From positions 16,431 to 80,430 of the forward strand of contig VBID01000115.1 in NCBI GenBank assembly GCA_005880615.1: a DNA stretch of 64,000 bases. The letters are read 5' to 3'. Each line of letters starts with the position of its first letter. Positions within the stretch are counted from its first letter, which is position 1. The notes beneath the pieces are model-generated. The model did no database searches. It was not told the origin of the DNA and was given only the letters and a program-made list of their open reading frames with translations. Positions 1-64,000 of this stretch are shown here, piece by piece. Source of the DNA: Chloroflexota bacterium. GTDB taxonomy: Bacteria; Chloroflexota; Dormibacteria; CF-121. The position numbers were made by a program, and so were the translations under genes.

Positions 1-1339
1 CGAACGGATGCGATTCGTCGGCTCCCTGGGCACGCGCCCGCGCCTGGTCCTCGAATCGGCCGCGCTGGTCGATCGGGTCGTTGATCTCGGAGAAGGCGTT
101 GGCGATCTCGGTGCGGGCGATGTACAGCTCGAAGCGGTCTGTCAGTCGCGGATCGTCCGCCCGCCGGCGGGCCAGGGGCGAGACTTCGACCGGATGCCCG
201 AGGACGAAAGTCGGCTGAAGCAGGCCAGGCTGGACCAGCGCCTCGAACAGGACGTTGACCAGGCCACCCCAGCCGAGACCTGGGTCGACGTCGATCTTGC
301 GGGCGCGGGCGATGTCCCGTAGCCGAGCCACGTCGGCCCGGCCGAGGTCCTCACCCACCGCCTGGTTGACGGCATCGAGCATCTCCAGCCGTCGAAAGGG
401 GCGGCTGGCGTCGATCGGCTCGCCCTGGTAAGTGAACGATGGCCCGCCGACGGTGACCTGCGCCAGGTGCGCGACCAGGCTCTCGGTCAGCTCCAGCATG
501 CCCTCCCAGTCCGTATACGCCTGGTAGACCTCGAGCATCGTGTACTCCGGGGTATGCCAGCGGTCCACCCCCTCATTGCGGAAGACGTGGCCAATCTCGT
601 AGACGCGCTCGAAGCCACCCACGATCAGGCGCTTCAGGTGCAGCTCCAGGGCGATGCGCAGGTAAAGCTCCATGTCCAGGGCGTTGTGGAACGTCTTGAA
701 CGGTCGGGCCAGGCCGCCACCCGGGATGGCTTGCAGGACCGGCGTCTCCACCTCCACGAAATCGCGCTGGGCGAGGAAGTTCCGGATCTCGCTGATGATC
801 CGGCTCCGGGTGACGAAGATGTCCTTGACTTCCGGGTTAGCTACCAGATCGAGGTACCGCTGGCGATAGCGGAGCTCCTTATCCTTCAGGCCGTGGTATT
901 TCTCGGGCAGCGGCCGCAGCGCCTTGGCCAGCAGCACGAACTCGTGGACCTCGCCGGTGATCTCCCCCCGCTTGGTGCGAAAGAGGGGGCCGCGGGCCCC
1001 AATGAAATCGCCCAGGTCGAGCTCGACGAAGCGCTGGTAGGCCGCCTCGCCGACCGCGTCCACCTTGACGTGCAGCTGCAGCCGGCCGGTCCCATCCTGG
1101 ATGTGGGCGAAGGTGGCTTTCCCCATGACGCGGATGGAGACCAGGCGGCCCGCCACCGACACCGGCTCGGTGCGCGCCTGCGGTCCTTCCCGCTTCTCGA
1201 CGTCTTCGAAGAGCGCTAGGGCCTCGGCGCAGGTGTGCGTCTTCCCGTAGCGACTCTGGTAGGGCTCGATGCCGGCAGCACGAAGGGCGTCGACCTTTCG
1301 CCGGCGATTGACCTCTTGCTCTGACGGGGCTTCGGCCAT
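1..1339 (-). CDS. lysS: lysyl-tRNA synthetase, class II (partial; C-terminus runs off window start)
   Basis: Reverse-strand translation from ATG at 1339 gives MAEAPSEQEVNRRRKVDALR...; class II LysS motifs (FELYIARTEIANAFSEINDP, HNPEFTMLE-like) continue in frame to position 1. Not in the ORF track because it is open at the window edge. Confidence 0.85.
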   Translation of the reverse strand, partial: MAEAPSEQEVNRRRKVDALRAAGIEPYQSRYGKTHTCAEALALFEDVEKREGPQARTEPVSVAGRLVSIRVMGKATFAHIQDGTGRLQLHVKVDAVGEAAYQRFVELDLGDFIGARGPLFRTKRGEITGEVHEFVLLAKALRPLPEKYHGLKDKELRYRQRYLDLVANPEVKDIFVTRSRIISEIRNFLAQRDFVEVETPVLQAIPGGGLARPFKTFHNALDMELYLRIALELHLKRLIVGGFERVYEIGHVFRNEGVDRWHTPEYTMLEVYQAYTDWEGMLELTESLVAHLAQVTVGGPSFTYQGEPIDASRPFRRLEMLDAVNQAVGEDLGRADVARLRDIARARKIDVDPGLGWGGLVNVLFEALVQPGLLQPTFVLGHPVEVSPLARRRADDPRLTDRFELYIARTEIANAFSEINDPIDQRGRFEDQARARAQGADESHPF

Positions 1340-1534
1340 CTGGGGAAGTTTAGCCGGGATCTACCGGATCGACCTTGCATCTCGGGCGCGAGACGGCCGA
1401 TCCGGGCGTTGGCTCCTGCGCGCGCTCGCTTACAGATCGATGGATATGCGCGCTCGCGGGCTCGTCGCCGCCTTCGGCTCGCCACCCCCGCATCCCGATC
1501 TGCGTCGGCCGACCGGTAGCTCCCGGCTTAGGTG

Positions 1535-2701
1535 CTAGAGGACATCGAATGCCCGCGGCACCATCGGCCGGTCTGGGCGAAATGGATTGGCGTCCGGCGA
1601 TAGCCGTCCGAGGATTGCGTCCACCGCCCGCCGACTGCCGCCAATGCTGCCCATAATGCCATGGCCGCTGTATCCGGTGTTGATGGCCAGTCCATCGACG
1701 CTGCTCGGGCCCAGCAGCGGCCGGCGGTCGGGCGTGTAGGTGTACTGGCCAGCCTGCAGCCACCATTGCAGCCGGGGCGAGGCCCATGCCTCTCGCCAGA
1801 ATGGCGTCACCCGGGCCAGGGCATGATCGCTCTCCGGATTGAGCAGGCCGAAGGCGAAATCGGCGCTGGTGGGCACGTCCTCGGCGGGCGGCTCGGCCGG
1901 CGCCGGCGCAGTCCAGAGGCCGAACGCACCGCGTAACCCGGGACGCCAGTGGGCGCCGGTCTCGACCTCGATGGTCATGGGGGCGTCCTGGGGGACCAGT
2001 GGCAAGTTCGGCACGATGAGCTTGTGGCGCCGAACGGTGGTCAGGCCAGGGTCCAGCCCGACGGTCGCCAGCAACGGCCCGGAGAGCGGCCCGGTGGCCA
2101 CCACAGTCCAGGGCGCGCTGACCTTGCCGGCGGCGGTCTGCACCCCGGTGACCCGGTCACCCTGGCGGAGGAATCCCGTGGCCGCGACCTCGAGGGCGAA
2201 GTCGGCACCGCTTTCCGCGGCCAGGGCCAGGGCCAGCCGCCGTGAATCGAGCCAGCCGTCCTGGCGGCCAAAGCGCCCGGCGTTCACGTTCGGGGCCAGG
2301 TACGCGAAGCGCCGTTGGGCCTCCTCCCCATCCATCAGCTCGACGTCCACGCCCCATCCCATCATCCGGCGGCCCATCGTCTGCAGCTGGCGCTGGCCGT
2401 CAGGTGTGCGACTGACGAACAGGTAGCCCTGATGGGTCAGTCCGATATCGTGCCGGCGGGCCAGTTGCTCGAAGAACGCCACGCTCTCGCGTACCAGTTC
2501 GATCTCCTCCGGGTTGTCGAACTGCAAGCGGAACCCACCGGTGGCGACCGGCGTGGTCAGGGTCGCCAGCGCCGCCCGCTTCTCGATGACCAGGGTGCGC
2601 AGGCCCGCATGGCGGGCGAAGTAGGCGGTGGCACAGCCGATGACGCCGCCCCCGACGATGACGACATCCGCGGTGGGAGGCAATCTGCCGACGAGCGCCA
2701 T
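1535..2701 (-). CDS. FAD-dependent oxidoreductase (DAO family; glycine/D-amino-acid oxidase-like)
   Basis: N-terminal VVIVGGGVIGCATAYFARHAGLRTLVIEK Rossmann dinucleotide-binding motif; C-terminal GHG..G motif typical of the DAO family. Confidence 0.8.
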   Translation of the reverse strand: MALVGRLPPTADVVIVGGGVIGCATAYFARHAGLRTLVIEKRAALATLTTPVATGGFRLQFDNPEEIELVRESVAFFEQLARRHDIGLTHQGYLFVSRTPDGQRQLQTMGRRMMGWGVDVELMDGEEAQRRFAYLAPNVNAGRFGRQDGWLDSRRLALALAAESGADFALEVAATGFLRQGDRVTGVQTAAGKVSAPWTVVATGPLSGPLLATVGLDPGLTTVRRHKLIVPNLPLVPQDAPMTIEVETGAHWRPGLRGAFGLWTAPAPAEPPAEDVPTSADFAFGLLNPESDHALARVTPFWREAWASPRLQWWLQAGQYTYTPDRRPLLGPSSVDGLAINTGYSGHGIMGSIGGSRRAVDAILGRLSPDANPFRPDRPMVPRAFDVL

Positions 2702-2904
2702 CTACATACCTTCGGATCGCAGGGAGGTCGCCATCCGGCGGGAATTTCGCTCCCCTTGGTGCGGCTCGCGAAATTCGAGGCCTCGCCCGACCGACGCAGA
2801 TACGCGCAACCCTAGCCTCTTCCTGAGCGCGGGAGTCGGGCGCGTGCTGTGCTGCCACGCGGTGCTCCGGTCGGGCTCGGAGCTCGCCACCTGACTGTGG
2901 CTCG

Positions 2905-3372
2905 CTACCGGACCTCAATGATCAGCATCCGGGTGACCCCACTCGGGGTGGTCACCTGGACGTCGTCGCCCACCCGCTTGCCGATCAGCGCCTTGCCCAC
3001 CGGGGACTCCATCGAGATCCGCCCCTTGCTGGGCTCGGCCTCGGTCGAGCCGACGATGGTGAAGGCCTCGTCCCCATACTCGTCGTGGACCTTGACCGTG
3101 GAACCCACGTCCACCACGCCGGCCGAGTGGTGCTCGTCGATGATGGTGGCGTTGCGGAGCAGCTTCTCTAGCAGGAGGATGCGGCCCTCCACGAATCCCT
3201 GCTCGTTCTTGGCGTCGTCGTACTCGGCGTTCTCGTTGATGTCGCCGAATTCCTTGGCCTGGCGGATGCGCTCCGCCACTTCCGGGCGGCGCTTGTTGCG
3301 CAGGAAGTTCAGCTCCTCCTGCAGCCGGTTGTAGCCGTCCTGGGTCAGAAAGACAGGCTTCTCGTTCTCCAT
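2905..3372 (-). CDS. greA: transcription elongation factor GreA
   Basis: 155 aa; LTQDGYNRLQEELNFLR...RPEVAERIRQAKEFGDINENAEYDDAK is the canonical GreA N-terminal coiled-coil plus FKBP-like C-terminal domain. Confidence 0.95.
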   Translation of the reverse strand: MENEKPVFLTQDGYNRLQEELNFLRNKRRPEVAERIRQAKEFGDINENAEYDDAKNEQGFVEGRILLLEKLLRNATIIDEHHSAGVVDVGSTVKVHDEYGDEAFTIVGSTEAEPSKGRISMESPVGKALIGKRVGDDVQVTTPSGVTRMLIIEVR

Positions 3373-3411
3373 AGTTCTCTCCAGCTCCGCCCCGACCCCC
3401 TCGTCAAGTGG

Positions 3412-3448
3412 CGGAAAAGCCGCCGTATTATACGGGATTCCCGGCGGC
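3412..3448 (-). terminator. intrinsic terminator-like hairpin downstream of lipoprotein gene / upstream of greA
   Basis: Minus-strand GCCGCCG-(16 nt loop containing TATAAT)-CGGCGGC followed by TTTTCC. Confidence 0.4.
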
Positions 3449-3472
3449 GTGCCGGCCGGAGAGGGAGCGCCG

Positions 3473-3931
3473 CTACTGCAGAGTTACTTCGGCCGGCGGC
3501 AGGTTCTCTGAGACGCGGGTGCCGGCTCCCATCGGCAGGGTGAACAGGAAGAGGCCGTGAATTGTATAGCGGCCGGGGTGGAGAGTGGCAGACACCGGCC
3601 AATCGACCTGGAAGGTGGCGGTCTGGCCCGCCGCGAGCTGCTGGTTCGTGAGGGCCATGCAAGTCACCTCGGGGGCGGGCTCGGTCCAAGCCCGCTGGTG
3701 CTGGGTGTCCAGCACCCAGAGTCGCACGGTTTGCACGCACCCGGCTTCGTATTCGGTCGGTCCGGTCACTGTGACCGTGGCGTGGACCGTGCCCCCCGGG
3801 CTGAGCCGGTCGGGAGCGGCGACCAGGGTCAACTGACCCGGTTCGGCGCTGGGTCCCGGATCGCCAATGACCTGGCCGCCGCACCCGCAGAGGAGGAGGC
3901 TGGTCAGCAGGGTAGCCAGGGCAAAGCGCAT
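3473..3931 (-). CDS. hypothetical lipoprotein
   Basis: Internal Met of ORF 3473..4150. MRFALATLLTSLLLCGCGG has a signal peptide plus L-C-G-C lipobox. The upstream part of the ORF lacks coding character and overlaps the dusB-like gene end. Confidence 0.6.
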   Translation of the reverse strand: MRFALATLLTSLLLCGCGGQVIGDPGPSAEPGQLTLVAAPDRLSPGGTVHATVTVTGPTEYEAGCVQTVRLWVLDTQHQRAWTEPAPEVTCMALTNQQLAAGQTATFQVDWPVSATLHPGRYTIHGLFLFTLPMGAGTRVSENLPPAEVTLQ

Positions 3932-3975
3932 CACCCATAAGACGGAGTCCGACCCGAAAAGTTCGCTGGGCCGGG

Positions 3976-5001
3976 CTAGGCGACAGCCTGGCAGGACTCG
4001 GCGACCGGCGCTTCCTCGTCGGCCGTGGTCAGCAAGCCCGGGTCGGTCCGCAAGGCCTCGTCGAGCACCACGTCGACCTGCTCCGGACCGGTCAGGGTGT
4101 TGACCATCTCGCGCAGCCGGGGTGCCCCTTTGAACCCCTTCAATCCCCAAGCCACGAACTTTCGCAGCAGCCGGGAGCCCCGCTCCGGCCCGTAGTACTC
4201 GAGCACCAGGTCACAATGGCGGCGCACCAGCGCGATCCGCTCCGCCCACGAGAGATCGGGCAGACGGTCACCGGTCTGCAGGTGGTACACGGTCTGCCGG
4301 ATCAACCAGAGGTTGCCGAGGATTCCGCGACCGAGCATGACCGCATCCACGGCGGTCTGCTCCTGGCGCGCGGCGGCGTCCACATCGCGCCGCAGGTCGC
4401 CGCTGCCGGCCACCGGGATGCGTACGGCCGCCTTGACCTGACCGATGGCCTCCCAGTCGGCCCACGGATCGTAGCCCTGACTCCGGGTACGGCCATGCAC
4501 CGCCAGCGCCGACACTCCCGCGGCTTCCAGGAGGCGAGCCATCTGCAGGTAGTTGCGGGACTCGAAGTCCCAACCCAGCCGGATCTTGGTCGTAACCGGG
4601 ACCCGGACGGCGGCGACCACCGCCGCGGCCACTCGAGCAGCCCGATCGGGCTCGCGCAGGAGTGACGCGCCACCGGAGGTCTTGACCACTTTGGGCACCG
4701 GGCAACCCATGTTGATATCCACGATGTCCGCGCCATGCGCCTCCGCCATCCGGGCGGCCTCGGCCATCACCTCGGGGCTGCCGCCCATCAGCTGGACGGA
4801 CACCGGCCGCCGGTCCCAGCGCAGGTCCATCAAACGGAACGACTCCGGGTTGCGGCGCACGAGCGCCTCGCTGCTGATCATCTCAGTGCAGGCCAGCCCG
4901 GCTCCGAACTCGGCAGCCAGCCGGCGGAACGGGGCATCGGTGACCCCGGCCATGGGGGCCACGTAGACCGGGGACGGCAGCCGGTAGGGTCCGACCAACA
5001 T
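3976..5001 (-). CDS. dusB: tRNA-dihydrouridine synthase (DusB-like, TIM-barrel FMN enzyme)
   Basis: YVAPMAGVTDAPFRRL...DINMGCPVPKV...IRLGWD motifs of the Dus family. Confidence 0.9.
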   Translation of the reverse strand: MLVGPYRLPSPVYVAPMAGVTDAPFRRLAAEFGAGLACTEMISSEALVRRNPESFRLMDLRWDRRPVSVQLMGGSPEVMAEAARMAEAHGADIVDINMGCPVPKVVKTSGGASLLREPDRAARVAAAVVAAVRVPVTTKIRLGWDFESRNYLQMARLLEAAGVSALAVHGRTRSQGYDPWADWEAIGQVKAAVRIPVAGSGDLRRDVDAAARQEQTAVDAVMLGRGILGNLWLIRQTVYHLQTGDRLPDLSWAERIALVRRHCDLVLEYYGPERGSRLLRKFVAWGLKGFKGAPRLREMVNTLTGPEQVDVVLDEALRTDPGLLTTADEEAPVAESCQAVA

Positions 5002-5003
5002 GG

Positions 5004-5789
5004 TCAGTCGCCCACCTGTGCGCGCGGCGCATTGAGTTCATAGACCAGGCGCAAGCCATCGAGCATGAGTCCGTCGTCCACTTCCTCGATGATCGTCGTT
5101 TCCGGCGCAATCACGCTGGCCATACCACCGGTGGCGATCACCCGAGCCTCGTCGCCCAGCTCCCGCCGCAGGCGGGCCACCATCCCCTCCACCTGGGCCA
5201 CAAAGCCATAAATGATCCCAGCCTGGAGGCTTTCGCCGGTGGTGCGGCCGATGACCGACGGCGGTGGCTTGAGCTCGACCCGGAAGAGGCGGGCGCCGTG
5301 CTGGACCAGGGCGTCGATCGAGATCTGGACGCCGGGGGCGATGGCGCCACCCAGGTATTCCCCATCGCGTGACACGGCATCGTAGGTCGTCCCGGTACCG
5401 AAGTCGATGATGATGAGCGGACCGCCGTACTTCCGAAACGCCGCCAGGGACGCCACGATCCGGTCGGCACCCACCTCGCGGGGGTCCTCGTAACGGATCT
5501 TGAGCCCGGTCTTGACGCCCGGCATGACCATCAGCGGCTCGCAGTGGAAGTAGCGCCGCACCGCCTCGGCCAGGCGGGCATTGAGGGGAGGGACGACGCT
5601 GGATACGGCCGCGCCGCGGATCGCAGCGGCATCGATGTCGGCCTCCCGCATCAGCTGGGTGAAGACCAGGCCAAGCTCGTCCGACGTGCTGTCCAGGCGG
5701 GTGGGAATGCGCCAGTCGTGGAGCCGGCGGTCCCCATCGAAGACGCCGAACTTGATCCCGTCATTGCCCACGTCGATGGCCAGCAGCAT
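5004..5789 (-). CDS. coaX: type III pantothenate kinase
   Basis: MLLAIDVGNDGIKFGVF...IIDFGTGTTYDAV...ATGGMA; Bvg accessory factor/CoaX family. Start taken at the Met preceding LLAIDVGN rather than the ORF's first Met at 5828. Confidence 0.9.
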   Translation of the reverse strand: MLLAIDVGNDGIKFGVFDGDRRLHDWRIPTRLDSTSDELGLVFTQLMREADIDAAAIRGAAVSSVVPPLNARLAEAVRRYFHCEPLMVMPGVKTGLKIRYEDPREVGADRIVASLAAFRKYGGPLIIIDFGTGTTYDAVSRDGEYLGGAIAPGVQISIDALVQHGARLFRVELKPPPSVIGRTTGESLQAGIIYGFVAQVEGMVARLRRELGDEARVIATGGMASVIAPETTIIEEVDDGLMLDGLRLVYELNAPRAQVGD

Positions 5790-5831
5790 GCTGGAAGTGT
5801 AACGAGGGAGCCCTGCCAGAATGGTCACACG

Positions 5832-6107
5832 GTGCGTGACCTGAAGCTGGATCCCGCCGAGGTGGCACGCGAGATCCGGCCGTTCTGGCAGGACGGCCGA
5901 ATCCTGCGCTGGCCGGCCCGCGATGCGCGCCGCCGGATGGTGCTGGCCGAGGTGGCCAGGATCTTCCCCCTCGGAAAGCGCCTTCCCGAGGAGGAGGTCG
6001 ATCGAGAGCTGCGTGGGATCTGGCCGGACTACTGCCAGCTGCGGCGCGCCCTAGTCGACTATGAGTTCCTGGCGCGCAAAGCCGGCCGCTACTGGCGGGT
6101 TGGGTAA
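5832..6107 (+). CDS. DUF2087-domain protein (small, standalone)
   Basis: C-terminal ILRWPARDARRRMVLAEVARIFPLGKRLPEEEVDRELRGIWPDYCQLRRALVDYEFLARKAGRYW resembles DUF2087. The 5' part of ORF 5544..6107 is antisense to coaX, so the start is placed at GTG ~5832. Confidence 0.5.
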   Translation: MRDLKLDPAEVAREIRPFWQDGRILRWPARDARRRMVLAEVARIFPLGKRLPEEEVDRELRGIWPDYCQLRRALVDYEFLARKAGRYWRVG

Positions 6108-6108
6108 C

Positions 6109-6148
6109 GAGACCCCCACCCGACCTCCCCCGCAACGGGGGAGGAGAA
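6109..6148. repeat. GC-rich hairpin element copy (GAGACCCCCACCC..CCTCCCCC-GCAAC-GGGGGAGG) between convergent genes
   Basis: Perfect inverted repeat preceded by a C-tract motif; same family as elements at 12534, 16676, 25799, 29861, 29992, 61024-61312 and 62771. Confidence 0.8.
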
Positions 6149-6179
6149 CTAGCCGGAGAGGGGAGTCGGAGACAGGAAC

Positions 6180-7016
6180 CTAGTAGATGTCTTCTTTGCG
6201 GGAATCTTCGTCGACTTCGGGGAACTCGAGGGTGGTTTCGGTTTCCCCCTCCTCGACGGTGTGCATCCCTTCCAGCTCTTCGGACTCCGGAGCTTCCTCT
6301 TCGGTTTCTTCCGGGTCCACCGAACGGGCGATGAGAGACTCCTTGGCGTAGGGGCGGAACTCTTCGCGGCCCCGCTTGATAGGGAAGGACGGCTTGCCGT
6401 AGAACTTCGGGTCCTGGTAGGTCTCCCGGACGATGAGCTTGACGGCGTTGCCCTCACAGCTGGCCACGGCGCCCGCGTACTGGTTGCCGCCTTGCATGAA
6501 CTTGATCAGCCGGCGACCCATGGCGTGTTCCAGGTGCCCCAGGGTCACCCCCCGGACGCTCTCCACGTTCAGGGTGTCCCCGGCGACGACCAGCTTCACC
6601 GGCTCGCCGCCGGTCACCTTGCTGCAGGGATCGGCATCGTTGTGGACGTGCAGGCCGGTCAGGATGCTCTTGCCCATCTCCTCGATGAAGAGATCGACGC
6701 CCACCTGGGTCTGGCCGGTGGGAACCTGCTCCTTCCGCTCCCGCCAGGCACGCAGTTTGGCCATGTTCTTCTGGGCGATCTGGTTGAGCGGGTTCACCTT
6801 GAGGGCGCCCTCGTAGGCCGCCAGGGCGTCCTCCACCCGGCCCAGCTCGGTGTAGGCCTTGCCCAGCCGGTTGAGCGTCTCCTCGTCGGGGCCGAACCGG
6901 TCCAGGATGGCCCGATTCAGCTCGACCGCATTCGCCCACTTGCTGGCCAGGGCCACCTCGATGGCCTCATCGACGTACTGGGAGCGGGGTTTCACCCGTT
7001 CGGCGTACTCTGCCAC
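6180..7016 (-). CDS. TPR-repeat protein with an uncharacterised C-terminal domain and acidic tail
   Basis: N-terminal TPR-like helices (LNRLGKAYTELGRVEDALAAYEGALKVNPLNQIAQKNMAKL), a ~150-aa central domain of unknown family, and a Glu-rich C-terminus. Confidence 0.6.
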   Translation of the reverse strand: MAEYAERVKPRSQYVDEAIEVALASKWANAVELNRAILDRFGPDEETLNRLGKAYTELGRVEDALAAYEGALKVNPLNQIAQKNMAKLRAWRERKEQVPTGQTQVGVDLFIEEMGKSILTGLHVHNDADPCSKVTGGEPVKLVVAGDTLNVESVRGVTLGHLEHAMGRRLIKFMQGGNQYAGAVASCEGNAVKLIVRETYQDPKFYGKPSFPIKRGREEFRPYAKESLIARSVDPEETEEEAPESEELEGMHTVEEGETETTLEFPEVDEDSRKEDIY

Positions 7017-7201
7017 GGTCTTTGCCTTCCTCCTGTGCGCGTATACCCTACGGGCGGTCCAGAAGTGTTGTCAAGCGATCAAGTAGGGTTCCCGTCCTGC
7101 CACAACGTCAAACCCGCTCGGCTCTTGTGAGCCCGCGCCGGCGCATTATTAAGAGGTATTAGAGAGGGGCGTCCGCCGGCCAATTTCGAATTGGACTCAA
7201 A

Positions 7202-7230
7202 TTGACAGAGGTAGGGCAACCGTGTATAAA
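7202..7230 (+). promoter_or_regulatory. sigma-70-like promoter (TTGACA-17 bp-TATAAA) upstream of the liv operon
   Basis: Near-consensus -35/-10 with a 17-bp spacer inside an unusually AT-rich island (7141-7260) in a ~70% GC context; ~65 nt upstream of the livJ-like ATG, which carries an AGGAGG RBS. Confidence 0.5.
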
Positions 7231-7294
7231 AGGCTCGCAATTCTCGGGACTGTATTCTTGCGTCAACACGACAGTAATAGGTAGGAGGAAGGGT

Positions 7295-8560
7295 ATGAAT
7301 AGCCCCAAGTTGCTAGCCGGGCTCGCGGTCACGGGCCTGATCCTAGCGGCCTGCGGCGGGGGTGGGACGACCACCCAGACGATCAAGGGGACGATCAAGA
7401 TCGGTATTGACCTGCCGGTCACTGGCGAGGATGCGTCGGATGGACTGCCCGCCCAGCAGGGGGGGAAGCTGGCCATCACCCAGAAAGGCAAGGTGTGCGG
7501 CGCGTCCAGCCACGCGGACGCCTGCTTTACCCTGACTGCCTTCCCGCTGGACGACGCCGTCAACGGCGTCCACGATCCCAAGCAGGGCGCCGCCAACGTC
7601 CAGCAGTTCGTCGCCGACTCGGCGGTGCTGGGCATGATGGGGCCGTTCAACAGCTCGGTCGCCCGGGCCGAGATCCCGATTGCCAACAGCGTCAACCTGA
7701 CCATGGTCAGCCCATCCAACACGAATGAGTGCCTGACCCAGGAGCCCGCGGACGGCCACTGCAAGGGCCAGGCGAAGATCCTTCGCAACAACAGCACCAA
7801 GAACAACTACTTCCGGGTCTGCACCACCGACCTCATCCAGGGTCCGGCGGCGGCCGACTACGCCTACAACAAGCTGGGCAAGAAGAAGGTCTACATCCTG
7901 AATGACCAGCAGACCTACGGACTGGGCATCGCCCAGAACTTCGCCAAGCAGTTCGCGGCGGATGGCGGCACGGTGCTCAACACGGACCTGGGCGGGTTCG
8001 ACCCGACTGCCACGACCGACTTCAAGTCGAAGCTGACCCAGGCTGCCTCGTTGGGCGCCGACGTGGTCTTCTTCGGCGGCACCACCGCCACCAAGGGCGG
8101 GGTCATTCGCAAGCAGATGAAGGGCATCCTGGACGTCCCGTACGTGGCCGGTGACGGCATCTCGGGCGACCAGTTCCTGAAGGACGCGGCGCCCAACGCC
8201 GCCAACAGCTACTTCACGGTGGCAGGCCCCTACGCCAGCCAGCTGCCCACAGCCACGGCCATGATCGCCGCCTACAAGACGGCCTTCGGCACCGACATCG
8301 GCGCCTACAGCGCCCAGGGCTACGACGCGGTGGGCGTGATCATCGCGGCCATCAGCCGGGCCGTCGACGACGCCGGCGGCAACATGCCGACCCGTGACCA
8401 GGTCACGGCCGAAATGCTGAAGACTACGACCTACTCAGGTGCCATGGGCACATTCGGCTTCGACGGCAATGGCGACACCACGCTCAAGATCATTACCGTC
8501 TACAAGTGGAACCCCGATACGGGAAAGTCCGACTACGCCGACCAGGTGACCGTCAAGTAG
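7295..8560 (+). CDS. livJ: branched-chain amino-acid ABC transporter substrate-binding lipoprotein (LivJ/LivK family)
   Basis: Start at internal ATG with AGGAGG RBS 6 nt upstream. MNSPKLLAGLAVTGLILAACGGG has a signal peptide and lipobox. Type I periplasmic-binding fold; followed by livHMGF. Confidence 0.85.
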   Translation: MNSPKLLAGLAVTGLILAACGGGGTTTQTIKGTIKIGIDLPVTGEDASDGLPAQQGGKLAITQKGKVCGASSHADACFTLTAFPLDDAVNGVHDPKQGAANVQQFVADSAVLGMMGPFNSSVARAEIPIANSVNLTMVSPSNTNECLTQEPADGHCKGQAKILRNNSTKNNYFRVCTTDLIQGPAAADYAYNKLGKKKVYILNDQQTYGLGIAQNFAKQFAADGGTVLNTDLGGFDPTATTDFKSKLTQAASLGADVVFFGGTTATKGGVIRKQMKGILDVPYVAGDGISGDQFLKDAAPNAANSYFTVAGPYASQLPTATAMIAAYKTAFGTDIGAYSAQGYDAVGVIIAAISRAVDDAGGNMPTRDQVTAEMLKTTTYSGAMGTFGFDGNGDTTLKIITVYKWNPDTGKSDYADQVTVK

Positions 8561-8581
8561 GATCCGGGCGTTGACAGCGAC

Positions 8582-8612
8582 GGGGCAGGGCGTTGGCCCT
8601 GCCCCGTTTCTT
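8582..8612 (+). terminator. intrinsic (attenuating) terminator between SBP gene and permease genes
   Basis: GGGGCAGGGC-GTTG-GCCCTGCCCC followed by GTTTCTT. Confidence 0.7.
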
Positions 8613-8680
8613 GCTCCGGGTGGGGGCCGGGCGACCCTTGGCGCTACACTGGGCAGCAACCAAAAGCGGGAAGGGGACGG

Positions 8681-9592
8681 GTGAAGTTCTTCGTCGACCA
8701 GCTGGTGCTGGGGCTGACTAACGGGGCCATCTACGCGCTGATTGCGCTGGGCTACACGCTGGTCTACGGGATCATCGAGCTGATCAACTTTGCCCACGGG
8801 GACGTGTTTACGGTCGGGGGAATTATCGGGCTGACGCTGATCGGCATTTTTCGCCTGGAGCACCTCTCCCCGGCGCTGCTGGTGCCGGCCGTGATCCTGC
8901 TCTTCGCCGCCACCATGACCATCACCGGGTTCCTCGGGGTGGCGATCGAGCGGCTCGCCTACCGGCCGCTTCGCAACGCCCCCCGCCTGGCCCCCCTGAT
9001 CACGGCGGTCGGGGTCTCCTTCGTGCTGGAAGGCATCCTCTTTATGGTCAAAGGCGCCAACCAGATCTCCTATCCGAATTTGCTGCCGTCGGGCAAGATC
9101 GGAGGCGGCGCCTTCGAGATCGGCATCACCAACCTGATCATCATCATCATTGCCCTCGTCCTGATGGTCGGCCTGCACCAGTTCATCCAGCGCACCCGGA
9201 TCGGACGCGCCATGCGGGCCACCGCTCAGGACCGGGACGCGGCCCGGCTGATGGGCATCGATATCAACCGCACCATCGCCATCACCTTCTTCATCGGTTC
9301 GGCGCTGGCGGCAGCCGGCGGCATCATCTTCGGCTTCTACTACCAGTCGATCGTCTTCGACCAGGGTTTCGAGGCAGGCCTCTTCGCCTTCACGGCCGCC
9401 GTGTTCGGCGGCATCGGCAACGTGATCGGCGCCTCCCTGGGCGGGTTCGTGATCGGCTTGATCCTGACCTTCGTGGCCGGCTACTGGTCCGGCGGCTTGC
9501 AGTGGGCCAGCGTGGTGGTGTTCAGCATCCTGATCCTGACCCTGGTCTTCCGGCCCACCGGACTGCTGGGGATGCGGGTAGCGGAGCGATGA
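8681..9592 (+). CDS. livH: branched-chain amino-acid ABC transporter permease LivH
   Basis: MKFFVDQLVLGLTNGAIYALIALGYTLVYG... is the canonical LivH N-terminus; multi-TM; GTG start. Confidence 0.9.
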   Translation: MKFFVDQLVLGLTNGAIYALIALGYTLVYGIIELINFAHGDVFTVGGIIGLTLIGIFRLEHLSPALLVPAVILLFAATMTITGFLGVAIERLAYRPLRNAPRLAPLITAVGVSFVLEGILFMVKGANQISYPNLLPSGKIGGGAFEIGITNLIIIIIALVLMVGLHQFIQRTRIGRAMRATAQDRDAARLMGIDINRTIAITFFIGSALAAAGGIIFGFYYQSIVFDQGFEAGLFAFTAAVFGGIGNVIGASLGGFVIGLILTFVAGYWSGGLQWASVVVFSILILTLVFRPTGLLGMRVAER

Positions 9593-10734
9593 GCCGCTCC
9601 AAGGGCGGTCTCCTCGAGCGCCTTGCCCAGCTCCCCCCCAAGAGTCTGCGCGCCTTCGCCACCGACACGCGGGTTCCCGGGATCGGACTCGGCCTCGTCC
9701 TGGTCCTGTTTCCGCTCCTCGATCCCAACAAGTCGCACGTGAACGTGGCCGCGGATGCGGGAACGTTCATCCTACTGGCGCTGGGGCTGAACATCGTGGT
9801 CGGGTTCGCCGGGCTGCTGGACCTGGGGTACGCCGCCTTCTTCGCCATCGGATCCTACGCCTACGCCATGCTGGCCTCCGGTCAGTTCAACATCCACATC
9901 CCCTTCTGGTTCCTGCTGCTGACCTCGGCTTTCACCGCCGCGTTCTTCGGAGTGCTCCTGGGCGCCCCCACACTCCGGCTGCGGGGCGACTACCTGGCTA
10001 TCGTCACCCTGGGATTTGGCGAGATCGTGCCGCGGGTCTTCAAGAACGCTTCCACCTTCACGGGCGGAGTCAACGGGATCGTCGGCCTCGACCAGCCGAG
10101 CTTCCCCCACGTCCTCGGGTTCCCCGGGTACAAGTTCGGGTTCAACCCCGTCCCCTACTACTTCCTCATCCTGGCCATCCTGCTGCTCTCGGTGGTCCTG
10201 ATCAGCAACCTGCGCGACTCGCGCCTGGGCCGTGCCTGGATGGCGATCCGGGAGGACGAGGTGGCGGCGGCCTCGAACGGGATCAACACCGTCACCACCA
10301 AGCTGCTGGCCTTCGCCATGGGCGCGGCCTTCAGCGGCTTCGCCGGCACCTACGCGGCATCCAAGCTCTTCATCGTCAGCCCGGATGACTTCGGCTTCGT
10401 CGTCTCCGTCTCCATCCTGGTCATGATCGTGCTGGGCGGGATGGGGAACCTGCGGGGGGTGATCGTGGGCGCCGTGCTCATTTTCTTCATCCAGCGCTAC
10501 CTGCTGATCCAGCTGCCGGGCTGGATCGCCGCGCTGACCGCCAACATCCCATTCCTGGCCTCCGTCGACGTTGCCGGCTACGTGCAGCGGTCGAACTACC
10601 TGATCTTTGGCCTGATCCTGGTGTTCACCATGTTGCTGCGACCGCAGGGCCTGATCCCCAGCGCCCAGCGCAAGATCGAGCTCGAGCTGGGAACGACCGA
10701 GGAGGCGGTGGCCGACCTGCGGGGGTCGGCGTGA
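9589..10734 (+). CDS. livM: branched-chain amino-acid ABC transporter permease LivM
   Basis: ATGA overlap with the livH stop; GLNIVVGFAGLLDLGYAAFFAIGSY... matches LivM. The ORF track's upstream extension overlaps livH and is rejected. Confidence 0.85.
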   Translation: MSRSKGGLLERLAQLPPKSLRAFATDTRVPGIGLGLVLVLFPLLDPNKSHVNVAADAGTFILLALGLNIVVGFAGLLDLGYAAFFAIGSYAYAMLASGQFNIHIPFWFLLLTSAFTAAFFGVLLGAPTLRLRGDYLAIVTLGFGEIVPRVFKNASTFTGGVNGIVGLDQPSFPHVLGFPGYKFGFNPVPYYFLILAILLLSVVLISNLRDSRLGRAWMAIREDEVAAASNGINTVTTKLLAFAMGAAFSGFAGTYAASKLFIVSPDDFGFVVSVSILVMIVLGGMGNLRGVIVGAVLIFFIQRYLLIQLPGWIAALTANIPFLASVDVAGYVQRSNYLIFGLILVFTMLLRPQGLIPSAQRKIELELGTTEEAVADLRGSA

Positions 10735-11593
10735 GCGCAATCCTGGAGGTGCGGTCGCTGACCAAGCGGTTCGGCGGCCTGGTGGCGGTCAGCAACGTGA
10801 ACTTCAGCATCGAGGCCGGCGAGATCTTCGCCATGATCGGCCCCAACGGGGCCGGCAAGACCACCTGCTTCAACATGATCGCCGGCCTGTACAAGCCCAG
10901 CGGCGGCGAGATCGCCTTCAATGGGACCGGCATCTATCCGGACCGCGATTTCTGGGTGAATTACCTGCCCCCGCTGGCCATCTATTACACGGCCATGGGC
11001 GCCGTCCGGCGCGCCATTGGGCTGGGCCCGGTGCCAATCGGGCTTCGGCCCCACGCCGTGACCAAGCTGGGGGTGGCCCGCACGTTCCAGAACATCCGGC
11101 TCTTCTCCTACATGACGGCCCTGGAGAACGTCATGGTGGGCCAGCACGCGCGGATGCACGCCCAGCTCTGGGACGCCCTGCTGCGGACCCCGTCGTCCCA
11201 GCGCGAGGAGCGGAGGGTCCGGGACCGGGCCCGGGAACTCCTTCGGTTCGTCGGGATCGAGCGGCACGCCGACGATTACGCGCGCAACCTGCCCTACGGC
11301 TTCCAGCGCCGACTGGAGATCGCCCGCGCGCTGGCCAGCGACCCCAAGCTCCTGATGCTGGATGAGCCCGCGGCCGGCTTCAACCCGCAGGAGAAGGCGC
11401 AGTTGATGGGGCTGATCCAGCAGATCCGGGCCCAGGGCATCACCATTTTCCTGATCGAACACGACATGAAGGTGGTCATGGAAATTTCGGAACGCATCGT
11501 CGTCCTGGATTACGGCGAGAAGATCGCTGAGGGGCCGCCGGCCAAGGTGCGGACCGACCCGAAGGTGATCGAGGCCTACCTGGGGAAGGGCGC

Positions 11594-11597
<4 letters not shown>
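10731..11597 (+). CDS. livG: branched-chain amino-acid ABC transporter ATP-binding protein LivG
   Basis: Walker A GPNGAGKTT, ABC signature, and the LivG-specific insertion; GTG start overlapping the livM stop. Confidence 0.9.
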
Positions 11598-12316
<719 letters not shown>

Positions 12317-12362
12317 CCGTCTAAGCCCGAATCCAAGCTTGCACAAGCGGTAAGCTAGCGCC

Positions 12363-12503
12363 ATGCATCTCCTCTTCGAAATGGCGGCCTACGCGATCAC
12401 CACGGCGATCACGCCCAGGAAGATCATCGCGGGCGTCGTCCTGCTGATCATCATCGTCGCCATCGGCGTCTGGTGGGCCAGGCGCCAGAAGCCCACACCC
12501 TAG
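12363..12503 (+). CDS. possible small membrane protein (46 aa)
   Basis: ATG..TAG ORF MHLLFEMAAYAITTAITPRKIIAGVVLLIIIVAIGVWWARRQKPTP; single TM helix plus basic tail; below the ORF-track size cutoff; no clear RBS. Confidence 0.25.
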   Translation: MHLLFEMAAYAITTAITPRKIIAGVVLLIIIVAIGVWWARRQKPTP

Positions 12504-12526
12504 GGTTCGACATCCTGGAGTAGCAG

Positions 12527-12660
12527 ACTCTTCGAGACCCCCTCCCCAACCCTCCCCGCAAGGGGGAGGGAGAGTGAATGGCTCCGCCCAAGGGGGAGGG
12601 AGAGAAAGAGACGAGACCCCTCCCTGCTCTCCCCGCCAACGGCGAGGGGTTCTTGAAACA
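12527..12660. repeat. cluster of three GC-rich hairpin element copies downstream of liv operon
   Basis: GAGACCCCCTCCCCAACCCTCCCCGCAAGGGGGAGGGAGAG, then CTCCGCCCAAGGGGGAGGGAGAG, then GAGACCCCTCCCTGCTCTCCCCGCCAACGGCGAGGGG; lies between convergent genes. Confidence 0.8.
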
Positions 12661-12661
12661 G

Positions 12662-13516
12662 CTAGCGGGTGAGCAGTGCCAGCGCCACCAGGTACACGCA
12701 AATCACGGCAAATAGGCCGTACTCGAAGAACACGCGCCGGGTGAGCGAATCATCGAGCGCATGCAGGATGAAGCCCTGATTGGCGTACCACGCGAAGGCC
12801 AGCACCACCGCCACATAGGCGCTGCCCTGGTTGAGGTAGGTCACCATGCCGAAGGCGAGCGCCGTCACCATCTGCGCGGTGACGAAGGCGGAGAACAGCG
12901 CCCGCCCCTCGCGCTGGGTCACCAGCCGGAAGCTGCGATAGCCGCTCAGCAGTGACACAGTGAAGATCCAGATGAACTTGATGGCGTTGGGGAGTTCGGA
13001 TTGCAGCACCAGGAAGAAGAGAGCGAGCAGGGCCAGGAAGATGGAGGAGTCGCGCAGGAACCGGTGCAGAGGCCGGACCCGCCCGATGCCGCGGCACAGA
13101 TCGACGTAGCTGCTCATATAGATCGTTACCCCCATGGCGCCCATCGCCGCCGCGTGCAACCGCCAGTCCGAGGCCAGCATCGAAAACGAGGACGCCGCGA
13201 TGACCGCCAGGGCGGGACAGGCGTAGTAGTCGAGGCTGAACCAGACCGGCGTGCGGTTGCGAGCGTGCAGGAACATCAGGCCGGCGGTGGTAAAGGCCAC
13301 CAGGCCAGCGGTCGCGGCCCAGACCTGGTTGGGCGCCAGCAACTCCGACTTGAAGGCCAGCCCGATAATGACGGCGCAAGCGGAGAGGAAGCCGAGGTAG
13401 CGCGTTCCCAGCTTGACGGGGGTGGCCCTGGGCGCCGGAGCCAAGCGTGGGCCCACCGGGCGCGCGGGGCGAGGCCGGGCAAGCGTGGTTGAGGAGTGCG
13501 GCACCGCCGCCGACAT
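12662..13516 (-). CDS. polytopic integral membrane protein, unknown family
   Basis: About seven or eight predicted TM helices, no recognisable motif; N-terminal Ala/Pro/Arg-rich 35 aa may be non-coding (start uncertain). Confidence 0.5.
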   Translation of the reverse strand: MSAAVPHSSTTLARPRPARPVGPRLAPAPRATPVKLGTRYLGFLSACAVIIGLAFKSELLAPNQVWAATAGLVAFTTAGLMFLHARNRTPVWFSLDYYACPALAVIAASSFSMLASDWRLHAAAMGAMGVTIYMSSYVDLCRGIGRVRPLHRFLRDSSIFLALLALFFLVLQSELPNAIKFIWIFTVSLLSGYRSFRLVTQREGRALFSAFVTAQMVTALAFGMVTYLNQGSAYVAVVLAFAWYANQGFILHALDDSLTRRVFFEYGLFAVICVYLVALALLTR

Positions 13517-13643
13517 GGCGCCCAGTCTAGCAGTTGAACGTGTGTTTGGGGCTGGGGGAAACCGGTTCGAACGCGACCGAATCTGTATTCAAAAACATAT
13601 GTTCGACGGCTGGCAGCGCCTCTGTGGAAACTGTGGATAGATC

Positions 13644-13826
13644 AGCCCGGATCCACCGAGCGGACGAAGCAGATTGGGATGCGGGGCCAGATGAGCCGAA
13701 GGCGGCGACGAGCACGCGAAGGCGCGCACCCGTCGGTGCGTAACTGAGCGCGCGTCAGAGCCAACGCACGGATCGCTCGCATCCGCGCCCAAGATGCGAG
13801 TTGGTTTCGGTGGACGCGGGCTTAGG
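13644..13826. mobile_element. MITE-like element, copy A (TIR AGCCCGGATCCACCGAGCGGACGA ... TCGGTGGACGCGGGCTTAGG)
   Basis: Imperfect ~25-bp terminal inverted repeats shared with copies at 22724, 29586, 36365 and 57644; one internal unit containing the hairpin GCACC-CGTC-GGTGC. The cupin gene's stop codon (13822-13824) lies in the right TIR. Confidence 0.75.
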
Positions 13827-14169
13827 CGGTGGAGGTCCCGGCCCGGCCGTACTTGTCCTCCAGCCGCACCACATCATCGATCTCGGGGGAACTCACCTCG
13901 AAGAACTCGCAGTCGTCGACCGCGATCATCCGGTGCTTGCGGCCGGGCACGATGCGGCGAACCATCCCCGGTGTCAGCCGGTGGGTGTGCATCTGGCCCT
14001 GATCATCCTCCAGCTCCAGGTCCATGATGCCTTTCACCAGCAGCAGGGTCTCATCCTTCTGCTGGTGGTACTGCAGGCTCAACATCTCCCCGCGATTGAC
14101 GTGGATCACCTTGCCCAGGTACCGATCCGTGATGGCAAACCGATGCTCCCAGCCCCAGGGCTTGGCCAC
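13822..14169 (-). CDS. cupin-domain protein (mannose-6-phosphate isomerase type II C-terminal-domain-like)
   Basis: WGWEHRF...GEMLSLQYHQQKDETLLLVKG...HRLTPGMVRRIVPGRKHRMIAVDDCEFFEV is a cupin_2 fold. Start uncertain (GTG 14169 or TTG 14199, the latter overlapping the PGM stop). Confidence 0.65.
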   Translation of the reverse strand: MAKPWGWEHRFAITDRYLGKVIHVNRGEMLSLQYHQQKDETLLLVKGIMDLELEDDQGQMHTHRLTPGMVRRIVPGRKHRMIAVDDCEFFEVSSPEIDDVVRLEDKYGRAGTSTA

Positions 14170-14191
14170 CCTGGAGCCGTCGGCGGGTTGG

Positions 14192-15628
14192 TCAGGCAAC
14201 CTGGCGCACTCCGAGGCGGTCCTCGAGCGCGGCCAGCAGCTTGTCGACTCGCTGGCGGCTGGGCGCTTCACTGTAGACGCGGATCAACGGCTCGGTCCCG
14301 CTGAATCGGGTCAGCACCCAGCTGCCGTCGGCGAAGTAATACTTGAATCCGTCGTCGGTGCGGCTGCGCTGGATGCGCTCACCGGCCAGCTCCCGCGGCG
14401 GGTTCTTCTGCAGATCGGCATAGATGGCAGCCCGGCGATCCGCGTACTCCTCGCGCTCGAGGTGGATGTCGTGGCGGGCGTAGGCATGCGGCCCCACCAG
14501 GTCCTCCAGGTGCTGCAGCACCTTGGCCAAGGGCTGGCCGTACTGGACGATCAGGTCGGCGATGAAAATCCCGGAGAGGATACCGTCGCGTTCCGGGATG
14601 TGGCCCCGGAAGCCGAACCCGCCGCTCTCCTCGCCCCCCAGGATGGCGTTCACCTCGGTCATCTTGGGCCCGATGTACTTGAAGCCCACCGGGAGCTCAT
14701 GGACCGTGATCCCAAAGCGTTCGCCCAGCTTGTCCATCATCGAGGTCATCGTCAGGGAGCGCACCACGTCCCCCTTCCAGCCTCGCTTCTCGACCAGGTA
14801 CAGCATCAGCAGCGCCATCACCTGCAGCTGGTTGATGAACTGGCCGCGCTCGTCGATGATCCCCACCCGGTCGGCGTCGCCGTCGTTGGCGATGCCCAGG
14901 TTGTAGCCGCCTTTGCGGATCAGGGTCTGCGCTTCATCCAGGTTGGGGGGGATGGGCTCGGGATGCATCCCCCCGAAACCCGGGTTGCGCTCACCGTGGA
15001 TCTCGTCGACGACGGTGCGGCCACCCGAGAGCAGCAGTTTCAGGTATCCCTGGCCGCCGCCGTACATGGAGTCGTGCAGGATGTGCAGCCCGGCGTCTTT
15101 GAGAGCCTGCAGGTTGACCATCCGGCCGATCTGCGCGATGTAGGCCGGCCGCGGGTCGAAGATTTCGATCAGGCCCTGCCGCTCGCCGTCCTCAAATCGC
15201 AGCTGGCGAACCTGGCCGCTTCGCTGGACGACGGCGATCTCCTGCTCCAGGCGGCCGGTGACCTCCGGCGAGGCGGAGCCCGCGTACTCTGGCTTGTACT
15301 TGAGGCCGCTGAAGTAGTAGGGGTTGTGGCTGGCGGTGACCACCACGGCACCGCTGGCCTTCCGGTCCAGGATGGCGTAGGAGGAAACCTGGGTAGGGGA
15401 AGGCGCGTCGATGAGCAGCGCCCGCACGCCGTTACCGGCCAGCACCTGGGCCACCTCGCGCGCGAACCGGTCGGAGGCAAACCTGGTGTCGTATCCCACC
15501 ACCGCGGACGGGCTTGGTTTGCTGGTCAGGTACTGGGCGATGCCCTGGGTGGCCACCCGCACGGCCTCATAGGTGAAGTCGTCGGCGATGATGCCGCGCC
15601 ATCCGTCCGTGCCGAACTTGATGTCCAG
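14192..15628 (-). CDS. phosphomannomutase/phosphoglucomutase (alpha-D-phosphohexomutase family)
   Basis: TASHNPYYFSGLKY (active-site Ser loop), GDGDADR (metal-binding loop), GGEESGG sugar-binding loop. The conserved N-terminus DIKFGTDGWRG lies upstream of the first GTG, so a CTG start at ~15628 is inferred (see findings). Confidence 0.85.
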   Translation of the reverse strand: MDIKFGTDGWRGIIADDFTYEAVRVATQGIAQYLTSKPSPSAVVGYDTRFASDRFAREVAQVLAGNGVRALLIDAPSPTQVSSYAILDRKASGAVVVTASHNPYYFSGLKYKPEYAGSASPEVTGRLEQEIAVVQRSGQVRQLRFEDGERQGLIEIFDPRPAYIAQIGRMVNLQALKDAGLHILHDSMYGGGQGYLKLLLSGGRTVVDEIHGERNPGFGGMHPEPIPPNLDEAQTLIRKGGYNLGIANDGDADRVGIIDERGQFINQLQVMALLMLYLVEKRGWKGDVVRSLTMTSMMDKLGERFGITVHELPVGFKYIGPKMTEVNAILGGEESGGFGFRGHIPERDGILSGIFIADLIVQYGQPLAKVLQHLEDLVGPHAYARHDIHLEREEYADRRAAIYADLQKNPPRELAGERIQRSRTDDGFKYYFADGSWVLTRFSGTEPLIRVYSEAPSRQRVDKLLAALEDRLGVRQVA

Positions 15629-15658
15629 GCTCTCACCCTCGTCAGGATGCCGGTCCGG

Positions 15659-16639
15659 TCAGCGCGAAGCCGGGACCGGAGAACTGCGAAGCCGCGCTCG
15701 CCAGTAGTTTAGGGTATCCTCCAGCGTCTGCTCCAACGAAATGGTCGGCTCCCAGCCGGTCAGCTGCCGGAACTTGGTGGCATCGCCGACCAGCAATTTG
15801 ACGTCGGACGGCCGCATTCGCGACGGGTCGTTCTCGACGGTGATCTTTTCCTTGGTGAAGGACAGCAGGATGTCGAGCATCTCCTTCACCGTCCGGCGGC
15901 GGCCCGACGCGATGTTGTACACCTCGCCAAAGGTCCCGTGCTCGAGCACCAGCCAGTAGGCGCGCACCATGTCGCGCACGTCCGTCCAGTCGCGGACCGG
16001 GGAGAGGTCACCCACCTTGATGACGGGTTTCCGGCGGCCCAGCTCGACCTCCGCCACCTGCTTGGCGAAGGACGAGGTGACGAACACCTCGCCTCGGCGG
16101 GGCCCCTCATGGTTGAAGGCCCGGGTCACGACGGTCTGCAGGCCGTAGGAGTAGTGGTACTGGATGGCCAGCATCTCCTGCGCCACCTTGCTCACGGCGT
16201 AAGGAGAGAGCGGCCGCAAGACGTTCGATTCCTTGATCGGGACCTGGTGCGGCTCCACGTGGCCGTACTCTTCGGAGGACCCGGCGATGTGCACCCGCGG
16301 ATCGACCCCCTCGCTGCGGATGGCCTCGAACAGGTTGACCTGGCCAATGACGTTGGTGTTGAGCGTTTCGACCGGAGCCCTCCAGGATGTGGGCACGAAA
16401 CTCTGGGCGGCCAGGTGAAAGATCCGGTCGGGTTGCGTCTCGCGGATGACCAGGCGCATCGAAGATGCGTCGTTCATGTCACCTTCCAGGACGTGGATCT
16501 TGCCCTCGAGGTGCTCGATGTTCTCCACCCGGCTGCGCCACCGCTTGATCCCGAAGACCTCCACCCCGGGCAGGGTGAGGCAGTAGTCGGCCAGGTGGCT
16601 GCCGGCCATCCCGGTGATGCCGGTGATCAGGACGCGCAT
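15659..16639 (-). CDS. gmd: GDP-mannose 4,6-dehydratase family (NAD-dependent epimerase/dehydratase)
   Basis: MRVLITGITGMAGSHLADY Rossmann motif, catalytic YxxxK (PYAVSKVAQE); SDR-extended fold typical of Gmd/Rmd. Confidence 0.8.
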   Translation of the reverse strand: MRVLITGITGMAGSHLADYCLTLPGVEVFGIKRWRSRVENIEHLEGKIHVLEGDMNDASSMRLVIRETQPDRIFHLAAQSFVPTSWRAPVETLNTNVIGQVNLFEAIRSEGVDPRVHIAGSSEEYGHVEPHQVPIKESNVLRPLSPYAVSKVAQEMLAIQYHYSYGLQTVVTRAFNHEGPRRGEVFVTSSFAKQVAEVELGRRKPVIKVGDLSPVRDWTDVRDMVRAYWLVLEHGTFGEVYNIASGRRRTVKEMLDILLSFTKEKITVENDPSRMRPSDVKLLVGDATKFRQLTGWEPTISLEQTLEDTLNYWRARLRSSPVPASR

Positions 16640-16675
16640 GACTGTTCAATCGATAGCGGCATCCGGAACCTTCTG

Positions 16676-16714
16676 AATACCCCCACCCCACCCTCCCCGC
16701 AAGGGGGAGGGAAA
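16676..16714. repeat. GC-rich hairpin element copy inside the manC-gmd intergenic spacer (same operon)
   Basis: ACCCCCACCCCACCCTCCCCGCAAGGGGGAGGGAAAGG. Confidence 0.8.
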
Positions 16715-16736
16715 GGATTGCGTGCCACTGGACGGT

Positions 16737-17807
16737 TCACAGGTATTCCTTCTTCCCCATCTGCTTCAGCCGTTCCACGATCAGGCGAACGTCCTGGGAG
16801 CGGGTCTTGGGACAGATCAGGATGGCGTCCTCGGTCTCGATTACCACCATGTTCTCCAGGCCGACCGCCGCCACCAGCTTGCGGGGCGAGTGGATCATGC
16901 AGTTCCGCGAGTCGATCAGCACGTGCTCGCCTTCCACGAAATTGCCGGCCTCGTCCTGCTCCAGGATGTCGTGGAGGTCCGCCCAGGACCCGATGTCGTG
17001 CCATTCGAACTGGGCCGGCACCATCAACAGGTTGTGCGTCTTCTCCAGCACCGCCGTATCGATGGCCGCCGTGGGCAGCGCCAGGTAGGCCGCTTCGGCC
17101 GCCGCCGTATCGCCCCGCCCACTGGCGTCCCCGAAGGCGGCCAGCCCGCCGTACAGGTCGGGGGCATGTTTGGCCATCTCGGCGAAGAGGATGTCCACCG
17201 ACCAGCTAAACAGCCCCAGGTGCCAGAAGTAGTCACCCTCCGCCAGGTAGCGGTCGGCTGTCTGCAGATCGGGCTTCTCGACGAACGCGCGGACCCGGTA
17301 GGCGGGGTCGCGGCCGGGCGCCTGCACCCGCTCGCCGAGCCGGATGTAACCGAAGGCCGTGGACGGATAGGGCGGCTTCAACCCCACCGTGACCAGCTTC
17401 CGCTCCTGTTCGGCCCACCCTGCCTCGCCGTCCAGCGTCCGCAGGTACGCGTCCTCATCGTTTCCGAGGTAGTGGTCGGCGTGGACTGAGATCATGGTCG
17501 CCCCGGGATCCGCCCGAGCGATGGTAAAGGCGGCCAGGCCGAGGGCCGAGGCGGTTCCCCGGCGGGCGGGCTCGATGATGAACTGGCCTTGGGTCAGGCC
17601 GGGGAGCTGCTCCTGGATGCTCTCCACCTGCGAGCGTTCGGTGATCACCGACACATCGTCGGTCAGCCGGCGGACCCGGTCATAAGTCGCCTGGAGGAGC
17701 GACTGCTTCCCGTGGAGGGCCAGCAGGTGCTTGGGATGCCCTTCCCGCGAGCGCGGCCAGAGCCGCGTGCCGCTCCCGCCGGCCAGGATCACCACGTGAC
17801 GGGCCAT
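16737..17807 (-). CDS. manC: mannose-1-phosphate guanylyltransferase (GDP-mannose pyrophosphorylase)
   Basis: VILAGGSGTRLWPRS...PKHLL nucleotidyltransferase signature; length and architecture of ManC/CpsB (GT-A-like NTP-transferase plus left-handed beta-helix). Confidence 0.85.
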   Translation of the reverse strand: MARHVVILAGGSGTRLWPRSREGHPKHLLALHGKQSLLQATYDRVRRLTDDVSVITERSQVESIQEQLPGLTQGQFIIEPARRGTASALGLAAFTIARADPGATMISVHADHYLGNDEDAYLRTLDGEAGWAEQERKLVTVGLKPPYPSTAFGYIRLGERVQAPGRDPAYRVRAFVEKPDLQTADRYLAEGDYFWHLGLFSWSVDILFAEMAKHAPDLYGGLAAFGDASGRGDTAAAEAAYLALPTAAIDTAVLEKTHNLLMVPAQFEWHDIGSWADLHDILEQDEAGNFVEGEHVLIDSRNCMIHSPRKLVAAVGLENMVVIETEDAILICPKTRSQDVRLIVERLKQMGKKEYL

Positions 17808-17808
17808 G

Positions 17809-18775
17809 CTAGTTCCGCTCCATCAGACGCCAGTAGTCCAGGGTGTCGCGCAGGGTGCGGTCGAGCGAGATGGCCGGTTGCCATCCGGTGAGCCGGCGGA
17901 ATTTGGTGGCGTCGCACCAATACGTGCTGACCTCCACGGCGTGCGTCCGGGCCGGGTCGACCTCGACCGTGATCGGGACGCGGCTCATGGGCAGCAGGAG
18001 CTCGACCACCTGGCGCAACGTGGGCGCCTGGCCGGCGCCCAGGTTATAGACCTCGCCCGGACGTCCCTGCTCGATGGCCAGGCGGTAGGCCCGCACCATG
18101 TCCCGCACGTCGGTGAAGTCGCGGCGGGCATCCAGGTTGCCGACGCGGAGCGTGGGGGGCTGCCGACCGGTCTCCATGCGGGCCACCTGCCGGGCGAAGC
18201 TGGGGATGGCGAACGTTGGGAGCTGGCGGGGTCCGGTGTGGTTAAAGGGACGAACGCGCACCACCGGCAACCCCAGGCTGAGAAAGTACTGGAGGCCAAG
18301 CAGATCCTGCCCGACCTTCGACACGCCATACGGGGTCAGCGGCCGCAGGGGCGCCTCTTCGGTGATGGCCCGCTCCCCATGGTCCGGCTGCTCGCCGTAC
18401 TCGTCGCCCGAGCCGACCACCAGCAAGGCTGGCGGCGTTTTCAGGGCGCTGGCCGCGGCCAGAACGTTGGCCTGGCAGCCGAGGTTGGTGTGCAGGGTGC
18501 CGGCCGGATCGTCCCAGGACTTGGCCGGGCTGGACGCGGCGGCCAGGTGGAAGACCCACTCCGGCTTGATGGCCCGCATCAACTCGTCCACCGCCGAGCG
18601 GCGCAGCAGGTTGATTTGGTGGCAGCGAACGCGCCGCGAGAGCTGCGCGGTCGCGTACGGGGTGGCTCCCCGGATGGCCCCATGGACCAGGTGCCCTTCG
18701 GCCACGAGGAGGTCGGCGAGATGGCTGCCGGCGAATCCATCGACGCCGGTGATAAGGACGACCCGCCGCCCTCGG

Positions 18776-18790
<15 letters not shown>
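17809..18790 (-). CDS. second NAD-dependent epimerase/dehydratase (GDP-4-keto-6-deoxymannose reductase/epimerase-like, Rmd/GMER-like); no canonical start codon
   Basis: Paralog of the gmd-family gene ([10 protein letters not shown] YxxxK motif). The Rossmann motif [21 protein letters not shown] is in frame upstream of the first GTG (18705), with no ATG/GTG/TTG between it and the upstream stop (~18792). The 5' boundary is approximate and overlaps the metK stop. Confidence 0.65.
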
Positions 18791-22160
<3,370 letters not shown>

Positions 22161-22166
22161 GATGGC

Positions 22167-22712
22167 TCAGAACTTGATGTGGGAGACCACGTCGTACTCC
22201 GCCAGGTTGTCAATCCCTTTGAGGAAGCGGAGCTCGATCAAGAAGGAGATGCCCACCACCTGGCCCCCCAGTTGCTGGACCAGCCGGGTCGTCGCCCGGG
22301 CCGTGCCGCCGGTGGCCAGCAGATCATCCACGATGACCACCGGCTGGCCGGGCTTGATCGCGTCCTTGTGGATTTCCAGCACGGCCGAGCCGTACTCGAG
22401 GGCATAGGATTCGGCAATCTTCTGGGCGGGCAGCTTGCCCTCCTTCCGCACCGGGACGAATCCCGCTCCCAGCTGGTACGCCAGCGCCCCGCCGAAGATG
22501 AAGCCGCGCGACTCCACCCCGACCACCAAATCGACGGTTTTGCCGCGATAGGTGGCGGCCATCAGGTCGACGGCTTCCCGAAAGGCGGCCGGGTCCATCA
22601 GCAAGGTGGTGATGTCCTTGAAGAGGATCCCCTCCTTCGGGAAGTTGGGGACGTCCCGGATCTTCGCGCTCAGGGCCGCGAGGGCGGCATCCGCGGCGCG
22701 GTCGGCCTGCAC
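22167..22712 (-). CDS. apt: adenine phosphoribosyltransferase
   Basis: PRPP-binding VVIVDDLLATGGTA motif; 181 aa; FPKEGILFKDIT N-terminal Apt signature. Confidence 0.9.
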   Translation of the reverse strand: MQADRAADAALAALSAKIRDVPNFPKEGILFKDITTLLMDPAAFREAVDLMAATYRGKTVDLVVGVESRGFIFGGALAYQLGAGFVPVRKEGKLPAQKIAESYALEYGSAVLEIHKDAIKPGQPVVIVDDLLATGGTARATTRLVQQLGGQVVGISFLIELRFLKGIDNLAEYDVVSHIKF

Positions 22713-22723
22713 GGGCCCTAGTG

Positions 22724-22787
22724 TAGCCCGGGTCCGCCGATCGGACGACGCAGATACGAGTTCGATTCGGTGGACGTCGGCTTATTC
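22724..22787. mobile_element. mini MITE copy (left and right TIRs only, ~64 bp)
   Basis: TAGCCCGGGTCCGCCGATCGGACGACGCAG + ATACGAGTTCGATTCGGTGGACGTCGGCTTA; the marR stop codon (22782-22784) is the TAA of the right TIR. Confidence 0.7.
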
Positions 22788-23270
22788 TCGGCGAGGAGCC
22801 ATCAGCCCGGGCCGGACGGGACGCAGGTGGGCCTGGAGCCGGTTGAGCAGGCTTACCAGCTGCTGCTGTTCAAGCGCACCGAGGCCGGCGAAGATCCGCC
22901 CGACGGCGCGGTTGTGCTCGGGGAGCATCTCGGCCAGTAGGATTCGAGCCCGGTCCGTCATCTCGACCCGCAGCATGCGCCGGTCCTCCGGATGCCGCAC
23001 CCGGCGGACCAGCCGGCGGCGCTCCAGGCCGTCCAGCAGCCCGGTGACCGTGGCCCGGCTGACCGCCAGCCGGTCGCTGATCTGGTGGGGGGCGGCCGAT
23101 CCACCAGACTCGTGCAGGACCTGGAGGACGCCGAACGCCGCGCTGGAGAACCCCTGCCGGCGGACGCTGCGGTCGAGCTCGGAGCTGATCAGGCTGCCCA
23201 GCTGGCGCAGCCCAGCGGCGCAGGCGCCCGCGCGGGGCATCGGGCGGCGGACTGCCAGCGGGGCGGTCAC
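22782..23270 (-). CDS. MarR-family transcriptional regulator
   Basis: Winged-helix region SAAFGVLQVLHESGGSAAPHQISDRLAVSRATVTGLLDGLERRRLVRRVRHPEDRR. Confidence 0.85.
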   Translation of the reverse strand: MTAPLAVRRPMPRAGACAAGLRQLGSLISSELDRSVRRQGFSSAAFGVLQVLHESGGSAAPHQISDRLAVSRATVTGLLDGLERRRLVRRVRHPEDRRMLRVEMTDRARILLAEMLPEHNRAVGRIFAGLGALEQQQLVSLLNRLQAHLRPVRPGLMAPRRE

Positions 23271-23393
23271 CCCCTCAGGCTAGCAGAACCTGGACCATAG
23301 TTTGGAACCTAATGATTTGGGCATAAACGACCTGAAACCGGGGTTCCCCGGTACGAGGCTACGGTTTCCGTAAGGGGTTAAAGGAGAACTGAA

Positions 23394-25730
23394 ATGGCTG
23401 AGGTGAAGACCGAACTGCTTCCCCTCCTCTCGTTAAACAACGGGGTTGTGCTGCCCGGCATGGTGGTCACCATCCCGCTCGACCGGGAGGAAGCCCGGGC
23501 TGCCGTCCAGGCCGCGCGAGCTGGCGATAGCCTGTTGCTGCTGGTCCCGCGGGTGGAGGGTCGCTACGCCACCCTGGGCACCGTAGCTCGGGTCGAGGAT
23601 TCGCGCAAGCTGGCCAACGGGATCGAGATCACGGTCCTGCAGGGCCAGTACCGAGCGTCTGTCGGAAGCGGCGCGGGGGGAACCGGGCCCGCCCTGCGCG
23701 TCATGGCGCAGCCGGTGGCGGACGTCAACCCGCTCACCGAGCAGGCCCATGTCCAGGCCCGTGAGTACAAGGCCCTGATCGAGAACCTGCTCGAGCTGCG
23801 TGGAGCTGCGGACGCCATCCAAATGGTGCGCAGCATCGACCGGCCGAGCCAGCTGGCGGACCTGTCGGGCTACTCGCCGGATCTCTCGCTGGAGCGAAAG
23901 GTCGAGGTCCTCGAGACGCTCGACGTCGAGGCTCGGCTGCAGAAGCTCATCGGCTGGACGCGCGAGATCCTGGCCGATGCGTCCCTCAAGGACAAGATTC
24001 GCAACGAGGTCCAGGAGGGGATGGAGAAGCGCCAGCGTGAGTTCTTGCTCCGGCAGCAGCTGGAGGCCATCAAGAAGGAGCTCGGCGAGGAAGGCGGCGA
24101 CGTGGTCGCCGAGTACCGCCGGCGGATCGAGGAAGCCGGCATGCCGGACGCCGTACGCAGCGAGGTCGAGCGTGAGCTCGGCCGGCTGGAGCGCACCAGC
24201 GAGCAGAACCCGGAGGTCGGCTGGATTCGCAACTATCTCGACTGGATGCTCGACCTGCCCTGGAACAAGCGGACCGAGGATCGGTTCGACGTGGCCGAGG
24301 CGCGGCGCATCCTGGACCAGGACCACACCGGCCTGGACGACGTGAAGGATCGCATCATCGAGTTCCTCGCCGTCCGGAAGCGGCGCGAAACGCGCGGCCT
24401 GGGCGTCGCCGGCGGCCGTGGCTCCGGCGCCATCATTACCCTGGTCGGCCCGCCCGGCGTGGGCAAGACCTCCCTGGGGGAGTCGGTCGCCCGGGCGCTG
24501 GGTCGCAAGTTCACCCGCATCTCGCTGGGTGGCATCCATGATGAGGCGGAAATCCGCGGACACCGGCGCACCTACGTGGGCGCTCTGCCGGGCCGGATCG
24601 CGCGCGCCCTGAAAGAAGCGGGCACGCGCAACCCGGTGATCATGCTGGACGAGATCGACAAGGTCGGCAACGACTGGCGGGGCGACCCGTCGTCGGCCCT
24701 CCTGGAGGTGCTCGATCCGGCGCAGAACCACTCCTTCCGCGATCACTACCTGGAGGTCGACCTCGACCTGTCCGAGGTCCTCTTCATCCCCACGGCCAAT
24801 GTGGCGGACACCATCCCCGGGCCATTACTGGACCGGATGGAGATCATCCGGCTGGACGGCTACACGGAGGAGGAGAAGGTCGCCATCGGCCGCGATCACC
24901 TGCTCCGGCGCCAGCTGGAGCGCAACGGACTGAGCGTTGATGAGGTGAGCGTGACCGACGAGGCGATCCGGCGGATCATCGCCGAGCACACCCGCGAGGC
25001 GGGCGTTCGCAACCTGGAGCGCGAGCTGGGCCGGTTGCTGCGCAAAGTGGCGACCCGCATCGAGGGTGGCAAGCTGAGCGCACCCGTGCGCATCGACACG
25101 GTCGACGTCCGCGAGTACCTAGGGAGGGCCAAGTTCCAACCGGAGGCGGCCGAGCGCACCGAGGTGCCCGGCGTGGCCACCGGCCTGGCGGTCACCGGAA
25201 CCGGCGGCGAAGTCCTCTTTGTGGAGGCCGCCGTCATGGACGGCCCCAAGGGGCTGACCCTGACCGGGCAGTTGGGCGACGTGATGAAGGAGTCGGCGCA
25301 GATCGGGCTCTCGTACGTCCGCTCCCATGCCGCGGAGCTGGGCATCGGTCCCGGCTTCGAGGAGAAGGGCTTCCACGTGCACGTGCCGGCCGGCGCGGTT
25401 CCGAAGGACGGTCCCTCGGCGGGCGTGACCATGGTAACGGCGCTGGTGAGCCTGATGACGGCGCGGCCGGTGCGGAGTACCGTGGGCATGACCGGCGAGG
25501 TCACCCTGCAGGGCACCGTGTTGCCCATCGGCGGCGTCAAGCAGAAGCTGCTGGCGGCCCATCGAGCCGGACTGACCGAGATCATCCTGCCCTTCCGCAA
25601 CGAGGGAGACCTGGACGATCTGCCAGCCAGCGTCCGGCAGGCGATGACGATTCACCTGGTCCGCGATGTCCGCGAGGTGCTGGAGAAAGCGCTCCAGCCG
25701 CAGCCGATGACGGTGAACAAAGCGGCCTAA
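23394..25730 (+). CDS. lon: ATP-dependent Lon protease
   Basis: 778 aa; LON N-domain, AAA+ (GPPGVGKTS, Walker B MLDEIDK), and protease domain with catalytic Ser (PKDGPSAGVTMVTALVS) and Lys; strong RBS AAAGGAGA. Confidence 0.95.
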   Translation: MAEVKTELLPLLSLNNGVVLPGMVVTIPLDREEARAAVQAARAGDSLLLLVPRVEGRYATLGTVARVEDSRKLANGIEITVLQGQYRASVGSGAGGTGPALRVMAQPVADVNPLTEQAHVQAREYKALIENLLELRGAADAIQMVRSIDRPSQLADLSGYSPDLSLERKVEVLETLDVEARLQKLIGWTREILADASLKDKIRNEVQEGMEKRQREFLLRQQLEAIKKELGEEGGDVVAEYRRRIEEAGMPDAVRSEVERELGRLERTSEQNPEVGWIRNYLDWMLDLPWNKRTEDRFDVAEARRILDQDHTGLDDVKDRIIEFLAVRKRRETRGLGVAGGRGSGAIITLVGPPGVGKTSLGESVARALGRKFTRISLGGIHDEAEIRGHRRTYVGALPGRIARALKEAGTRNPVIMLDEIDKVGNDWRGDPSSALLEVLDPAQNHSFRDHYLEVDLDLSEVLFIPTANVADTIPGPLLDRMEIIRLDGYTEEEKVAIGRDHLLRRQLERNGLSVDEVSVTDEAIRRIIAEHTREAGVRNLERELGRLLRKVATRIEGGKLSAPVRIDTVDVREYLGRAKFQPEAAERTEVPGVATGLAVTGTGGEVLFVEAAVMDGPKGLTLTGQLGDVMKESAQIGLSYVRSHAAELGIGPGFEEKGFHVHVPAGAVPKDGPSAGVTMVTALVSLMTARPVRSTVGMTGEVTLQGTVLPIGGVKQKLLAAHRAGLTEIILPFRNEGDLDDLPASVRQAMTIHLVRDVREVLEKALQPQPMTVNKAA

Positions 25731-25755
25731 CGGACGACTGAGCCTCTACCGCCTG

Positions 25756-25788
25756 ACTACGACCCGGCGCATCGCCGGGTCGTAGTCG
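25756..25788 (+). terminator. lon terminator hairpin
   Basis: GACTACGACCCGGCG-CAT-CGCCGGGTCGTAGTC is a perfect 15-bp stem; it is immediately followed by a GC-rich hairpin element copy (25799-25833). Confidence 0.7.
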
Positions 25789-25857
25789 TGATTGCAGGGC
25801 CACCCCCACCCCTACCCTCCCCTGGGGGAAGGAGAATCTTGGAGGACAATCCACTAA

Positions 25858-27123
25858 ATGCTCGGGGGTAGCCGCCTGTGGCGGCAGCCAGATTTCCTCA
25901 AGCTCTGGACGGGCCAGACCATCAGCGTGGTCGGCAGCCAGGTCACCGTGCTGGCCTTGCCCACCATCGCCATCCTGCTGCTGCACGCGACCGCCGCGCA
26001 GGTTGGACTGCTGGCCTCGCTCCAGCGGCTGGCGTTTCCCGTCCTGGCGCTGTTTGCCGGTGTGTGGATCGACCGCGTCCGCCGCCGCCCGCTCATGATC
26101 GCCGCCGACGCGCTGCGGGCCGTGGCCTTGCTGTCGATACCCCTGGTGGCGGTGGTTGGAACGCTGACGCTGCTCCAGCTTTACGCGGTGGCCGCCATCC
26201 TGGGCATCGGCACGGTCCTCTTTGACATCGCCTATCTCGCGTATGTGCCGACGCTGGCCCGGCGTGCCGACCTGCTGGAGGCCAACACCAAGCTGGAAGT
26301 GAGCCACTCCGGTTCGTACCTGTTCGGACCGGCACTGGCCGGAGGGTTGATTCAGCTGGTGGGCGCAGCGCAGGCCATGCTGGCCGACGCGTTTTCGTTC
26401 CTGGTGTCCGTCGCCACCATTGCCTGGATCCGGCAGCCGGAGCCTTCGCCACGCGGTGACGGCCACCCGCGGCTGAGCGTCCTGGCCGACATTCGGGACG
26501 GTATCCGACTGGTCTTCGGAAATCCAATCCTGCGAAACATGGCCCTCATGCTGACGGTCGGGGCCGTGGGATTCCACCTCGCCGAACCGGCGTTCTACCT
26601 GTTCGCCTACCGAAACCTGGGGCTGAGCCCGGGAGCGCTGGGGCTGGTCTTCGCCGCCGGGGGCGTGGGCGCGGTGATCGGAGCATTCATCGTGGGTACG
26701 GTCGTCCGCCGCCTTGGGCTGGGGGCAACGCTGGCCATCACCATCGCCGGAGTCGGAGCCGGGTTCCTCTTGTGGCCGCTGGCGCTGGTTGGCCCGCCAC
26801 TCGCCACCCTGGTGGGCGCCGAGTTCCTGGTCGGGGTCAGCGATTCCATTTACAACGTCAGCCAGGTGAGCCTGCGGCAGTCGGTGACGCCGGACCATCT
26901 CCAGGGGCGAATGACCGCCACCCTGCGCACCATGTTCTGGGGGGCCTGGCCGCTGGCCAACCTGGCGGGCGGAATTCTGGCGGGCGCGGTGGGCGCCCCC
27001 ATCACCATCGTGATTGGCGGTCTGATCGGGATGGCTTCCGCGCTGATCGTCGTCTTCGGACCACTGGGCCGGCTGCGAGAGCAACCGGGCGTCGCGGGCC
27101 AGCCTGGGATCGAGCCCCGATGA
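25858..27123 (+). CDS. MFS transporter
   Basis: 12-TM profile; MFS motif A-like GVWIDRVRRRP between TM2 and TM3. Confidence 0.8.
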   Translation: MLGGSRLWRQPDFLKLWTGQTISVVGSQVTVLALPTIAILLLHATAAQVGLLASLQRLAFPVLALFAGVWIDRVRRRPLMIAADALRAVALLSIPLVAVVGTLTLLQLYAVAAILGIGTVLFDIAYLAYVPTLARRADLLEANTKLEVSHSGSYLFGPALAGGLIQLVGAAQAMLADAFSFLVSVATIAWIRQPEPSPRGDGHPRLSVLADIRDGIRLVFGNPILRNMALMLTVGAVGFHLAEPAFYLFAYRNLGLSPGALGLVFAAGGVGAVIGAFIVGTVVRRLGLGATLAITIAGVGAGFLLWPLALVGPPLATLVGAEFLVGVSDSIYNVSQVSLRQSVTPDHLQGRMTATLRTMFWGAWPLANLAGGILAGAVGAPITIVIGGLIGMASALIVVFGPLGRLREQPGVAGQPGIEPR

Positions 27124-27124
27124 C

Positions 27125-28540
27125 CTACGGGATCAGCCCCTTACGGATGACCCGCCACTCGTCCGCGTCGACGGCGCGCAGCAACACCAACGCCACCGCG
27201 TACACGGCGGCCCCAACCAGGATCACCAGGACAACGGGCCAGGATCGAAGCAGCAGGACGGCGAGGCCCATCACGCCGCCACTCAGGAGGATGCGGGCGA
27301 TGCCGCGCACCACCGGCAGCGCGTACAGGTGGCGACGCAGCAACCACCAGCCGCCCAAAAAGAGCGCCAGCTCGGTGAGGACCGCGGCCCAGCTGGCGCC
27401 GAGGTATCCGAACGGCGGAATCAGGGCCAGGTTGAGAACCACATTGACCACCAGGGTGGCCAGCGCCAGCCGGGTGAAGTCGGCCTGGCGGTTGATCGCC
27501 GTGAGCGTATAGATGAAAGCATTGTTCAAGAAGAGGAAGACCACCGAGAGCGCCAGGATGGCCAGGGCGGGGATGGTTTGCTCGTAGCCGCGGACGGCGT
27601 GCACCAGCGCAGGCGCCGTGAGGGCAATGCCCACCGCCAGCGGGACCCCCACTACGGCCAGCAGGCGGTAGGACTTCTGGTAGGCGAGCGAGAGGCGGTC
27701 CTTGCCGGAGACCGACAGCAACGACAGAGCCGGGAAGACGGCGTTCATCGCCGTCTGCGGGATCCAGGCGATGGCGTCGACGTACTTGTTGGCGGCCACG
27801 TACCAGCCGACCATCCGGAAGTTGGTGAACAGCTGCAGCAGCACGACATCGACCTGGGCGTAGATGCTGGTGATGACAAAGCCGAGGGCGAGGGGTGCGC
27901 CGCTCCGTAGGACATCGCGCAGGAAGCCCAGGTCGAGGCGGGGCGACGGCCGCTCGCGCCAGATGCCGAAGATCACCCCCAGGGCCAGCAGGCAGGTGAA
28001 GAGGTAGCTGGCCGCATACACCCAGAGGAAGGCGTCCCATGACGCCCGATGGCCGACGGCGTACAGGGTCAGTCCCAGCAGGACAGCGGCCTCACCCAGG
28101 ATGGCCACCACCTCATAGCCCAGCGTGCCCCGCGCGTAGAACGCGGAGCGGAGGAGACCCGAGTAGGAAACGGTGATCAGCAGCACGAACGCCCCCAGCG
28201 TGAACGGGAACAGCGCCGGCGCCAGCAGGCGCAACGCCCCCGCCAGCACCAGGCCGGAGAGGACCAGGAGCAGCAAACGGACGCTGATCAGGTTGCCGAG
28301 ATAGCGGTCGAATACGGCTCGGTCGCGGGCCACGTCCCGGACAAAGACGGTCTGCGTCCCAAGGTCGGCCAGCAGCTGGGCCAGGCTGACGTACACGATC
28401 ATCGCCCCGAAGCGCCCGTACTCGGCGTCGGCGAGGTGACGCCAGAGCAGGACCACCACCACGAACGTCGCGACCTTGGCCACGGCGCGACTGCCGACCA
28501 CCAGGGCGGTGTTGCGAAAGGTGCGGCTAGCGAGACTCAC
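27125..28540 (-). CDS. MOP-superfamily polysaccharide flippase (Wzx/MATE-like)
   Basis: 471 aa, ~14 TM; N-terminal NTALVVGSRAVAKVATFVVVVLLWRHL typical of polysaccharide biosynthesis/export proteins. Confidence 0.75.
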   Translation of the reverse strand: MSLASRTFRNTALVVGSRAVAKVATFVVVVLLWRHLADAEYGRFGAMIVYVSLAQLLADLGTQTVFVRDVARDRAVFDRYLGNLISVRLLLLVLSGLVLAGALRLLAPALFPFTLGAFVLLITVSYSGLLRSAFYARGTLGYEVVAILGEAAVLLGLTLYAVGHRASWDAFLWVYAASYLFTCLLALGVIFGIWRERPSPRLDLGFLRDVLRSGAPLALGFVITSIYAQVDVVLLQLFTNFRMVGWYVAANKYVDAIAWIPQTAMNAVFPALSLLSVSGKDRLSLAYQKSYRLLAVVGVPLAVGIALTAPALVHAVRGYEQTIPALAILALSVVFLFLNNAFIYTLTAINRQADFTRLALATLVVNVVLNLALIPPFGYLGASWAAVLTELALFLGGWWLLRRHLYALPVVRGIARILLSGGVMGLAVLLLRSWPVVLVILVGAAVYAVALVLLRAVDADEWRVIRKGLIP

Positions 28541-28556
28541 GTGTCACGCCGGGATT

Positions 28557-29588
28557 ATGAACGGTTACGATTTGCGGACCATGGGCTCCCCCAAACCCCG
28601 CGTGTTTTCCGGCATCCAGCCCAGCGGCGGGTTGCACCTGGGCAACTACCTGGGCGCCATCCGCAACTGGGTCCGCGACCAGGACAAGTACGACAACATC
28701 TTCTGCGTCGTCGACCTGCATGCGATGACCCTACCCTGGGATCCGAAGCTCCTCCGGGAGAACACCCTCCAGGTGGCGGCCGTCTACCTGGCCTGCGGCA
28801 TCCGCCAGGACACCTCCACCATTTTTGTCCAGTCGCGGATCCCGGCCCACTCCGAGCTGGCCTGGATCCTCACCTGCCTGACCCCGATGGGCTGGCTGGA
28901 GCGGATGACCCAGTTCAAGGAGAAAAGCGCCGGCGAGCAGCGCGAACGGGTGGGCACCGGCCTGCTGACCTACCCGGCGTTGATGGCCGCCGACATCCTG
29001 CTGTACGAAACCAATTTCGTGCCGGTCGGCGAGGACCAGCGCCAGCACATCGAGTACACTCGCGACATTGCCCAGCGGGTCAATCAGCGATTCGGCCAGG
29101 TCCTCACCCTGCCCGAGGCCCTGATTCCCAAGGCAGGCGCCCGGATCATGGGACTGGACGACCCGGAACGGAAGATGAGCAAGACCCTGGCCCAGGCGAA
29201 TCCGGGCCATGCCGTCTTCCTGACCGACCCGCCGGAGGTGATCCGCAAGAAGTTTGCCCGCGCCCAAACCGACGCCGAGCCCGCCGTTCGCTTCCCGCCC
29301 GGCCCGGGAGTCGCCAACCTGCTCCAGATCTACCAGTCGGTCACGGAAACGACGGCCGAGAACCTGGAGCGCACCTTCGCCGGCAAGTCGTACAACGAGC
29401 TCAAGCAGGCCGTGGCCGAAGCCGTCATCGCGGCCCTGCGCCCCATCCAGGAGCGCTATCGTGAGATCCGGTCCGACGACGCGCAACTGGTCCGCGACCT
29501 GGACCGGGCGGCCGACCGGCTGGCGGTGACAGCCAACGCGACGCTGGCGCGCGTGCAGCGGGTGACGGGATTGCTGGGCCATGACTAA
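28557..29588 (+). CDS. trpS: tryptophanyl-tRNA synthetase
   Basis: Class I aaRS: FSGIQPSGGLHLGNY (HIGH-like), KMSKT. Start at ATG 28557 or 28581; the upstream part of ORF 28476..29588 overlaps the divergent flippase gene. The TAA stop is the first three bases of MITE copy B. Confidence 0.9.
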   Translation: MNGYDLRTMGSPKPRVFSGIQPSGGLHLGNYLGAIRNWVRDQDKYDNIFCVVDLHAMTLPWDPKLLRENTLQVAAVYLACGIRQDTSTIFVQSRIPAHSELAWILTCLTPMGWLERMTQFKEKSAGEQRERVGTGLLTYPALMAADILLYETNFVPVGEDQRQHIEYTRDIAQRVNQRFGQVLTLPEALIPKAGARIMGLDDPERKMSKTLAQANPGHAVFLTDPPEVIRKKFARAQTDAEPAVRFPPGPGVANLLQIYQSVTETTAENLERTFAGKSYNELKQAVAEAVIAALRPIQERYREIRSDDAQLVRDLDRAADRLAVTANATLARVQRVTGLLGHD

Positions 29589-29745
29589 GCCCGGATCCGC
29601 CGATCGGACGACGCAGATTGGGATGCGGGACGAGCTGAGCGGAAGGAAGCGACCAGCACGCGCAGGCGCCCTGGCAGCGGCTGAGCCTGGTCAATCCCGA
29701 CCAGGACTGCGCTAGCTCGTTGCTGGCGGTGGAGGGAGCCGTCGG
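29586..29745. mobile_element. MITE-like element, copy B (left TIR intact, right TIR degenerate)
   Basis: TAAGCCCGGATCCGCCGATCGGACGACGCAGATTGGGATGCGGG... shares >85% identity over the first ~60 bp with copies C and D. Confidence 0.7.
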
Positions 29746-29769
29746 GGGCGTGCGCTGGATGGAGCTTCC

Positions 29770-30045
29770 GGAGGCGGATCAGAGGCAGATCGCCGCGCAC
29801 GCCGCTCAAGCTAAGCGGTCTTCCGAGTAAGTTCTGCTCGAGGTGCGGACCTTTGTCCAGGGACACCCCCACCCCTACCCTCCGCGCAAGGGGGAGGGAG
29901 AGTTAAGGTCGGAAGCAGATCGCCGCGTATGCTGCTCGAGCCAAGCGGTCTACTGGGTAAGTTCTGCTCGAGGTACGGGCCTTACTCCAAGGACACCCCC
30001 ACCCTTGCCCCTGCCCGCAAGGGAGAGGGAGAGGGGAAGGCGGCA
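29770..30045. repeat. two tandem ~130-bp units, each ending in a GC-rich hairpin element
   Basis: CAGATCGCCGCGYAYGCYGCTCRAGCYAAGCGGTCTWCYGRGTAAGTTCTGCTCGAGGTRCGGRCCTTWSTCCARGGACACCCCCACCC...GCAAGGG.GAGGGAGAG appears twice consecutively. Confidence 0.75.
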
Positions 30046-30249
30046 TCGCCAGAGAGGATGGGCGAAGGCTTGAATCCTTTGACGATCATCCAGACGGCAA
30101 GACTCATCTCCGAAGCGAACACCGGGATGGCCGCGATCAACCCCCTGCGATCGCCGCGACGGCGGCAACAATGAAGAACACGCCAGCCACCACCGCAATC
30201 CTTCCAGTGGAATTCACGCCACGCTCCTTTTTGCTTTCCACATGGCGGT

Positions 30250-31236
30250 TCATGCGGCTGCCACCGAAATGACGACCTTTCCTCGAGCGTGTCCGGTTTC
30301 GAGATAGCGGATCGCATCTGGTGCTTCGCTCAACGCATACGTCCGGTCGATGACCGGTGTGATCCTGCCGGCCTCAAGCAGTTCCCGTAGAAACTGCAGG
30401 TCAGCGCTACTTGGCTTGGCGATAAGCGGACGCATCGTCTGGCCGCCGATGAACGGCGACAACAGGAGGGCCTTAATGATCCGGCCGACGGGCCCGATGA
30501 TGCGACCGGGGGAGTCACCGCTGCTGAGGACGAGCGTGCCGGCTGCGGTGAGGGCGCGTCGGCAGGCAGATGGGGAGGCGGTGCCCGCCAGTTGAAAGAT
30601 CAGGTCGTACTGTTGACCAGTCCGGGTGAAGTCCTCCCGGGTGTAGTCGATGACGCGGTCGGCGCCGATCGAGCGGACCATCTCCAGGTTCCTCGTGCTG
30701 CAGACTCCGGTCACCTCCGCGCCGTACCACTTCGCGATCTGCACGGCAAACGTCCCGACACCTCCGGACGCCCCGACGATCAGGACCTTCTGCCCCGACC
30801 GGATCGCTCCGGCATCACGAAGGCCTTGCAGAGCGGTCACCGCCGCAAGCGGGACGGTGGCCGCTTGCTGGAAGCTGAGGTTGGCCGGCTTCACCGCCAG
30901 CAGTTTTTCGGGAGCCGAGACGTACTCCGCGAAGCCGCCCGATCCGACAAAACCGAAGACCTCGTCGCCCGGCCGAAACCGCGTCACGGCATTGCCGACC
31001 GCCTCGACCTCCCCCGCCACATCGGTGCCGAGAACTGAGTGCTTGGGCCGGCGCAGTCCGGTTGCCATCAGGCGGGCGATGTAAGGTACGCCCCTCATGA
31101 AGTGCCAGTCGTACGGGTTCGCGGAAGCGGCGCGAACCCGAAGCAGAACCCTGTCACTCTCGATGTCGGGTTTGCGGACCTCCTTGACCTCGAGAACATC
31201 GGCTGAGCCGTACTTCTGGTATGCGATCGCCTTCAT
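30250..31236 (-). CDS. NADPH:quinone oxidoreductase / zinc-independent MDR-family dehydrogenase
   Basis: MKAIAYQKYGSADVLEV...; cofactor-binding LIVGASGGVGTFAVQIAK. Start at the second ATG (RBS AGGAGGAG spacing). Confidence 0.8.
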   Translation of the reverse strand: MKAIAYQKYGSADVLEVKEVRKPDIESDRVLLRVRAASANPYDWHFMRGVPYIARLMATGLRRPKHSVLGTDVAGEVEAVGNAVTRFRPGDEVFGFVGSGGFAEYVSAPEKLLAVKPANLSFQQAATVPLAAVTALQGLRDAGAIRSGQKVLIVGASGGVGTFAVQIAKWYGAEVTGVCSTRNLEMVRSIGADRVIDYTREDFTRTGQQYDLIFQLAGTASPSACRRALTAAGTLVLSSGDSPGRIIGPVGRIIKALLLSPFIGGQTMRPLIAKPSSADLQFLRELLEAGRITPVIDRTYALSEAPDAIRYLETGHARGKVVISVAAA

Positions 31237-31262
31237 TCCCATCTCCTCCTACCGCCTTTACC

Positions 31263-31311
31263 GGGTGTACATCGTACACCCAGTGCGCAGTGTAGGTGTA
31301 CGTCGTACACT
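31263..31311. promoter_or_regulatory. two palindromic operator sites (GGTGTAC-nnn-GTACACC) in the divergent qor/tetR intergenic region
   Basis: GGGTGTACATCGTACACC (31263-31280) and AGGTGTACGTCGTACACT (31294-31311): perfect 6-7-bp inverted half-sites with a 3-bp spacer, repeated twice, directly upstream of a TetR-family gene. Confidence 0.65.
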
Positions 31312-31330
31312 TGTCAAGAGGAAATAGGAT

Positions 31331-32026
31331 TTGGCTAAGCAGATCGAGGCTCCGCGCCGGGCCCCCCTGAGCAGGGGCCGCGTGCTGCGCGCCGCCGTGG
31401 CGCTTGCCGACGTTGGCGGGATCGAGTCGCTCAGCATGCGCAAGCTCGCGGAGGACCTGGGGGTCGTGCCGATGGCGCTCTACAAGCATGTGGCCAACAA
31501 GGAAGAGCTCCTGGACGGCATGATCGATGTCGTCGTGGGCGAGATCGATCCCCCGGCCACCGGAACCGAGTGGAAGAGCGCGGTCCGGCAGCGAGTCCTC
31601 TCGGCGCGACAAGCGCTCCTCCGTCACCCGTGGGCGTCTTTCGTGATCGAATCGAAGAAGACCCCCACACCGATGGTGCTGGAGTACATGGACTCGATGA
31701 TCGGGTTATTCCGGGCGGGCGGCTTCTCCGTCAATCTCACGCATCACGTGATGCATGTCATCGGCAGCCGGGTGATGGGGTTCACCCAGGAGCTATTCAA
31801 TGACTCACGCACTGTGGATCCAGAAGTGCAGGCGGTCATGATGCGTGAGCTGGGACCGAAGTTTCCCAACGTGCTGGCGATCGCCATGGCGGCCTCCCAT
31901 GAGGGGGAGTCGGTCGTCGGTCAAGGCTGCGACGATCAGTTCGAGTTCGAGTTCGCGCTGGATCTCCTCCTGGACGGATTCGAAAGACTCCGACAGGAGG
32001 AGCGGGCAAGGGAGACCGCGAGTTAG
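31331..32026 (+). CDS. TetR-family transcriptional regulator
   Basis: HTH LSMRKLAEDLGVVPMALYKHVANKEELL plus TetR C-terminal ligand-binding domain; TTG start. Confidence 0.85.
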   Translation: MAKQIEAPRRAPLSRGRVLRAAVALADVGGIESLSMRKLAEDLGVVPMALYKHVANKEELLDGMIDVVVGEIDPPATGTEWKSAVRQRVLSARQALLRHPWASFVIESKKTPTPMVLEYMDSMIGLFRAGGFSVNLTHHVMHVIGSRVMGFTQELFNDSRTVDPEVQAVMMRELGPKFPNVLAIAMAASHEGESVVGQGCDDQFEFEFALDLLLDGFERLRQEERARETAS

Positions 32027-32029
32027 AAG

Positions 32030-33550
32030 CTAGGCGGTCCCTTCGGCGACCTTCTCGGTGACCTGGTACTCGAGGTACATACCCAGCATCAGTCGGGTCT
32101 GCGCCTCCAGCGCCGGGAGCACACTCAGGAAGAGCCCGACCACGGGATAGCTCACCAGCTGGAAGTACGACCACAGCTGACGCCACCAGCCCCAGCGCGG
32201 CGGCCGGGGCGGGTTGAGCCGTGACTCCACCCAGATCAGCAAGGCGATGTTGAGGAGCGTGATATTCAGCAGGCCAACCGTGATGCCGCCCAGCGAGGCG
32301 GCCGCGTTGGTCAGGCTCCAGTCGAAGTTCAACAGCCGGGGAATGGCGGCCCCGAAGAACAGCAGGATGGGGAGCGTGGCCCAGGTGAGGTGGTTGAACA
32401 CCATGTACCCGTAGCGCCGGGCGCGGAGCCACCAGGGAATATCGCTCCGTCGCAGCAGCCGGACGGTCACGTAGGGCAGGTCGCTCACCCCCCAGGCCCA
32501 CCGTTTGATCTGGTTGTACTGGTTCACGTGGGTGCTGCTCCAGTCCCGCGACTGGGGGGCGTCGCCATAGATGGGCAGGCAGACGGGGATCATCTTCAGC
32601 CGGCCGGCGGTGGTAAAGAAGGCTTTCCAGTAAAAACGGGAATCCTCGGGGATGACATCGTCATCCCAGTAGCCCACCCGGGCCACCAGGTCGAGGGACA
32701 TCGAGTAGCTGCTGAAGGCCACCAGCCGGTCCGGTCGCGACTGCAGGAACATCTGGTACTGGGTGCAGGCGCTGGCCATCACCCGGATCGCGGTCGGGAC
32801 CCGCCACAGGTTGTTGTGGAACATCGGGATGGGCTGGTAGATGCGTTCCAGGCGGCCAGGGTCCAGCACGTAGCGGTACGTGATGCAGCTGAAATACTCC
32901 CTGTGGACGCGAAAATCAGAATCGAGGTCAGTGATGACGACGTCTTTGGGGTCCAGGCCCATCCGGTCGAGCTCCTGCTTCAACACCGGCCCGCCGTAGG
33001 CCATCGCCGCCGACTTGCCGACCACGATGCCCGGCAGCAGCGGATCCTTGATGTGGAAGAACGCCCGCAGCCGGGGGCCGAACTCCTCCTGGAGCCGGCG
33101 AACGTTGTCCCACCCGGGCCGGTCCGTTTCCCGGGTGATGATCGCCACCACCTTGTTCTCGGCTGGGTAGTGGGCGTCCACGATGGCCTTGACGGTGGCC
33201 CGCAGGATCTCGTAGGGCTCGGTATAGGTGGGGATAAGGGCGGCGTGGATCACCTGGCGCGGGTCGGGACGGCTGGGATCGGTGGGCAGGTCGAGGCACC
33301 GCTGCCACCAATCCACGGCCTCCGTCATCCGCAGCTTCCGGTAGGTCCGCAGGATGCCGGCCACCACCAGGAAGGAGCGGGCAAACCAGTACACGTCGAT
33401 GACCACGATGGCGAAGGCCACGTAGGCGGCGAAGGGGAGGGAGGCGACCAGGGGCGCTGCCAGGATGATCCAGGTGAGCGTCCCGGGGGCGCGCTCGAGT
33501 GCCCGTTGGACCCGGCGCTGGGCGGGAGTGAGTACGGCTGTCCTCGGCAC
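32030..33550 (-). CDS. membrane-embedded processive family-2 glycosyltransferase (QxxRW motif)
   Basis: 506 aa; N-terminal TM helices, GT-A catalytic domain with DxD (ITDLDSD), QIKRWAWG (the Q(Q/R)xRW motif of cellulose/chitin/hyaluronan-synthase-like processive GT2 enzymes), and C-terminal TM bundle. Confidence 0.7.
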   Translation of the reverse strand: MPRTAVLTPAQRRVQRALERAPGTLTWIILAAPLVASLPFAAYVAFAIVVIDVYWFARSFLVVAGILRTYRKLRMTEAVDWWQRCLDLPTDPSRPDPRQVIHAALIPTYTEPYEILRATVKAIVDAHYPAENKVVAIITRETDRPGWDNVRRLQEEFGPRLRAFFHIKDPLLPGIVVGKSAAMAYGGPVLKQELDRMGLDPKDVVITDLDSDFRVHREYFSCITYRYVLDPGRLERIYQPIPMFHNNLWRVPTAIRVMASACTQYQMFLQSRPDRLVAFSSYSMSLDLVARVGYWDDDVIPEDSRFYWKAFFTTAGRLKMIPVCLPIYGDAPQSRDWSSTHVNQYNQIKRWAWGVSDLPYVTVRLLRRSDIPWWLRARRYGYMVFNHLTWATLPILLFFGAAIPRLLNFDWSLTNAAASLGGITVGLLNITLLNIALLIWVESRLNPPRPPRWGWWRQLWSYFQLVSYPVVGLFLSVLPALEAQTRLMLGMYLEYQVTEKVAEGTA

Positions 33551-33823
33551 GGTCCTCCTCGTGGCGGCCGCCCCCGATGGGCTGGGAGGGGCTGAAACCT
33601 AGTCTAATCGGCGCTTTGAGACACGATTTGCACCATTACCCCCCAGCGGCACTGTCAGGACCTGCGGCCGTAGCCTTCCAGACAGGGACCGTCTATACTG
33701 AAGGTCGGGTTGCCGACAGGTTCGTGAGGGGCCTGTCCGATGCTCGTCACACGGGCACCCAGCCGTCGAGCCCCCGACCTGCCAGAACGCAGGCCCAATG
33801 ATGCGCACTAAGGAGCGCGCTGT

Positions 33824-36367
33824 TTGAGCATACGGATCCCGCCTGTCGCTGCAGGATCACCCTTCGCCCGCCGCGCCCCGGACCTGGTGGCCCGGCGGAT
33901 TGCCGTCTCGGCCGCGCCCGATAGTCAGGCGGCTGCCTTGCTGGAGCACGCCGGGCCTGACGTCCTGACCCGCCTGATGACCGAGGCTACCGAGGGCGAC
34001 GGCTACGTCGACATCACAGCCACGCCCGTCCGCCTGACCCTTCACCTGCAGAAACGAACCACCACCTCCATCGAGCGCTTCGGCCTGCTCGGGAGCCTCT
34101 ACGGCACCGCCAGCAAAGACCTGGCCTTTGCCGTGGAGCGGCTGCAGCAGGACCCCGATCCGACCAAGGATGCCGGCGACATCCTCGCCATCGAGGTGGA
34201 GGAGGTGGTCCTGGACGCGCCGGCGTACTCGGCCGGTGACGATTGGGTGCAGCGGCGCCTGTGCGCGTTGCAGGAGGCCGCCTCCTTGCCGCTGGTGCTC
34301 GCCGGCCAGGAATTCGCCAACCACGAGCGCCAATGGCTGGCCAAGCAGGCCGAGCAGGACGCTCGCCCCTACGAAGTCGAAACCGAGGGCTTTATCTGCG
34401 GGAAGTGCGACAACCTCCAGCAAAACGGCCCGCGCTGCGCCGTCTGCGGGACTACCACCGGCGACCGGGCTGCCGGCGCGGTCATCGTGCTCAGCCGGCG
34501 AGGGGGCTTCAAAGAGGGCGACCGGGTGGTCATCACGCCCAGCGTGGGAAGCGAACGTGAAGGCCAGCTGCTGCGAGCCCAGGGCGGAGGCGGCCGGCGC
34601 TGGCTGGTCAAGTTACGCGACGAGGGTGCGCTTGGCCCGGGCACCATCCGGCCCCAGCCCATCACGGCCGTGGTCGAGGTCCAGCAGCGGACCCTCAACG
34701 GATTCGGAGCCGGCGACATCAGCCTGCGCCGGGTGGCGGCGCTGCTGATTGCGCCGGATGAGGTCCGGCCTCCGGTGGCCTCCGCCATCGAGCCGTTTGA
34801 CGCGCGGCTGAACCCCAGCCAGCGGGAAGCAGTCGCCGGCGGCACCGGGCTGCAGCCCGGCTCGATGATGCTGGTCCAGGGGCCACCCGGCACCGGCAAG
34901 ACCACCTCCATCGTGGAAACGGTGCGCCAGCTGGTGGCGCGCGACCCCGACGTCCGCATCCTCATGACCTCGCATGCCAACACCGCAGTGGACAACGCTC
35001 AGGAGCGGCTGCAGGGGCTGGACTCGCTCCGGATGGTACGCATCGCCGAGCCGGAGAAGGTGGACCCCAAGTTTCGCTCCAGCATCGTCGATTCCGACGA
35101 TCCACGGGTGCGCAGCGCGCACGTCGTGTTCGGCACCGTCAACCGGATCGCGCTGGCCTGCCGGGAGGCCGAAATGTTCGATTGGCTGATCCTGGACGAG
35201 GCCAACAAGGTGCGCTTCACGGAGACGCTGCCACTGCTGCGGTTGGCCCCCCGCTGGCTGCTGGTGGGTGACCACCGGCAGCTCCCGCCGGTGCTCGATG
35301 AGAGCGCAGCCGCCTTTCCGGTCGACGAGGACGAGGCCCGGGTGATGGTTCGGGATGCCAGCTTCTTCGAGCTCAGCTGGGCCGTCCTGCCGGAATCCAA
35401 CCTGGTGATGCTGGATGAGCAGTACCGGATGGCGGCGCCCATCGGGACCTACGTGTCGCAGGCGTCCTACGACGGGCGGCTCAAGAACAGCCCGGAGATG
35501 GGGGCCCTGCGCTCCCCGTTGCCCTGGCCCTTCAACCGCAACTTGACCTGGCTCACCATCCGCGGGCGCGAGAAGAAGAGCGGGTCCGGCAGCCTGAGCA
35601 ACCGGGCTGAGATCGAGGCCGTGGGACGCGTGGTCCGCCACCTGCAGCGGCTGGGCCTCGGCCATTTGAAGGTGGCCGTCATCGCCATGTACCAGGACCA
35701 GGTGACCCAGCTGCGACGGGAGCTGCGCACCATCGACCTGCCCGAGCTGTACGTCGATACCGTGGACGCCTTCGAGGGTGAGGAGGCGGACGTCGTCATC
35801 CTGAGCCTGGTCCGCAGCAACGAGGCCGAGCGCATCGGCTTCCTCAAGAAGGCACAGCGGCTGAACGTCGCCATCTCCCGCGCCAAGCACCTGCTGATCG
35901 TGGTCGGGGATATCGAGACGCTAACCGGGCGGGAAGGGCAGGACCTGTATCGGCCCCTGCTGGAGCACATCGAGCGTGAGGGCCGGGTGGCCGGCATTGG
36001 CGCCCTCCATGCCATGGACGCTGCCGCCGGTGGACGGCACCGAGATCGGCGCCGCGGGCGCGTTGGGCAACCCGCGGTCGGCCGTCGGGGACGGCGCCGC
36101 CGGCCCTATGTCGCCAGCGGGGCGGCGACCCCAGCCGTCAGTCCGAATGGCGCTGAGACGGCGGCTGAAGGCACGCCGGCCGGACCCGTCGCGGATGGGG
36201 CAGCCGGCCAGCCGACGGCCGCGCCGCGCCGGTTCAGACGTCGGCGAGGACGGCGGCGTGGGCCCGGCCGCCCACCGCTGAATGGGGAGGTGGGCCAGAC
36301 ACCAGCTGGCGAGCAGCCAGCCACGCCGGCCCAGCCCCAGCCGGCTCCGATCGCGCAGGCCGACTAA
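33824..36367 (+). CDS. Upf1-like/DNA2-like SF1B helicase with novel Zn-ribbon N-terminal domain and Arg/Gly-rich C-terminal tail
   Basis: Helicase motifs: I GPPGTGKTT, II LILDEANKV, III VGDHRQLPPV, IV DEQYRMAAPIGTYVSQASY, V/VI DAFEGEEADVVILSLVRSN...LNVAISRAKHLLIVVGD (AAA_11/AAA_12 architecture). The N-terminal ~330 aa has no recognised domain apart from a CGKCDN...CAVCG zinc ribbon. The last ~120 aa are low-complexity (RHRDRRRGRVGQPAVGRRGRRRRP...RRFRRRRGRRRGPGRP). The stop TAA is the first triplet of MITE copy C. Confidence 0.8.
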   Translation: MSIRIPPVAAGSPFARRAPDLVARRIAVSAAPDSQAAALLEHAGPDVLTRLMTEATEGDGYVDITATPVRLTLHLQKRTTTSIERFGLLGSLYGTASKDLAFAVERLQQDPDPTKDAGDILAIEVEEVVLDAPAYSAGDDWVQRRLCALQEAASLPLVLAGQEFANHERQWLAKQAEQDARPYEVETEGFICGKCDNLQQNGPRCAVCGTTTGDRAAGAVIVLSRRGGFKEGDRVVITPSVGSEREGQLLRAQGGGGRRWLVKLRDEGALGPGTIRPQPITAVVEVQQRTLNGFGAGDISLRRVAALLIAPDEVRPPVASAIEPFDARLNPSQREAVAGGTGLQPGSMMLVQGPPGTGKTTSIVETVRQLVARDPDVRILMTSHANTAVDNAQERLQGLDSLRMVRIAEPEKVDPKFRSSIVDSDDPRVRSAHVVFGTVNRIALACREAEMFDWLILDEANKVRFTETLPLLRLAPRWLLVGDHRQLPPVLDESAAAFPVDEDEARVMVRDASFFELSWAVLPESNLVMLDEQYRMAAPIGTYVSQASYDGRLKNSPEMGALRSPLPWPFNRNLTWLTIRGREKKSGSGSLSNRAEIEAVGRVVRHLQRLGLGHLKVAVIAMYQDQVTQLRRELRTIDLPELYVDTVDAFEGEEADVVILSLVRSNEAERIGFLKKAQRLNVAISRAKHLLIVVGDIETLTGREGQDLYRPLLEHIEREGRVAGIGALHAMDAAAGGRHRDRRRGRVGQPAVGRRGRRRRPYVASGAATPAVSPNGAETAAEGTPAGPVADGAAGQPTAAPRRFRRRRGRRRGPGRPPLNGEVGQTPAGEQPATPAQPQPAPIAQAD

Positions 36368-36721
36368 GCCCGGATCCGCCGATCGGACGACGCAGCTTGG
36401 GATGTCCGGCGAGATGAGCGGTAGGAGGCGACGAGCACACGCAGGAGCGCACCTGAATGGTGCCTAACCGAGCGCGCGCAGGAGACGACACCCGGAGCCC
36501 GGGGCCGTCGGACGAACGAAGCAGATTGGGATGCGGGGCGTGCCGAGCCGCAGGAGGCGACGAGCACGCGAGGGAGCGCATCCGTCGATGCGTGACTGAG
36601 CGCGCGCAGGAGACGACGCCCGGATCGGCCGCAGCCGCGCCCAAGATGCGAGTTTGTTCCGGCGGCCTCGGGCTCAGCTCGCCCGGCGCCCAGGAGGCAA
36701 GTTCGATTCGGTGGATTCGGC
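36365..36721. mobile_element. MITE-like element, copy C (two internal ~125-bp tandem units)
   Basis: Left TIR TAAGCCCGGATCCGCCGATCGGACGA; right TIR (reverse complement) GGCCGAATCCACCGAATCGAAC; ~90% identical to copy D throughout. Confidence 0.8.
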
Positions 36722-36726
36722 CGTGA

Positions 36727-37659
36727 CTAGCTCGTCTTCGCCGGCGGCCCGCCCGCAGGGGCCGCGTCGAGCACCCCGCGGAGTGCCTGGACGGCACCGA
36801 GCAAGCCCATGGACTCGTAGGGCACGACGATCTTGGAATTGTCGCTGGCCGCGAACTTGCTGAGCGTATCGAGCTGCAGGATGGAGACCAGGGTTGGATC
36901 CGGAGCGGCGTCGTGGATTGCCTTGTAGACCGTGGCAATGGCCTGGCCCCGGCCTTCGGCTTCGAGAATGGTCGCCTGGCGAATGCCCTCGGCGCGCAGG
37001 ATGGCCGCCTGCCTCTCCCCTTCCGCGTTCTTGATGGCGGCCTGCTTGGCGCCGTCGGCAATGTTGACGGCCGATTGCTGCTGTCCCTCCGACTTGAGGA
37101 TGAGAGCCCGCTTCTCCTGGTCGGCCGTCTTCTGGAGCGCCAGGGCGTTCAAGATCTGCTGGGGCGGCGCGATGTCGACGATCTCGATCCGGTTGATCCG
37201 GATCCCCCATTTGTCGGTGACCGATTCCATCTGTTGTTGGAGTTGGGCGTTGATGCGCTCCCGCTGGCTGAGGGCCTCATCCAGGGTCATCCCACCGAAG
37301 ATGGCCCGCAGGGTGGTCCGGGAGAGCTGGTCAATAGCGATGAAGTAGTTGCTGACACTGAAGAGGGCCAGCTTGGCATCAACCACCTGGCTGAAGATGG
37401 TGGCGTTCACGCTGACCGTGACGTTGTCGCGCGTGATGACGTCCTGCTTGTCGCCGGTGCGAGGCGTTTCGCGGATGTCCACTAGCTGCAGGTCGTCGAT
37501 CAGCGGGACCAGGAACACCACGCCCGGCGGGCGCGAGCCGAGGAACTGGCCGAGCCGCTTGATGACGCCCACGTAGCCCTGCTGCACGATGCGGACGGTC
37601 CGGGCGATGACCAGGATGATCAGGAGGACGAGAATCCCGATGAAGATGGCGAGGCCCAT
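36727..37659 (-). CDS. SPFH/band-7 protein (stomatin/prohibitin-like)
   Basis: N-terminal TM anchor, SPFH domain (VQQGYVGVIKRLGQF...), coiled-coil Ala/Gln-rich C-terminal region. Confidence 0.9.
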   Translation of the reverse strand: MGLAIFIGILVLLIILVIARTVRIVQQGYVGVIKRLGQFLGSRPPGVVFLVPLIDDLQLVDIRETPRTGDKQDVITRDNVTVSVNATIFSQVVDAKLALFSVSNYFIAIDQLSRTTLRAIFGGMTLDEALSQRERINAQLQQQMESVTDKWGIRINRIEIVDIAPPQQILNALALQKTADQEKRALILKSEGQQQSAVNIADGAKQAAIKNAEGERQAAILRAEGIRQATILEAEGRGQAIATVYKAIHDAAPDPTLVSILQLDTLSKFAASDNSKIVVPYESMGLLGAVQALRGVLDAAPAGGPPAKTS

Positions 37660-37678
37660 GGTTACCCCTCTTTGTTGA

Positions 37679-38149
37679 CTAGGTCGATGACGTCGAGCTC
37701 TGGACGGGTTCCACGACCAGCGTGGCGTTGCGCAGTGCTTTGATCACGACGGTGGTGTCCGCCTGGACCGGGCTCCCGTCGGCACTGATGGCCGGCCAGC
37801 GTTCGCCAAAGATGACCAGGTGGCCCGGCCGCTCGAGACCCAGGATGGCGTCGGTGAGGACAACCCGCTGCCCGATCATGCCCTCCGCGCCCGAGACCAG
37901 CGGGGCCTTTCCACCCCGGTGCAGCGAGCGCATCACCAGCGGGCGGAAGAGCAGGATGCCACCCACGCCGACCACGCCGAAGACGAGGACCTGCACCAGA
38001 ATCGGAAGCCCCAGCGCGGCCGCGAGGGCGGCGCCGACGGCCCCGGCCGCCAGGAAGGCGGCAAAGAAGGCAAGCGTCAGGATCTCTCCGACGGCAAAGG
38101 CCACCCCGACGATCAGCCAGAACCAGAACCAGCCGCTCATTCCGGCCAC
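37679..38149 (-). CDS. NfeD-family membrane protein (stomatin operon partner)
   Basis: Two or three TM helices followed by a C-terminal OB-fold (GMIGQRVVLTDAI...GHLVIFGERWPAI); typical pairing with the SPFH gene. Confidence 0.85.
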   Translation of the reverse strand: MAGMSGWFWFWLIVGVAFAVGEILTLAFFAAFLAAGAVGAALAAALGLPILVQVLVFGVVGVGGILLFRPLVMRSLHRGGKAPLVSGAEGMIGQRVVLTDAILGLERPGHLVIFGERWPAISADGSPVQADTTVVIKALRNATLVVEPVQSSTSST

Positions 38150-38167
38150 ATTGTAGTTCTCATGCGC

Positions 38168-39124
38168 TCATTCCGGGACCCACTCCCGGGTGAGATACAG
38201 CCAGAAGGCCAGGCCCGCGTAGCGACCGTAGCGCCGGAACCGGAACTTCATCGCGTCGTCGGTCGCCCGCTTCCGGTTCGCAATCCGGGCATAGGTGGGG
38301 CGAGTCCAGGAGTCGAGGACCAGCCGCGAGTATCGGCCGAGCATCATCATGATGTGCGCGGCCGCGTAGGGGCCCACCCCGGGGAGCGCCAGCAGCCGGG
38401 CCGCCAGTTCGTCGTCAGGCAGCTCGTCCGGGGTTGCCTGGCCCAGGGCCTCGAGGTCAACCATCTTGGCGGCCACCGACTGCGCCAGTCCCTTGAGGTA
38501 GGCGCCCCGATAGCCGGCTCGCACCGTGTTGCGATAAAAGGCATTACTGGCGGCGGCCATCGCCGCGGGTGTGGGAAAGGTTCGACCCCTCGCGCCGTTC
38601 GCCGGAGCGCCGGCGGCGGGCTCGCCCAGGTGGGCCACCAGCGCCGTCACCATGCGTTCGGTCGCGGACCACGCGCAGTTGGTGGTGCAGATGGTCTTCA
38701 CTATGTCCTCGAAAACCGTCGAGCTCCGGATCATGCGCCCCGCCCCGGCCGCAGCCCAGGCGAGGTCGGGATCGGCGGTGGCCAGGGCGTAGAAGGACGA
38801 CAGGTCCTCACCCAGCCGAAGGATGTGTCCCACCGCCCGGCGGACGGCATCACGGGTTCCGTCGGACGGCCTGATGCCCAGCACCGTGATTTGGGCCGCG
38901 GTCGCTCCCGCACGAGTGACGCGGACCATCCTGGGCCGGTGGCCGGCGATGGGGACGGTGACCTCGAGGGTGCACGTGTGCTCGTCCACAGCCAAGGGCG
39001 GCAGCGTCGCGACGCCGTGCGAGGTCAGCGTTCGCAGGAGATCGATGGGCTCGCCCTGAGGACCTACAAGGGGCAGGTCTATGCTGCTTGCGGCTCGCGC
39101 TGGCCCGTCGGTCACAGCCTTCAT
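38168..39124 (-). CDS. DNA-3-methyladenine glycosylase II-like (HhH-GPD superfamily, AlkA-like)
   Basis: HhH-GPD region LLALPGVGPYAAAHIMMMLGRYSRLVLDSW with catalytic Asp. Start moved to the internal Met (MKAVTDG) because the ORF's first 33 codons overlap the tRNA-Arg gene. Confidence 0.7.
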   Translation of the reverse strand: MKAVTDGPARAASSIDLPLVGPQGEPIDLLRTLTSHGVATLPPLAVDEHTCTLEVTVPIAGHRPRMVRVTRAGATAAQITVLGIRPSDGTRDAVRRAVGHILRLGEDLSSFYALATADPDLAWAAAGAGRMIRSSTVFEDIVKTICTTNCAWSATERMVTALVAHLGEPAAGAPANGARGRTFPTPAAMAAASNAFYRNTVRAGYRGAYLKGLAQSVAAKMVDLEALGQATPDELPDDELAARLLALPGVGPYAAAHIMMMLGRYSRLVLDSWTRPTYARIANRKRATDDAMKFRFRRYGRYAGLAFWLYLTREWVPE

Positions 39125-39136
39125 GATGTCGAAGAA

Positions 39137-39213
39137 TGGTGCCCTCGGCAGGACTCGAACCTGCGACGCCCGCCTTAGGACGGCGGCGCTCTGGTCCCCT
39201 GAGCTACGAGGGC
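39137..39213 (-). tRNA. tRNA-Arg (anticodon CCT), CCA encoded
   Basis: Reverse complement GCCCTCGTAGCTCAGGGGACCAGAGCGCCGCCGTCCTAAGGCGGGCGTCGCAGGTTCGAGTCCTGCCGAGGGCACCA. 7-bp acceptor stem, D arm GCTC/GAGC, anticodon stem CCGCC/GGCGG with loop GTCCTAA, T-loop TTCGAGT. Confidence 0.9.
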
Positions 39214-39284
39214 GACGACCCATCAGACGCCGTAGGCGAGTATACCCGCGCTACAATTGGCCTCTGCCGCCTGAGGCGGCTCCG

Positions 39285-39360
39285 TCGGGGCGTAGCTCAG
39301 CCAGGTTAGAGCGCACGGTTCGGGACCGTGAGGTCGGTGGTTCAAATCCACTCGCCCCGA
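39285..39360 (+). tRNA. tRNA-Pro (anticodon CGG)
   Basis: CGGGGCGTAGCTCAGCCAGGTTAGAGCGCACGGTTCGGGACCGTGAGGTCGGTGGTTCAAATCCACTCGCCCCGA. Acceptor CGGGGCG/CGCCCCG, anticodon loop TTCGGGA, T-loop TTCAAAT; no encoded CCA. Confidence 0.9.
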
Positions 39361-39445
39361 TTCTTCAAGATCGGATATTTGGGCTGCCAGGCGATCGTCG
39401 GCCACCATTTGGGTGATGGCCTCAGCCCACGCCGATTGCGAGACG

Positions 39446-40648
39446 CTATCGCGAATACGTGGTGGGCGAATCCAACGCAAAGGCAGTGCGACAGGAGCCC
39501 GCCTGGGCCTCGAATAGCAAGCGGGTCGCTGACACGAGTTGGATCAAGACACGCCGAGCCGGGTGAGAGGAAGACTGTGTGGAAGTCTGTTGCCCCTGCT
39601 GACCCACCGACTCAAAACAGTACACCTCGTTGCCCGGGGTAATCCCTGAGAACTCGCGGTTGACCGTGCCACTGCTGGTGGGGATGAAATCCAGCTTGAA
39701 GGCGCTGCCTCCATTGCCTCCAAATGACACCACGCCCTGCCCTGGGTCGAAGTTATCGTGAACGAGGGCAAGGCTTTTGCTCCAGCCCTCCGGACTGCCT
39801 GCCGATACGTCGCCCACAAACCAGTTGCCCTGGGCGGTCCCCGCCTGGTCTTGCATGACCGTACCGCAAACGGGCGGAGTCGTTCGGGGACTGCCGGTCC
39901 GCCCAAAGCGCGGCAGCATACTGTCACGAACGCTGCCGACAAACAAATCGAATGGACACACGACGTGTAGTTGGTTGTAGCGAGCAGGGTTCGAGTACGC
40001 CATCGGCGGAGTCCGGTCGTCCGTGGCCCCGAAATCAAAGCCGGCCGCGGTTCCGCCGCCCGCTTGCCCGATGACTTCACCCGCCTGGGCCACGTAATCG
40101 AAATTGGACTTGCAATAGCGGTAGGTGTCGCCGGGTCGCGGATGGTAATCCTCACAGCGCTCTCCGGCCGTAGAAACCGCCTGGCTCAGCGCTGAGGAAA
40201 GACCCGTGATGTGGTCGAAATAGGCGTCGACTCCCGGACAGGGCGAGAAATCGACTTTGGAATCGTGGCTGCGGACGGCACTACCAACGATCGTGGTGAT
40301 TCGGGTCACTCTGGTGATGTGGATCCTGGCAGGAGCCCGAACGCTCGTCACGGGTGGTGGGGCCTGCCTGAAGTCACCCGCGAACACGTAGTAAATGTGG
40401 TCGGTGGGTGTGGTGTGATCGGGTGGACTCAAATTTCCGAGAGGAATCAGGTAGGCAAAAGCGCTGCTGTCGGTCGGCGCCACTGTGAAGACCGCACCGC
40501 TGCTGGGGCATCCCGGCTCCGCCAGGCGGGCGATGACGTGTTGGAGCTGCGAGTGCAAAACGAGGGGGACGCCGAGCAGGACCACGATCGGGGCGATGAG
40601 AACGAGATGCCTAGGTCGCCCGGCAATCCACCTCAGGCGAGCCCCCAC
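39446..40648 (-). CDS. hypothetical secreted/membrane-anchored protein (400 aa), no recognisable domain
   Basis: N-terminal signal-anchor (LVLIAPIVVLLGVPLVL); Cys-, Gly-, Ser/Thr-rich; immediately downstream of the tRNA-Pro gene. Confidence 0.5.
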   Translation of the reverse strand: MGARLRWIAGRPRHLVLIAPIVVLLGVPLVLHSQLQHVIARLAEPGCPSSGAVFTVAPTDSSAFAYLIPLGNLSPPDHTTPTDHIYYVFAGDFRQAPPPVTSVRAPARIHITRVTRITTIVGSAVRSHDSKVDFSPCPGVDAYFDHITGLSSALSQAVSTAGERCEDYHPRPGDTYRYCKSNFDYVAQAGEVIGQAGGGTAAGFDFGATDDRTPPMAYSNPARYNQLHVVCPFDLFVGSVRDSMLPRFGRTGSPRTTPPVCGTVMQDQAGTAQGNWFVGDVSAGSPEGWSKSLALVHDNFDPGQGVVSFGGNGGSAFKLDFIPTSSGTVNREFSGITPGNEVYCFESVGQQGQQTSTQSSSHPARRVLIQLVSATRLLFEAQAGSCRTAFALDSPTTYSR

Positions 40649-40681
40649 GACACCTCAACGGCCGGCCCCGACGGCCCCTGC

Positions 40682-41521
40682 TTATCTGATCGCCACCAGA
40701 ACAACCCCGGCCAGGATCGCCCCGGCCCCTGCCATCCGCAGCCACGCTCCCGTCCGCTCGTGCAACCGCCACACTCCCCAGCCCGTCACCAGCACGATGG
40801 CCGACTCGCGCACCGGTGCCACCACCGTCAGGGGAGCCAGGCGGAACGCTCCTAGCACCATCAAATAGGCCGCCGTCATGGGGATGCCAATGGCCAGCCC
40901 TCGGCGCCAATCGGCGGCGCGCCAGGTTACATTTCTCTCGCGCAGGAGCACCCAGGCCGACAGCAGCACCGCCACCCCTACCCATAGCGCCCAGCCGTAA
41001 AGCCACACCGGACCCAACCGCACCCCCACGCGATCCACTGCCGAATATGCCGCAATGCACACCGCCACCAGAAGCGCCGGTAGGGTCGCGGATCCGGCCG
41101 CCGCCGGCCGCCGGACGGCCCACACACCCGCCAGCAGGCACGCCACCCCGGCCAGTGCGACCAGACTCACCCGCTCCCCCAGCACGGTCAACCCGATAGC
41201 CACGGCCAGCAGCGGCGCCGTCCCGCGGGCCAGGGGATAGACCATCGACAGCTCGCCCCGCGTATAGGCAACGGACAGGAAGATGAAGTAAGCCAGCTCC
41301 AGGACACTCGAGACGAGCGCCAGGAGCCACCCTACCGGCGGGAGCCCGGGCCGGCCCCAGGCCAACCACAACACCGCCACCGGGATGGTGAGCAGCACCG
41401 CCGAGGACGTCACGGCGCGGGCCGCGGCATGCAGAGGGTTGTCGGACGTTTTCAGAAGCACGTTCCAGGTGGCATGCAGGGTAGCCGCTCCCAGCACCAG
41501 CGCCAGGGCGAGCAGGCTCAC
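40682..41521 (-). CDS. EamA/DMT-family transporter
   Basis: 10-TM profile with two EamA repeats. Confidence 0.8.
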   Translation of the reverse strand: MSLLALALVLGAATLHATWNVLLKTSDNPLHAAARAVTSSAVLLTIPVAVLWLAWGRPGLPPVGWLLALVSSVLELAYFIFLSVAYTRGELSMVYPLARGTAPLLAVAIGLTVLGERVSLVALAGVACLLAGVWAVRRPAAAGSATLPALLVAVCIAAYSAVDRVGVRLGPVWLYGWALWVGVAVLLSAWVLLRERNVTWRAADWRRGLAIGIPMTAAYLMVLGAFRLAPLTVVAPVRESAIVLVTGWGVWRLHERTGAWLRMAGAGAILAGVVLVAIR

Positions 41522-41664
41522 CTGGCCAGTCTATTGGCCGCATGCTTTCTGGCGCCTGCCTGGGCGCTGATGCGACACCGATGAAGTGCGGTCTCTGTGG
41601 GTTGGTCAGTACCTGATGCCGGTTCGTTGAATCGTGCGCCGGAGTGACGAGCGCCGATGAACCG

Positions 41665-42095
41665 TTACGACGCGCTACGAACCGCCTGGTTCCGACGCAA
41701 CAGCTCCCGGACCTCGCCGTCTGACGTCTGGGAGAAGTCCCGAGACCAGGCGCCCACCCCGTAGAAGGGCTCCGGAGTCACCGCGCAAACCACGCGATCG
41801 GCCTCCGCCTCCAGCTCGGCGCAGGTCTCGGGCGGCGCTACCGGTACCGCCACCACCACCTCTTTGGGGCCGGCCGAGCGCAGCCCGGCGACCGCGGCCT
41901 GCATGGTCGCCCCGGTCGCCAGACCGTCGTCCACCAGGATGACCGTCCGTCCTGGGCCGCCTCGAACGCCACGGGCACCCCGCCGCGAGGCAGCTCCAGG
42001 ACCAGCACGTTCGGGCGGCCTCGAAATTCGGCCAGTTGGGCGGCCAGCAGTCTGCCGGCACGAGCGCGATTCTCGAACGGCAGAGCGATCGCCAT
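41665..42095 (-). pseudogene. phosphoribosyltransferase (PRTase type I, YkrU/Rv0571c-like) with internal deletion and frameshift
   Basis: ATG at 42095 with AGGAGG RBS encodes [47 protein letters not shown] (N-terminal ~48 aa). The central ~95 aa of the family are absent. The C-terminal [24 protein letters not shown]...[23 protein letters not shown] continues in the +2 frame (ORF 41665..41934). Confidence 0.7.
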
Positions 42096-42149
42096 CAGGC
42101 GCCTCCTGAATCCATCCTGGCCCCTGCCGATGCCGCCTGTGGCACGCTT

Positions 42150-43262
42150 ATGCCCGTGATCACGGCCCACACCGACGTCGTCGGCAGCCTGCTGCGGCCG
42201 CCCGAGCTGCTCAAGGCCCGGGATGACCTGGTAGCCGGAAAGATCGCGTCGGCGGCCTTCAAGAAGATCGAGGACCGGGCGGTGGATGCGGCCGTCAAAC
42301 TCCAGGAGGACGCCGGCCTGGACGTCGTCACCGACGGCGAGATGCGCCGCCTCTCCTTCCAGAGCGCGCTCACCGATGCCGTCGATGGTTTCGGTGACGT
42401 TCCCCTGGAAGCCTTCCTCTGGGGCGACTGGCATAGCGAGGTCCTCGGTGAAATGGACATCGCCCGGCCCCCGGAGCTGGGAGTGACCTCAAAGCTCAAA
42501 CGCCGCCACCACCTGGCCGCCGAAGACTTCACTTACCTCCGCGGCCGCACCACCCGCATCCCGAAAATCACCCTGACCAGCCCCAGCCTCTACGCCAACC
42601 TCTGGTCCAAGGAGCGCTCGGGCGACGTCTATCCCACCCTCGACGACTTCCTGGCCGACGTGGTCGCCATCTACCGCGACGAGGTGGCCGAGCTGCAGCG
42701 GCTGGGCGCGACCTACATTCAGCTGGACGCGCCCCACTACCCGCTGCTGATCGAACCCAAGTGGCGGGCCTTCTACGAGGCGCGCGGCTGGAGCGTGGAC
42801 CGCTGGCTCTCGCACGGCATCGAGCTGGACAACGCCGTCATGGCCGGCCACGATGGGATCACCTTCAGCATGCACCTGTGCCGCGGCAACCAGGTCAGCC
42901 GCTGGCTGGTGTCCGGCGGGTACGAGCCGATCGCCAGGCAGATCTTCCAGACCGTCAACGCGGACCGGTTGCTGCTGGAGTACGACGACGCCCGCTCCGG
43001 CTCGTTCGAACCGCTGCGCGAGGTCCCGGAGAACAAGATGGTGATCTTGGGCCTGGTGACGACCAAGACGCCACGCCGGGAGACCGTCGAGGACCTGACC
43101 GGGCGCATCAAGGAGGCAAGCCGCTACCTGCCACTCGAGCGCCTCGGCCTGAGTCCCCAGTGTGGGTTTGCCACGTCGGTGATCGGCAATGCCATCACGG
43201 TGGACGACGAGCGCACCAAGCTGACCGCCATCGCCCGGACTGCGCAGGCCGTTTGGCGCTGA
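42150..43262 (+). CDS. cobalamin-independent methionine synthase-like (MetE C-terminal/UroD-like fold) Zn-dependent methyltransferase
   Basis: 370 aa; MetE-type zinc ligand motifs ([11 protein letters not shown]; SPQCGFAT) and (beta/alpha)8 barrel pattern. Start at the internal ATG (MPVITAHTD); the upstream ORF part overlaps the PRTase pseudogene. Confidence 0.75.
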
Positions 43263-44686
43263 GCTCTTCGTCCGTCACCATCACCGGGCGGGGGCTGACC
43301 CTCGACGAGGTCATCCAGGTCGCCCGTCAAAAGGCCCAGGTGGTGCTCCACCCGGATGCGATCAAGACCATGCGACGATCGCGGGCGGTCGTCGAGCGCG
43401 CGGTCGAGCGGGGCGACAACGTCTACGGCCTCACCACCGGGGTCTCCGCGCTCAAGCGGGCACGCGTCGATCCTGGCGCGCTAGCCCGGTTCAACCGAGA
43501 CCTGATCATCCAGCACCGAATCGCCCAGGGCCCGCCGGCCGCCGCCGACACCGTGCGGGCCACGCTGGTGCGCCTACTGAATCACCTGGCCTCTGGCTAC
43601 CCAGGCGTCCGCCCGGAGCTGGCCGCCCACGTGGTCCAAGCCCTCAACGAAGACCGGCTGCCGGTGGTCCGCACGCTCGGCTCCGTCGGCCAGAGCGACC
43701 TCGCTCCGATGGCCGACCTCGCCCACGGTGTGCTAGGCGACTTTGCGCTGGCCGCCGGCGAGGGGCTCTCGCTGCTCAACAACAACGCCTTCTCCATCGG
43801 CTCGGCGGCGCTGGCCATGCATGACCTCGGCCGCCTGCACCAATCAATGCTCAGCGTCGGGGCGCTCAGCCTGGAAGGGTTCCATGCCAACCCGAGCATC
43901 CTGCACCCGTCGCTCGAGTCTGCCCGCCCGCTGCCCGGCCTCAAGCGAGCGGTGGGCCAGATTCGCAGGCTGCTGGAAGGCAGTTTCCTATGGTCCGCCC
44001 CGCCGCGCAACCTGCAGGACCCGCTCACCTTCCGCACCCTGCCCCAGGTCATCGGCGCCCTGGACGACGCACTCGTGTACGCCCGCGACCAGCTCGACCG
44101 GGAGCTCAACGCGGCCCAGGGCAATCCCATCGTGGTAGTCGACGAAGATCGGATCATCTCAGTCGGAAATTTCGACATCGCGCCCCTGGCGGGGGCGCTC
44201 GACCTGCTGCGGATCGCGCTGGCGCCGGTACTGACGGCGTCGGCCGAACGAGCCATCAAGCTGCTCGAGTCGCCGTGGTCGGGTCTCCCCACGGGTCTCC
44301 TCCCAGGTGACGGCACGCCCGACGCCGGCCTGAACGAGCTCGGGATCGCCGCCGCGTCGCTGGCGGCCGAGGCTCGCCTGCTGGCCCAGCCGGTTTCGTT
44401 CGAGCTGCCCAGCACCTCCCTGGCGGAGGGGATCGAGGACCGTATGACCCAGGCACCGCTGGCGACCAGGCGCCTGAACCAGATGATGGATCTGTCCGCA
44501 CGCATCCTGGCGATCGAGCTCACGGTCGCCGGCCAGGCCGTGGAACACCGCAATTTGCAGCCGTTGGGACGCGGTACCGCCAAGTTGCTAGCGCAACTTC
44601 GCCAGCGAATCGCGTTCATGCGGGAGCCGGGGCAATTTCCTGACAACCTCGAACCCGTCGTGGACCTGGTGCGAATGCCAGGGTAG
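43253..44686 (+). CDS. aromatic amino-acid ammonia-lyase-family protein (HAL/PAL-like) lacking the MIO-forming Ala-Ser-Gly triad
   Basis: Full-length HAL-like fold (N-terminus TITGRGLTLDEVIQVARQ, conserved ...NNNAFSIG..., ...QGNPIV...). In the MIO loop, GSVGQS-DLAPMADLAH replaces the canonical GSVGASGDLAPLAH. TTG start at 43253 overlaps the upstream stop by 10 nt. Confidence 0.75.
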   Translation: MALSSSSVTITGRGLTLDEVIQVARQKAQVVLHPDAIKTMRRSRAVVERAVERGDNVYGLTTGVSALKRARVDPGALARFNRDLIIQHRIAQGPPAAADTVRATLVRLLNHLASGYPGVRPELAAHVVQALNEDRLPVVRTLGSVGQSDLAPMADLAHGVLGDFALAAGEGLSLLNNNAFSIGSAALAMHDLGRLHQSMLSVGALSLEGFHANPSILHPSLESARPLPGLKRAVGQIRRLLEGSFLWSAPPRNLQDPLTFRTLPQVIGALDDALVYARDQLDRELNAAQGNPIVVVDEDRIISVGNFDIAPLAGALDLLRIALAPVLTASAERAIKLLESPWSGLPTGLLPGDGTPDAGLNELGIAAASLAAEARLLAQPVSFELPSTSLAEGIEDRMTQAPLATRRLNQMMDLSARILAIELTVAGQAVEHRNLQPLGRGTAKLLAQLRQRIAFMREPGQFPDNLEPVVDLVRMPG

Positions 44687-44695
44687 GAATGTTGG

Positions 44696-45832
44696 CTAGG
44701 TCGCTGGGGCGCCGGCGACCGCGGCATCGATCACCACAATCGTCCGGGCCCCGACGCCGCGGCGCATTCGGTCGAACGCCTCGTCGATGCCCTGCAGGTC
44801 CGTGAAGTCGGAGACCACCTCTCGCAGCGGCAACTTCCCGTCAACCACCATCTGCGCCAGCTGTGGGATGTCCGCCCGCGGGTTTCCCGAGCCGTAGAAA
44901 CAGCCCTTCAGGCCCTTGGCCGACAGCAGCTCGATGGCCGGGATGGAGACCTCCAGTCCGCGGGGCGCCAGCCCAACCACCACGGCCGTGGCGCCGGGCC
45001 GCAGCACGTCCCACGCCTGGCGGATGGTGGCCGCGATGCCAACCACCTCAATGGCATGGTCGACGCCGCCACCGGATAGCTCCCGGATGCGCCCGACCGC
45101 GCCGTCGCGCGAAGCATCGACTCCGTCACTGGCACCCATCGCCAGGGCGCGGTCCAGCTTCTCTTGGCTGCGGTCGACCGCGATGATGGGCCTGGCCCCG
45201 GCGCGCTGGGCGGCCGCCACCACCTGAAGCCCCACGCCCCCGCAGCCGATGACGCACACGCTCTCGCCGGGTTTCACCTTCGCCACGTTGCGCACCGCGC
45301 CGAACCCGGTGATGACCCCGCATCCGACGAGGGCGGCCTCCCATAAGGGGAGCGCTCGCGGGATGGGGATGGCCGACGCCTCAGGCACGACGGCGTACTC
45401 GGCAAAACAGGACACGAAGTTGAAGTGCTTGAGCGACGACCCGTCCGCGGACTGCAGGCGCATCGTCCCGTCCAGCATGGTGCCGCGATACGCGTACTCC
45501 CCGGACGGCTCGCACAGCGTGACTTCCCCGTTCCGGCAGGCGCGGCAGACGCCGCAGAAGGGCACGATGGAAAACGACACATGGTCACCTGCGGCCACCT
45601 GGGTGACGCCCTCGCCCACCGCCTCGACCACGCCGGCGCCCTCGTGACCCAGCACGATGGGGAGCCGCTTGGTTCCCAGCCCACCTTCGGCAAACAGCAG
45701 GTCGGAGTGACAGACGCCCGCCGCCGCCACTCGCACCAGCACCTCGCCCGCGTGGGGAGAGTCCAGGCGCACCTCCTCCAGGGTCATCGGCTGCCCGATG
45801 TCGCGCAGCACCGCCGCCCGCATGCGCTTCAT
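44696..45832 (-). CDS. Zn-dependent alcohol dehydrogenase (MDR family)
   Basis: GVCHSDL...GHEGAGVVEAVG catalytic Zn site, structural Zn Cys cluster (C..C..C..C), GxGxxG (VIGCGGVGLQVV). Confidence 0.85.
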   Translation of the reverse strand: MKRMRAAVLRDIGQPMTLEEVRLDSPHAGEVLVRVAAAGVCHSDLLFAEGGLGTKRLPIVLGHEGAGVVEAVGEGVTQVAAGDHVSFSIVPFCGVCRACRNGEVTLCEPSGEYAYRGTMLDGTMRLQSADGSSLKHFNFVSCFAEYAVVPEASAIPIPRALPLWEAALVGCGVITGFGAVRNVAKVKPGESVCVIGCGGVGLQVVAAAQRAGARPIIAVDRSQEKLDRALAMGASDGVDASRDGAVGRIRELSGGGVDHAIEVVGIAATIRQAWDVLRPGATAVVVGLAPRGLEVSIPAIELLSAKGLKGCFYGSGNPRADIPQLAQMVVDGKLPLREVVSDFTDLQGIDEAFDRMRRGVGARTIVVIDAAVAGAPAT

Positions 45833-46947
45833 TTGACCCGGAATTTCTCCAGCGCGTTCAGGTCGGGCGTGACACCGAGGCCCGGCCCGTCGGGTGGCCG
45901 GATGGTTCCATCGGCCGCGATCTCCAGCGCCAGCGGAAGGAGCGTGTCGCGCCGGGCTGGGCTCCAGGCCGGCGGATCGTAGGGGACCTCGATGTACTCG
46001 CAGGTGGAGACCGCCATGGCCAGATGGAGGTTGGCGACCAGCCCGATGCCGTTGCTCCAGGTGTGCGGCGAGAACCAGCGACCGAACAGGTCGGCCATGG
46101 CCGCGATCCGCCGGCAGCCACCGATGCCCCCGGCCAGCACGACGTCCGGTTGGATGACGTCCACCCCGCCGCGCACCACCAGGTCGCGCGCTTCGTGCGG
46201 GCTGCGTACCATCTCGCCGGCCGCGATTCGGATCCCAGTGCGCTGCCGCAGCAGGGCGTAGCCCTCCACGTCGTCCGTGCGCAGCGGCTCCTCCAGCCAG
46301 TAGATGTCCAGGGGCTCCAGGGCCTTGGCCACCGCCGTGGCCGTCGACAGATCCCAGGGCGTGCGCCGGTCACCGGCCATCCGCCAACCCTGATTGACGT
46401 CGACCATGATTTGCATGGTCGATCCCACCGCCTGCCGCACGGCCTTCACCACCTCCACATCGCGCCGCCAGTCGGTATGGCTGAACCGGATCTTGACCGC
46501 CAGGATGCCGCGATCGCGCCAGGCGACGGTCCGCCGCACGCGCTCCTGGGGCTCGACCCGTTCGCCGCTGGAGGCGTAGGCCGTCAGATGATCGGACCGC
46601 CCGCCCAACACCCGCCACAGCGGCTGCTGCAGCGCGCGGCCGACCAGGTCCCAGACGGCCACCTCCACCGGCCAGGGCCGGCTGCCGTGGAAATCCACCG
46701 TCTCGCAGACTTCGCGCACTACCTCGGTCTGCATGGGGTCCACGCCTTTGAGGAAGCGCTCCAGCACCTCGCGGTCGGGCAGCGGCGCGCCGCTGCCAAA
46801 CCCACACACCCCGTCTCCGGCGTGCACGATCACCAGCGTGTCGTCGACGTGGTCGCGCGGCACCGGGTCCCAGGCCGCCTTGAACGGCGGATCCAGCGGG
46901 AACCGGTACCGGCGGGTCTCGATCCCGGTAATGCGCACGTCAGCCAT
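45829..46947 (-). CDS. enolase-superfamily enzyme (mandelate racemase/muconate lactonizing enzyme family)
   Basis: N-terminal capping domain plus TIM-barrel with metal ligands (MVDVNQGW ... IYWLEEP ... DVIQPD) and catalytic KxK region. Confidence 0.8.
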   Translation of the reverse strand: MADVRITGIETRRYRFPLDPPFKAAWDPVPRDHVDDTLVIVHAGDGVCGFGSGAPLPDREVLERFLKGVDPMQTEVVREVCETVDFHGSRPWPVEVAVWDLVGRALQQPLWRVLGGRSDHLTAYASSGERVEPQERVRRTVAWRDRGILAVKIRFSHTDWRRDVEVVKAVRQAVGSTMQIMVDVNQGWRMAGDRRTPWDLSTATAVAKALEPLDIYWLEEPLRTDDVEGYALLRQRTGIRIAAGEMVRSPHEARDLVVRGGVDVIQPDVVLAGGIGGCRRIAAMADLFGRWFSPHTWSNGIGLVANLHLAMAVSTCEYIEVPYDPPAWSPARRDTLLPLALEIAADGTIRPPDGPGLGVTPDLNALEKFRVK

Positions 46948-46989
46948 CCTCCTTCGCGCGAGGAAAAAGGCGGGTCGTCCCTGGGCCCC

Positions 46990-48108
46990 TCATGCGGCGT
47001 GGGCGTCCAGGTCCAGCACCGCCCGCACCGGGATGCCCTGGCGGACCAGGTCCAGCGCCTGCGCCGCGCTGCGTAACGGCAAGCGGTGCGTGATGAGCCG
47101 CTCCAGCGGTAACCGCCCATCCGCGTGGAGCGCCAGGATGGCGGCGAAATCCCGGTGTGGGCTGACCGATCCGTAGGCGCTCCCCAGGATGCGCCGCTCG
47201 GCCCGCGGGATCTGGACGGCCGGCAGCGCCAAGACGGCGTCCGGGCGGGAGATGCCGATCAGCACCGCCGCCCCGCGAGGCCGAGTCGAGAGAAATGCGG
47301 CCTGCATCGCCTCTTCCCGTCCGGTGGCTTCGATGGCGTAGTCGACGCCTCCACCCGACGCGTCCTTGACCGCCCTGGCCGTCGCCTCCGGCGTGCCGGC
47401 CCACGGCACGACCGCGCTGGCGCCCAGCTCGGTCGCCGTCCGCAGCTTGTCGGCTGACACGTCGACCGCCACGATCGGTGCGGCGCCCACGCTTCGCGCC
47501 CCCAGGACGGCGCTCAGGCCAACACCCCCGCACCCGAAGATGGCGACCCGGTCTCCGGGCCGGACCTCGGCGGTGCGCCAGACCGCCCCCACGCCGGTTG
47601 ACACGGCGCAGCCCACCAGGGCCGCCACGTCGAATGGAACCGAGGTGGGGATAGGCACGCAGCTTGTCTCCGGCACCACCGCCGCCTCAGCAAACGTCGA
47701 CAGGAAGGAATAGTGATACACGGGCGAACCGTTGCGCGAGAGACGCGGCGAGCCATCCAGCAGGCCTCCGTGGCCCATGGCCGTCCAGGCCACCCGGCAC
47801 AGGTGGGTCAGCCCGCGGACGCATTCCTCACACCGCCCGCAGGAGGGCATCCAGGACAGCGCCACGTGCGTGCCCACCCGCAGCTGGACGCCGGGACCAA
47901 CCGCCTCCACCACGCCAGCGCCCTCGTGGCCCAGCACGGCCGGGCAGCGGGTTTCGGACGTCCCGTCGACGGCGTTCAGGTCGCTGTGACAGACGCCGCT
48001 GGCGTGCAGGCGCACCAGCACTTCGCCCACTTGGGGATCCGCCAGCTGCACCTCGGTCACGTCCACCGGCCCCCCGGTCCGCTCCAGGACCGCTGCCAGC
48101 GCTCTCAC
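46990..48108 (-). CDS. Zn-dependent alcohol dehydrogenase (MDR family), second copy
   Basis: GVCHSDL...GHEGAGVVEAVG, GCGGVG. Start placed at GTG 48108 preceded by GGAGGAGG. The 5' 290 codons of ORF 46990..48990 have no coding character and overlap the Gfo/Idh/MocA gene. Confidence 0.8.
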   Translation of the reverse strand: MRALAAVLERTGGPVDVTEVQLADPQVGEVLVRLHASGVCHSDLNAVDGTSETRCPAVLGHEGAGVVEAVGPGVQLRVGTHVALSWMPSCGRCEECVRGLTHLCRVAWTAMGHGGLLDGSPRLSRNGSPVYHYSFLSTFAEAAVVPETSCVPIPTSVPFDVAALVGCAVSTGVGAVWRTAEVRPGDRVAIFGCGGVGLSAVLGARSVGAAPIVAVDVSADKLRTATELGASAVVPWAGTPEATARAVKDASGGGVDYAIEATGREEAMQAAFLSTRPRGAAVLIGISRPDAVLALPAVQIPRAERRILGSAYGSVSPHRDFAAILALHADGRLPLERLITHRLPLRSAAQALDLVRQGIPVRAVLDLDAHAA

Positions 48109-48219
48109 GAATCCTCCTCCGCCTTCGGCCGCGGCCTTCGCCCGCGATCGTTGATCGCGCTGACAGTCTACAAGGCGTTTCCGCTGCAGGTTCACCATGA
48201 CTTCAGGTAGGGTGTCTGC

Positions 48220-49197
48220 GTGCGCGTGGCGATAGTGGGTGCGGGCTGGATCGCCGCGGAGCATATCGCCACCCTCCGCCAGCTCGACGCCGTCGAGGTT
48301 GTCGCCGTCTGCGACGTCAATCGGACGCGTGCAGCAGAGCTGGCGGGTCAGGCGGCGACCTATACGCAGTGGACCGAGATGATCGCCCGCGAGCGGCCTG
48401 ACGGGATTTTCGTCTGCACGCCGCCACTGACCCACCGCGAGGTGGCGGTGGCCGCGCTCGAGCAGGACATTCACGTCTACCTCGAGAAGCCGATCGCGCG
48501 AGGGCTGGCCGATGCCCGGGCGATCGTCGACGTGGCCGGCCGCAGCCGCGCCGTCTGCGCGGTGGGCTACCAGTGGCGGGCCGTCGAGGTGCTGGACGAC
48601 CTCCGCGCGGCGCTCAGCGGGCAGGATCTCGGCCTGCTGATCGGGATCAGCGCCGGCCCCACCAGGAGCCGTCCATGGTTCCTCGACCGGGCGCAGGGGG
48701 GCGGGAACCTGCTCGAGCGGGCAAGCCACCAGATCGACCTGGAGCGCGCCGTCGCCGGCGAGGTGGTTTCCGTTCAGGCCGCCGCGAGTGGGGTGTTGCT
48801 GGCTCAGAGCCAGGGCCAGCGAGGCAACATCGACGACGCCGCCGCGGTCCTGCTCCACTTCGCGGACGGCGGGCTGGGGGCGATCCAGATCGCCTGGACC
48901 CGGGATGGTCTCCCGGGCACCTACTCGCTCGATGTCTACGGCAGCGACGCATCCCTGCACCTCGAGCTCGACCCGGCCTTTGCCCTGCATGGTCGGTCGG
49001 ACGGACGGCAGATCGAGGCGACCTCACGGCAGCATCCCCTCGAGCGAAGCCTGGTTCGCTTCATCGCCGCGGCGCGCGAGGGCAAGCGGGATCATGTGTT
49101 CTGCTCGCCGGTCGATGCGGCCGCCACCCTCGCCGTCGCCATCGCCTGCGAGGAAGCGCTCTCGAGCGGCGGGACCGTCCGCGTGCCGAGCTATTAG
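48220..49197 (+). CDS. Gfo/Idh/MocA-family oxidoreductase
   Basis: MRVAIVGAGWIAAEHI Rossmann N-terminus and the E-K-P motif (LEKPIA). Confidence 0.85.
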   Translation: MRVAIVGAGWIAAEHIATLRQLDAVEVVAVCDVNRTRAAELAGQAATYTQWTEMIARERPDGIFVCTPPLTHREVAVAALEQDIHVYLEKPIARGLADARAIVDVAGRSRAVCAVGYQWRAVEVLDDLRAALSGQDLGLLIGISAGPTRSRPWFLDRAQGGGNLLERASHQIDLERAVAGEVVSVQAAASGVLLAQSQGQRGNIDDAAAVLLHFADGGLGAIQIAWTRDGLPGTYSLDVYGSDASLHLELDPAFALHGRSDGRQIEATSRQHPLERSLVRFIAAAREGKRDHVFCSPVDAAATLAVAIACEEALSSGGTVRVPSY

Positions 49198-49709
49198 TCC
49201 AACTCCTCGCCCTCGAGGAGGCGACCAGTCGATCGATGTCGCCGCCGAGCGGGCGATCGGACTCGATGACGGGTACCGTTTTTTCGATCACCCCGGCTTG
49301 CGGGCGGGGTCGCCTGGTGAGCTTCACGGCGGGCACGCTGAGCCGCCGGAGATCTTCCAGGTCCTGGGTCGTAACCCGATCTGGATCACGGATCACGGCG
49401 TGGAGGGCGACGTCGATCGTCGAGTGCCCCTCTAGCTGAGCGCGAGCGCGGATGACGGCGTCCGCCGCGGACTCCCCGGGTCTCGGGCTGGTGAAACAGA
49501 ACGCCGTGGTAGTGCCCCCGAACACGGCCGACCTTGGTCGCCGACGAAATGCCAGTCAGGAGGTGGGTGTGCGGATCGATGCCGCCGGGCAGGACATAAC
49601 ACCCCCGCGCGTCAATGATCGCGGCATCGTGGCCGGCCCCGCGTGCCACGCTGGGGATCCGCCTGCCTTCGACAATGACATCAGTCCGGCGGACGCCTTT
49701 CGGCGTCAC
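49061..49709 (-). pseudogene. dihydropyrimidinase/hydantoinase-type amidohydrolase remnant (N-terminal ~200 aa, frameshifted, 3'-truncated)
   Basis: ORF 49386..49709 encodes VIVEGRRIPSV...IIDARGCYVLPGGIDPHTHL (metal-binding HxH start of cyclic amidohydrolases). ORF 49061..49525 continues in another frame with GGTTTAFCF...IDVALHAVI, then diverges and stops inside the 3' end of the Gfo/Idh/MocA gene (136-bp overlap). Confidence 0.6.
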
Positions 49710-49738
49710 CAGCCCACTCCTGATGCACTGGCGCCGGC

Positions 49739-50266
49739 TCAGTCGCCGCTGTAGAAGGGGTTTTTCAGGTTGTCCCGGTCGGCGACCAGCCGCGCCGCCG
49801 CCTTCGGGTCGCGTCCCTGGACGCAGGTCGCGATCGCCTTCCGCACCGCGTGCCGGTTGGCGACGCGGACCGCGGTCTCATCCTCGGCATCCGGGTCGAC
49901 CCAGACCGCGACAAAGACCAACAGGTCGCCGGTGGCTTCGATCAGCCCGTCCGCCACCGCGTCGAGGACGCCCTGGCCGATCCCAAGCTGCGCGGCGCCC
50001 CAAGTGATCGTCTGGTGCCGGTCACTGGTCGCCGTCGCCTTGTTCATCATCAGGGTCGGCGGCCAGACCGGCTCGTACTGGGCTTCCTCGGGCCCCACGC
50101 AGACGAGTACCGGCGTGTGACCGGGCGCCGGGTGCGCGAACATACCGACCGCCGCCGCGGCGATCGCGCTGCCGCGACGGGCGAGGACGACGTTGACGTG
50201 GCTGCCGTTCGGCTTGACGCCGCCCCAACCCTCGCCGATCCGCCCGTCGAGCTCGTCCGGTATCAC
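49739..50266 (-). CDS. formaldehyde-activating enzyme (Fae)-like protein
   Basis: 175 aa; matches the Fae pattern (HVNVVLARRGS..., TLMMNKATA, GPAQ-like GAAQLGIGQGVLDAVADGLI, C-terminal NPFY). Confidence 0.6.
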   Translation of the reverse strand: MIPDELDGRIGEGWGGVKPNGSHVNVVLARRGSAIAAAAVGMFAHPAPGHTPVLVCVGPEEAQYEPVWPPTLMMNKATATSDRHQTITWGAAQLGIGQGVLDAVADGLIEATGDLLVFVAVWVDPDAEDETAVRVANRHAVRKAIATCVQGRDPKAAARLVADRDNLKNPFYSGD

Positions 50267-52323
50267 GCGGCTGGCTGCTTGGTTCCGGCCACCTGGGCGG
50301 CCTCTTGTGGCTGTGCCTGGAGGCGCCGCAGTTCCTCGATCGGAATGTGGCAGCGCATCAGATGACCTGGCCCGACCTCGACGAGGGGAGGCTCTTTCTC
50401 GTCGCAGATCGCGCCAATTCGCCGGTGGCAGCGGGTGTGGAAGACGCAGCCCGTTGGTGGCGCAGCGGCGCTGGGGATCTCACCGGCGAGCTTGATGCGC
50501 GCCCGCCCGCCGCCATCGATGGTCGGCACCGCCGAAAGCAGGGCCTCGGTATAGGGGTGGTGCGGACCGTCGAAGACGACCTCGGCTGGCCCCATTTCCA
50601 TCAGCCGGCCGAGATAGAGCACGGCGATGCGGTCGGAGATGTAGCGCACGACACCCAGGTCGTGGGAGATGAACAAATAGGCGACCCAGCGCTGGACCTG
50701 AAGGTCGACCAGGAGGTTGAGGATCGCGGCCTGAACCGAGACGTCGAGCGCGGAGGTGGGCTCGTCGCACACGACCAGGCGCGGTTCGCCGGCGAACGCG
50801 CGAGCGATGGCAACCCGCTGCTTGAGGCCGCCGGAGAGCTGGTTCGGCCGAACCGTGAGATAGCGCTCGGCCAGGCGGACCGAGCCGGCGAGCATGAGCA
50901 GCCGCTCCTCGGCCGGGGCTCCCGAGATCCCGGCCAACTTCTTGAGCGATCGGCGGAGGATGCTCCGAACGGCATGGCGGCGGTTCAGCGCCGAGTCGGG
51001 ATTCTGGAAGACGATCTGCAGCTCGCGAACGTCCGCCTGGGTCCGCCTCGAGAGCGTGGGCGGGAGGACATGGGCATCGAGCTCCACCGTGCCTCCGGTG
51101 GGGGCGAAGAGGCCGAGGACGGCCCGGGCAAAGGTCGTCTTGCCGCTGCCGGACTCGCCGACGAGTCCCAGAGTCTCACCCGGCCAGAGCGCCGCGGAGA
51201 CGGCCTCGAGCGCGTGGATCCGGCGCCCATTCTGCTCGAAGGTCTTCGTCAGTTCCTTGACCGCCAGCAGCGGTGCCTTCGAACGGTCGACCAGGATGGG
51301 CTGCCCCAGCTCGGGTGGTGTCGTCCGGGGCAGGTCCTGCGCCCGCTCGTGGAAGTAGCAGCGGCTCGAGTGATCTTCCGTGATTTGATACAGCGGAGGC
51401 TCCGTCGCACGGCAAATGTCCTGAGCCAACCCGCACCGGGGCGCGAAGACGCACGCCCGTAACTCCTCGTCGATCGACGGCAAGAAGCCGGGAATCGTGT
51501 CGAGCCGCCCCCGGTCCTTACGCGCACCGCCTCGCGGGACGCAGCGGAGCAGCCCGACCGTATACGGGTGGCGCGGACCCTTGAGGACCTCGCTGACAGG
51601 GCCTTCTTCGACGAGCCGTCCGGCGTAGAGCACGCCGACCCGTTCGCACATCTTCGCGATCACGCCCAGGTTGTGGGTGATGAACAGCACCGAAGTGCGG
51701 AACTCGGCCTGCAGGTGCTGGATCAGATCGAGAACCTCGGCTTCGACGGTGGCGTCCAGGCTGGTGGTCGGTTCGTCGAGGATCAGCAGCCCCGGATCGT
51801 TGGCAAGCGCCATGGCAATGACGACGCGCTGCTGCATGCCGCCCGACAGCTGGTGCGGATAGCGCGCCATCACCGATCCTGGATCGGCAATCTGAACCTT
51901 GGCCAGCGCCTGCAGCGTCCGTTCCAGGGCCTCCTCGCGCCCGGCGCCACGCACACGGAAGACTTCGGCCACCTGCTCGCCGATACGGATCGATGGATTC
52001 AAGGCTTCCGCGGGATTCTGATACACCATGGACACGTCATTCGTCCGCAAGTGGCGCAGGGCCCGGTTCGACAGGCCCACCACATCGCGGCCGGCAACGC
52101 AAATCGAGCCGCCGCGAATCCGTCCGTTGCTCGCCAGGTACCCGACCACGGCGAGGGCGGTCGTCGACTTGCCGCAGCCGGATTCGCCGACGAGCCCATA
52201 GGTCTCCCCGGCGGCGATGGTGAACGAGACGCCGCGCACGACCTGGCGGTCGCGGCCTCGCACCCGGTAGACGACCTCGAGATCCTTGAGCTCCAGGGTC
52301 GGAGCCGCGCCACGGTCGGTCAT
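50263..52323 (-). CDS. peptide/nickel ABC transporter ATP-binding protein, fused tandem ATPase (DppD-DppF-like)
   Basis: Two complete ABC cassettes (GESGCGKST and GESGSGKTT Walker A; two LSGG signatures), each with the C-terminal oligopeptide-transporter ATPase extension. Confidence 0.9.
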
Positions 52324-53189
52324 CGCCCAAACACCCGGGCGAGCCCGTCGGCGACGAGGTTAACGGCCACCACGAGCGAGATGATGGCCAGCGCCGGGAA
52401 GAGCACTGTCCACCAGTAGGTGCCGGCGCCCAGGAGCGTGTAGTTGTCGGCGATCTGCAGCGCCCAGTCGGGCGACGGCGGCTGCACGCCGAAGCCGAGG
52501 AAGGTCAGGCCGGCGACCGCGAAGATGGCGTAACCGAGGCGCACCGTCGCTTCGACCACGATCGGCCCGAACACGTTCGGGAGGATCTCGACAAACATCA
52601 CGTAGGGGGCTCGCTCCCCTTGGAGGCGCGACGCCGAGACATAGTCGAGCTGTCGCTCGGCCAGCACGGCGGCCCGGACGGTCCGCGAAACGATCGGCGC
52701 GAAGACCAGGCCGATCACCACGATCACGGTCAGGGTGGAGTGCCCGAGCGCCACCAGCACGGTGACCGCAATCACGATCAGGGGCAGCGACAGAACGGCA
52801 TCGACAATCCGGCTGATCACGTCGTCGGTCAGGCCCCGGAAATAGCCGGTGACCAGGCCGATGGTCGTGCCGCCGACAACCCCGAGCAGCGTGGCTAGCG
52901 GCGCGACGATCAGAATGTCCCGAGCCCCGGCCAGCACCCGCGAGAAGACGTCGCGGCCCAGCTGGTCGGTGCCGAAGGGATAGGCGCGGCTCAGTCCCTG
53001 CAGTTGCGGAAAGGCCTGGGACAGCGGATCGTGGGGCGCGATGCGGTAACCGAAAATCGCACAGAACACCCAGAAGGCGATGATGATGACGCCGGCCATG
53101 AAGGTCTTCGACCGGAGGAGCTGCCGCCGGGTCTCCCGCCGGGCGATCCGTATTTCCGATGGCTGGACGATTGTGGCAACGGTGCTCAT
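52320..53189 (-). CDS. peptide ABC transporter permease (DppC/OppC family)
   Basis: BPD_transp_1 permease with the EAA-like loop. Confidence 0.85.
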   Translation of the reverse strand: MSTVATIVQPSEIRIARRETRRQLLRSKTFMAGVIIIAFWVFCAIFGYRIAPHDPLSQAFPQLQGLSRAYPFGTDQLGRDVFSRVLAGARDILIVAPLATLLGVVGGTTIGLVTGYFRGLTDDVISRIVDAVLSLPLIVIAVTVLVALGHSTLTVIVVIGLVFAPIVSRTVRAAVLAERQLDYVSASRLQGERAPYVMFVEILPNVFGPIVVEATVRLGYAIFAVAGLTFLGFGVQPPSPDWALQIADNYTLLGAGTYWWTVLFPALAIISLVVAVNLVADGLARVFGR

Positions 53190-54136
53190 TCAACACCCGC
53201 GTAGCGGATGCGCGGGTTGAGCAGGGAATAGAGAATGTCGGCGAGCAACGTCGCCGTCAGGTAGACGATTCCCACGACGAGCACGCCGCTCTGCAGCATC
53301 GTGAAGTCCTTGTTCAGCGCCGCGGTGTAGATGCGCTGCCCGATGCCGTTGTAATTGAAGAGCTTCTCAATCACGACCAGGCCGCCAATCAGGTACCCCA
53401 TCTGCGTCGCAATCACCGCGATTGTCGGCAGCAAGGAGTTGCGGAGCACGTGCCGGCGGATCACGGTGGCCGTGTCCAGGCCCTTGAGGAAGGCCGTCCG
53501 GGTGTAATCCGACTCGAGGGCCTCGATCGTGCCGGCTCGAGCCATCCGGGCGATGTAGCCGAACAGGACCATCACCAGCGCCAGTCCCGGCAGGATGAGG
53601 TACCGGATCTGGGTGACGGCGTCGGCGTCGGCCGGGGAGGCCGCCGTGACCGGCAACCAGTTCAACAGCAGGCCGAAGATCAGGATCAGCACGATGGCCG
53701 AGATGAACTCGGGCACCGCCGTCAGCGACAGCCCCGTGAGTGTAATCAAGCGGTCCAGCCAGTGGCCCCGGCGAAGCGCGGCGAACACGCCGCCGACGAT
53801 GCTCAGCGGCACCACGAGCACAAAGGCGACGGCGGCCAGCTTCAAGGAATTGACGAGCGAGGGGCCGAGGAGGCTCGCCACCGGAACTTTGTACTCGAGC
53901 GACATGCCGAGATTGCCGTGGGCGAGTTTCCCGATCCAGGCACCGTACTGAACGTAGATCGGCCGGTCCACGCCCAGTTGGTGGTCGAGCGCCTTGACGT
54001 CGTTGGGACTGGCGAACGGCCCGAGCACGTTGCGACCGATGTCGCCCGGCAGCAGCTGCGAGGCGGCAAAGACGAGCACGCTAAGCACGAACAGCGTGAT
54101 GAGCGCGAGAGCGAATCGCTTCAGCAGGAAACGGGC
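53186..54136 (-). CDS. peptide ABC transporter permease (DppB/OppB family); start extended upstream of the ORF-track GTG
   Basis: The first TM helix (ARFLLKRFALALITLFVLSVLVFAA) is in frame upstream of the GTG at 54088. GGAGGAGG RBS at ~54143-54150. Only ATC (54136) or CTG (54124) are available as initiators. Confidence 0.75.
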   Translation of the reverse strand, partial: ARFLLKRFALALITLFVLSVLVFAASQLLPGDIGRNVLGPFASPNDVKALDHQLGVDRPIYVQYGAWIGKLAHGNLGMSLEYKVPVASLLGPSLVNSLKLAAVAFVLVVPLSIVGGVFAALRRGHWLDRLITLTGLSLTAVPEFISAIVLILIFGLLLNWLPVTAASPADADAVTQIRYLILPGLALVMVLFGYIARMARAGTIEALESDYTRTAFLKGLDTATVIRRHVLRNSLLPTIAVIATQMGYLIGGLVVIEKLFNYNGIGQRIYTAALNKDFTMLQSGVLVVGIVYLTATLLADILYSLLNPRIRYAGVE

Positions 54137-54181
54137 GATGACAAACCTCCTCCCGACCGGTCGGGTGTCGGAAGGTATCGA

Positions 54182-55876
54182 TTAGGCGAGCGACGTTTGG
54201 CTGAGGAACACCGTGCCCTGTGGGTCGGCATAGTAACCCTTGACTGACTGCGAGCCCGCGGCGAGGTAGTTGTAGAAGTAGGGGAAGATCACCGGTGTGT
54301 CCTGCAGCAGGATGGTTTCGGCCTGCTTCGCGTACTTCCGCTGGTCGTCGATCGAGATCGCGCCGATGAACGCTTTGGCGGCCGCATCGAACTGCGGGTT
54401 CGAATAGTGCGCGGCGTTCCAGACGCCGTTGGTTTGCAGCGCCGACGTGAGAAACACATTGGGAACCGACCGATGACCCCAGTCGGTGATGTTGATCGGG
54501 GCGTTCAGCCACGGGGTATCGCCCCAACCCGACGGCGGGCCCAGCTGCGAGCCGGCGAAGTAGGCGGTCGAGGTCAGGATGGAGAGCTTCATGTCGATGT
54601 TGATGGCCTTCACAGACTGCTGAATGATCTGCGCCAGCTGAGGGATCTCACCCGTGTCCTCCGTCGTCAGCGTGATCGAGAACCCGTTGCTGAACCCGGC
54701 GGCGGCCATCAACTGCTTGGCCTTGGTCAGGTCCTGCTGCCGCTGGGGCACGTCCGGCGCGCCGACAGTCGACGGGTAGACCGGCCCCCACGGCGTGTCA
54801 TTGCCGACATCGGCGTACTTGCTGAACAACTTGTCGACGATCGCGGGACGGTCCAGCGTCAGCGCGATCGCCTGCCGAACCTGGGGATCCTTCAGCGGGT
54901 TGGCGAGATCCACCCGCATCGGCACCTGGCGGTGGGTGGCGCCGCGACCGCCGAAGATCTGGATCTTCGAATTGTTGAAGAGGGCGCGGTCGGTCGCGAG
55001 CTGGATCTGCCCGATGAGGTCAATCGTGGCGCCAAGCAGGGCCGCGTCGACAGCGGCGGCGTCCTGGTAGTAGGTCACGTCCACCCCGTCGAGCGGCGGG
55101 CGGCCGCCCCACCAGTCGGTGTAGCGCTCGTACTTGGCCCCCACGCCTGGCGTGTACGAGGTCAGCTTGAAGGCACCGGTTGTCTGCGGCTTCGAGGTGA
55201 ACGTCCCGAGCTGATAGTTGGCGGGCAGCATGATGCTCTGGTAGGTCGTGGAGCTGAGCAGGTAGGGGAAGCTCGCCGTCGGATTGTCGAGCTGGAACTT
55301 CAGCGTAAGGTCGTCGACCTTCGTGGTCCCGCCCGGCGAGAGGACCCCCTTGAACGCCGACAGTGCCTGCGAACCCGAGTTCGGGCTGACCAGGCGCTCG
55401 TAGGTCGCCACGATGTCGGTGGCCGTCAGTACCTGACCGGTCTGGAACTTGACGTTCGGCCGCAGCTTGATGGTCCAGACCGACGCGTCCCCGTTCGGTG
55501 TCCAGCTGGTCGCCAGCTCTGGAACGAGCTTGAGGTTGGCCGCGCTGCGGATCAGGTGCTCACCGGCGATGCTTCCGGTCTCGAGCGCCCCCTGGTCGGC
55601 GAATGTATGTGGTTCGATGTCGTGCGCCGGGGGCGGAATGATCCCCACGCGGAGACGCCCGCCGACCTTTGGCCCCGAAGTAGAGGTCGGCGACGACGCG
55701 CAGCCCGCCGCGACCAGCGCAGTGCCGATCGCGGACGTGGACAACCCGAAGACCGTCGCCCGGCGAATGAACTCCCGCCGGTCTACCCTACGGTCGAGGA
55801 GCTCGTCGATGAGTGTCCTTTCAATGGGACCGCTCTGCCGGTACCCATCCAGGCGCCTACGTATCTCCCTATCCAT
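54182..55876 (-). CDS. ABC transporter substrate-binding protein, family 5 (DppA/OppA/NikA-like), Tat-type signal
   Basis: RREFIRRATVFGLSTSAIGTALVAAGC (twin-arginine signal plus lipobox-like Cys); 564 aa SBP_bac_5 architecture. Confidence 0.9.
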   Translation of the reverse strand: MDREIRRRLDGYRQSGPIERTLIDELLDRRVDRREFIRRATVFGLSTSAIGTALVAAGCASSPTSTSGPKVGGRLRVGIIPPPAHDIEPHTFADQGALETGSIAGEHLIRSAANLKLVPELATSWTPNGDASVWTIKLRPNVKFQTGQVLTATDIVATYERLVSPNSGSQALSAFKGVLSPGGTTKVDDLTLKFQLDNPTASFPYLLSSTTYQSIMLPANYQLGTFTSKPQTTGAFKLTSYTPGVGAKYERYTDWWGGRPPLDGVDVTYYQDAAAVDAALLGATIDLIGQIQLATDRALFNNSKIQIFGGRGATHRQVPMRVDLANPLKDPQVRQAIALTLDRPAIVDKLFSKYADVGNDTPWGPVYPSTVGAPDVPQRQQDLTKAKQLMAAAGFSNGFSITLTTEDTGEIPQLAQIIQQSVKAINIDMKLSILTSTAYFAGSQLGPPSGWGDTPWLNAPINITDWGHRSVPNVFLTSALQTNGVWNAAHYSNPQFDAAAKAFIGAISIDDQRKYAKQAETILLQDTPVIFPYFYNYLAAGSQSVKGYYADPQGTVFLSQTSLA

Positions 55877-56770
55877 AGTTGGCTACGACCTCCTCAGTCC
55901 TCTCCCCTCCTACAGGAGATCTGACTCAGGAGATGCTGACACTCGAGTCGCCATGTGTCAATGCCGAATATGCTCCTGAGGCCGATCCCGGGCGCCTCGC
56001 AAACCGACGGCGGGCCCGCCGTCGGACTGGGCCGGCCAGCTGCCCCAGGCCGCCCCCCAGCCCGAGCCCGGCGCATGGCGGCCCGTGCCGACCAGCTCTG
56101 AAGCCATTCCGGCTTCGTTGAATCGGACGTCGCCAGGGCGAGGCCCGCCGGCACCATCACCTTCATGCCCTGCTAGCCGGAGCGCGTGGTCACCGCGGGC
56201 GCCGGTCTACCGGCCTGCCTTCGATCACCCCGAGGCCGCGGGCTCAACCATCAGCTATCTCTGCGTCCACCTGTGATCGTCCACCACCAAGGCAGCCGTG
56301 CTCCAGGCAGAGCCGGAACCGGCGGGAATCGTACGGGTCGGCGGATCGATGCCGATCGCCCACGCGGCCGAAAAAGGTCTGCCCGGGGGCGCCCTCCTGG
56401 ACGACGATCTCGTGGCCGAGCTCGCGTAGCCGCTCCCGCACCGGTGGCCGCCGCGGCGAGTCGCGCAAGTTACCGCAGCCGGTCGGTAATGCGTTGATGC
56501 AGCGCGACCTCTTCGGCCTGGAGCCGCGCCAGCCGGGAATGTGCTTCATGGCGGGCTCGGAGCCGCCTCGCGTTCTGGACTGATGGACGGACAAAGAGGT
56601 GAGCCATCAGGAGAGGGGATATCGCTAGCACAGACAGGGCGATAGATACCACTCTCCCAATCTATCGTGGGCGTACGGTTCCAGCGTGACGCAGCAGTCA
56701 CAATCCGGAAACCAACTCGACCCCTTACGAATCGGCTTTCTGAACTGGACGCGACGGTAGGCGGTTTTCC

Positions 56771-57607
56771 TCAACCGGCGGCCGACTCCTCGCCGCGCGG
56801 AGCGGAGGCCAACCACGCCGTGTGCGCGCTGGCTACCACCTCAGACTTTCGCCGGATGTCGTCGTAATCCGAATCGCCGACCGGGACGAAGCGCTCGATC
56901 AGTCCCTCGGCCAGCCGCTCGCGAGCGCCGTCCTCGCCGTTGAGGCCGCACAGGGCCTCGCGAATGGCGGTCTGGACGTCGGCCGGCAGTTTGCTGGAGA
57001 CCACCACCGGGGGGATGGTCGATGGCCCCAGCACCTGGATCACCCGAATCTCGGACGCCAGTGCTGGGCGGCGCTTCAATTCGACGCCCAGGACGTGGGA
57101 ATCGATGGCCGAGGCATCGACCTTGCCGGCCAGCACCGCCTGCATCGACGCCAGGTGCGAACCGGAGTACATCACCCGCCCGAAGAACCGCTCGGTCTCC
57201 CCCAGCTGGAGGAGGTGGTAGCGGGTCAGGACACAGCCGGAAAACGACGTCGGTTGCGTATGCGCCCAGACACGATCACGCAGGTCCGGGAACTTGGCGA
57301 CCGGCCCGTTCCGCCGGACGATCACGTCCGAGAAGTAGATCGGCCGGCCATCGTACCGATGCTGGTTGACGACGGGGGCGGCGATGGCGCGGATCGGCGG
57401 GTCCGGACGCGCGGCCAGCCGCACGTAGGGCAGCCCGCAGAGGAAGGCAACGTCAACATGACCGCCCACCAGCGCCTCCTCGTCGGCCGTGTTCGCCAGC
57501 ACCCCGCCACGGCCCAGCAGCGTCCCCACCCGCTCGGCCACGTAGGCGTAGGCCGGCGTCATGTTGGGCGCCAGGAAGTTGGCGAAGACGAGCGCCGGAG
57601 GGGTCAC
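56771..57607 (-). CDS. PhnD/SsuA-like (phosphonate/phosphite-binding fold) protein without obvious signal peptide
   Basis: Periplasmic-binding-protein type-2 pattern. Start ambiguous (GTG 57607 or ATG 57559). The 5' 100 codons of ORF 56771..57922 are MITE copy D sequence, not coding. Confidence 0.5.
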   Translation of the reverse strand: MTPPALVFANFLAPNMTPAYAYVAERVGTLLGRGGVLANTADEEALVGGHVDVAFLCGLPYVRLAARPDPPIRAIAAPVVNQHRYDGRPIYFSDVIVRRNGPVAKFPDLRDRVWAHTQPTSFSGCVLTRYHLLQLGETERFFGRVMYSGSHLASMQAVLAGKVDASAIDSHVLGVELKRRPALASEIRVIQVLGPSTIPPVVVSSKLPADVQTAIREALCGLNGEDGARERLAEGLIERFVPVGDSDYDDIRRKSEVVASAHTAWLASAPRGEESAAG

Positions 57608-57643
57608 GACTTCGCGGAGTATCGCAGATTGGATACCCCATCC

Positions 57644-58005
57644 AAGCCCGGATCCACCGATCGGACGATGCAGCTTGGGATGCCCGGCGAGATGAGCGGT
57701 AGGAGGCGACGAGCACGCGAAGGAGCGCACCTGAATGGTGCGTGACTGAGCGCGCGCAGGAGACGACACCCGGAGCCCGGGGCCGTCGGACGAACGAAGC
57801 AGATTGGGAGGCGGGGCGTGCCGAGCCGCAGGAGGCGACGAGCACGCGAGGGAGCGCATCCGTCGATGCGTGGCCGAGCGCGCGCAGGAGACGACGACCG
57901 GATCGGCCGCAGCCGCGCCCAAGATGCGAGTTTGTTCCGGCGGCCTCGGGCTCAGCTCGCCCGGCGCCCAAGATGCAAGTTCGATTCGGTGGATCCGGGC
58001 TTAGG
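57644..58005. mobile_element. MITE-like element, copy D (two internal tandem units; best-preserved TIRs)
   Basis: Left AAGCCCGGATCCACCGATCGGACGA; right (reverse complement) AAGCCCGGATCCACCGAATCGAACT; internal hairpins GCACC-TGAAT-GGTGC and GCATC-CGTC-GATGC. Confidence 0.8.
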
Positions 58006-58181
58006 CCGCTTGGCGTGAAAATCCTTGCAAAAACACAACGGACCGTGGGATACTTCGGCACACCATCGACGCCAGTACGACAAACGACTGGGGCACGGCG
58101 ACCGGACCGATCATCGAGAATCCGCTCCACGGCGAGCGCGTCAGGTTCCTCAAGACGGTTCCGGAAACGGATGGTGAGCTG

Positions 58182-58652
58182 TTGCAGTACGAGTCCTGGC
58201 TTGCCCCGCAGGGCAGTGTGGGCGTCCCCCACGTCCATCCCGTCCAGGAGTCCCGGTTCCTCATTCTGGCTGGGCGTGCCAGCTTCATGGTGGACGGGCA
58301 CAGTCTCGAACTCGGACCTGGCGAGACCCTGACGGTCGGACCGCGCACCCCTCACTACCTCTGGAATGCGGCCGACACGGAAGCCCACCTGATCATCGAG
58401 TTTCGCCCCGGGCTGCTCAAGCAGGAGTACTTCGAGACTTCGTTCGGCCTGGCCCGCGACGGCCGGCTCAACCTGATTGGGATCCGGAACCTGTTGCAGT
58501 ACGCGGTGCTGACCGCCGCCTACCGCCATGAGAGCCGTCCGCTGAACCAGTCGCGCTGGGCCCATGCGGCTCTCGTCGGCCTGGCCCCGTTAGGCTGGCT
58601 GCTCGGGTACCGGGCCCACTACGCCCGCTACTGCACGCGCTCCGCCGACTGA
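58182..58652 (+). CDS. cupin-domain protein
   Basis: Cupin motif 1 G(x)5HxH(x)3E (GSVGVPHVHPVQESRFLILAG) and motif 2 (GETLTVGPRTPH). The frame is open back to ~58005 (ENPLHGERVRFLKTVPETDGE...) with no canonical start upstream of the TTG at 58182. Confidence 0.65.
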   Translation: MQYESWLAPQGSVGVPHVHPVQESRFLILAGRASFMVDGHSLELGPGETLTVGPRTPHYLWNAADTEAHLIIEFRPGLLKQEYFETSFGLARDGRLNLIGIRNLLQYAVLTAAYRHESRPLNQSRWAHAALVGLAPLGWLLGYRAHYARYCTRSAD

Positions 58653-58673
58653 CCGACCCACTACAGTAACCGG

Positions 58674-59837
58674 GTGTCAGAGGCTCGCCAGGACCTCGTC
58701 ATTGTCGGCAGCGGGATCATGGGCCTGTTTACGGCGTACTACGCGTCCCGTGCCGGGTCGACCGTCACCATCCTGGAGCGCTCCCGCATCGGCGATCCGC
58801 AAACGGCCTCCTTCTGCCTGACGCGTTCTATCCGCAGTGACTACCTCGACCCGCTATACGCCCGGCTCGCCTACGCCGCCCGCCAGCTGTGGCTCGACCT
58901 GCAGGCGGAGTCCGGCGAGCAGCTCGTGGTCAACTGCGGCTGCCTGAACCTGGCCAGGGAACGCGTGACCCCCGACCTGGGCCGGACCTACGCCGTGCAG
59001 AGCTTCCAAATCCTCAAAAGCCTCGGACTCAAAGCCGAGGCGTTCGACCGGGACGGCCTCCAGCGGCGGTTTCCCCAGTTCGACGCGGACCTGGGCCGGA
59101 TGGACGTAGAGGCCGGCTACCTGTTGGTCCCGGCCATCACCCGCACTCTTCGTTCCGCCCTCGGCAAGCAGAAGGTCACCATCGTGGAGGGGGTCATGGT
59201 AGAGGCCATCGCCGAGCGCGACGGTCGCGTCCGGATCGCCACCAGCCAGGGCGAGTGGGACGCCGGGTCGACGGTCCTGACGGCGGGACTGGGGACCAAC
59301 GACTTGCTGGCTCGGGTGGACGGCTGCCAGCTCGAGTTCCCCCTCCGACCGGACCGGCCCAGCCAGACCAAGTACTTGATTCCTCCGCCGGAGCAGCGGT
59401 CGCTCTTCACCGCTCCGGCTCTGCCGGTGTTCGCCTACCTGGACATCGGCGTCTACGGGCACCCCATGGTCCCCGGCGTGACGCCGGGCGTGAAGATCGG
59501 GTATTACAACCCGCCCGACGTGCGGAAGGCCGAAACGTTCATCCGCGACATCCGGGGCTTCATCGACGAGTGCATGCCATCACTGCGCGACGCGGAGGCC
59601 GTGGATGTGAAGGACGTCGACCAGTGTTCGTATGATCTGGTGGCGGATGATCACTTCATTTTGGGGGCCTTGCCCGGCTTCTCACGCATCCTGGTCGGGG
59701 TCGGCTGGCGCGGCACCGGGTATAAGTTCGGCCCGCTGGTGGGGCGCACCCTGATGCAGCTCGCGCTGGACGGCCGAACCGACTATGAGCTGGACGGGTT
59801 CTCCCCGGCTCGCTTTGTGAGCGCGCATGCCAGTTAA
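58674..59837 (+). CDS. FAD-dependent oxidase, monomeric sarcosine oxidase/N-methyltryptophan oxidase-like (DAO family)
   Basis: DLVIVGSGIMGLFTAYYASRAGSTVTILER dinucleotide-binding motif; C-terminal GWRGTGYKFGPLVG. GTG start; 11-nt overlap with the downstream methyltransferase gene. Confidence 0.75.
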   Translation: MSEARQDLVIVGSGIMGLFTAYYASRAGSTVTILERSRIGDPQTASFCLTRSIRSDYLDPLYARLAYAARQLWLDLQAESGEQLVVNCGCLNLARERVTPDLGRTYAVQSFQILKSLGLKAEAFDRDGLQRRFPQFDADLGRMDVEAGYLLVPAITRTLRSALGKQKVTIVEGVMVEAIAERDGRVRIATSQGEWDAGSTVLTAGLGTNDLLARVDGCQLEFPLRPDRPSQTKYLIPPPEQRSLFTAPALPVFAYLDIGVYGHPMVPGVTPGVKIGYYNPPDVRKAETFIRDIRGFIDECMPSLRDAEAVDVKDVDQCSYDLVADDHFILGALPGFSRILVGVGWRGTGYKFGPLVGRTLMQLALDGRTDYELDGFSPARFVSAHAS

Positions 59838-60855
59838 GGGCATCCTGGAGCGGCTCCAGCAGGGCGTCGTCCTGGGCGCCGAGGGTTACGTGTTCGAGCT
59901 GGAGCGGCGCGGGTATATCAAGGCGGGCCCCTACGTCCCCGAGGTCGTCCTGGATTCCCCGGACGCGCTGAAAGAGCTGCACCGGGAGTTCCTCCGCGCC
60001 GGCGCCGAGGTGATGGTGGCCCTGACCTACTACGCGCACCGGGACAAGCTGAAGACCGTCGGTCGGGAGGGGGACCTGGAACGCCTGAACCGGCAGGCCG
60101 TGCGGCTGGCCCGCGAAGTGGCCGCCGAGGGCGATGCCCTGGTGGCCGGCAACATTTGCAACACCTGGGCCTACGACCCGAAAGACAAGACGGCCAGCTC
60201 CCGCGTCGTGCGCGCCATGTACGCCGAGCAGCTCGGCTGGGCGGCCGAGGAGGGGGTCGACTTCGTCATCGCCGAGACCAACGACTACCTGGGCGAGGCG
60301 CTGATCGGCCTGGAGGTGATCAAGGACCTGGGACTGCCGGCCATGGTCACCCTGGCCTCCACCCATCCGGGAGAAACCTGGGACGGGTACGACTACGTGG
60401 AAGCCTGCCAGATCCTGGCCGAGCATGGCGCGGACATCGTGGGTCTCAACTGCGACCGGGGCCCCGCCACCATGGTGCCGATCATCGAGCGGCTGCGGGC
60501 AACGGTGCCCGGCTACATTGCCGCCCAACCAGTTCCGTACCGGACGACGCCGGCCACGCCAACGTTCGAGACGCTGCGAGCCGACGGGAGTGGCCGCGCC
60601 TTCCCCCTGGCCCTGGAGCCCTTCCTCTGCACCCGATTCGACATGGCTGACTTCGCCCGGCAGGCAAAGGGCCTGGGGGTCAACTACATCGGCATTTGTT
60701 GCGGCGGCTCGCCCCACTACGTGCGGGCGATGGCGGAGGCGCTCGGCCGGACCGTTCCCGCCAGCCGCTACTCCCCCGCCATGGAGCTCCATCCCATGCT
60801 CGGCGGCCAGGTCGAGGAGAAAGAAGCCGCCTTCCTGCCCGACTGGAAAGACTAG
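59827..60855 (+). CDS. homocysteine S-methyltransferase-family protein (BHMT/MmuM-like, Zn-dependent)
   Basis: S-methyl_trans (Pfam) fold pattern: GAEGYVFELERRGY..., ...GLNCDRGP..., Zn-binding GICCGGSP. 342 aa. Confidence 0.8.
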   Translation: MPVKGILERLQQGVVLGAEGYVFELERRGYIKAGPYVPEVVLDSPDALKELHREFLRAGAEVMVALTYYAHRDKLKTVGREGDLERLNRQAVRLAREVAAEGDALVAGNICNTWAYDPKDKTASSRVVRAMYAEQLGWAAEEGVDFVIAETNDYLGEALIGLEVIKDLGLPAMVTLASTHPGETWDGYDYVEACQILAEHGADIVGLNCDRGPATMVPIIERLRATVPGYIAAQPVPYRTTPATPTFETLRADGSGRAFPLALEPFLCTRFDMADFARQAKGLGVNYIGICCGGSPHYVRAMAEALGRTVPASRYSPAMELHPMLGGQVEEKEAAFLPDWKD

Positions 60856-61020
60856 AACTTTCGTCCCGTTGGATGGGGCTTAGACCCCATTGTTTTGGGC
60901 CGCCGAAATTGTCTATAACCAGATTGGAGGCGACCGCTGCTAGGATCAGCCGGGCGCACCCCCTATCAGATCGTCCCGGTGGAGCGGTGCGGGTCGCCTC
61001 CCCAAACGCCCTTGTCGCTC

Positions 61021-61340
61021 TGATTCCCTCCCGCTTGCGGGAAAGCCCTTTTTCTCCCTCCCTTAGCGGAATGCCTTTTCTCCCTCCCCCTTGCGGGGAG
61101 CCACTGTCGTCAGGGTCGCGGGATTTCCCGCGTGGGCAGGGTTGGGAACGGGGTCTCGGTCACCTCGCATTAGGAGACTGGCTTGACCACGATTATCAAG
61201 ATGATGGCCAGCACGATCACTAGGAGCAGGGCCTGTTTTTCCGTCCTCCTTGCGGGGAGGCCTCTTTCTCCCTCCCCCTTGCGGGGAGGGTTGGGGAGGG
61301 GGTCTCGGTGACCTCGCGTTAGGAGACTGGCTTGACGACC
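61021..61340. repeat. array of GC-rich hairpin elements plus a ~180-bp tandem partial duplication of the 3' end of the downstream membrane-protein gene
   Basis: GGGGTCTCGGTCACCTCGCATTAGGAGACTGGCTTGACCACGATTATCAAGATGATGGCCAGCACGATCAC (61150-61222) repeats as GGGGGTCTCGGTGACCTCGCGTTAGGAGACTGGCTTGACGACCATCATGAAGATGATGGCCAGCACGATCAC (61298-61372). Three or more CCCTCCC...GCGGGGAG hairpins precede and separate them. ORF 61170..61538 is a remnant encoding only the C-terminal ...LLLVIVLAIILIIVVKPVS. Confidence 0.75.
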
Positions 61341-61771
61341 ATCATGAAGATGATGGCCAGCACGATCACGATGAGGATGATGCCGACCCGCTGTGCCTGC
61401 GCAGCCAACCGCTGATAGGCCGGCGAGGACTCCCCTTCCTTCTCGAGCACCTCGATCTGGCGGTTCATGGTCCGCGAGTAGAAGCCAACCGCCACCACGA
61501 TCAACAGAACGAATAGGAAGAGCGAGGAGATGATCCACCGCTTGAATCCCCAGCCCCCGACCCAGACCAGGGCGAGACCCGTCAGCAGCAGCAGGCCGTA
61601 AGCGGGATTCGCCACCCTCCGGTCGAGAAAGCTGACCCCGCGCAGGGCAAAGGACAGGTGTTCCTTTTCCCTGGCGCCTCTGGTGTTCCAGACCGCATAC
61701 GTGATGTTGGTGCCAACCGCCGTGATCCCCAGCAGCACATGGATGTACTTGAGCAGGAGATACCAGGTCAT
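61319..61771 (-). CDS. small 4-TM integral membrane protein (DUF2269-like, tentative), paralog 2
   Basis: MTWYLLLKYIHVLLGITAVGTNITYAVW...IIFMMVVKPVS (150 aa). The start ATG overlaps the stop of paralog 1 (ATGA). The upstream 326 codons of ORF 61319..62749 overlap paralog 1 out of frame and are rejected. Confidence 0.7.
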   Translation of the reverse strand: MTWYLLLKYIHVLLGITAVGTNITYAVWNTRGAREKEHLSFALRGVSFLDRRVANPAYGLLLLTGLALVWVGGWGFKRWIISSLFLFVLLIVVAVGFYSRTMNRQIEVLEKEGESSPAYQRLAAQAQRVGIILIVIVLAIIFMMVVKPVS

Positions 61772-62226
61772 AGGGATGGTTTCACCACCATCATAAAGAC
61801 AATCGCCAGAATGATCGGCAGGGTGGCCACTCCAAAGCTGGTGGCCCGCGCCGCGGCGGCCTTGTAGTGCACCGATTGGGCGCCTTCGAGTTCGATCGCC
61901 TCCACCTGGCGCGTCAGGGCGGGGGTGTAGAAAACCAGGCCCACAATCAGCAGGGCGACGTACAGGATGATCGCCGCTGAGATCCAGTGCCGCTGCAGTC
62001 CCCAGTGGCCGACCGCCTGCAGGGTGAGCCCGGTCAGGAGCAGCAGGAGGTAGCAGGGATTCGCCACGCGGTCGTCGATTAACTTGATGGTGCGAAGCAC
62101 GAAGCCCTCGTGTTCCGGCGCCCGGCTGACGATGGCGCCCTGCCAGATACCGTACGTCAGATTCGAGCCGACCGCCGTCATGGCCAGCAGCACGTGGACG
62201 TACTTCAGCAGGCTGTACCAGCTCAC
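61768..62226 (-). CDS. small 4-TM integral membrane protein (DUF2269-like, tentative), paralog 1
   Basis: MSWYSLLKYVHVLLAMTAVGSNLTYGIW...IVFMMVVKPSL; ~45% identical to paralog 2. Confidence 0.7.
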   Translation of the reverse strand: MSWYSLLKYVHVLLAMTAVGSNLTYGIWQGAIVSRAPEHEGFVLRTIKLIDDRVANPCYLLLLLTGLTLQAVGHWGLQRHWISAAIILYVALLIVGLVFYTPALTRQVEAIELEGAQSVHYKAAAARATSFGVATLPIILAIVFMMVVKPSL

Positions 62227-62269
62227 GCCACCCTCCCAGCTCCCTTGCCTCGTTAGAATAGCCGCCGGG

Positions 62270-62731
62270 TTGCGCGCCTACCACTTTCGAACTGACTGGG
62301 CGTTCAAGGCGCCGCTGGCCACGGTGTGGTCCGTGGTGCTTGACATCGAACACTATCCGGCGTGGTGGTCGAACTTTCGCCGCGTCCGAGTCCGCAGGGG
62401 CGATGGCAAATCCGCGGGCTCGCTCATCGACTGCGAGGTCCGAGGCTCGCTCCCGTACAGTCTGAACTACGCGCTCGAGGTTATGAACGCCGACCCCATG
62501 CGGTCGATCGATTTGCGTTCGACCGGCGACCTGGTGGGGACCGGCCGCTGGGAGTTCGCGGAGAAGGCGCCCCGTGACATCCTGGCTACCTACTTCTGGG
62601 ACGTGGGTACCACGAACCCCGTCCTCAACCTGGTCGCCCCCCTGGCCCGCGGGCTGCTGGCGAAAAATCACGAGCAGGTGATGGCCAACGGCTTCGCCGC
62701 CCTCCGCCAACACGCGGAAGCAACTACCTGA
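62270..62731 (+). CDS. SRPBCC-superfamily protein (polyketide cyclase/dehydrase-like, START/Bet v1 fold)
   Basis: YHFRTDWAFKAPLATVWSVVLDIEHYPAWW is the hallmark N-terminus of Polyketide_cyc2 proteins. TTG start at 62270; the upstream ORF portion overlaps the divergent membrane-protein gene. Confidence 0.7.
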   Translation: MRAYHFRTDWAFKAPLATVWSVVLDIEHYPAWWSNFRRVRVRRGDGKSAGSLIDCEVRGSLPYSLNYALEVMNADPMRSIDLRSTGDLVGTGRWEFAEKAPRDILATYFWDVGTTNPVLNLVAPLARGLLAKNHEQVMANGFAALRQHAEATT

Positions 62732-62770
62732 CTGAATCTCCCCGTTCATCCCCCGCCCGTCAGGCGAAAA

Positions 62771-62818
62771 TCTCCCTCCCCCTCAGGGGGAGGGTCGGGG
62801 TGGGGGTGTCGAGTGACT
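62771..62818. repeat. GC-rich hairpin element copy (reverse orientation) between convergent genes
   Basis: TCCCTCCCCCTCAGGGGGAGGGTCGGGGTGGGGGTGTCG. Confidence 0.8.
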
Positions 62819-62831
62819 CAGGAACTGTCCC

Positions 62832-64000
62832 CTAAGAGGGGTTCGCCTTTTTCGCCGTCCGCTTCTTTGCCTGTTCGAAGGCATCGAGGCGTTCCTTAAC
62901 TGTCTTTTCGTAGCCGCGATCCGTCGGGTGGTAATAAGTCCGGTCCTTGATGGCGTCCGGCAGATTCTGCTGCTCCACCTGCGCGTCCTCGTAGTCGTGG
63001 GCGTATTTGTAGCCCTTGCCGTAGCCGATCCGCCGCATCAGTGGGGTGGGCGCGTTGCGCAGATGAAGTGGGACAGGGTCCGCACGGGTTCGCTCGACAT
63101 CCTCCTGGACTCCCGAGTAGGCCGCGTAAAGCGCGTTGCTCTTGGGCGCGGAGGCCAGATAGACCACGCACTGCGCCAGCGCCAGGTTAGCCTCCGGCAT
63201 GCCGATGAAGTGCGCCGCCTGCTGGGCGGCCATTGCCTGCACGAGCGCATTCGGGTCCGCCATGCCGATGTCCTCCGATGCGAACCGTACCAGCCGGCGC
63301 GCCACATAGAGCGGGTCCTCGCCCGCCTCCAGCATCCGTCCCAGCCAGTACAGCGACGCATCGGGGTCGCTGCCGCGAAGGCTCTTATGCAGCGCCGAGA
63401 TGATGTTGTAGTGCTCCTCGCCGGCGCGGTCGTACAGCAGGTTCTTGCGCTGCACCGCCTCTTCGACCGCCGCCGCCGTGATCAGCCGGTGGCCCTGCTT
63501 GGGTCGGACCAGAGCCACGGCGGCTTCCAGCCCGTTGATAGCGACCCGGGCGTCCCCGTTGGCGAATCGGATCAGCGCCGCCTTGGCCTCGGGCTCAACC
63601 ACGACCTGCTGCTGGCCGAGCCCGCGCTCCGGGTCACTGACGGCGCGATCAAGGATGGTCGCGATGTCCTCGTCAGTGAGCGCGTTCAGCACGAAGACCC
63701 GGGACCGCGACAGCAGCGCCGCGTTGACCTCGAACGAAGGGTTTTCCGTCGTTGCCCCGATCAGCGTGATGACACCTTCTTCGACGTAGGGCAGCACGGC
63801 GTCCTGCTGGCCCTTGTTGAAGCGGTGGATCTCGTCGATGAAGAGGATCGTCCGCCGGTTGGCCTGGCGCCGCCGCAGCTTGGCCTCCTCCACATTCCGG
63901 CGCAGGTCCGCCACCCCAGCGCTGACGGCGCTCAGCGGAACAAAGTGCGACGCCGTCGCCTTGGCGATGATCCGGGCCAACGTCGTCTTCCCAGTCCCGG
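62832..64000 (-). CDS. rarA: replication-associated recombination protein A (AAA+ ATPase RarA/MgsA), partial (N-terminus beyond window end)
   Basis: ILFIDEIHRFNKGQQDAVLPYVEEGVITLIGATTENPSFEVNAALLSRSRVF (Walker B/sensor region) and the C-terminal MgsA helical domain; frame open to 64000. Confidence 0.9.
   Translation of the reverse strand, partial: GTGKTTLARIIAKATASHFVPLSAVSAGVADLRRNVEEAKLRRRQANRRTILFIDEIHRFNKGQQDAVLPYVEEGVITLIGATTENPSFEVNAALLSRSRVFVLNALTDEDIATILDRAVSDPERGLGQQQVVVEPEAKAALIRFANGDARVAINGLEAAVALVRPKQGHRLITAAAVEEAVQRKNLLYDRAGEEHYNIISALHKSLRGSDPDASLYWLGRMLEAGEDPLYVARRLVRFASEDIGMADPNALVQAMAAQQAAHFIGMPEANLALAQCVVYLASAPKSNALYAAYSGVQEDVERTRADPVPLHLRNAPTPLMRRIGYGKGYKYAHDYEDAQVEQQNLPDAIKDRTYYHPTDRGYEKTVKERLDAFEQAKKRTAKKANPS

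Follow-up and report, generated by a model that had tools for sequence, protein, structure and literature searches.

A GC-rich palindromic repeat at stop codons in a Chloroflexota genome: target choice as the probable cause of the overlap

Four genes in the window (the whole 64-kb stretch of DNA that was analysed) end in a TAA that also borders a copy of one repeat, which raises the question of whether this element seeks stop codons, remodels the C-termini of its hosts, or arrives at gene ends through the sites it is able to enter. The coincidence itself is confirmed: TAAGCCCGGATCC starts at 29586 and 36365 with 0 mismatches, closing the trpS and helicase ORFs, and the minus-strand cupin and marR TAA (13822-13824 and 22782-22784) are the last three bases of the copies TAAGCCCGCGTCC and TAAGCCGACGTCC, read as reverse complement. 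The initial annotation counted this TAA as part of the terminal inverted repeat, which is not quite exact: this triplet lies outside the conserved inverted repeat and behaves like flanking sequence, derived from the target or forming a 3-nt tail. A non-autonomous repeat that picks T-N-A-like triplets is the probable explanation, with the stop overlap a by-product of target choice and selection.

Anatomy and distribution of the repeat

The repeat is a non-coding sequence of ~180 nt (180-183) without an ORF, and its core spans GCCCGGATCC...GGATYCGGGC. Its whole length is an imperfect palindrome, GCCCGG...CCGGGC, in which the terminal inverted repeats GCCCGGATCCACCGA... and ...TCGGTGGATYCGGGC pair so that the entire element forms a hairpin; the consensus is predicted to fold into a single hairpin of -113.3 kcal/mol (z = -9.75), with compensatory changes in 19 of 59 pairs across 66 copies. 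The G+C content is ~70% in a genome of 67% GC, and an internal direct repeat, GCCCGGATC, occupies element positions 4-12 and 127-135. The family occupies 6 loci in the window by nhmmer (Table 1), and 142 full-length matches were found, 93 of them unique (161 related sequences; soil Chloroflexota, Limnocylindria-like, MAGs and metagenomes). Rfam returned no match for the repeat at gathering thresholds and none for copy B at E <= 1, and the plasmid collection held no match. The family is new, though of a familiar kind: it is shorter than ~300 bp, has no ORF, and combines many dispersed copies with terminal inverted repeats and presence/absence polymorphism, attributes of a miniature inverted-repeat transposable element (MITE).

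Table 1. Repeat copies and neighbouring genes in the window
Feature	Position	Strand	Description
Copy A	1350-1530	-	Full length, reverse orientation, TAA/TAA flanks
DAO-type gene	1535-2701	-	TAG stop, 4 nt from left end of copy A
Copy B	13642-13824	+	Canonical full-length element, core 13645-13821
Copy B left flank TCA	13642-13644		Displaced native cupin stop TGA on minus strand, from empty orthologous sites
Copy B right flank TTA	13822-13824		Cupin stop TAA in current use
Cupin/mannose-6-P-isomerase-like gene	13822-14271	-	Stop TAA is the element's flanking triplet; native C-terminus
Copy C	22723-22784	+	62 nt, internally deleted, only both ends kept
Copy C right flank TTA	22782-22784		marR stop
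marR-family gene	22782-23270	-	Stop TAA adjoins copy C
trpS ORF	28476-29588	+	Likely start near 28557, giving 343 aa as in closest homologs
Copy D	29586-29671	+	Left-end remnant, element positions 1-84
Copy D flank TAA	29586-29588		trpS stop
SF1 helicase gene, disordered Arg/Pro-rich tail	33824-36367	+	Stop TAA adjoins copy E
Copy E	36365-36725	+	355-361-nt compound form, internal ~128-nt tandem duplication
Copy E left flank TAA	36365-36367		Helicase stop
Band7/SPFH gene	36727-37659	-	TAG stop 2 nt beyond degenerate right end of copy E; convergent
Copy F	57643-58003	+	Compound form, 96% identical to copy E

Pfam assigns the four stop-bordering genes to cupin/MannoseP_isomer (weakly), MarR, tRNA-synt_1b and an SF1 helicase with AAA_11/AAA_12; of the 9 window genes that end in TAA, 4 carry the element. 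Two near-coincidences, the TAG stops of the DAO-type gene beside copy A and of the Band7/SPFH gene beside copy E, were missed by the initial annotation. Copy F lies between divergent genes with flanks CAA and TTA that are not stop codons; the element is therefore not restricted to gene 3' ends. The compound arrays lengthen in ~128-nt steps (355, 403-405, 480, 533 and 661 nt), and a reading of copies E and F as nested insertions was rejected, since no duplication occurs at their inner junctions, in favour of internal tandem duplications. A gap between the window and L030, at about 25.7 kb, was likewise rejected as a filled/empty pair; it is due to a different, C-rich hairpin repeat.

A search of the window, 43 MAG loci and 111 metagenome loci for an autonomous insertion sequence (IS) or a transposase with the same ends gave none, and 1.15 Mb of related DNA contained no end pairs >661 nt apart and no long repeats, which is weak evidence as this sampling was centred on the small element. 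Because no such transposase was found, the case for mobility is made by presence/absence polymorphism only, and a transposase is presumed to act. The ORFs adjoining copy D, considered by Pfam as an autonomous partner, were rejected as ADH and TetR. Where copy D is cut off, the window has ~2.4 kb of additional DNA that relatives lack; a match to GGTCGGAAG downstream of trpS was considered as the other side of this insertion and dropped, being too short and inside another repeat.

Filled and empty sites at the four genes

Empty sites were compared through junction BLAST at default settings. At the cupin gene, the empty sites of L163, L164 and L165 read GCC TGA tctatccacag and the window reads GCC TAA (177-nt core) TGA tctatccacag; as aligned, the element entered precisely at the stop codon and left the predicted protein unaltered. 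The cupin end ...GRAGTSTA is common to almost all of 59 listed homologs, two of which extend beyond it. Relatives whose trpS lacks the element stop at the same codon after ...GLLGHD, using TGA or TAG; L049 (95% amino-acid identity) also lacks the element and has the same stop position. With T-N-A-like flanks in most copies, the empty cupin site and the retained trpS stop position uphold one of the two alternatives first offered for this locus, that the element targets TAA-like sites or stops at gene 3' ends.

The native marR stop lies one codon upstream in relatives, as TAG in L030 and TAA in L092; at this codon GAA is present in the window and in L010, which both use the element-adjacent TAA and so gain one residue. 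The L030 ortholog holds a full 183-nt element at the site of copy C. By codon comparison, the marR extension is attributable to a secondary point mutation in the original stop codon and not to the insertion. The helicase ends in ...AQAD in the window, and also in L138 directly at the element, whereas the end in about 25 homologs is ...AQAVERGS; of the four genes it alone looks shortened, perhaps by about 4 residues. The other alternative, that insertion had replaced native C-termini, thus fails upon alignment for cupin and trpS, whose ends are unchanged from those of relatives without the element, holds trivially for marR (+1 residue), and is plausible for the helicase only.

Further empty sites occur in L069 (98% flank identity), L137, L153, L080 and L021. 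The triplet TCA becomes TCA...TTA upon filling at L069 and CAA becomes CAA...TTC at L137; at L115 the empty TAA corresponds to TAA...TGG, and at L061 the empty ACC corresponds to AAA...TTC.

Flanking triplets and competing explanations

Flanks and stops were surveyed in 71 unique non-nested copies, with crude gene calls (ORF length and GC3) that make the null estimate approximate. The two flanking triplets match each other in 20 of the 71 copies (28%) against a permutation mean of 8.2, and 0 of 20,000 shuffles reach 20; these pairs are TAA/TAA (11), TTA/TTA (7), TCA/TCA (1) and TAG/TAG (1), with a covarying middle base (AA 11, TT 7, AT 1, TA 0), and inverted-identical triplets occur in only 3 copies. 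The target logo has C at -1 in 65% and G at +1 in 76%, and the element heads are TAAG, TTAG, CAAG, TCAG, CTAG and GTAG. Not every flank is explained by a simple 3-bp target duplication: flank bases adjoining the core are 96-97% invariant and the outer bases only ~60% T/A, two independent recently filled sites, cupin among them, went from TCA to TCA...TTA, and the copy-table tally has many TAA/TAG and CTA/TTA pairs but none of the mirror pairs TAG/TAA and TTA/CTA. The second flanking triplet may be either a true target duplication or carried by the element. A TA duplication with mariner/IS630-type ends (TA + AGCCC...GGGCT + TA) was rejected, as the TAA/TTA flanks it predicts are present in only 1 of 71 copies.

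Inspection of other copies for the same overlap, which the initial annotation had suggested, finds it in 21 of the 71 de-duplicated copies (30%), at 24 ends: 11 exact, 12 as xTA followed by G to give TAG, and 1 offset by -1. Stops at element borders are TAA (17), TAG (14) and TGA (4), and elsewhere TAA (115), TAG (231) and TGA (276). Outside coding regions, 752 T[A/T]A triplets compare with 132 TAA stops, so that ~15% of insertions would be expected at stops, and exact overlaps number 11 of 71; the rate is roughly as target preference predicts. A meeting of repeat ends and TAA stops by chance would suit the 13-mer TAAGCCCGGATCC taken alone, which at 3 mismatches gives 25 matches against 22.5 expected and, unlike the full element, is not significant; it is nevertheless scarcely credible and is contradicted by the 71-copy survey, given four exact overlaps among 6 window loci, the 24 overlapping ends in independent copies, stop-type usage at borders that differs strongly from background, and non-random flank triplets.

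In the proposed mechanism, a non-autonomous mobile element of ~180 nt would enter short T-N-A-like triplets, mostly TAA/TTA, with integration favoured between GC and GCC (GC-TNA-GCC) and a T-N-A triplet on both sides afterwards. Such triplets are rare outside ORFs in a 67% GC genome, and insertions within ORFs are presumably purged by selection, so many of the targets that are tolerated would be stop codons. In that case the junction would keep an in-frame stop at the same position, provided by the flanking TAA or by a TAG made of TA and the first G of the element, so that the protein would be unchanged and the insertion would survive. It is likely, then, that the overlap reflects neither C-terminal remodelling nor dedicated stop-codon homing; homing is not required, since TAA stops make up ~15% of T[A/T]A triplets outside ORFs. 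The helicase counts against this general reading, as remodelling may have occurred at that single gene.

One alternative, considered possible at a tentative level, is that the element brings its own stop without duplication. The mobile unit would then be core plus TTA (180 nt) and, much like the substrates of single-strand HUH/Y1 transposases (IS200/IS605, REP-RAYT) or like Spy-type elements, it would insert on either strand immediately 3' of a host YTA/TYA triplet. At a stop codon it would land directly after the final sense codon, so that the gene would end at the element-borne TAA and its former stop would be pushed 180 nt downstream. The cupin site, with its native TGA at the far end and TAA in use, is consistent with this, as are the filled forms of L069 and L137; in a hand tally, 12 of 15 B-like subfamily copies have TTA as right triplet with a variable left, or TAA as left triplet with a variable right. 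In 8 of the 11 exact overlaps the gene uses TAA, and in 9 the triplet at the far end is also a stop (TAA 5, TAG 3, TGA 1). An element-wide hairpin with covariation is expected of a single-stranded substrate, and the GTAG, TTAG and CTAG heads followed by GCCCGGAT resemble REP heads. Harbinger relatives with 0-bp target site duplications (TSDs) exist (PMC12730594). Against an element-borne stop, identical non-TWA pairs (TCA/TCA twice and TAG/TAG once in the full copy table) resemble genuine duplications, only 20 of 31 right-hand TTN triplets have A as the final base of the supposed TTA, L115 and L061 do not fit, no RAYT (Y1 transposase) gene was seen among the 14 window ORFs scanned, and a length of 180 nt, together with terminal inverted repeats of 25-30 nt, is closer to a MITE than to a REP. 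A bolder form, in which a giant REPIN-like hairpin is moved as single-stranded DNA (or Spy-like, without TSD) and preserves stops by placing its own terminal TTA (= TAA) beside host YTA/TYA, is doubtful; if it were true, host stops would be systematically replaced by the element's TAA with the native stop displaced 180 nt, the element would have a built-in route into the only sites of a GC-rich genome that are AT-rich and harmless, and stop-codon loss would occasionally be rescued, as at marR.

A host-selected 3'-end module, with the hairpin acting in the manner of REP sequences as an mRNA 3' stabiliser, terminator or modulator of translation termination, is suggested by analogy and is unlikely. 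REP hairpins close to stop codons were reportedly found by Liang, Rudd and Deutscher in 2015 to influence mRNA decay as well as translation in E. coli; here the strong hairpin is maintained by compensatory changes and 41 of 142 ends lie <=18 nt from the stop of an incoming gene. However, the frequency of overlap is in line with the null set by target availability, some copies are located 5' of divergent genes (copy F), within other repeats or directly next to each other, close relatives thrive without a copy at the cupin and trpS sites, and the covariation may be subfamily inheritance or serve transposition. No U-tract or T-run follows the stem and a terminator scan finds none at the element, so it is not an intrinsic (Rho-independent) terminator. 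General C-terminal remodelling, in which insertion upstream of native stops truncates or extends proteins and the terminal TAA becomes the new stop, is quite improbable: the helicase ends of the window and L138, the marR product one residue longer than in L030 and L092, and ORFs that run >3 nt into the element at ten survey ends speak for it, but the cupin and TrpS C-termini and the secondary mutation at marR do not, and the helicase tail, compared here at the level of the homologs, is disordered and fast-evolving.

Relation to known repeats and significance

To our knowledge, no cognate IS exists for the present repeat. Like the bacterial MITEs and palindromic repeats ERIC, Correia/NEMIS, RUP and YPAL (PMC2229807), it is <200 bp long, non-coding and present in many copies, and has terminal inverted repeats; its ends pair into a long stem, its copies lie mostly in extragenic 3' regions, and it has target-biased insertion and filled/empty polymorphism. 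A high A+T content, TA termini and TA duplications characterise most described MITE families (review PMC2229807), whereas the present repeat is ~70% G+C, has T-N-A-like 3-nt flanks and resides in an uncultured Chloroflexota host. Literature on MITEs at stop codons or IS5 T-N-A targets yielded only general reviews and one statement on the IS1031 three-nucleotide site. Tourist MITEs duplicate TAA/TTA, and the ends of the repeat may be similar to those of IS1031. Its 3-nt flanks may be comparable with the three-nucleotide sites of the IS5 family (IS1031/IS427) and PIF/Harbinger-Tourist: the IS1031 group has a three-nucleotide insertion site (PMC2516522) and canonical Harbinger elements have 3-bp TSDs (PMC12730594). 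Unlike in these systems, the flanks are exact in only 28% of copies, inner and outer bases differ, and no transposase or full-length IS was found.

REP/REPIN sequences (RAYT, Y1/HUH) and IS200/IS605 also feature GC-rich palindromes just 3' of stops, the hairpin being essential there, and the short, conserved head beside the stem of the present repeat (xTAG/TAAG) can be compared with GTAG; REP/IS200-like insertion beside a short target without duplication would account for the asymmetric flanks. REPs are, however, 20-40 nt and REPINs ~100 nt with an invariant 5' GTAG head, whereas the present element is 180 nt with a head variable on one side, and its identical non-TWA flank pairs suggest that some duplication occurs. 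MIRU (mycobacterial interspersed repetitive unit) ends are said to have been described by Supply et al. in 1997 as overlapping the stop codon of the upstream gene in a GC-rich genome, which the present repeat shares; MIRUs differ as tandem direct repeats with small ORFs that couple translation in operons, and they are neither palindromic nor bounded by inverted termini.

The integration mechanism is worth resolving, since the flank pattern is unlike a textbook duplication. In trpS and other housekeeping genes, the stop codon marks the start of a predicted -113 kcal/mol hairpin, which makes the effect on 3'-UTR and terminator structure that the initial annotation proposed plausible, and at marR the flanking TAA serves as a back-up stop. 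Synteny breaks coincide with element copies after trpS and after the helicase, so element copies may drive rearrangements. Stop usage at element borders is enriched in TAA and TAG and depleted in TGA, and stop codons, 3' UTRs and contig breaks are affected in the annotation of Limnocylindria-like MAGs. The repeat offers a concrete case in which target specificity and base composition would funnel a mobile repeat onto stop codons.

Repeat ends, stop codons and the repeat family

The element is a ~180-nt palindromic, non-coding mobile repeat whose core with inverted ends is flanked by a triplet on either side; six copies (A-F) lie in the window. The initial annotation had proposed that the TAA stop codons of four genes coincide with ends of this repeat, and the ORF ends and repeat positions confirm it; Pfam identifies the products as a cupin/mannose-6-P-isomerase-like protein, a MarR regulator, TrpS and an SF1 helicase, with TAAGCCCGGATCC matching exactly at both the trpS and the helicase stop. 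The G+C content of the window is 67%, and only 9 of its ~55 gene-like ORFs (GC3 filter) are terminated by TAA, these four genes making up 4 of the 9.

Coordinates of repeat copies, genes and other features in the window
Feature	Position	Strand	Remark
Cupin/mannose-6-P-isomerase-like ORF	13822-14271	-	Stop TAA 13822-13824, final bases of repeat copy
MarR regulator ORF	22782-23270	-	Stop TAA 22782-22784, final bases of repeat copy
trpS ORF	28476-29588	+	Stop TAA is start of TAAGCCCGGATCC at 29586
SF1 helicase ORF	33824-36367	+	Stop TAA is start of TAAGCCCGGATCC at 36365
Copy A	1350-1530		Reversed
Copy B	13642-13824		Canonical, 183 nt
Copy C	22723-22784		Internal-deletion form, 62 nt
Copy D	29586-29671		Left-end remnant
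Copy E	36365-36725		Compound
Copy F	57643-58003		Compound
C/G-rich hairpin repeats	6109-6153, 12533-12610, 16675-16719, 29862-29906, 29993-30037, 61021-61310, 62771-62811		
Local direct repeats, ~100 nt	29779-29880 / 29909-30010		83% identity
Local direct repeats, ~100 nt	61127-61226 / 61276-61375		86% identity; overlap short hydrophobic-looking coding stretch
Small ORF	12364-12504	+	Hydrophobic peptide, ~46 aa
Zinc-ADH gene	30250-31242	-	
TetR gene	31331-32026	+	
tRNA gene	39140-39213	-	Rfam RF00005, divergent from next
tRNA gene	39286-39360	+	Rfam RF00005

A full element stands in the place of copy C in a 93%-identical ortholog (L030). Copies E and F contain internal tandem duplications of a ~128-nt unit between two GCCCGGATC direct repeats; the longest compound array is 661 nt (L152 1112-1772), and a 355-nt compound form is itself dispersed in at least 11 copies. 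A left-end scan of the genome collection gave 43 loci (L001-L043), nearly all from two soil MAGs with 97% and 93% nucleotide identity to the window, an internal-motif scan of metagenomes gave 111 additional loci, and an HMM recovered 142 full-length copies, of which 93 have unique flanks. The organism is placed among Chloroflexota/Limnocylindria-like soil bacteria by its TrpS and cupin homologs; SMAG_U11626 ('Candidatus Limnocylindria') and SMAG_U11657 ('Candidatus Eisenbacteria'), at 97% and 93% identity, have conflicting labels and the repeat family in common, and probably one bears a wrong taxonomic label or was wrongly binned. The element consensus is predicted to form a single hairpin (-113 kcal/mol, z = -9.75) with compensatory double changes in 19 of 59 pairs (66 copies); the element contains no ORF and no U-tract terminator was found at it, and searches of Rfam and plasmids gave no match.

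A second, unrelated family of C/G-rich hairpins (CCCCCTCCCC..CCCTCCCCGCAAGGGGGAGGGAGA) lies mostly just 3' of genes, and its TCA loops host insertions of the 180-nt element elsewhere, in L051 and L069. The small ORF lies between an ABC-transporter ATPase gene and C-rich hairpin repeats, with a weak TAAGCCCGAATCC match just upstream at 12322.

Filled and empty sites at the four genes

The orthologous cupin sites of L163, L164 and L165 (91-93% amino-acid identity) lack the element and have the sequence ...ACC GCC TGA tctatccacagtttcc, where the window has ...ACC GCC TAA, a 177-nt core, then TGA tctatccacagtttcc; the insertion point is exactly the stop codon, the filled site is longer by the core and 3 nt, and the native TGA now stands beyond the core. 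Almost every one of the 59 listed homologs has the C-terminus ...GRAGTSTA, and two of them continue past it. Element-free trpS genes end GAC TAG in L049 (95% amino-acid identity) and GAC TGA in L048, L044 and L045, and the protein end ...GLLGHD is identical in these four and the window. The suggestion that insertion replaced native C-termini is refuted for cupin and trpS, as both end in the same way as in relatives without the element. The ~2.4 kb between trpS and a convergent 506-aa gene (29672-32029) is missing from L049, L044, L045 and L047 and holds other repeats as well as the zinc-ADH and TetR genes; since it begins at the truncation point of copy D, a rearrangement breakpoint is placed at an element copy.

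Filled marR sites read CGG TAA TAA in L092, CGA TAG TAA in L030 and CGA GAA TAA in the window and L010, each followed by the element; comparison of the three places the native stop one codon upstream of the element-adjacent TAA. A mutation to Glu removed this native stop in the window lineage, leaving termination to the element-adjacent TAA. Approximately 25 helicase homologs share a disordered tail and end ...AQAVERGS (stop); the L161 gene ends gcc gtc gag cac agc gcc TGA, and in the window, as in L138 with its 95.5% nucleotide identity, the end is gcc gac TAA at the element. Judged from these ends the window helicase looks truncated by 4 residues; no close empty site was found to confirm this. 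Remodelling is trivial in marR, a one-codon shift, and possible in the helicase as a 4-residue difference. Residues encoded by 35950-36364 form a conserved disordered Arg-rich tail with a RKFRRRRGRRRG motif, and the conserved C-terminal ...REPAAQAVERGS of the homologs is missing in the window. Synteny is broken at copy E, with a Band7 gene to its right in the window versus a different flank in L138 (36720-36730 vs L138 1380-1480); downstream of the distant orthologs L161 and L162 are DUF1684 and a short-chain dehydrogenase.

Target choice and integration

Stop overlap was surveyed with GC3-supported incoming ORFs and crude gene calls, which makes the figures approximate: 24 ends in 21 of 71 unique non-nested copies overlap a stop, 11 exactly (8 TAA, 2 TGA, 1 TAG), 12 as xTA+G, in which flank and first element base together make TAG, and one offset by -1; for another 16 ends the distance to a stop is 3-18 nt. 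At element borders TAA serves as stop 17 times, TAG 14 times and TGA 4 times, versus 115, 231 and 276 elsewhere. Outside ORFs only 752 T[A/T]A triplets occur in ~139 kb, versus 132 TAA stops, so that approximately 15% of eligible sites are stop codons, in agreement with the 11/71 exact overlaps. Scarce targets and selection are enough to account for the overlap, and stop-codon homing is unnecessary; this near-expected rate, the T-N-A flanks and the cupin insertion at a stop support target preference, the other reading initially offered.

In the same 71 copies the left triplet is mainly TAA (20) or TTA (12) and the right mainly TTA (20) or TAA (14). Both sides carry the same triplet in 20 copies versus 8.2 expected (0/20,000 permutations reach 20) and inverted-identical triplets in only 3, and in copies with T-N-A on both sides the central bases covary (AA 11, TT 7, AT 1, TA 0); by these identical triplets and covarying bases the flanks resemble direct T-N-A repeats rather than a piece of the inverted repeat. 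Taken more widely, the target is a palindrome (GC-TNA-GCC), and a sizeable minority of copies, judged from flanks resembling element ends, adjoin another copy. A simple 3-bp duplication fits the flanks imperfectly: core-adjacent bases are 96-97% invariant versus about 60% for outer bases, TAA/TAG and CTA/TTA flank pairs are frequent with mirror pairs absent (hand tally of the copy table), and at two independent recent sites, cupin and L069 (98% flank identity), an empty TCA corresponds to a filled TCA...TTA. Because of these asymmetric bases, missing mirror pairs and TCA...TTA sites, it is a serious alternative that one TTA/TAA moves along with the element and the target is not duplicated.

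By analogy, the element appears to work like a palindromic MITE/REPIN-type repeat. No autonomous partner or IS with the element ends (GCCCGGATCC...) was found in the window, the 43 MAG loci or the 111 metagenome loci, so a specific transposon family cannot be demonstrated. The IS1031 group of IS5 has insertion sites of three nucleotides (PMC2516522), and Harbinger elements typically duplicate three bases, while some of their relatives duplicate none (PMC12730594); a REP/RAYT-like single-strand route also fits the hairpin, xTAG-like head and asymmetric flanks. Most bacterial MITEs described to date are rich in A+T and end in TA (PMC2229807), whereas the present family is rich in G+C, and no earlier description of it could be found. 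The element makes up a repeat family that is new within a general kind already known.

Follow-up and report, generated by a model that had tools for sequence, protein, structure and literature searches.

A stand-alone Upf1-like SF1B helicase of Dormibacterota with an orphan N-terminal domain, a predicted zinc knuckle in its 1B barrel and a conserved, probably structured leader

Introduction

Upf1-like helicases of superfamily 1B are, to our knowledge, represented in bacteria almost only by components of defence systems, Mokosh and CoCoNuT among them. The stretch of 64,000 nucleotides analysed here, which is called the window, encodes a helicase of this type that an earlier note, made from the sequence, had considered a candidate defence or RNA-surveillance protein. 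The locus raises the question of whether such a motor, joined to an unrecognised N-terminal region, belongs to the defence repertoire or to the housekeeping machinery of its lineage.

Domain architecture of the helicase

The helicase gene (33824..36367, plus strand) encodes a protein of 847 aa and starts with TTG. The Upf1-type motif set that had been read from the sequence is real, and every motif position was verified in the 847-aa protein: GPPGTGKTT at residue 353, DEAN at 458, GDHRQLPP at 482, QYRM at 533, VDAFEGEEADVVILSLVRSN at 647 and NVAISRAK at 681. The RecA1 and RecA2 domains form a motor of residues ~325-728 (34796..36007, plus strand), which carries motifs I, II, III, IV, V and VI and matches the PFAM models AAA_11 (about 1e-30 to 5e-30) and AAA_12 (5e-45), both beyond the cutoffs, while the same search gave nothing significant in residues 1-325. 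The IGHMBP2-family profile TIGR00376 scores 230.6 bits, its curated cutoff being 348.9, and the best PDB sequence matches are Upf1, IGHMBP2, Sen1 and DNA2. The gene product is an intact two-RecA Upf1-like SF1B helicase of the AAA_11/AAA_12 type. It stands alone, as the earlier note had proposed, with no effector domain in the protein and no effector or partner gene adjacent to it, and outside the helicase core the searches matched no named family, which also agrees with that note.

The N-terminal ~330 residues, which had been taken as a single uncharacterised region, are divided in two by an AF2 model of residues 1-325 (mean pLDDT 85). Residues ~140-325 have a helix-barrel-helix topology (stalk helices and barrel at residues ~140-320, 34241..34783, plus strand), and the top PDB matches found for them by Foldseek are Upf1 (2xzo/2gk6, E 2e-4) and IGHMBP2 (4b3f/4b3g). 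On the basis of the model, this part can confidently be assigned to the stalk helices and 1B beta-barrel typical of Upf1-like helicases, and it is not a foreign domain. Only residues 1-135 (33824..34228, plus strand) retain their orphan status. They are modelled as an alpha+beta domain, with pLDDT of ~85 as part of the 1-325 model and of 72 when modelled alone, and fold searches of PDB and BFVD returned no significant match for them. Their invariant positions are A23, P68, G90 and G94 only. None of these is polar, and neither Cys nor His is conserved among the family sequences, a pattern that points to a non-catalytic domain. A nuclease, sensor or CH domain hidden in residues 1-330 is out, since one part is 1B/stalk and the other has no conserved polar residues and gave no fold match. 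Nor does the region prove homologous to a known housekeeping factor, one part of what the earlier note had named as overturning its reading. The family of the N-terminal region is narrow, with 54 matches among 1.84e9 representatives, always fused to the helicase; a word-indexed search with it returned only close relatives and fragments, and it was absent from the phage, plasmid and PHROGs collections.

The CxxC...CxxC knuckle first seen in the sequence lies in the barrel, inserted between its strands one and two (C192-x2-C195...C205-x2-C208, 34397..34450, plus strand). Its sequence is CGKC...CAVCG (residues 192-209), it is specific to the family, and a zf-CHY match that falls on it has an E value of only 0.27. 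None of the four Cys varies in A1/A2, even at 22% identity of the N-terminal region, and all distant relatives keep the knuckle as C-x(1,2)-C...C-x(1,2)-C. From this conservation, the four-Cys knuckle is a predicted zinc site on the 1B barrel that is invariant across the family.

The C-terminal tail (residues 730-847, 36011..36364, plus strand) is rich in Arg, Ala, Gly and Pro, contains 18.6% Arg and no Lys, and has three poly-Arg clusters (residues 738-748, 754-762 and 802-814). It is Arg-rich and of low complexity as had been described, but the RGG-like spacing and RGRRRG repeats of that description do not hold: RGG and RGRRRG each occur once in the protein, RGG at residue 226. A similar tail composition recurs throughout the helicase family.

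Distribution and genomic context

Relatives of the helicase are found in at least 217 GTDB species-level genomes; nearly all of the best 80 are from Dormibacterota, and among these 80 no isolate occurs twice. In the lineage of the window the gene is fixed, being carried by 58 of the 59 loci that were fetched through the neighbouring gene. The synteny around it is of housekeeping type and is conserved within each lineage. The gene downstream is DUF1684 in tier 1 but HIT in tier 4, and no conserved partner hints at a pathway. The protein is at least 95% identical where 4-fold sites are 67% identical, so strong purifying selection acts on the helicase.

The constant neighbour in the lineage of the window is a divergently transcribed gene for a 506-aa membrane protein (32030..33550, minus strand) with weak GT2-like signals, of which PFAM gives only the sub-threshold Chitin_synth_2 and Glyco_trans_2_3. 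It adjoins the helicase gene in 34 tier-1 GTDB loci and in 58/59 metagenome loci. The TetR gene (31331-32026) and the tRNA-Arg and tRNA-Pro genes (39137-39361) that had been noticed nearby are present in the window, but TetR is not conserved with the helicase. A TetR-regulated module was rejected as partner, since TetR adjoins the helicase in the closest relatives alone, apart from L001, where the arrangement differs. An island integrated at the tRNA genes was ruled out, as no integrase and no GC deviation were found. The wider content of the window consists of core genes, and PADLOC gave no matches among the helicase neighbours in the window.

Promoter and probable structured leader

The ~270-bp leader attributed to the gene corresponds to a 273-bp divergent intergenic region of which only the proximal ~130 nt are conserved; the promoter and leader contained in it are the gene's own. 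The -10-like box TATACT was found where it had been described (33694..33699, plus strand), and it is invariant in 35 tier-1 loci and present in 73 of the 74 unique leaders. The sequence TGGC is conserved ~17 bp 5' of it in most relatives. A generic scan for sigma-70 promoters and terminators called nothing, TATACT included.

The conserved leader that follows (33700..33823, plus strand) is a candidate 5'-UTR, in which a helix P0 encloses P1 and P2 and is followed by P3 and by P4, the hairpin of the Shine-Dalgarno sequence. The covariance model R1 matches the window at 33694-33823 with 47 bits (E~1e-11) and matches once per tier-1 locus, each time immediately 5' of the helicase gene. Identity in the leader is 77-94%, compared with ~50-67% at 4-fold sites. 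In the alignment, which was fitted to the model, 95.9% of the cells are paired, compared with 34-42% when the partners are slid. Four compensatory pairs were counted, a number equalled in 8/500 shuffles, in this same fitted alignment, where most columns are invariant. A search of Rfam gave no match even at E<=10. Taken as an RNA, the leader is a candidate cis-regulatory element whose structure has moderate support from the comparison of relatives.

Hairpin P1 (GACAGG/CCTGTC with an 11-nt loop, 33715..33737, plus strand) is the palindrome pointed out earlier. The inverted arms are real, yet they are of 6 bp (33715-33720/33732-33737), the seventh position is mismatched, and the element behaves like a hairpin at the RNA level. 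Its loop varies while its arms are conserved, and the arm variants are GGCAGG/CCTGCC, which is compensatory, and GACGGG/CCTGTC, which forms a G.U pair. Both the loop variation and the G.U variants disfavour a DNA operator.

At the end of the leader, the good Shine-Dalgarno sequence AAGGAG (33810..33815, plus strand), 7 nt 5' of the TTG, lies in the loop or the 3' arm of the GCGC/GCGC hairpin P4 (helix 6), which is 100% paired and shows no variation. The TTG start is kept in 74/74 unique leaders. The window also has a mini-ORF, MMRTKERAV* (33798..33827, plus strand), with a TGA stop codon that overlaps the TTG of the helicase gene. An ATG mini-ORF with TGA overlapping TTG occurs in 71 of the 74 unique tier-1 leaders and mostly reads MRHKERH; that of the window is 3 nt longer and keeps the frame. 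In tier 4 an analogous mini-ORF is inconsistent (10/37). Since a conserved -10 box is followed by a structured leader of ~120 nt, with the Shine-Dalgarno sequence in the last hairpin, a weak TTG start and an overlapping mini-ORF, expression of the helicase appears to be tightly set after transcription. Structured leaders combined with a Shine-Dalgarno hairpin, a weak start and an overlapping mini-ORF are typical of autoregulated RNA-metabolism genes.

Relation to known Upf1-like helicases

The Upf1-like SF1B helicases UPF1, IGHMBP2/SMUBP2 and Sen1/senataxin have in common with the window helicase the motor motif set and the helix/1B-barrel/helix module before RecA1, and the plan of the eukaryotic members, in which a regulatory N-terminal domain is followed by the helicase and a low-complexity tail, is also that of the window helicase. 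The CH domain of UPF1 is Cys/His-rich, has multiple zinc modules and binds Upf2, whereas the window helicase lacks a CH domain, its residues 1-135 having neither conserved Cys/His nor a fold match. The tail of the window helicase is poly-Arg and not SQ-rich, and the R3H domain and AN1 finger of IGHMBP2 have no counterpart among the matches of the window helicase (R3H, zf-AN1). Unlike the eukaryotic enzymes, the window helicase has its predicted zinc site within the 1B barrel, is bacterial and is confined to one lineage. Nidovirus nsp13/nsp10 (ZBD-stalk-1B-1A-2A) are also Upf1-like SF1B helicases with zinc N-terminal to the motor, a stalk and a 1B barrel. Their zinc sites form a separate N-terminal ZBD, whereas the window helicase has one four-Cys knuckle in the barrel and an N-terminal domain without a Cys/His cluster.

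Among the bacterial systems, Mokosh is an anti-phage system that combines a COG1112 helicase with a PLD nuclease in the same protein or in a neighbouring gene, and comprises type I (MkoA and MkoB, plus an STK domain) and type II (MkoC) (Millman et al. 2022, 10.1101/2022.05.11.491447). The window helicase shares the motor, for which the best single PADLOC profile is MkoA (PDLC03920, 4e-102, residues ~325-720, motor only), followed by MkoC and PDC-S37. It has neither PLD nuclease nor STK, fused or neighbouring, and in contrast to Mokosh it is fixed, syntenic and outside islands. Nhi and Dna2-like proteins have an N-terminal nuclease, whereas the N-terminal domain of the window helicase has no invariant polar residues, and its match to the Nhi profile (E 0.008) is confined to the P-loop. 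Since it lacks their effector domains, membership of Mokosh, Nhi or Dna2 was rejected. CnuH, the UPF1-like helicase of the prokaryotic CoCoNuT systems, carries an OB-type barrel on a helical stalk that extends from the ATPase, and CnuB/McrB-CnuC and CnuE are nearly always encoded together with it (PMC11090510). The window helicase resembles CnuH in its Upf1-like motor with a barrel on a stalk, but CnuB/McrB-CnuC and CnuE are absent at the window locus and the N-terminal domains differ.

Function of the helicase

The reading that we favour, with moderate confidence, is that of a stand-alone Upf1-like helicase (SF1B) which is specific to the Dormibacterota lineage, is inherited vertically and serves housekeeping nucleic-acid remodelling and not phage defence. 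That the gene is fixed in the chromosome, stands alone and has a conserved, probably structured leader of its own makes it look like a lineage-specific housekeeping RNA/DNA motor rather than an anti-phage one. In the proposed mechanism, a helicase monomer would load, with the help of the basic tail, on a nucleic-acid single strand that is most likely RNA, and ATP hydrolysis would drive its translocation in the 5'->3' direction, by which structures would be unwound or proteins stripped. The 1B barrel and the zinc knuckle may lie over the nucleic-acid channel and modulate its grip, and the N-terminal domain may fill the regulatory or partner-binding role of the CH domain of Upf1. Candidate roles are RNA decay or RNA quality control, the remodelling of RNPs and the clearing of R-loops and transcription complexes; the RNA-surveillance role suggested earlier is plausible.

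The defence reading supposes a stand-alone helicase directed against phages or mobile elements, for example a Mokosh-like RNA sensor that lost or never had a PLD effector and that acts alone or with an unlinked effector on foreign RNA or replication intermediates. The ranking of the motor profiles, headed by MkoA, and the match of the helicase core to phrog_25411 (5e-54) point in this direction, as do some divergent relatives, which lie in an ICE beside the BilABCD defence genes, beside HNH_2, MazG-like and Mrr genes, or beside Mrr and integrases. Only a few divergent relatives are held by mobile or defence islands, and a neighbourhood comparison found no partner common to them, so a functional partner uniting the island-borne relatives was rejected; for these relatives a defence ancestry or role may apply. 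At the window locus, patchy occurrence beside defence genes, as expected of a defence island, is replaced by a gene present in 58/59 loci among housekeeping neighbours, and conserved chromosomal synteny with no defence-island association is the pattern that the earlier note had set against its own proposal. Together with the missing effectors, the lack of conserved catalytic residues in the N-terminal domain, the purifying selection and the absence of the N-terminal region from phage and plasmid collections, this makes an anti-phage function unlikely for the window helicase.

A DNA repair or replication role, in which a Dna2/Pif1/RecD2-like 5'->3' ssDNA translocase would deal with flaps, R-loops or protein roadblocks instead of working as an RNA helicase, is similarly improbable. 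RecA1 aligns with DNA2 (E 4e-26), RecD/RecD2 profiles match weakly, and IGHMBP2-type enzymes work on both DNA and RNA; the protein has no nuclease or Fe-S domain, unlike Dna2. The HhH-GPD-like ORF located 1.8 kb downstream in the window would suit DNA repair, but it accompanies the helicase in 2 close loci only, and the HIT-family gene directly 3' of the orthologues is limited to tier 4. The autoregulation-like leader and the poly-Arg tail would also fit RNA-metabolism proteins better.

Returning to the housekeeping reading, a fixed and syntenic helicase under strong purifying selection in a soil phylum that is abundant but uncultured suggests that the Upf1 motor has a housekeeping use specific to this lineage. 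A much broader version is speculative and, in our view, doubtful: the whole phylum would use a Upf1-type helicase as a core factor for RNA surveillance or for clearing transcription complexes and R-loops, which would regulate itself by acting on its own leader, and the island-borne relatives would be defence-type ancestors or offshoots. In this version the N-terminal domain would be a new docking domain beside the zinc-bearing 1B barrel, and hairpin P4 would sequester the Shine-Dalgarno sequence ahead of the TTG start and its overlapping mini-ORF. If true, no housekeeping pathway with a Upf1-like RNA helicase would have preceded it in bacteria. The protein also offers a natural case of how accessory modules, here a 1B zinc knuckle, an orphan N-terminal domain and a poly-Arg tail, tune Upf1-type helicases, and its conserved leader can be tested as a possible new cis-regulatory RNA. 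As a caution, a Upf1-like helicase with an unknown N-terminus does not by itself imply defence.

Repeat at the 3' end of the gene

Between the convergent helicase and SPFH genes lie two tandem units of a dispersed repeat of ~129 bp (36368..36726), for which TRF gives a period of 129 and 1.9 copies. The MITE described at this position is indeed a short, non-coding, multi-copy dispersed repeat, but it is only a putative MITE, an element type marked by terminal inverted repeats and target-site duplications: its units begin and finish with a direct CCCGGAT(C) motif, which is no obvious TIR. The window holds at least five further copies or fragments, among them those at 57646-57998 (95.8%), 13644-13825, 1364-1528 (minus strand) and 29589-29669, and the RNA fold of the 129-bp repeat has a z of -8.1.

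Motor domains and N-terminal region of the helicase

The helicase gene (window 33824..36367, forward strand) encodes 847 residues from a TTG start with AAGGAG 7 nt upstream, and the motifs listed in the earlier note are all in place: GPPGTGKTT at residue 353, DEAN at 458, GDHRQLPP at 482, QYRM at 533, VDAFEGEEADVVILSLVRSN at 647 and NVAISRAK at 681. The Pfam models AAA_11 (5e-30) and AAA_12 (5e-45) match the protein, and residues before 325 have no significant Pfam match. The IGHMBP2-family model of NCBIfam scores 230.6 bits, which is under its cutoff of 348.9, and the closest solved structures by sequence are Upf1/Nam7, IGHMBP2, Sen1 and DNA2. The gene product is a genuine SF1B helicase of the Upf1-like group. 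Its C-terminal 118 residues are indeed Arg-rich (18.6% Arg, no Lys), but the Arg residues form three poly-Arg clusters instead of the RGG-type spacing described before.

The AF2 model of residues 1-325, which is built on 14 family sequences (mean pLDDT 85), runs from an alpha+beta domain (1-130) through helices (141-178) and a beta-barrel (181-277) to further helices (282-309). Its top Foldseek matches in the PDB are the Upf1 core (2xzo and 2gk6, E 2e-4 to 4e-4, ~160 columns) and IGHMBP2 (4b3f/4b3g), by which residues ~140-325 are predicted to be the stalk and 1B barrel characteristic of Upf1-like helicases. The N-terminal ~330 residues had been assigned to no recognised family, and this holds only for residues 1-135. 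The CxxC...CxxC knuckle, also reported earlier, is present as CGKCDNLQQNGPRCAVCG at residues 192-209, and the model places its four Cys between barrel strands one and two. These Cys are invariant across all family tiers (groups of homologues graded by relatedness to the helicase), and every distant relative retains them as C-x(1,2)-C...C-x(1,2)-C; the family signature is a predicted zinc-bearing 1B barrel. In the tier-4 relative P0070, which has precomputed zinc-ribbon Pfam matches, the knuckle segment is tandemly duplicated into two CPKC...CPEC units (columns ~250-316 of the family alignment A1).

Residues 1-135, modelled alone, reach a pLDDT of 72, have no significant fold match in the PDB (best E 0.1) or in BFVD, and include only four invariant positions, A23, P68, G90 and G94. 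A hidden nuclease or CH domain, which the earlier note proposed to look for in residues 1-330, was not found by AF2 and Foldseek and is therefore rejected. Residues 1-135 are an orphan domain, probably a regulatory or interaction module. The helicase shares with Upf1 the plan of a regulatory N-domain, stalk/1B, two RecA domains and a low-complexity tail, and differs from it in three modules: the orphan N-domain, the zinc knuckle on 1B and the poly-Arg tail.

Distribution of the family

Full-length homologues (~740-920 aa) fall into identity tiers of 76-98%, ~50-55% and ~36-40%, and come from Ca. Dormibacteraeota, Limnocylindria or 'Chloroflexi' MAGs, where they bear generic names only. HMMER, run exhaustively over 1.84 billion representatives with a profile of the N-region, finds only 54 proteins, mostly fragments, and all full-length matches also have AAA_11/AAA_12. 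No N-region relatives are found in phage collections, plasmid collections or PHROGs. The contigs of GTDB, searched at one genome per species, hold 217 relatives, and the best 80 of these are nearly all from Dormibacterota, with a few labels evidently mis-binned and no isolate occurring twice. The labels Eisenbacteria, Acidoferrum, Binatus, Nitrosotalea, Terriglobales or Acidiferrales are attached to loci L007, L022, L026, L047, L051, L056 and L065, all of them near-identical or clearly Dormibacterota-like; the probable cause is mis-binning of contigs into public MAGs.

Gene neighbourhood and selection

Upstream of the helicase the window has a Zn-dehydrogenase, a TetR gene and a divergent membrane protein, and downstream SPFH/NfeD, a weak HhH-GPD ORF and two tRNAs, so the TetR and tRNA genes are where they had been noted; AdoHcy hydrolase, PfkB, Lon, MFS and dehydrogenase genes lie further out. 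None of the helicase's neighbours in the window matches PADLOC. The HhH-GPD-like ORF, as called mechanically (38168-39223, reverse strand), overruns tRNA-Arg (39137-39213, reverse strand), so its true start must lie downstream of 39137, e.g. at the internal Met of 'MKAVTDG'.

All-against-all clustering of the neighbours of 86 loci shows that extended synteny is specific to each lineage. In tier 1, which includes the window's lineage, the membrane protein shares its side of the helicase with GT87 and a class-Ib tRNA synthetase, and DUF1684, SDR, THAP4-like and EamA genes lie on the opposite side; tier-4 genes lie between MTTB and a HIT plus AMP-binding enzyme pair, and one tier-2 gene adjoins sigma-70 and a glycolysis operon. 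AdoHcy hydrolase and PfkB kinase genes (19960-22160, reverse strand), 12 kb upstream, also flank the tier-1 synteny block in locus L001; thus the window's genome kept the outer synteny and rearranged the genes immediately around the helicase/membrane-protein pair.

The membrane protein (32030-33550, reverse strand; 506 aa) is multi-pass, has the QxxRW-like motif NQIKRWAWG and gives GT2 or chitin-synthase-like signals only below threshold. Eighty metagenomic loci were fetched through this neighbour, which avoids ascertainment through the helicase; 59 of them extend 1.2 kb or more upstream and were counted. The helicase is divergently adjacent in 58 of them (intergenic 164-320 bp), the sole exception having a membrane protein just 55% identical. 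The window's lineage is therefore fixed for the gene. With 34 GTDB loci besides, the membrane protein is the one neighbour that stays beside the helicase, a conservation of position alone. Helicase pairs with at least 95% protein identity are only 67% identical at four-fold sites and are thus under strong purifying selection.

Leader of the helicase gene

The 300-nt upstream regions of 35 tier-1 genes were aligned: they are almost invariant over the proximal ~130 nt, and the more distal intergenic DNA cannot be aligned. The earlier note described a ~270-bp leader with a palindrome and a TATACT box; the box (33694-33699, forward strand) is within the near-invariant part, the palindrome is the predicted RNA hairpin P1, and conservation is limited to the proximal ~130 nt. 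Leader identity is 77-94%, against 51-67% at four-fold sites. Single-sequence MFE folds repeatedly give the helices P0(P1,P2)-P3-P4, in which P1 pairs GACAGG (33715-33720) with CCTGTC (33732-33737) under a variable tip, with the arm variants GGCAGG/CCTGCC and GACGGG/CCTGTC.

A covariance model trained on 21 leaders finds a single match in each tier-1 locus, in every case immediately 5' of the helicase, and in the window matches only 33694-33823 (47 bits). Leader cells are paired in 95.9% of cases versus 34-42% with the partners slid, in a model-guided alignment fitted to the structure. Four pairs have compensatory changes, and the covariation score is above all 500 shuffles. Support for the RNA structure is moderate, given this fitting and the invariance of most columns. 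There is no Rfam match, even at E<=10. Window 33694-33823, as well as L001 and L006-L041, carries a promoter box and a ~120-nt leader of five predicted helices that is a candidate new cis-regulatory RNA. This leader is specific to tier-1 genes and holds the SD within one of its five helices, hairpin P4.

All 74 unique tier-1 leaders have the TTG start, and in 71 of them this codon overlaps the TGA stop of an ATG mini-ORF, with the peptide MRHKERH in most and MMRTKERAV in the window (33798-33827, forward strand). The mini-ORF may reflect translational coupling or may arise incidentally from the SD hairpin. Tier-4 genes (L003, L044-L085) have a different conserved leader of ~125 nt upstream of the helicase, with a 5'-proximal hairpin rich in covariation (GGUCCC/GGGACC, GGCCUCC/GGAGGCC, GGGCC/GGCCC) and a short hairpin adjoining the ATG; no consistent mini-ORF is found in them.

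Function of the helicase

Lineage fixation, housekeeping synteny, strong purifying selection, the lack of an effector or partner and a tier-1 leader that looks autoregulatory, taken together, make it somewhat probable that the helicase is a housekeeping motor particular to its lineage that works on nucleic acid, most likely RNA. A stand-alone defence role, which the earlier note proposed beside RNA surveillance, draws on a strong match to the profile of MkoA, the Mokosh anti-phage helicase, and on relatives borne by islands. In contrast to the window's lineage, a few divergent relatives occur in mobile or defence settings: P0166 in an ICE-like element (L086 2086-4880 and 11334-16493, also L087) with the ubiquitin-like defence operon BilA-D, ImmA/IrrE, integrase, relaxase and TraG; P0179 beside two HNH_2 genes, a MazG-like gene and Mrr; and P0050 beside Mrr and integrases. 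No common partner was found among the neighbours of these three. The neighbourhood comparison gives conserved housekeeping synteny within each lineage and islands for these few divergent relatives, and with fixation and no PADLOC neighbours, effector or partner, defence is not supported for the window's gene and is unlikely. Work on DNA, in repair or replication, is just as improbable for this motor. The protein lacks defining features of UPF1 proper, the IGHMBP2 equivalog, Mokosh, Nhi and Dna2 and so belongs to none of these groups. What is new is an uncharacterised, one-lineage variant of a known helicase kind, together with the candidate cis-regulatory leader.

Repeat downstream of the gene

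The element 3' of the helicase, which had been called a MITE, consists of two tandem ~129-bp units (36368-36726) of a dispersed intergenic repeat. Its multi-copy nature is borne out by copies at 57646-57998 (95.8% over 353 bp), 13644-13825, 1364-1528 (reverse strand), 29589-29669 and 22726-22753; a MITE, which terminal inverted repeats and target duplications would mark, is only one candidate for its class, a REP-like element being the other. The family often occurs as tandem dimers, its predicted fold is much more stable than those of shuffled sequences (z -8.1), and locus L006 has the repeat at the same site.

Follow-up and report, generated by a model that had tools for sequence, protein, structure and literature searches.

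Covarying hairpins in a G+C-rich Chloroflexota repeat are probably the tips of a self-nesting, Tourist-like MITE

Intergenic imperfect palindromes of 100-200 bp that resemble MITEs include the Correia elements (NEMIS) of Neisseria and the ERIC sequences of enterobacteria. Once transcribed, they form long hairpins; Correia RNA is cut by RNase III, and ERIC alters mRNA decay involving RNase E (PMC10969869). The bcr1 repeat of the Bacillus cereus group, about 155 bp long and mobile, is flanked by direct repeats and transcribed, and compensatory changes keep its double-stranded structure, which is lost in some copies (PMC3184786). REPs, 20-40 bp in length, are marked by a GTAG or CGTC tag on one side and leave the target unduplicated (PMC3733652). 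Tourist-like MITEs of the IS5/PIF-Harbinger type are small, non-coding, multi-copy elements with terminal inverted repeats and T-N-A triplets (mostly TAA/TTA), and they insert into one another. The REP hairpin, for its part, is conserved because the RAYT transposase reads single-stranded DNA.

Here we analysed a repeat in a 64-kb stretch of DNA (the window), in which an earlier note had seen hairpins with compensatory base changes, and compared it with these systems. The repeat shares all of the above features with Tourist-like MITEs but differs from them in three respects: it is 68-70% G+C and not A+T-rich, its arms remain complementary far past the terminal repeats, and its self-nesting junction lacks a T-N-A duplication. 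Like Correia and ERIC, it is an intergenic, MITE-like imperfect palindrome of 100-200 bp; the RNA effects of those two were shown by experiment, and any RNA effect of the present element is hypothetical. Correia, moreover, contains promoters as well as an IHF site and generates a TA duplication, whereas the present element contains no promoter-like site and a TA duplication was rejected for it. Its likeness to bcr1 lies in being a mobile repeat with flanking direct repeats and compensatory changes, and bcr1 differs in its 5-bp direct repeats, its known transcription, its occurrence in another phylum and its lack of sequence similarity to our element. With REP/REPIN sequences it has in common G+C-rich, palindromic, clustered repeats. 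Membership in that group was rejected, as the element is 177 bp long with inverted ends and matched flanking triplets, has no GTAG foot, carries CGTC only as a tip loop, and no RAYT was seen. In the literature, we found no described MITE of Limnocylindria or Chloroflexi that matches this element.

Six MITE copies or remnants were located in the window. The three hairpins of the earlier note were found where it had placed them, in unit 1 of copy C, in unit 2 of copy C (repeated in copy D) and in copy A, but what it had taken for internal units of one element proved to be an outer element and, nested inside it, a diverged member of the family bounded by inverted ends of its own. Copy C lies in a 360-bp intergenic segment between the stops of the ORFs at 33824-36367 (+) and 36727-37659 (-). 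Its left flanking triplet, TAA (36365-36367, +), doubles as the stop codon of the first ORF, and the stop codon of the second adjoins its right end. The left part of the outer element (36368-36496, +) runs from the left inverted end GCCCGGATCC through the conserved core and the outer tip hairpin up to GACACCCGGA, and matched positions 9-142 of the nhmmer model. The tip hairpin (unit 1) is GCACC-TGAAT-GGTGC (36449-36463, +); a sixth pair (CGCACC/GGTGCG, present in copy D) has been lost through a G-to-C change at 36464. The inner element (36497-36673, +; 177 bp) gave a full-length nhmmer match, has its own inverted ends GCCCGGGGCCGTCGG and CCGGCGGCCTCGGGC, and carries the tip hairpin CGCATC-CGTC-GATGCG (unit 2; 36577-36592, +), lengthened by a G.T pair at 36576/36593. 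The right part of the outer element (36675-36722, +) closes with the degenerate right inverted end TTCGGTGGATTCGGCC. Copy C is crossed by a single ORF (36457-36726), whose ATG lies within the tip hairpin and is missing in the CACC/GGTG variants. We rejected AAGGAGG as a sign of a Shine-Dalgarno site or small ORF, because no start codon is suitably spaced from it and the one ATG falls in a variable stem.

Copy D (57646-58000, +), which lies between divergently oriented ORFs, is a two-layer composite like C, with its inner element at 57775-57951 and hairpins at 57726-57742 and 57855-57870. C and D both contain the hairpins, but they are identical at 340 of 357 positions and so are not independent, and we counted them as one observation of one composite. 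Copy A (13645-13821, +) is a single 177-bp element flanked by TCA and TTA, with the tip CGCACC-CGTC-GGTGCG at 13725-13740. The fourth full copy, B (1353-1527, -), is also single, with TAA on both sides (1528-1530 and 1350-1352), and its tip, CATATC-CATC-GATCTG, contains a T.C mismatch. A mini copy of 56 bp (22726-22781, +; flanks GTA and TTA) keeps both ends and has lost its interior, and a full-length copy occupies the orthologous position in metagenome contig L139 (614-796). The last is a truncated copy comprising the first ~83 bp of the left arm (29589-29671, +). It begins directly after the TAA stop of the ORF at 28476-29588, which we take to be a tryptophanyl-tRNA synthetase from its HLGN and KMSKT motifs, and it is cut short by a second, REP-like repeat family. 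This second, unrelated family of the window consists of a short REP-like palindrome, CCCTCCCCGCAAGGGGGAGGG, with 14 matches on both strands versus 0.54 expected, among them 12550-12570, 12580-12600, 16691-16711, 29878-29898, 30009-30029, 61026-61046, 61082-61102, 61241-61261, 61270-61290 and 62774-62794. The palindrome is often inside longer direct repeats (102 nt twice at 29779-30010; units of 52-75 nt at 61021-61350). As for the sequence blocks beside the MITE hairpins, whose conservation had been claimed, they recurred above chance (GGAGGCGACGAGCACRCG, 7 matches versus 0.66 expected; GAGCGCGCGCAGGAGACGAC, 5 versus 0.08).

To collect the family, genomes were scanned with the pattern GCGACGAGCMCRCG...GAGCGCGCG, which returned 110 loci (L001-L110) and was too loose. 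Among these loci, 92 pattern matches were outside the family, mostly antisense of a conserved DEAD-box helicase motif (...VLVATD..ARGID..., HG..SQ) in many phyla; short G+C-rich patterns are liable to catch conserved coding sequence in this way. The genome scan gave many copies in the Limnocylindria (Chloroflexota) metagenome-assembled genome (MAG) DASPZT01 and also picked out a few other Chloroflexota contigs, and the window was 96.8% identical to the Limnocylindria contig DASPZT010000376 across 6.4 kb. With a tighter three-block pattern, metagenome contigs yielded 109 soil contigs, every one genuine. An nhmmer profile built from 18 copies then gave 220 matches in 128 loci of the Limnocylindria MAG and soil metagenomes, comprising 162 units with the hairpin and 115 distinct full-length sequences; 72 representatives below 97% identity had a median pairwise identity of 84%. 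No similarity to the element was detected in plasmid records or viral contigs. Near-consensus copies also occurred in two loci, L030 and L110, binned as 'Candidatus Eisenbacteria' (SMAG_U11657), which is another phylum; L030 is orthologous to metagenome contig L178, which suggests mis-binning rather than transfer.

A full copy is ~177 bp long, starts with GCCCGGATCCACCGA and finishes with TCGGTGGATYCGGGC, with A/T-rich triplets outside. Its terminal inverted repeats are GCCCGG...CCGGGC, and helix 1 of the consensus (columns 3-25 with 163-186) was 97% paired. The interior core was at least as conserved as the ends, a figure inflated because both collection scans chose on interior blocks and their conservation is partly built in. 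Such conservation of the core is atypical of MITEs. In the most diverged member (L072), the arm sequences differ from the rest and are still mutually complementary. A related end sequence, AGCCCGGATACCCCGG, was seen outside the family matches (L166 at 1378, L119 at 3965, L135 at 4170, L175 at 3139, at least some of these contigs covering the same genomic locus), and such ends may belong to a sister MITE family with similar termini.

The compensatory change at the tip was evaluated in an alignment of 69 representatives below 97% identity by RNAalifold and by counting pairs on a fixed structure. Four of the seven tip positions switched from one Watson-Crick pair to another. The switch from C:G to T:A in the stem, noted before in a few copies, was general: pair 91-99 was U-A in 40 representatives and C-G in 27, with C.A intermediates in only 2. 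Pair 88-102 was G-C in 57 and A-U in 10, pair 87-103 was C-G in 67 and U-A in 1, and pair 86-104 was G.U in 66. In the stem below the tip, pair 82-108 was G-C in 39 and A-U in 26, and pair 83-107 was G-C in 54 and C-G in 14. The larger alignment, which the earlier note had proposed as a check, hence upheld compensatory pairing at 87-103, 88-102, 89-101 and 91-99 and, lower down, at 82-108 and 83-107. The full list of units added the tip variants CGTACC/GGTACG and TGCATC/GATGCA, with CGTACC/GGTGCG as a U.G intermediate. Some pairs of haplotypes differed at exactly two paired bases within 27 nt, for which the estimated chance is about 1-2% per event. The tip stem is not inviolate, since the subfamily CATATC/GATCTG keeps its T.C mismatch. 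On a neighbour-joining tree of the arms, pair 91-99 needed at least 14 state changes; we read these as mosaicism or a poorly resolved tree and not as 14 independent double substitutions, and therefore counted distinct switching positions instead of cells.

Covariation extended over the entire element. The consensus formed a rod of 57 pairs from the inverted ends to the tip, a hairpin of 6-7 bp, and in this 57-pair consensus 98.0% of the cells were paired, versus 92.2% in shuffles. Two-sided change was found at 30 pairs, compared with 14.8 ± 1.5 in shuffled alignments and 5-10 when the partners were slid, and in 240 cells versus 74 in shuffles. The copy C composite folded at -205 kcal/mol (z = -8), with the inner rod within the outer rod. 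Complementarity of the arms far beyond the terminal repeats means that either strand can snap back. As the covariation runs along the whole palindrome, terminal inverted repeats included, it is a property of a mobile-element foldback and not of a discrete RNA motif. The claim that covariation reflected selection on RNA structure thus held in its first half, that pairing is kept by compensatory change; selection for an RNA found no support, the same covariation being present along the whole element. The structure is real, and it appears to be selected as a property of mobile DNA, not as a demonstrated RNA.

The flanks were examined at 85 de-duplicated, non-nested sites, using the triplets outside GCCCGG...CCGGGC. 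Identical triplets flanked the element at 27 of the 85 sites, versus 10.9 ± 2.6 expected, and the middle base was correlated between the two sides: the pairings were (TAA,TAA) 17, (TTA,TTA) 8, (TCA,TCA) 2 and (TAA,TTA) 1, in an extended context C-TNA-G. PIF/Harbinger elements are distinguished by a 3-bp duplication (PMC2213677), and members of the IS1031 group of IS5 typically insert at 3-nt sites (PMC2516522). From its sequence, the flank pattern is a putative 3-bp T-N-A target duplication like that of IS5/PIF-Harbinger. A TA duplication of the IS630/Tc1 type was rejected, as (TAA,TTA) occurred once where about 8 were expected. The bases adjoining the ends (A on the left, T on the right) were 97-98% conserved and the outer T and A only about 62%, and the inner flank bases may travel with the element. 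A search of ~1.5 Mb of collected loci for end pairs 0.45-3.5 kb apart revealed no partner transposase with matching ends; on the evidence of the flanks only, an IS5/PIF-type DDE enzyme is proposed as the mobiliser. The single elements, at 177 bp and without coding capacity, are within the size range of prokaryotic MITEs (about 70-400 bp); as expected of MITEs, copies are many and dispersed, and strains differ in their presence or layer number.

Nesting was compared at the copy C locus (window 36365-36729), for which strains 93-99.8% identical were available. L133 (93% identical) has one layer, the single-unit orthologue of the copy C outer element; L023 has a deletion derivative; the window and L215 have two layers; and L187 (96.9% identical) has three, as L165 probably does. 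The junction of every nested copy was CCCGGA|GCCCGG...CGGGC|TCAGG, with GGA on the left and TCA on the right and without a T-N-A duplication. At one orthologous locus the strains differed in copy number by 128 or 178 bp, and one orthologous pair differed by exactly one 128-bp left part. Locus L183 contains four left parts followed by three right parts, and L187 three of each. Repeated independent nesting was rejected as the origin of the arrays: all junctions are identical and non-canonical, the parts in L183 are unequal, and a 128-bp left part alone accounts for one difference. Unequal recombination, starting from a single founding insertion of one element in another, probably accounts for at least part of the growth of the arrays.

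Taken together, the hairpins are probably the apical tips of a non-autonomous Tourist-like MITE of ~177 bp, whose foldback would be under selection in transposing source copies, with inserted ones left to decay. Of the three options in the earlier note (a 3'-UTR stability element, an sRNA or a transposition hairpin), the last fits best. The compensatory changes presumably distinguish subfamilies and arose in lineages of source copies that were still transposing. A transposase acting in trans would mobilise efficiently only sources with complementary arms, above all at the centre, and the tip may serve as the nucleation point of snap-back or cruciform extrusion, as would be expected from general knowledge of how inverted repeats extrude. 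Once inserted, a copy would be freed from the pairing constraint and decay; if transcribed, it would form a long RNA hairpin as a by-product and not as the cause of the conserved pairing. To our knowledge, DDE cut-and-paste enzymes do not require internal complementarity, so that the reason proposed here for the pairing constraint is conjectural.

The contrast between common and private variants is consistent with this proposal and bears on whether the host keeps the pairing. Variant pair-states common to at least three representatives still paired in 35 of 44 cases, compared with 26 of 60 singletons (Fisher p = 2.6e-4, RNAalifold pairs; metagenome assembly errors may be among the singletons). 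A variant common to paralogous copies is inherited from the source, so sources keep the pairing and inserted copies do not. The alternative is that the element is a cis-acting host RNA, in which a co-transcribed hairpin is targeted by RNase III or RNase E, stabilises the 3' end or terminates transcription, and the host maintains its pairing. In its favour are the very stable folds and real compensatory change, five pairs that are G.U in most copies, a top-strand RNA fold better by 16 kcal/mol on average, the precedents of Correia/ERIC (PMC10969869) and bcr1 (PMC3184786), and copies that begin right at a stop codon (copy C, copy B and the truncated one; the flanking triplet doubles as the neighbouring gene's stop codon at 13 of 85 sites family-wide). 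Private mutations tell against it, for they were not depleted in stems (0.51 singleton substitutions per paired column versus 0.49 per unpaired column) and most broke pairs (35 of the 60 in paired columns). Orthologous copies differed by 0.89%, compared with 0.99% for their 300-bp flanks, and the changes that break the outer tip stem at the copy C locus are not the same in the window as in L187. Genes were called at all loci with a simple high-G+C caller based on codon-position G+C, plausible on the window and not otherwise validated; among the 106 de-duplicated sites, these calls placed 18 in co-oriented and 23 in anti-oriented tandem settings, 17 between divergent genes and 12 between convergent ones. 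Orientation relative to genes was unbiased (18 versus 23, p = 0.53). Broken pairs per copy did not depend on an upstream co-directional gene (2.2 versus 2.3, p = 0.97), and copies between divergent genes were no more decayed than those elsewhere (1.5 broken pairs). No terminator-like T run was found in the element, and the excess of G.T over A.C was not significant under symmetric pairing. We therefore regard a host RNA as unlikely. The suggested 3'-UTR role may hold as a by-product in some contexts, while the tests of a host role by orientation, context and decay in situ lent it no support. Wherever a copy is transcribed, a host effect of the Correia, ERIC or bcr1 type may follow, and our data are explicable without one. 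The sRNA option, an independently transcribed small RNA gene family, is barely credible: it shares only the stable fold and the covariation, and it is opposed by the transposon-style ends and flanks, by the nested and truncated copies, and by the lack of promoter-like or terminator-like sites in the element. A search of Rfam 15, also proposed in the earlier note, matched no family on the element; even with E up to 10, the best scores were 11-17 bits (E = 1.3-7.3) to unrelated eukaryotic or viral families. The only matches in the window at Rfam gathering scores were two divergently oriented tRNAs at 39140-39213 (-) and 39286-39360 (+).

The least well explained observation is the strand asymmetry. 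A purely double-stranded-DNA reading does not predict a preference for the top strand. With RNA parameters, 113 of 115 copies had the better fold on the top strand (-110 versus -94 kcal/mol), and with DNA parameters 111 of 115 did. The 14 majority purine-purine mismatches are without exception on the top strand, and the stems contain no pyrimidine-pyrimidine mismatch. These data favour a single-strand-specific mobile element, one strand of which would have to fold into the rod to be processed, either in the form of single-stranded DNA by an HUH/tyrosine transposase (RAYT- or TIRYT-like) or in that of an RNA intermediate. Covariation along the whole rod would be expected from an enzyme that recognises hairpins, and long inverted-repeat families with tyrosine transposases have been described (PMC3733652). 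The correlated T-N-A triplets, however, resemble a staggered-cut duplication, the palindrome foot carries no GTAG/CGTC tag (CGTC occurs only as the tip loop), and no tyrosine transposase was seen near any copy. HUH transposition, as far as we know, makes no staggered-cut duplication. The mismatches, furthermore, come largely from two direct purine-rich motifs flanking the tip, AGGAGGCGACGAGC and AGGAGACGACGCC (AGGAGRCGACG), and so the asymmetry is essentially one inherited feature and may count as a single event. A strand-specific marker for RNA was also sought in the excess of G.U over A.C. It seemed strong on RNAalifold pairs; with symmetric pairing, in which the consensus is aligned to its own reverse complement, G.T still exceeded A.C in cells (484 versus 227), but by pairs the difference was 28 versus 19 and not significant, and the marker was rejected. 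We consider such a single-strand-specific element very improbable. The related proposal that the top strand, as single-stranded DNA or RNA, is the form on which the mobilising enzyme acts, so that movement is hairpin-dependent and strand-specific despite the look of an ordinary inverted-repeat MITE, is improbable. Selection might also be dispensed with altogether, if the arms were homogenised at the DNA level: a palindrome extruded as a hairpin in replication would have its mismatches corrected against the opposite arm (quasi-palindrome correction or template switching), and compensatory pairs would arise mechanically. The covariation does cover the entire palindrome rather than a functional sub-motif, and the intermediates at switching pairs are divided about evenly between G.T and A.C, both of which fit homogenisation. 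Correction should nevertheless erase the non-Watson-Crick sites that persist at 84% median identity: G.T at 86-104 (66 of 69 representatives), T.G at 41-150 (64 of 69), tandem G.A/A.G at 32-33/156-157 (64-66 of 69) and A.C at 76-114 (67 of 69). Singletons, too, mostly stay uncorrected, and we hold this account to be quite improbable.

The Tourist-like MITE, with its ends, target, consensus fold and nesting, constitutes a new defined repeat family for annotating Limnocylindria and related soil Chloroflexota, in whose genomes repeats of this kind fragment assemblies and give rise to spurious ORFs. Strains that are 93-97% identical differ in the number of layers at one locus, which could be used as a strain marker. 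If the strand-specific route were true, the two AGGAGRCGACG motifs around the tip would be a recognition module and not filler. More generally, covariation among paralogous copies of a mobile element is no evidence for a host RNA, and the contrast of common with private variants, combined with orientation and context, separates what an element needs to spread from what the cell needs.

Follow-up and report, generated by a model that had tools for sequence, protein, structure and literature searches.

A histidine ammonia-lyase-fold protein lacking the MIO triad and its short MetE-type partner: a putative histidine-betaine lyase module

What can a protein of the histidine ammonia-lyase (HAL) fold do if it lacks the Ala-Ser-Gly triad that forms the electrophilic MIO cofactor, and why does its gene overlap that of a MetE-like methyltransferase? 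This question is raised by a gene pair in the window, by which we mean the whole analysed stretch of 64,000 nucleotides of Chloroflexota DNA. The features concerned are:

42150..43262, + strand: MetE-like gene (ATG at 42150, TGA at 43260-43262; 370 aa)
43253..44686, + strand: MIO-less HAL-fold lyase (PF00221, E 1e-105; TTG start; 477 aa)
43253..43262, + strand: overlap of the lyase TTG with the MetE-like TGA (10 nt)
43679..43699, + strand: former MIO loop of the lyase, G143-S-V-G-Q-S-D149, placed by alignment

A sequence-only reading of this DNA had described both open reading frames and their stop/start overlap, and both are present as described, with an overlap of 10 nt. Its assignment of the lyase to the HAL/PAL family stands as well, whereas the length of 478 aa it had given has to be corrected to 477 aa, as the 478 codons include the stop. 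Apart from the TTG, no canonical start codon precedes the conserved N-terminus of the lyase, which is short and has no predicted signal peptide region. The 10-nt overlap is kept in four loci, in which the lyase starts with TTG or GTG, and in other clades the overlap amounts to 4 nt (two further loci, and 21 of the 29 junctions measured in the metagenome sample). The two genes, with GC3 values of 0.91 (MetE-like) and 0.86 (lyase), are probably co-translated via this overlap.

The lyase and its former cofactor loop

The loop of the lyase reads GSVGQS-DLAPMADLAH, whereas the canonical HutH paralogs of related loci have GSLGASGDLAP or GSLGCSGDLAP; compared with GSxGASGD it lacks one residue, and its length equals that of the SIGEGD of ergothionase. 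ASG is absent from all 120 best homologs as well as from 163 of 163 aligned family members, which carry G-[QEMVAL]-[SAG]-D instead. Loss of the triad is, by these alignments, a trait of the whole family, and the lyase, judged by its sequence, cannot build an Ala-Ser-Gly-derived electrophile. The sequence-only reading had likewise called the triad missing, unless an indel had put an alternative Ala-Ser-Gly out of register. The sole A-S-G tripeptide of the protein lies at residues 113-115, outside the loop; its residue 114 is variable within the family, and it aligns with A-R-G, A-M-G and L-T-G of enzymes whose real triad is located 33 residues downstream. In the AF2 model of the lyase (pLDDT 92), residues 145-147 are the only segment below 50.

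The other catalytic positions are kept. We take Tyr58 to abstract the beta-proton, Gln255, Arg261 and Asn286/Asn291 to form the carboxylate clamp, and His88 and Glu395 to bind the imidazole. These positions are 93-100% conserved in the family: among 163 members the Tyr is found in 162, His88 in 152, Glu395 in 161, and Gln255, Arg261 and Asn291 in all, and Asn286 is invariant in the lyase alignment. Published descriptions of HAL, ergothionase and histidine betaine lyase list the same residues (bioRxiv 10.1101/2025.08.13.670108; 10.64898/2026.04.22.720169).

The sequence-only reading had cited ergothionase as an example of the MIO-less members of this fold, and the Treponema denticola enzyme (6s7j) is indeed the nearest solved relative by sequence, profile and fold. 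It is the top PDB match of the single sequence (phmmer, 184 bits versus at most 158 for HALs) and of the family profile (308 versus 262-269 bits), and the top Foldseek match of the predicted AF2 model with a TM-score of 0.92, where the TM-scores to HAL, PAL, TAL and TAM structures range from 0.82 to 0.92. In a neighbor-joining (NJ) tree rooted on HutH, which carries no support values, the lyase groups with ergothionase in the MIO-less set. Both share the fold, the missing triad, the short loop ending in Asp and the Tyr, clamp, His and Glu residues, and they have derived states in common, namely Tyr280 to Leu (157 of 163 family members), the His after Asn-Phe to Asp or Glu (161 of 163) and GFG to GV (137 of 163). 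The lyase can be assumed to be an enzyme of the ergothionase and histidine-betaine lyase kind.

However, it is not ergothionase proper. The two proteins share 28% identity, the lyase has a deletion of about 20 residues following the loop, and the clade has invariant changes of its own (E-D-R versus E-D-H, and Gly/Ala364 versus Gln). Lys384 of the T. denticola enzyme binds the ergothioneine thiolate and is essential for ergothionase (10.64898/2026.04.22.720169). At the corresponding position the lyase has Ile365, and the family counts are Ile 69, Val 58, Asn 12, Ala 11 and Lys 2, so that 161 of 163 members lack the Lys. The genetic context differs as well, since ergothionase is accompanied by genes for thiourocanate hydratase and desulfhydrase, whereas the lyase lies beside homocysteine methyltransferases.

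The three MIO-less relatives characterised so far all cleave substrates with a trimethylammonium group (10.1101/2025.08.13.670108; 10.64898/2026.04.22.720169). Besides ergothionase these are Swoo_3913 of Shewanella woodyi, a histidine betaine trimethylammonia-lyase, and SO_3299 of S. oneidensis, an N(pi)-methyl-histidine-betaine lyase (10.1101/2025.08.13.670108; 10.64898/2026.04.22.720169). Compared by their description, both Shewanella enzymes carry a neutral residue (Asn, Gln) in place of Lys384 and release trimethylamine from sulfur-free histidine betaines, and by the same residue logic the same substrate class is predicted for our lyase. Both are periplasmic, paired with flavocytochrome c urocanate-type reductases and part of anaerobic respiration, whereas the lyase described here is paired with cytoplasmic methyltransferases. 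It is most likely that its substrate is a histidine with a cationic, methylated alpha-nitrogen as leaving group, as far as conserved residues allow such a prediction.

A MetE-type partner and recurrent methyl-transfer neighbours

The partner protein matches PF01717 (E 3e-22), has 1ypx as its best PDB match (E 3e-48) and contains the HLCRGN and SPQCGF motifs pointed out by the sequence-only reading; its zinc ligands His242, Cys244, Glu277 and Cys338 do not vary among 120 homologs. It thus shows the PF01717 barrel and the His/Cys/Glu/Cys zinc site by which MetE is recognised. The N-terminal folate-binding domain of full-length MetE (~750 aa) is lacking (PF08267, 18 bits versus a cutoff of 27), and the protein stays below all NCBIfam equivalog cutoffs (48-50 bits for the MetE equivalogs versus 541-930). 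By these features it is a short MetE-type (PF01717, YxjH/1ypx-like) zinc-dependent thiol methyltransferase. The YxjH/YxjG-type (1ypx) and core-MetE/MesA-D proteins likewise consist of a single PF01717 barrel of ~370 aa with His/Cys/Glu/Cys zinc ligands, and core-MetE/MesA-D and other short MetE homologs are presumed to methylate homocysteine from a non-folate donor (PMC7005905, PMC7857596). For the YxjH/1ypx family we found no physiological methyl donor established in the literature. Neither a corrinoid protein nor a MesX (DUF1852) partner was recognised by Pfam among the window genes scanned. The MetE-like gene described here stands in an operon with a betaine-type lyase, an arrangement that the literature consulted does not report for these families.

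This pairing is a deep and recurrent association. Of 55 informative metagenome loci, 27 carry the MetE-like gene immediately 5' of the lyase; a PF02574 homocysteine S-methyltransferase gene adjoins the lyase on its 3' side in 29 of 62, and all three genes occur together in 17 metagenome loci. Over all loci, a MetE-like gene is found within 3 kb of 41 family members, which form 31 clusters at 90% identity, PF02574 near 35 and MttB near 22, and for 81 of 131 members one or more methyl or betaine genes are located close by; these context calls were made by tblastn with seeds on contigs that are truncated. Lyases with as little as 53% identity still show the pairing and keep the stop/start overlap, and paired MetE-like proteins fall into both major branches of the MetE-like tree (NJ, drawn like the other trees without support values). 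In a first sample of 51 loci from species-representative genomes, mostly Thermoleophilia, the pairing was seen only once, hence the association is lineage-dependent.

Along the lyase tree the type of partner shifts clade by clade, yet in every case it is an enzyme of N-methyl or betaine chemistry; in other clades MttB or sarcosine-oxidase/OpuAC genes replace the MetE-like and PF02574 genes. The lyase of Thermoleophilia clades follows a non-Pyl homolog of the MttB superfamily (MtgB, MtpB, MtcB, MtyB; PF06253, E 7e-67), which points to a quaternary amine as substrate class. An MttB-superfamily system of aerobic bacteria is known with MtgBCD (PMC12478193). Different from MttB systems, no corrinoid-binding protein was recognised beside these MttB genes, and a Cys-rich 2x[4Fe-4S] protein is found instead. 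The glycine betaine route via BHMT/Bmt (betaine to dimethylglycine to sarcosine) offers a second parallel, as PF02574, an oxidative N-demethylase and formaldehyde genes accompany the lyase likewise. However, the HAL-fold elimination step has no counterpart there, because glycine betaine has no beta-hydrogen. The module of lyase and methyltransferase is widespread in uncultured soil bacteria and, as it seems, undescribed so far.

In the window, the following genes surround the pair:

40682..41521, - strand: EamA/DMT-family transporter (Pfam EamA, E 1e-17), divergent from the MetE-like gene
44696..45832, - strand: ADH1, class III/formaldehyde-dehydrogenase-like Zn alcohol dehydrogenase (Pfam)
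45829..46947, - strand: enolase-superfamily protein (MR/MLE), acid-sugar-dehydratase-like subgroup (Pfam/NCBIfam scans)
46990..48096, - strand: ADH2, second class III-like Zn alcohol dehydrogenase (Pfam/NCBIfam scans)
48220..49197, + strand: Gfo/Idh/MocA oxidoreductase (Pfam/NCBIfam scans)
49739..50266, - strand: formaldehyde-activating-enzyme (Fae) family protein (PF08714, E 2e-29; NCBIfam one_C_fae below cutoff)
50263..55882, - strand: peptide/opine/nickel-type ABC importer with fused double ATPase, two permeases and SBP_bac_5 protein (translations, Pfam SBP_bac_5)
56771..57922, - strand: PhnD-family (PF12974) substrate-binding protein (Pfam/NCBIfam scans)
58182..58652, + strand: Cupin_2 protein (Pfam)
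58674..59837, + strand: FAD oxidase of the monomeric sarcosine oxidase/N-methyl-tryptophan oxidase type (MSOX/MTOX-like; Pfam DAO)
59827..60855, + strand: PF02574 homocysteine S-methyltransferase, BHMT-type (Pfam, E 2.5e-39)

The full set of EamA, MetE-like, lyase, formaldehyde-handling, ABC transporter, N-methyl-amino-acid oxidase and PF02574 genes occupies 40.7-60.9 kb of the window. The FAD oxidase matches the NCBIfam N-methyl-L-tryptophan oxidase with E 2e-50 (172 bits, below the cutoff of 257) and is predicted to be an N-methyl-amino-acid oxidase. The PF02574 gene lies 15 kb downstream of the lyase, and its product scores 78.6 bits versus a BHMT equivalog cutoff of 338; members of its cluster carry the IMG name "betaine-homocysteine S-methyltransferase", and in locus L055 a copy of 78% identity lies right next to the lyase. 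The best NCBIfam matches of ADH1, which are NDMA-dependent ADH, class III ADH and mycothiol-dependent FDH, are below cutoff. MttB is absent from the window, and no trimethylamine-oxidising genes were recognised.

Several of these genes travel with the lyase. An EamA gene is found up to 2.6 kb upstream in 11 loci in two arrangements, Fae is located nearby in 8 of the first 55 loci, the ABC importer is kept in nine loci, and ADH1 adjoins the lyase in six. The MR/MLE gene is present with the lyase in six loci, and a 63-65% match lies at the locus end in two more. PhnD-family homologs adjoin the lyase in six loci, among them L055. A Cupin_2 homolog of 64-69% identity lies directly 3' of the lyase in L055 and three other loci, and Cupin_2 genes are likewise found in three further loci.

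A proposed route for histidine betaines and its alternatives

We consider the chances about even that the lyase works without MIO and splits a (tri)methylamine off a hercynine-type histidine betaine, in a module coupled to methyl capture on homocysteine. Hercynine (N-alpha-trimethylhistidine) is the candidate substrate, or possibly its once-demethylated N,N-dimethyl product, and the predicted products are urocanate and trimethylamine or dimethylamine. A histidine-derived betaine would be imported, methyl groups would be passed to homocysteine to give methionine, the remaining methylated amine would be removed by the elimination, and the carbon skeleton would enter urocanate catabolism. Betaine-type or other importers and EamA belong to the accessory genes of the module. 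We infer the order of these steps, and likewise that the methyl group used by the MetE-like protein is drawn from the same pathway. Since the imidazole-binding His and Glu, the clamp and the Tyr are kept, and hutU, hutI and canonical HutH genes lie beside the MIO-less copies in three related loci, urocanate is the likely product, which would feed the Hut route from N-methylated histidine. The sequence-only reading had thought of a betaine-type lyase with a methyltransferase module and "not histidine degradation". The gene association has held up, the lyase is not an ergothionase, and the exclusion of histidine degradation was too strong. Its observation that no hutU or hutI homolog is nearby agrees with tblastn, by which none was found in the 64-kb window.

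This observation, the lack of recognised trimethylamine-oxidising genes, the lineage-dependent pairing, the absence of Lys384 and the clade's own invariant changes speak against the proposed route. Moreover, if trimethylamine is released directly from the quaternary substrate, as by the characterised relatives, the neighbouring quaternary-amine demethylases would have no obvious place in the same linear pathway.

Going further, the MetE-fold protein might represent a third kind of betaine-linked homocysteine methyltransferase, with the histidine betaine, a tertiary-amine demethylation product or the released trimethylamine as donor, so that MetE-like, lyase and PF02574 would together make up a complete methyl-salvaging pathway. 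We put this forward tentatively and by analogy, and regard it as rather doubtful. MetE itself uses a protonated tertiary amine in methyl-folate, which is the chemical analogy for the MetE-fold protein. The sequence-only reading had stated that short MetE homologs commonly use quaternary amines. The literature consulted does not establish this; it describes such chemistry for PF02574 (BHMT) and MttB proteins, whereas no quaternary-amine donor is documented for MetE-fold enzymes. If the MetE-fold protein does act in the way put forward here, hercynine-type betaines would be converted to methionine and urocanate by a three-gene unit in abundant uncultured soil phyla, and the YxjH/1ypx family would gain a physiological methyl donor.

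Alternatively, PF02574 or MttB might first demethylate the quaternary betaine, and the lyase would then eliminate dimethylamine or methylamine from N-methyl-histidine, the MIO having been lost since an N,N-dialkyl amine cannot use it. Operon logic favours such sequential steps: enzymes specific for quaternary amines are found near the lyase more often than any others (PF02574 in 35 loci, MttB in 22), the genes stand in co-directional, tightly spaced arrangements (MetE-like, lyase, PF02574; MttB, Fer4, lyase), and the N-methyl-amino-acid oxidase, Fae and formaldehyde-dehydrogenase-like genes fit a stepwise demethylation. We nevertheless consider it unlikely, as the three characterised MIO-less relatives all cleave trimethylammonium substrates, two homocysteine methyltransferases would be left unexplained, and we know of no precedent for a MIO-free elimination of a protonatable amine in the HAL fold.

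The lyase might also be of the betaine type while the MetE-like protein is simply the folate-independent methionine synthase of the lineage, co-transcribed for regulatory or historical reasons and with no chemical link. MetE-like orthologs of 71-82% identity also occur in unrelated contexts without a lyase, and the protein is more conserved than the lyase, which fits a general methionine-synthase role, as do the great abundance and high conservation of its family and the methyl-cycle genes metK and ahcY, which are also found in the window. Moreover, YxjH relatives of Firmicutes are regulated by Met T-boxes and share transcripts with luxS, by which they are identified as genes of methionine synthesis (PMC6004538). 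However, no SAM or B12 riboswitch is found upstream of the MetE-like gene, on the opposite flank of the lyase the same loci carry a gene of the unrelated PF02574 family, and the pairing spans both deep MetE-like branches as well as lyases down to 53% identity with the overlap preserved, which makes an association without chemical link distinctly unlikely.

We see a small probability that the substrate is another N-alpha-substituted histidine, either an opine-type metallophore (staphylopine- or histopine-like) or a sulfur-bearing compound such as ergothioneine or its oxidised or S-methylated form, with Arg397 replacing Lys384 of ergothionase. Arg397 is invariant in the family and otherwise unexplained, the binding protein of the window's ABC importer resembles NikA and CntA (staphylopine) binders in NCBIfam, though below cutoff, and OCD and other dehydrogenase genes (one cluster opine-dehydrogenase-like by eye only) or rhodanese and carbamoylase genes (ErtE-like, below cutoff) stand beside some relatives. 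Besides the loss of Lys384 in 161 of 163 members, a sulfur-bearing substrate is disfavoured by the absence of any urocanase-like gene, as a thiourocanate hydratase would be, from the window and 80 metagenome loci, and an opine by the dominance of methyl-transfer and betaine genes over opine genes among the neighbours.

The IMG annotation of the lyase reads "histidine ammonia-lyase", and HutH shares with it the PF00221 fold, the carboxylate- and imidazole-binding residues and the likely product urocanate. Yet it is hardly credible that the lyase is an ordinary or degenerate HAL, be it a pseudo-enzyme or a HAL working without MIO, as the Ala/Cys-Ser-Gly is missing across a whole strongly conserved clade, other residues stand at Tyr280 and at the His after Asn-Phe, the curated cutoffs are widely missed (hutH 284 versus 539 bits, PRK09367 312 versus 524, phe_am_lyase, Tyr mutase and others lower), a MIO-less homolog from Shewanella was inactive as an ammonia-lyase on all proteinogenic amino acids tested (10.1101/2025.08.13.670108), and genuine HutH paralogs with ASG or CSG (~32-37% identity) coexist in the related loci.

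The overlapping gene pair and the identity of the lyase

The window has a G+C content of about 68%, and its genes stand out by their third-position G+C (GC3). The sequence-only reading had proposed a MetE-like gene overlapping via a TTG start with a gene of the histidine ammonia-lyase (HAL) family, and both open reading frames were found:

42150-43262 (+): MetE-like protein, 370 aa, GC3 0.91, PF01717 (MetE catalytic domain)
43253-44686 (+): lyase, TTG start, 477 aa, GC3 0.86, PF00221 (aromatic amino acid lyase), E 1e-105

The overlap comprises 10 nt, with the TTG lying inside the upstream MetE-like gene as the sole canonical start preceding the conserved N-terminus of the lyase. MIO-dependent HAL-fold enzymes form this cofactor by cyclisation of an Ala-Ser-Gly triad, and the proposed loss of this triad is borne out, as the former cofactor loop of the lyase reads GSVGQS-DLAPM versus GS-x-G-A/C-S-G-DLAP in canonical enzymes. 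The only A-S-G of the protein (residues 113-115) is ruled out as an alternative MIO triad by its place outside of the cofactor loop. It aligns with A-R-G or A-M-G in enzymes whose true triad is located 33 residues later and is not conserved among the lyase family, and therefore it does not represent a triad that had been mis-registered in the alignment. The triad is also missing in all of the 120 best database homologs (55-100% identity), which derive from soil metagenomes and from MAGs labelled, among others, Dormibacteraeota and Gaiellaceae.

The lyase scores far under all curated NCBIfam equivalog cutoffs (hutH: 284 bits versus a cutoff of 539), and since the triad is absent as well, it is not a HutH. 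Among solved structures, it is most similar to 6s7j, the MIO-less ergothionase of Treponema denticola, which the single sequence matches with 184 bits in one end-to-end stretch, whereas HALs reach at most 158 bits in two stretches. Similarly, a profile of 58 family sequences gives 308 bits for 6s7j versus 262-269 for HALs. The AlphaFold model, calculated as a monomer, has a pLDDT of 92, dropping to low values solely within the former cofactor loop (residues 145-147), and superimposes on 6s7j with a TM of 0.92 and an rmsd of 2.2 Å. For a residue census of 163 family members, residue roles were taken from two preprints on Shewanella enzymes (bioRxiv 10.1101/2025.08.13.670108; 10.64898/2026.04.22.720169). 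The catalytic Tyr is kept in 162 members, the imidazole-binding His and Glu in 152 and 161, respectively, and the carboxylate-binding Gln, Arg, and Asn in all 163. Moreover, the family and ergothionase have four derived states in common that are missing in canonical HutH paralogs: a loop shorter by one residue with Asp at its end, Leu instead of Tyr280 (157/163), Asp or Glu instead of the His after Asn-Phe (161/163), and Val instead of the Phe of G-F-G (137/163). Specific for the lyase family are E-D-R in place of E-D-H (159/163) and a Gly or Ala replacing a Gln. These comparisons establish the fold and show that a conserved clade lacks the triad throughout, keeps the HAL residues for substrate binding and the catalytic base, and is specially similar to ergothionase. 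Judged by the features tested, the lyase can be grouped with the MIO-independent trimethylammonia-lyases. However, it is not an ergothionase, because the Lys384 that is essential there and binds the thiolate is absent, the position being Ile or Val in the lyase family. The Shewanella enzymes for sulfur-free histidine betaine also have a neutral residue at this position.

Further MIO-less HAL-fold paralogs are present in three loci, i.e., genome or metagenome contigs carrying relatives of the lyase (L053, 9709-11136 (+); L016, about 3383-4753 (-); L021, 9505-10935 (+)). Their loops read ‘GIGCAG-E’ or ‘GSIGAA-D’, they have Arg at the position of the imidazole-binding His, and one of them sits after a gene of the ornithine-cyclodeaminase family. 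These paralogs probably act on different, non-imidazole substrates.

Gene neighbourhoods of the lyase relatives

A scan of species-representative genomes yielded 51 loci, mostly of Thermoleophilia or Actinomycetota, among which a MetE-like gene adjoins the lyase gene only in L001 (92% identical). Recurrent neighbours in this first sample are non-Pyl MttB-family methyltransferases (PF06253, E 7e-67; 19 of the first 55 loci, often in several copies), a Cys-rich protein with 2x[4Fe-4S] (Fer4), an Amidohydro_2 protein, and sarcosine-oxidase/GcvT-like/OpuAC gene sets. The shallow pairing seen here is misleading, because the peptide patterns used biased the sample towards Thermoleophilia. The MetE-like gene precedes the lyase gene with the identical 10-nt overlap also at 83 and 75% lyase identity, and a restriction of the pairing to relatives of at least 75% identity was overturned by two loci with only 58% (L063 and L064), in which the overlap is 4 nt, as well as by a metagenome sample. 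L055 (61%) has no MetE-like gene, but instead harbors a PF02574 (BHMT-type) homocysteine S-methyltransferase, a cupin, a PhnD-type binding protein, and an OpuA-type betaine transporter.

The metagenome sample, a profile-based scan of contigs, added 80 loci with 52-89% lyase identity. According to tblastn, 27 of the 55 loci with at least 700 nt of upstream sequence have a MetE-like gene immediately before the lyase gene and on its strand, and the MetE-like stop overlaps an in-frame lyase start by 4 nt at 21 of 29 measured junctions. Of the 62 loci in which the downstream sequence is long enough, 29 have PF02574 next to the lyase gene on that side, nearly always co-directional and with a gap of 10-50 nt. 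All three genes occur together in 17 metagenome loci, and one sub-type carries an EamA transporter gene between the MetE-like and lyase genes and an OpuA-type ABC system after PF02574.

Genes located within 3 kb of the lyase gene (clusters at 90% lyase identity)
MetE-like: 41 of 131 family members, 31 clusters
PF02574: 35 of 131 family members, 25 clusters
MttB: 22 of 131 family members, 13 clusters
Any methyl or betaine gene: at least 81 of 131 family members (many contigs are short, so that this is a minimum)

These counts come from tblastn with a handful of seeds on often truncated contigs, and both samples are biased by the peptide patterns that retrieved them. The association of the lyase with enzymes for the removal or acceptance of N-methyl groups spans several lineages and is statistically implausible by chance. 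In a distance-based NJ tree of the lyase (HutH-rooted, no support values) ergothionase clusters with the MIO-less proteins, and the partners vary by clade: MetE-like with PF02574, MttB with Fer4, SoxB with OpuAC, Amidohydro_2, or hutU/hutI. In the corresponding tree of the MetE-like proteins (1ypx-rooted, no support values) lyase-paired genes occur in both deep branches, and all four unpaired orthologs that were looked up nest among paired ones. Therefore, the association of the two genes is old and has been lost in some lineages.

Several loci show further peculiarities. In Thermoleophilia the order MttB, Fer4, lyase recurs (L002-L006, L043, L045, L050, L075, L103, L111); the Fer4 protein there is Cys-rich with 363 aa and two 4Fe-4S motifs, its N-terminal domain is unassigned, and no corrinoid-binding protein was seen near these genes. 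Amidohydro_2 (PF04909) adjoins the lyase gene in 24 loci (e.g., L031, 11414-12280; L076, 7067-7945), never together with hutU/hutI, which are present in few loci (L021, L030). Amidohydro_2 may be an alternative second step on an unsaturated acid product; speculatively, the alternation hints at an α,β-unsaturated acid that is handled by different second enzymes. L073 (3984-13345) has the order MetE-like, EamA, lyase, PF02574, an OpuA-type ABC system (ATPase-CBS, two permeases, OpuAC), and a three-rhodanese-domain protein, the latter hinting at a link to sulfur. An M20 amidase near the lyase of L055 (12637-13851) stays below the cutoffs of both the NCBIfam model of ErtE, the last enzyme of ergothioneine catabolism (375 bits), and the allantoate amidohydrolase subfamily (392 bits).

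The island of the window and its MetE-like protein

The whole recurrent gene set is present in the window at 40.7-60.9 kb. The island starts with EamA (-), a broken phosphoribosyltransferase gene, and the MetE-like and lyase genes (+). These are followed by two class III/formaldehyde-dehydrogenase-like ADHs, an enolase-superfamily protein, a Gfo/Idh/MocA oxidoreductase, and a Fae-family protein, then by a peptide/opine-type ABC importer, a PhnD-type binding protein, and a cupin, and finally by a predicted MSOX/MTOX-like N-methyl-amino-acid oxidase and PF02574. The PF02574, cupin, and PhnD proteins are 78, 65, and 57% identical, respectively, to those abutting the lyase in L055. In the window, PF02574 is displaced 15 kb from the lyase by the ADH-Fae-ABC block, which accompanies the lyase also in L018, L026, L029, L031, L047, L052-L054, and L063. 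As had been noted for hutU and hutI from sequence, neither these genes nor MttB or the Fer4 protein were found in the 64-kb window. The enolase-superfamily neighbour is not a betaine racemase/epimerase like HpbD, since it matches acid-sugar dehydratases best in both PDB and NCBIfam, and hydroxyproline-related models score weakly. At the left edge of the island and within it lie:

39140-39213 (-) and 39286-39360 (+): two divergent tRNA genes
39446-40648 (-): 400-aa ORF, unusually low GC3 of 0.72, no Pfam match
41665-42095 (-): phosphoribosyltransferase-like gene between EamA and MetE-like

The tRNA pair and the low-GC3 ORF could mark an integration site or island boundary. An internal deletion and a frameshift put the N- and C-terminal parts of the phosphoribosyltransferase-like gene into different frames, which probably reflects a pseudogene or else an error of the assembly. 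Pfam gave no match for two sizeable ORFs whose GC3 is coding-like, 32033-33550 (-) and 38171-39223 (-); since the latter overlaps the tRNA gene at 39140-39213, its true start lies further downstream. A methyl-cycle operon at 18779-22712 (-), about 20 kb from the MetE-like gene, encodes SAM synthetase, SAH hydrolase, a PfkB-family kinase, and a phosphoribosyltransferase.

The four Zn ligands of the MetE-like protein are invariant in 120 homologs, as are its Gly-Ser, Asp-Gly-Glu, and Asp motifs, which presumably correspond to the homocysteine site of MetE. The folate-binding N-domain is absent, and among solved structures the protein comes closest to 1ypx (E 3e-48), a Listeria protein that is itself uncharacterised. 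In Firmicutes, the related YxjH and YxjG are putative methionine synthases under the control of Met T-boxes or S-boxes (PMC6004538). Where the methyl donor of a short MetE homolog is established, it is methylcobalamin or a corrinoid protein (PMC7005905, PMC7857596). As a SAM or B12 riboswitch would mark the gene as one of methionine biosynthesis, the upstream region was searched, and no Rfam riboswitch matched at the gathering threshold or at E up to 1. A MesD-type system was rejected, as the window contains no DUF1852; the YxjH family is not discussed in the Mes paper. A function as MetE-fold betaine-linked homocysteine methyltransferase is a tentative and rather unlikely assignment.

A possible pathway and its relation to known enzymes

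From the residues retained, the substrate of the lyase would be an N-α-methylated histidine, with hercynine as the obvious candidate. Hercynine, which actinobacteria and fungi make with EgtD, is the precursor of ergothioneine. Tyr58 would take the β-proton during departure of the amine, which is already cationic in the substrate, and urocanate would result. PF02574 and the MetE-like protein might transfer betaine-derived methyl groups to homocysteine, and the MSOX-like oxidase, Fae, and the ADHs could handle, as formaldehyde, those N-methyl groups that are left. In the characterised relatives, a quaternary substrate directly loses trimethylamine (10.1101/2025.08.13.670108; 10.64898/2026.04.22.720169), which is in tension with the finding that the commonest lyase neighbours are quaternary-amine demethylases. 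The substrate may be the trimethyl compound, with the lyase in a branch alongside methyl harvest, or the lyase may follow demethylation in sequence and act on the dimethyl product.

MIO-less HAL-fold lyases characterised so far are the ergothionases, with an enzyme structure released in 2019, and two Shewanella enzymes (2025-26 preprints). The latter are periplasmic and tied to anaerobic respiration, whereas the clade of the window is cytoplasmic and its partners are consistently methyl-transfer enzymes. Our data show a much larger cytoplasmic MIO-less clade in soil Chloroflexota/Dormibacterota-type and Thermoleophilia genomes. In the open-access literature searched, no description of this clade, its cytoplasmic setting, or its MetE-/BHMT-type coupling was found, and ‘MIO-less’ or ‘MIO-independent’ enzymes appeared only as mutant controls next to unrelated uses of ‘MIO’. 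Likewise, no description of the module was found in the open-access literature searched on hercynine, dimethylhistidine, and homocysteine catabolism, which by this scope is weak evidence. If the proposed pathway is true, soil bacteria would recycle fungal and actinobacterial histidine betaines such as hercynine into methionine and central metabolism, and the module would be a possible source of methylamines in soil. It would also provide a concrete hypothesis, open to testing, on the methyl donor of the YxjH-like ‘methionine synthase II’ proteins, a large family. The IMG name ‘histidine ammonia-lyase’ for the lyase clade is a widespread annotation error, which is corrected here.
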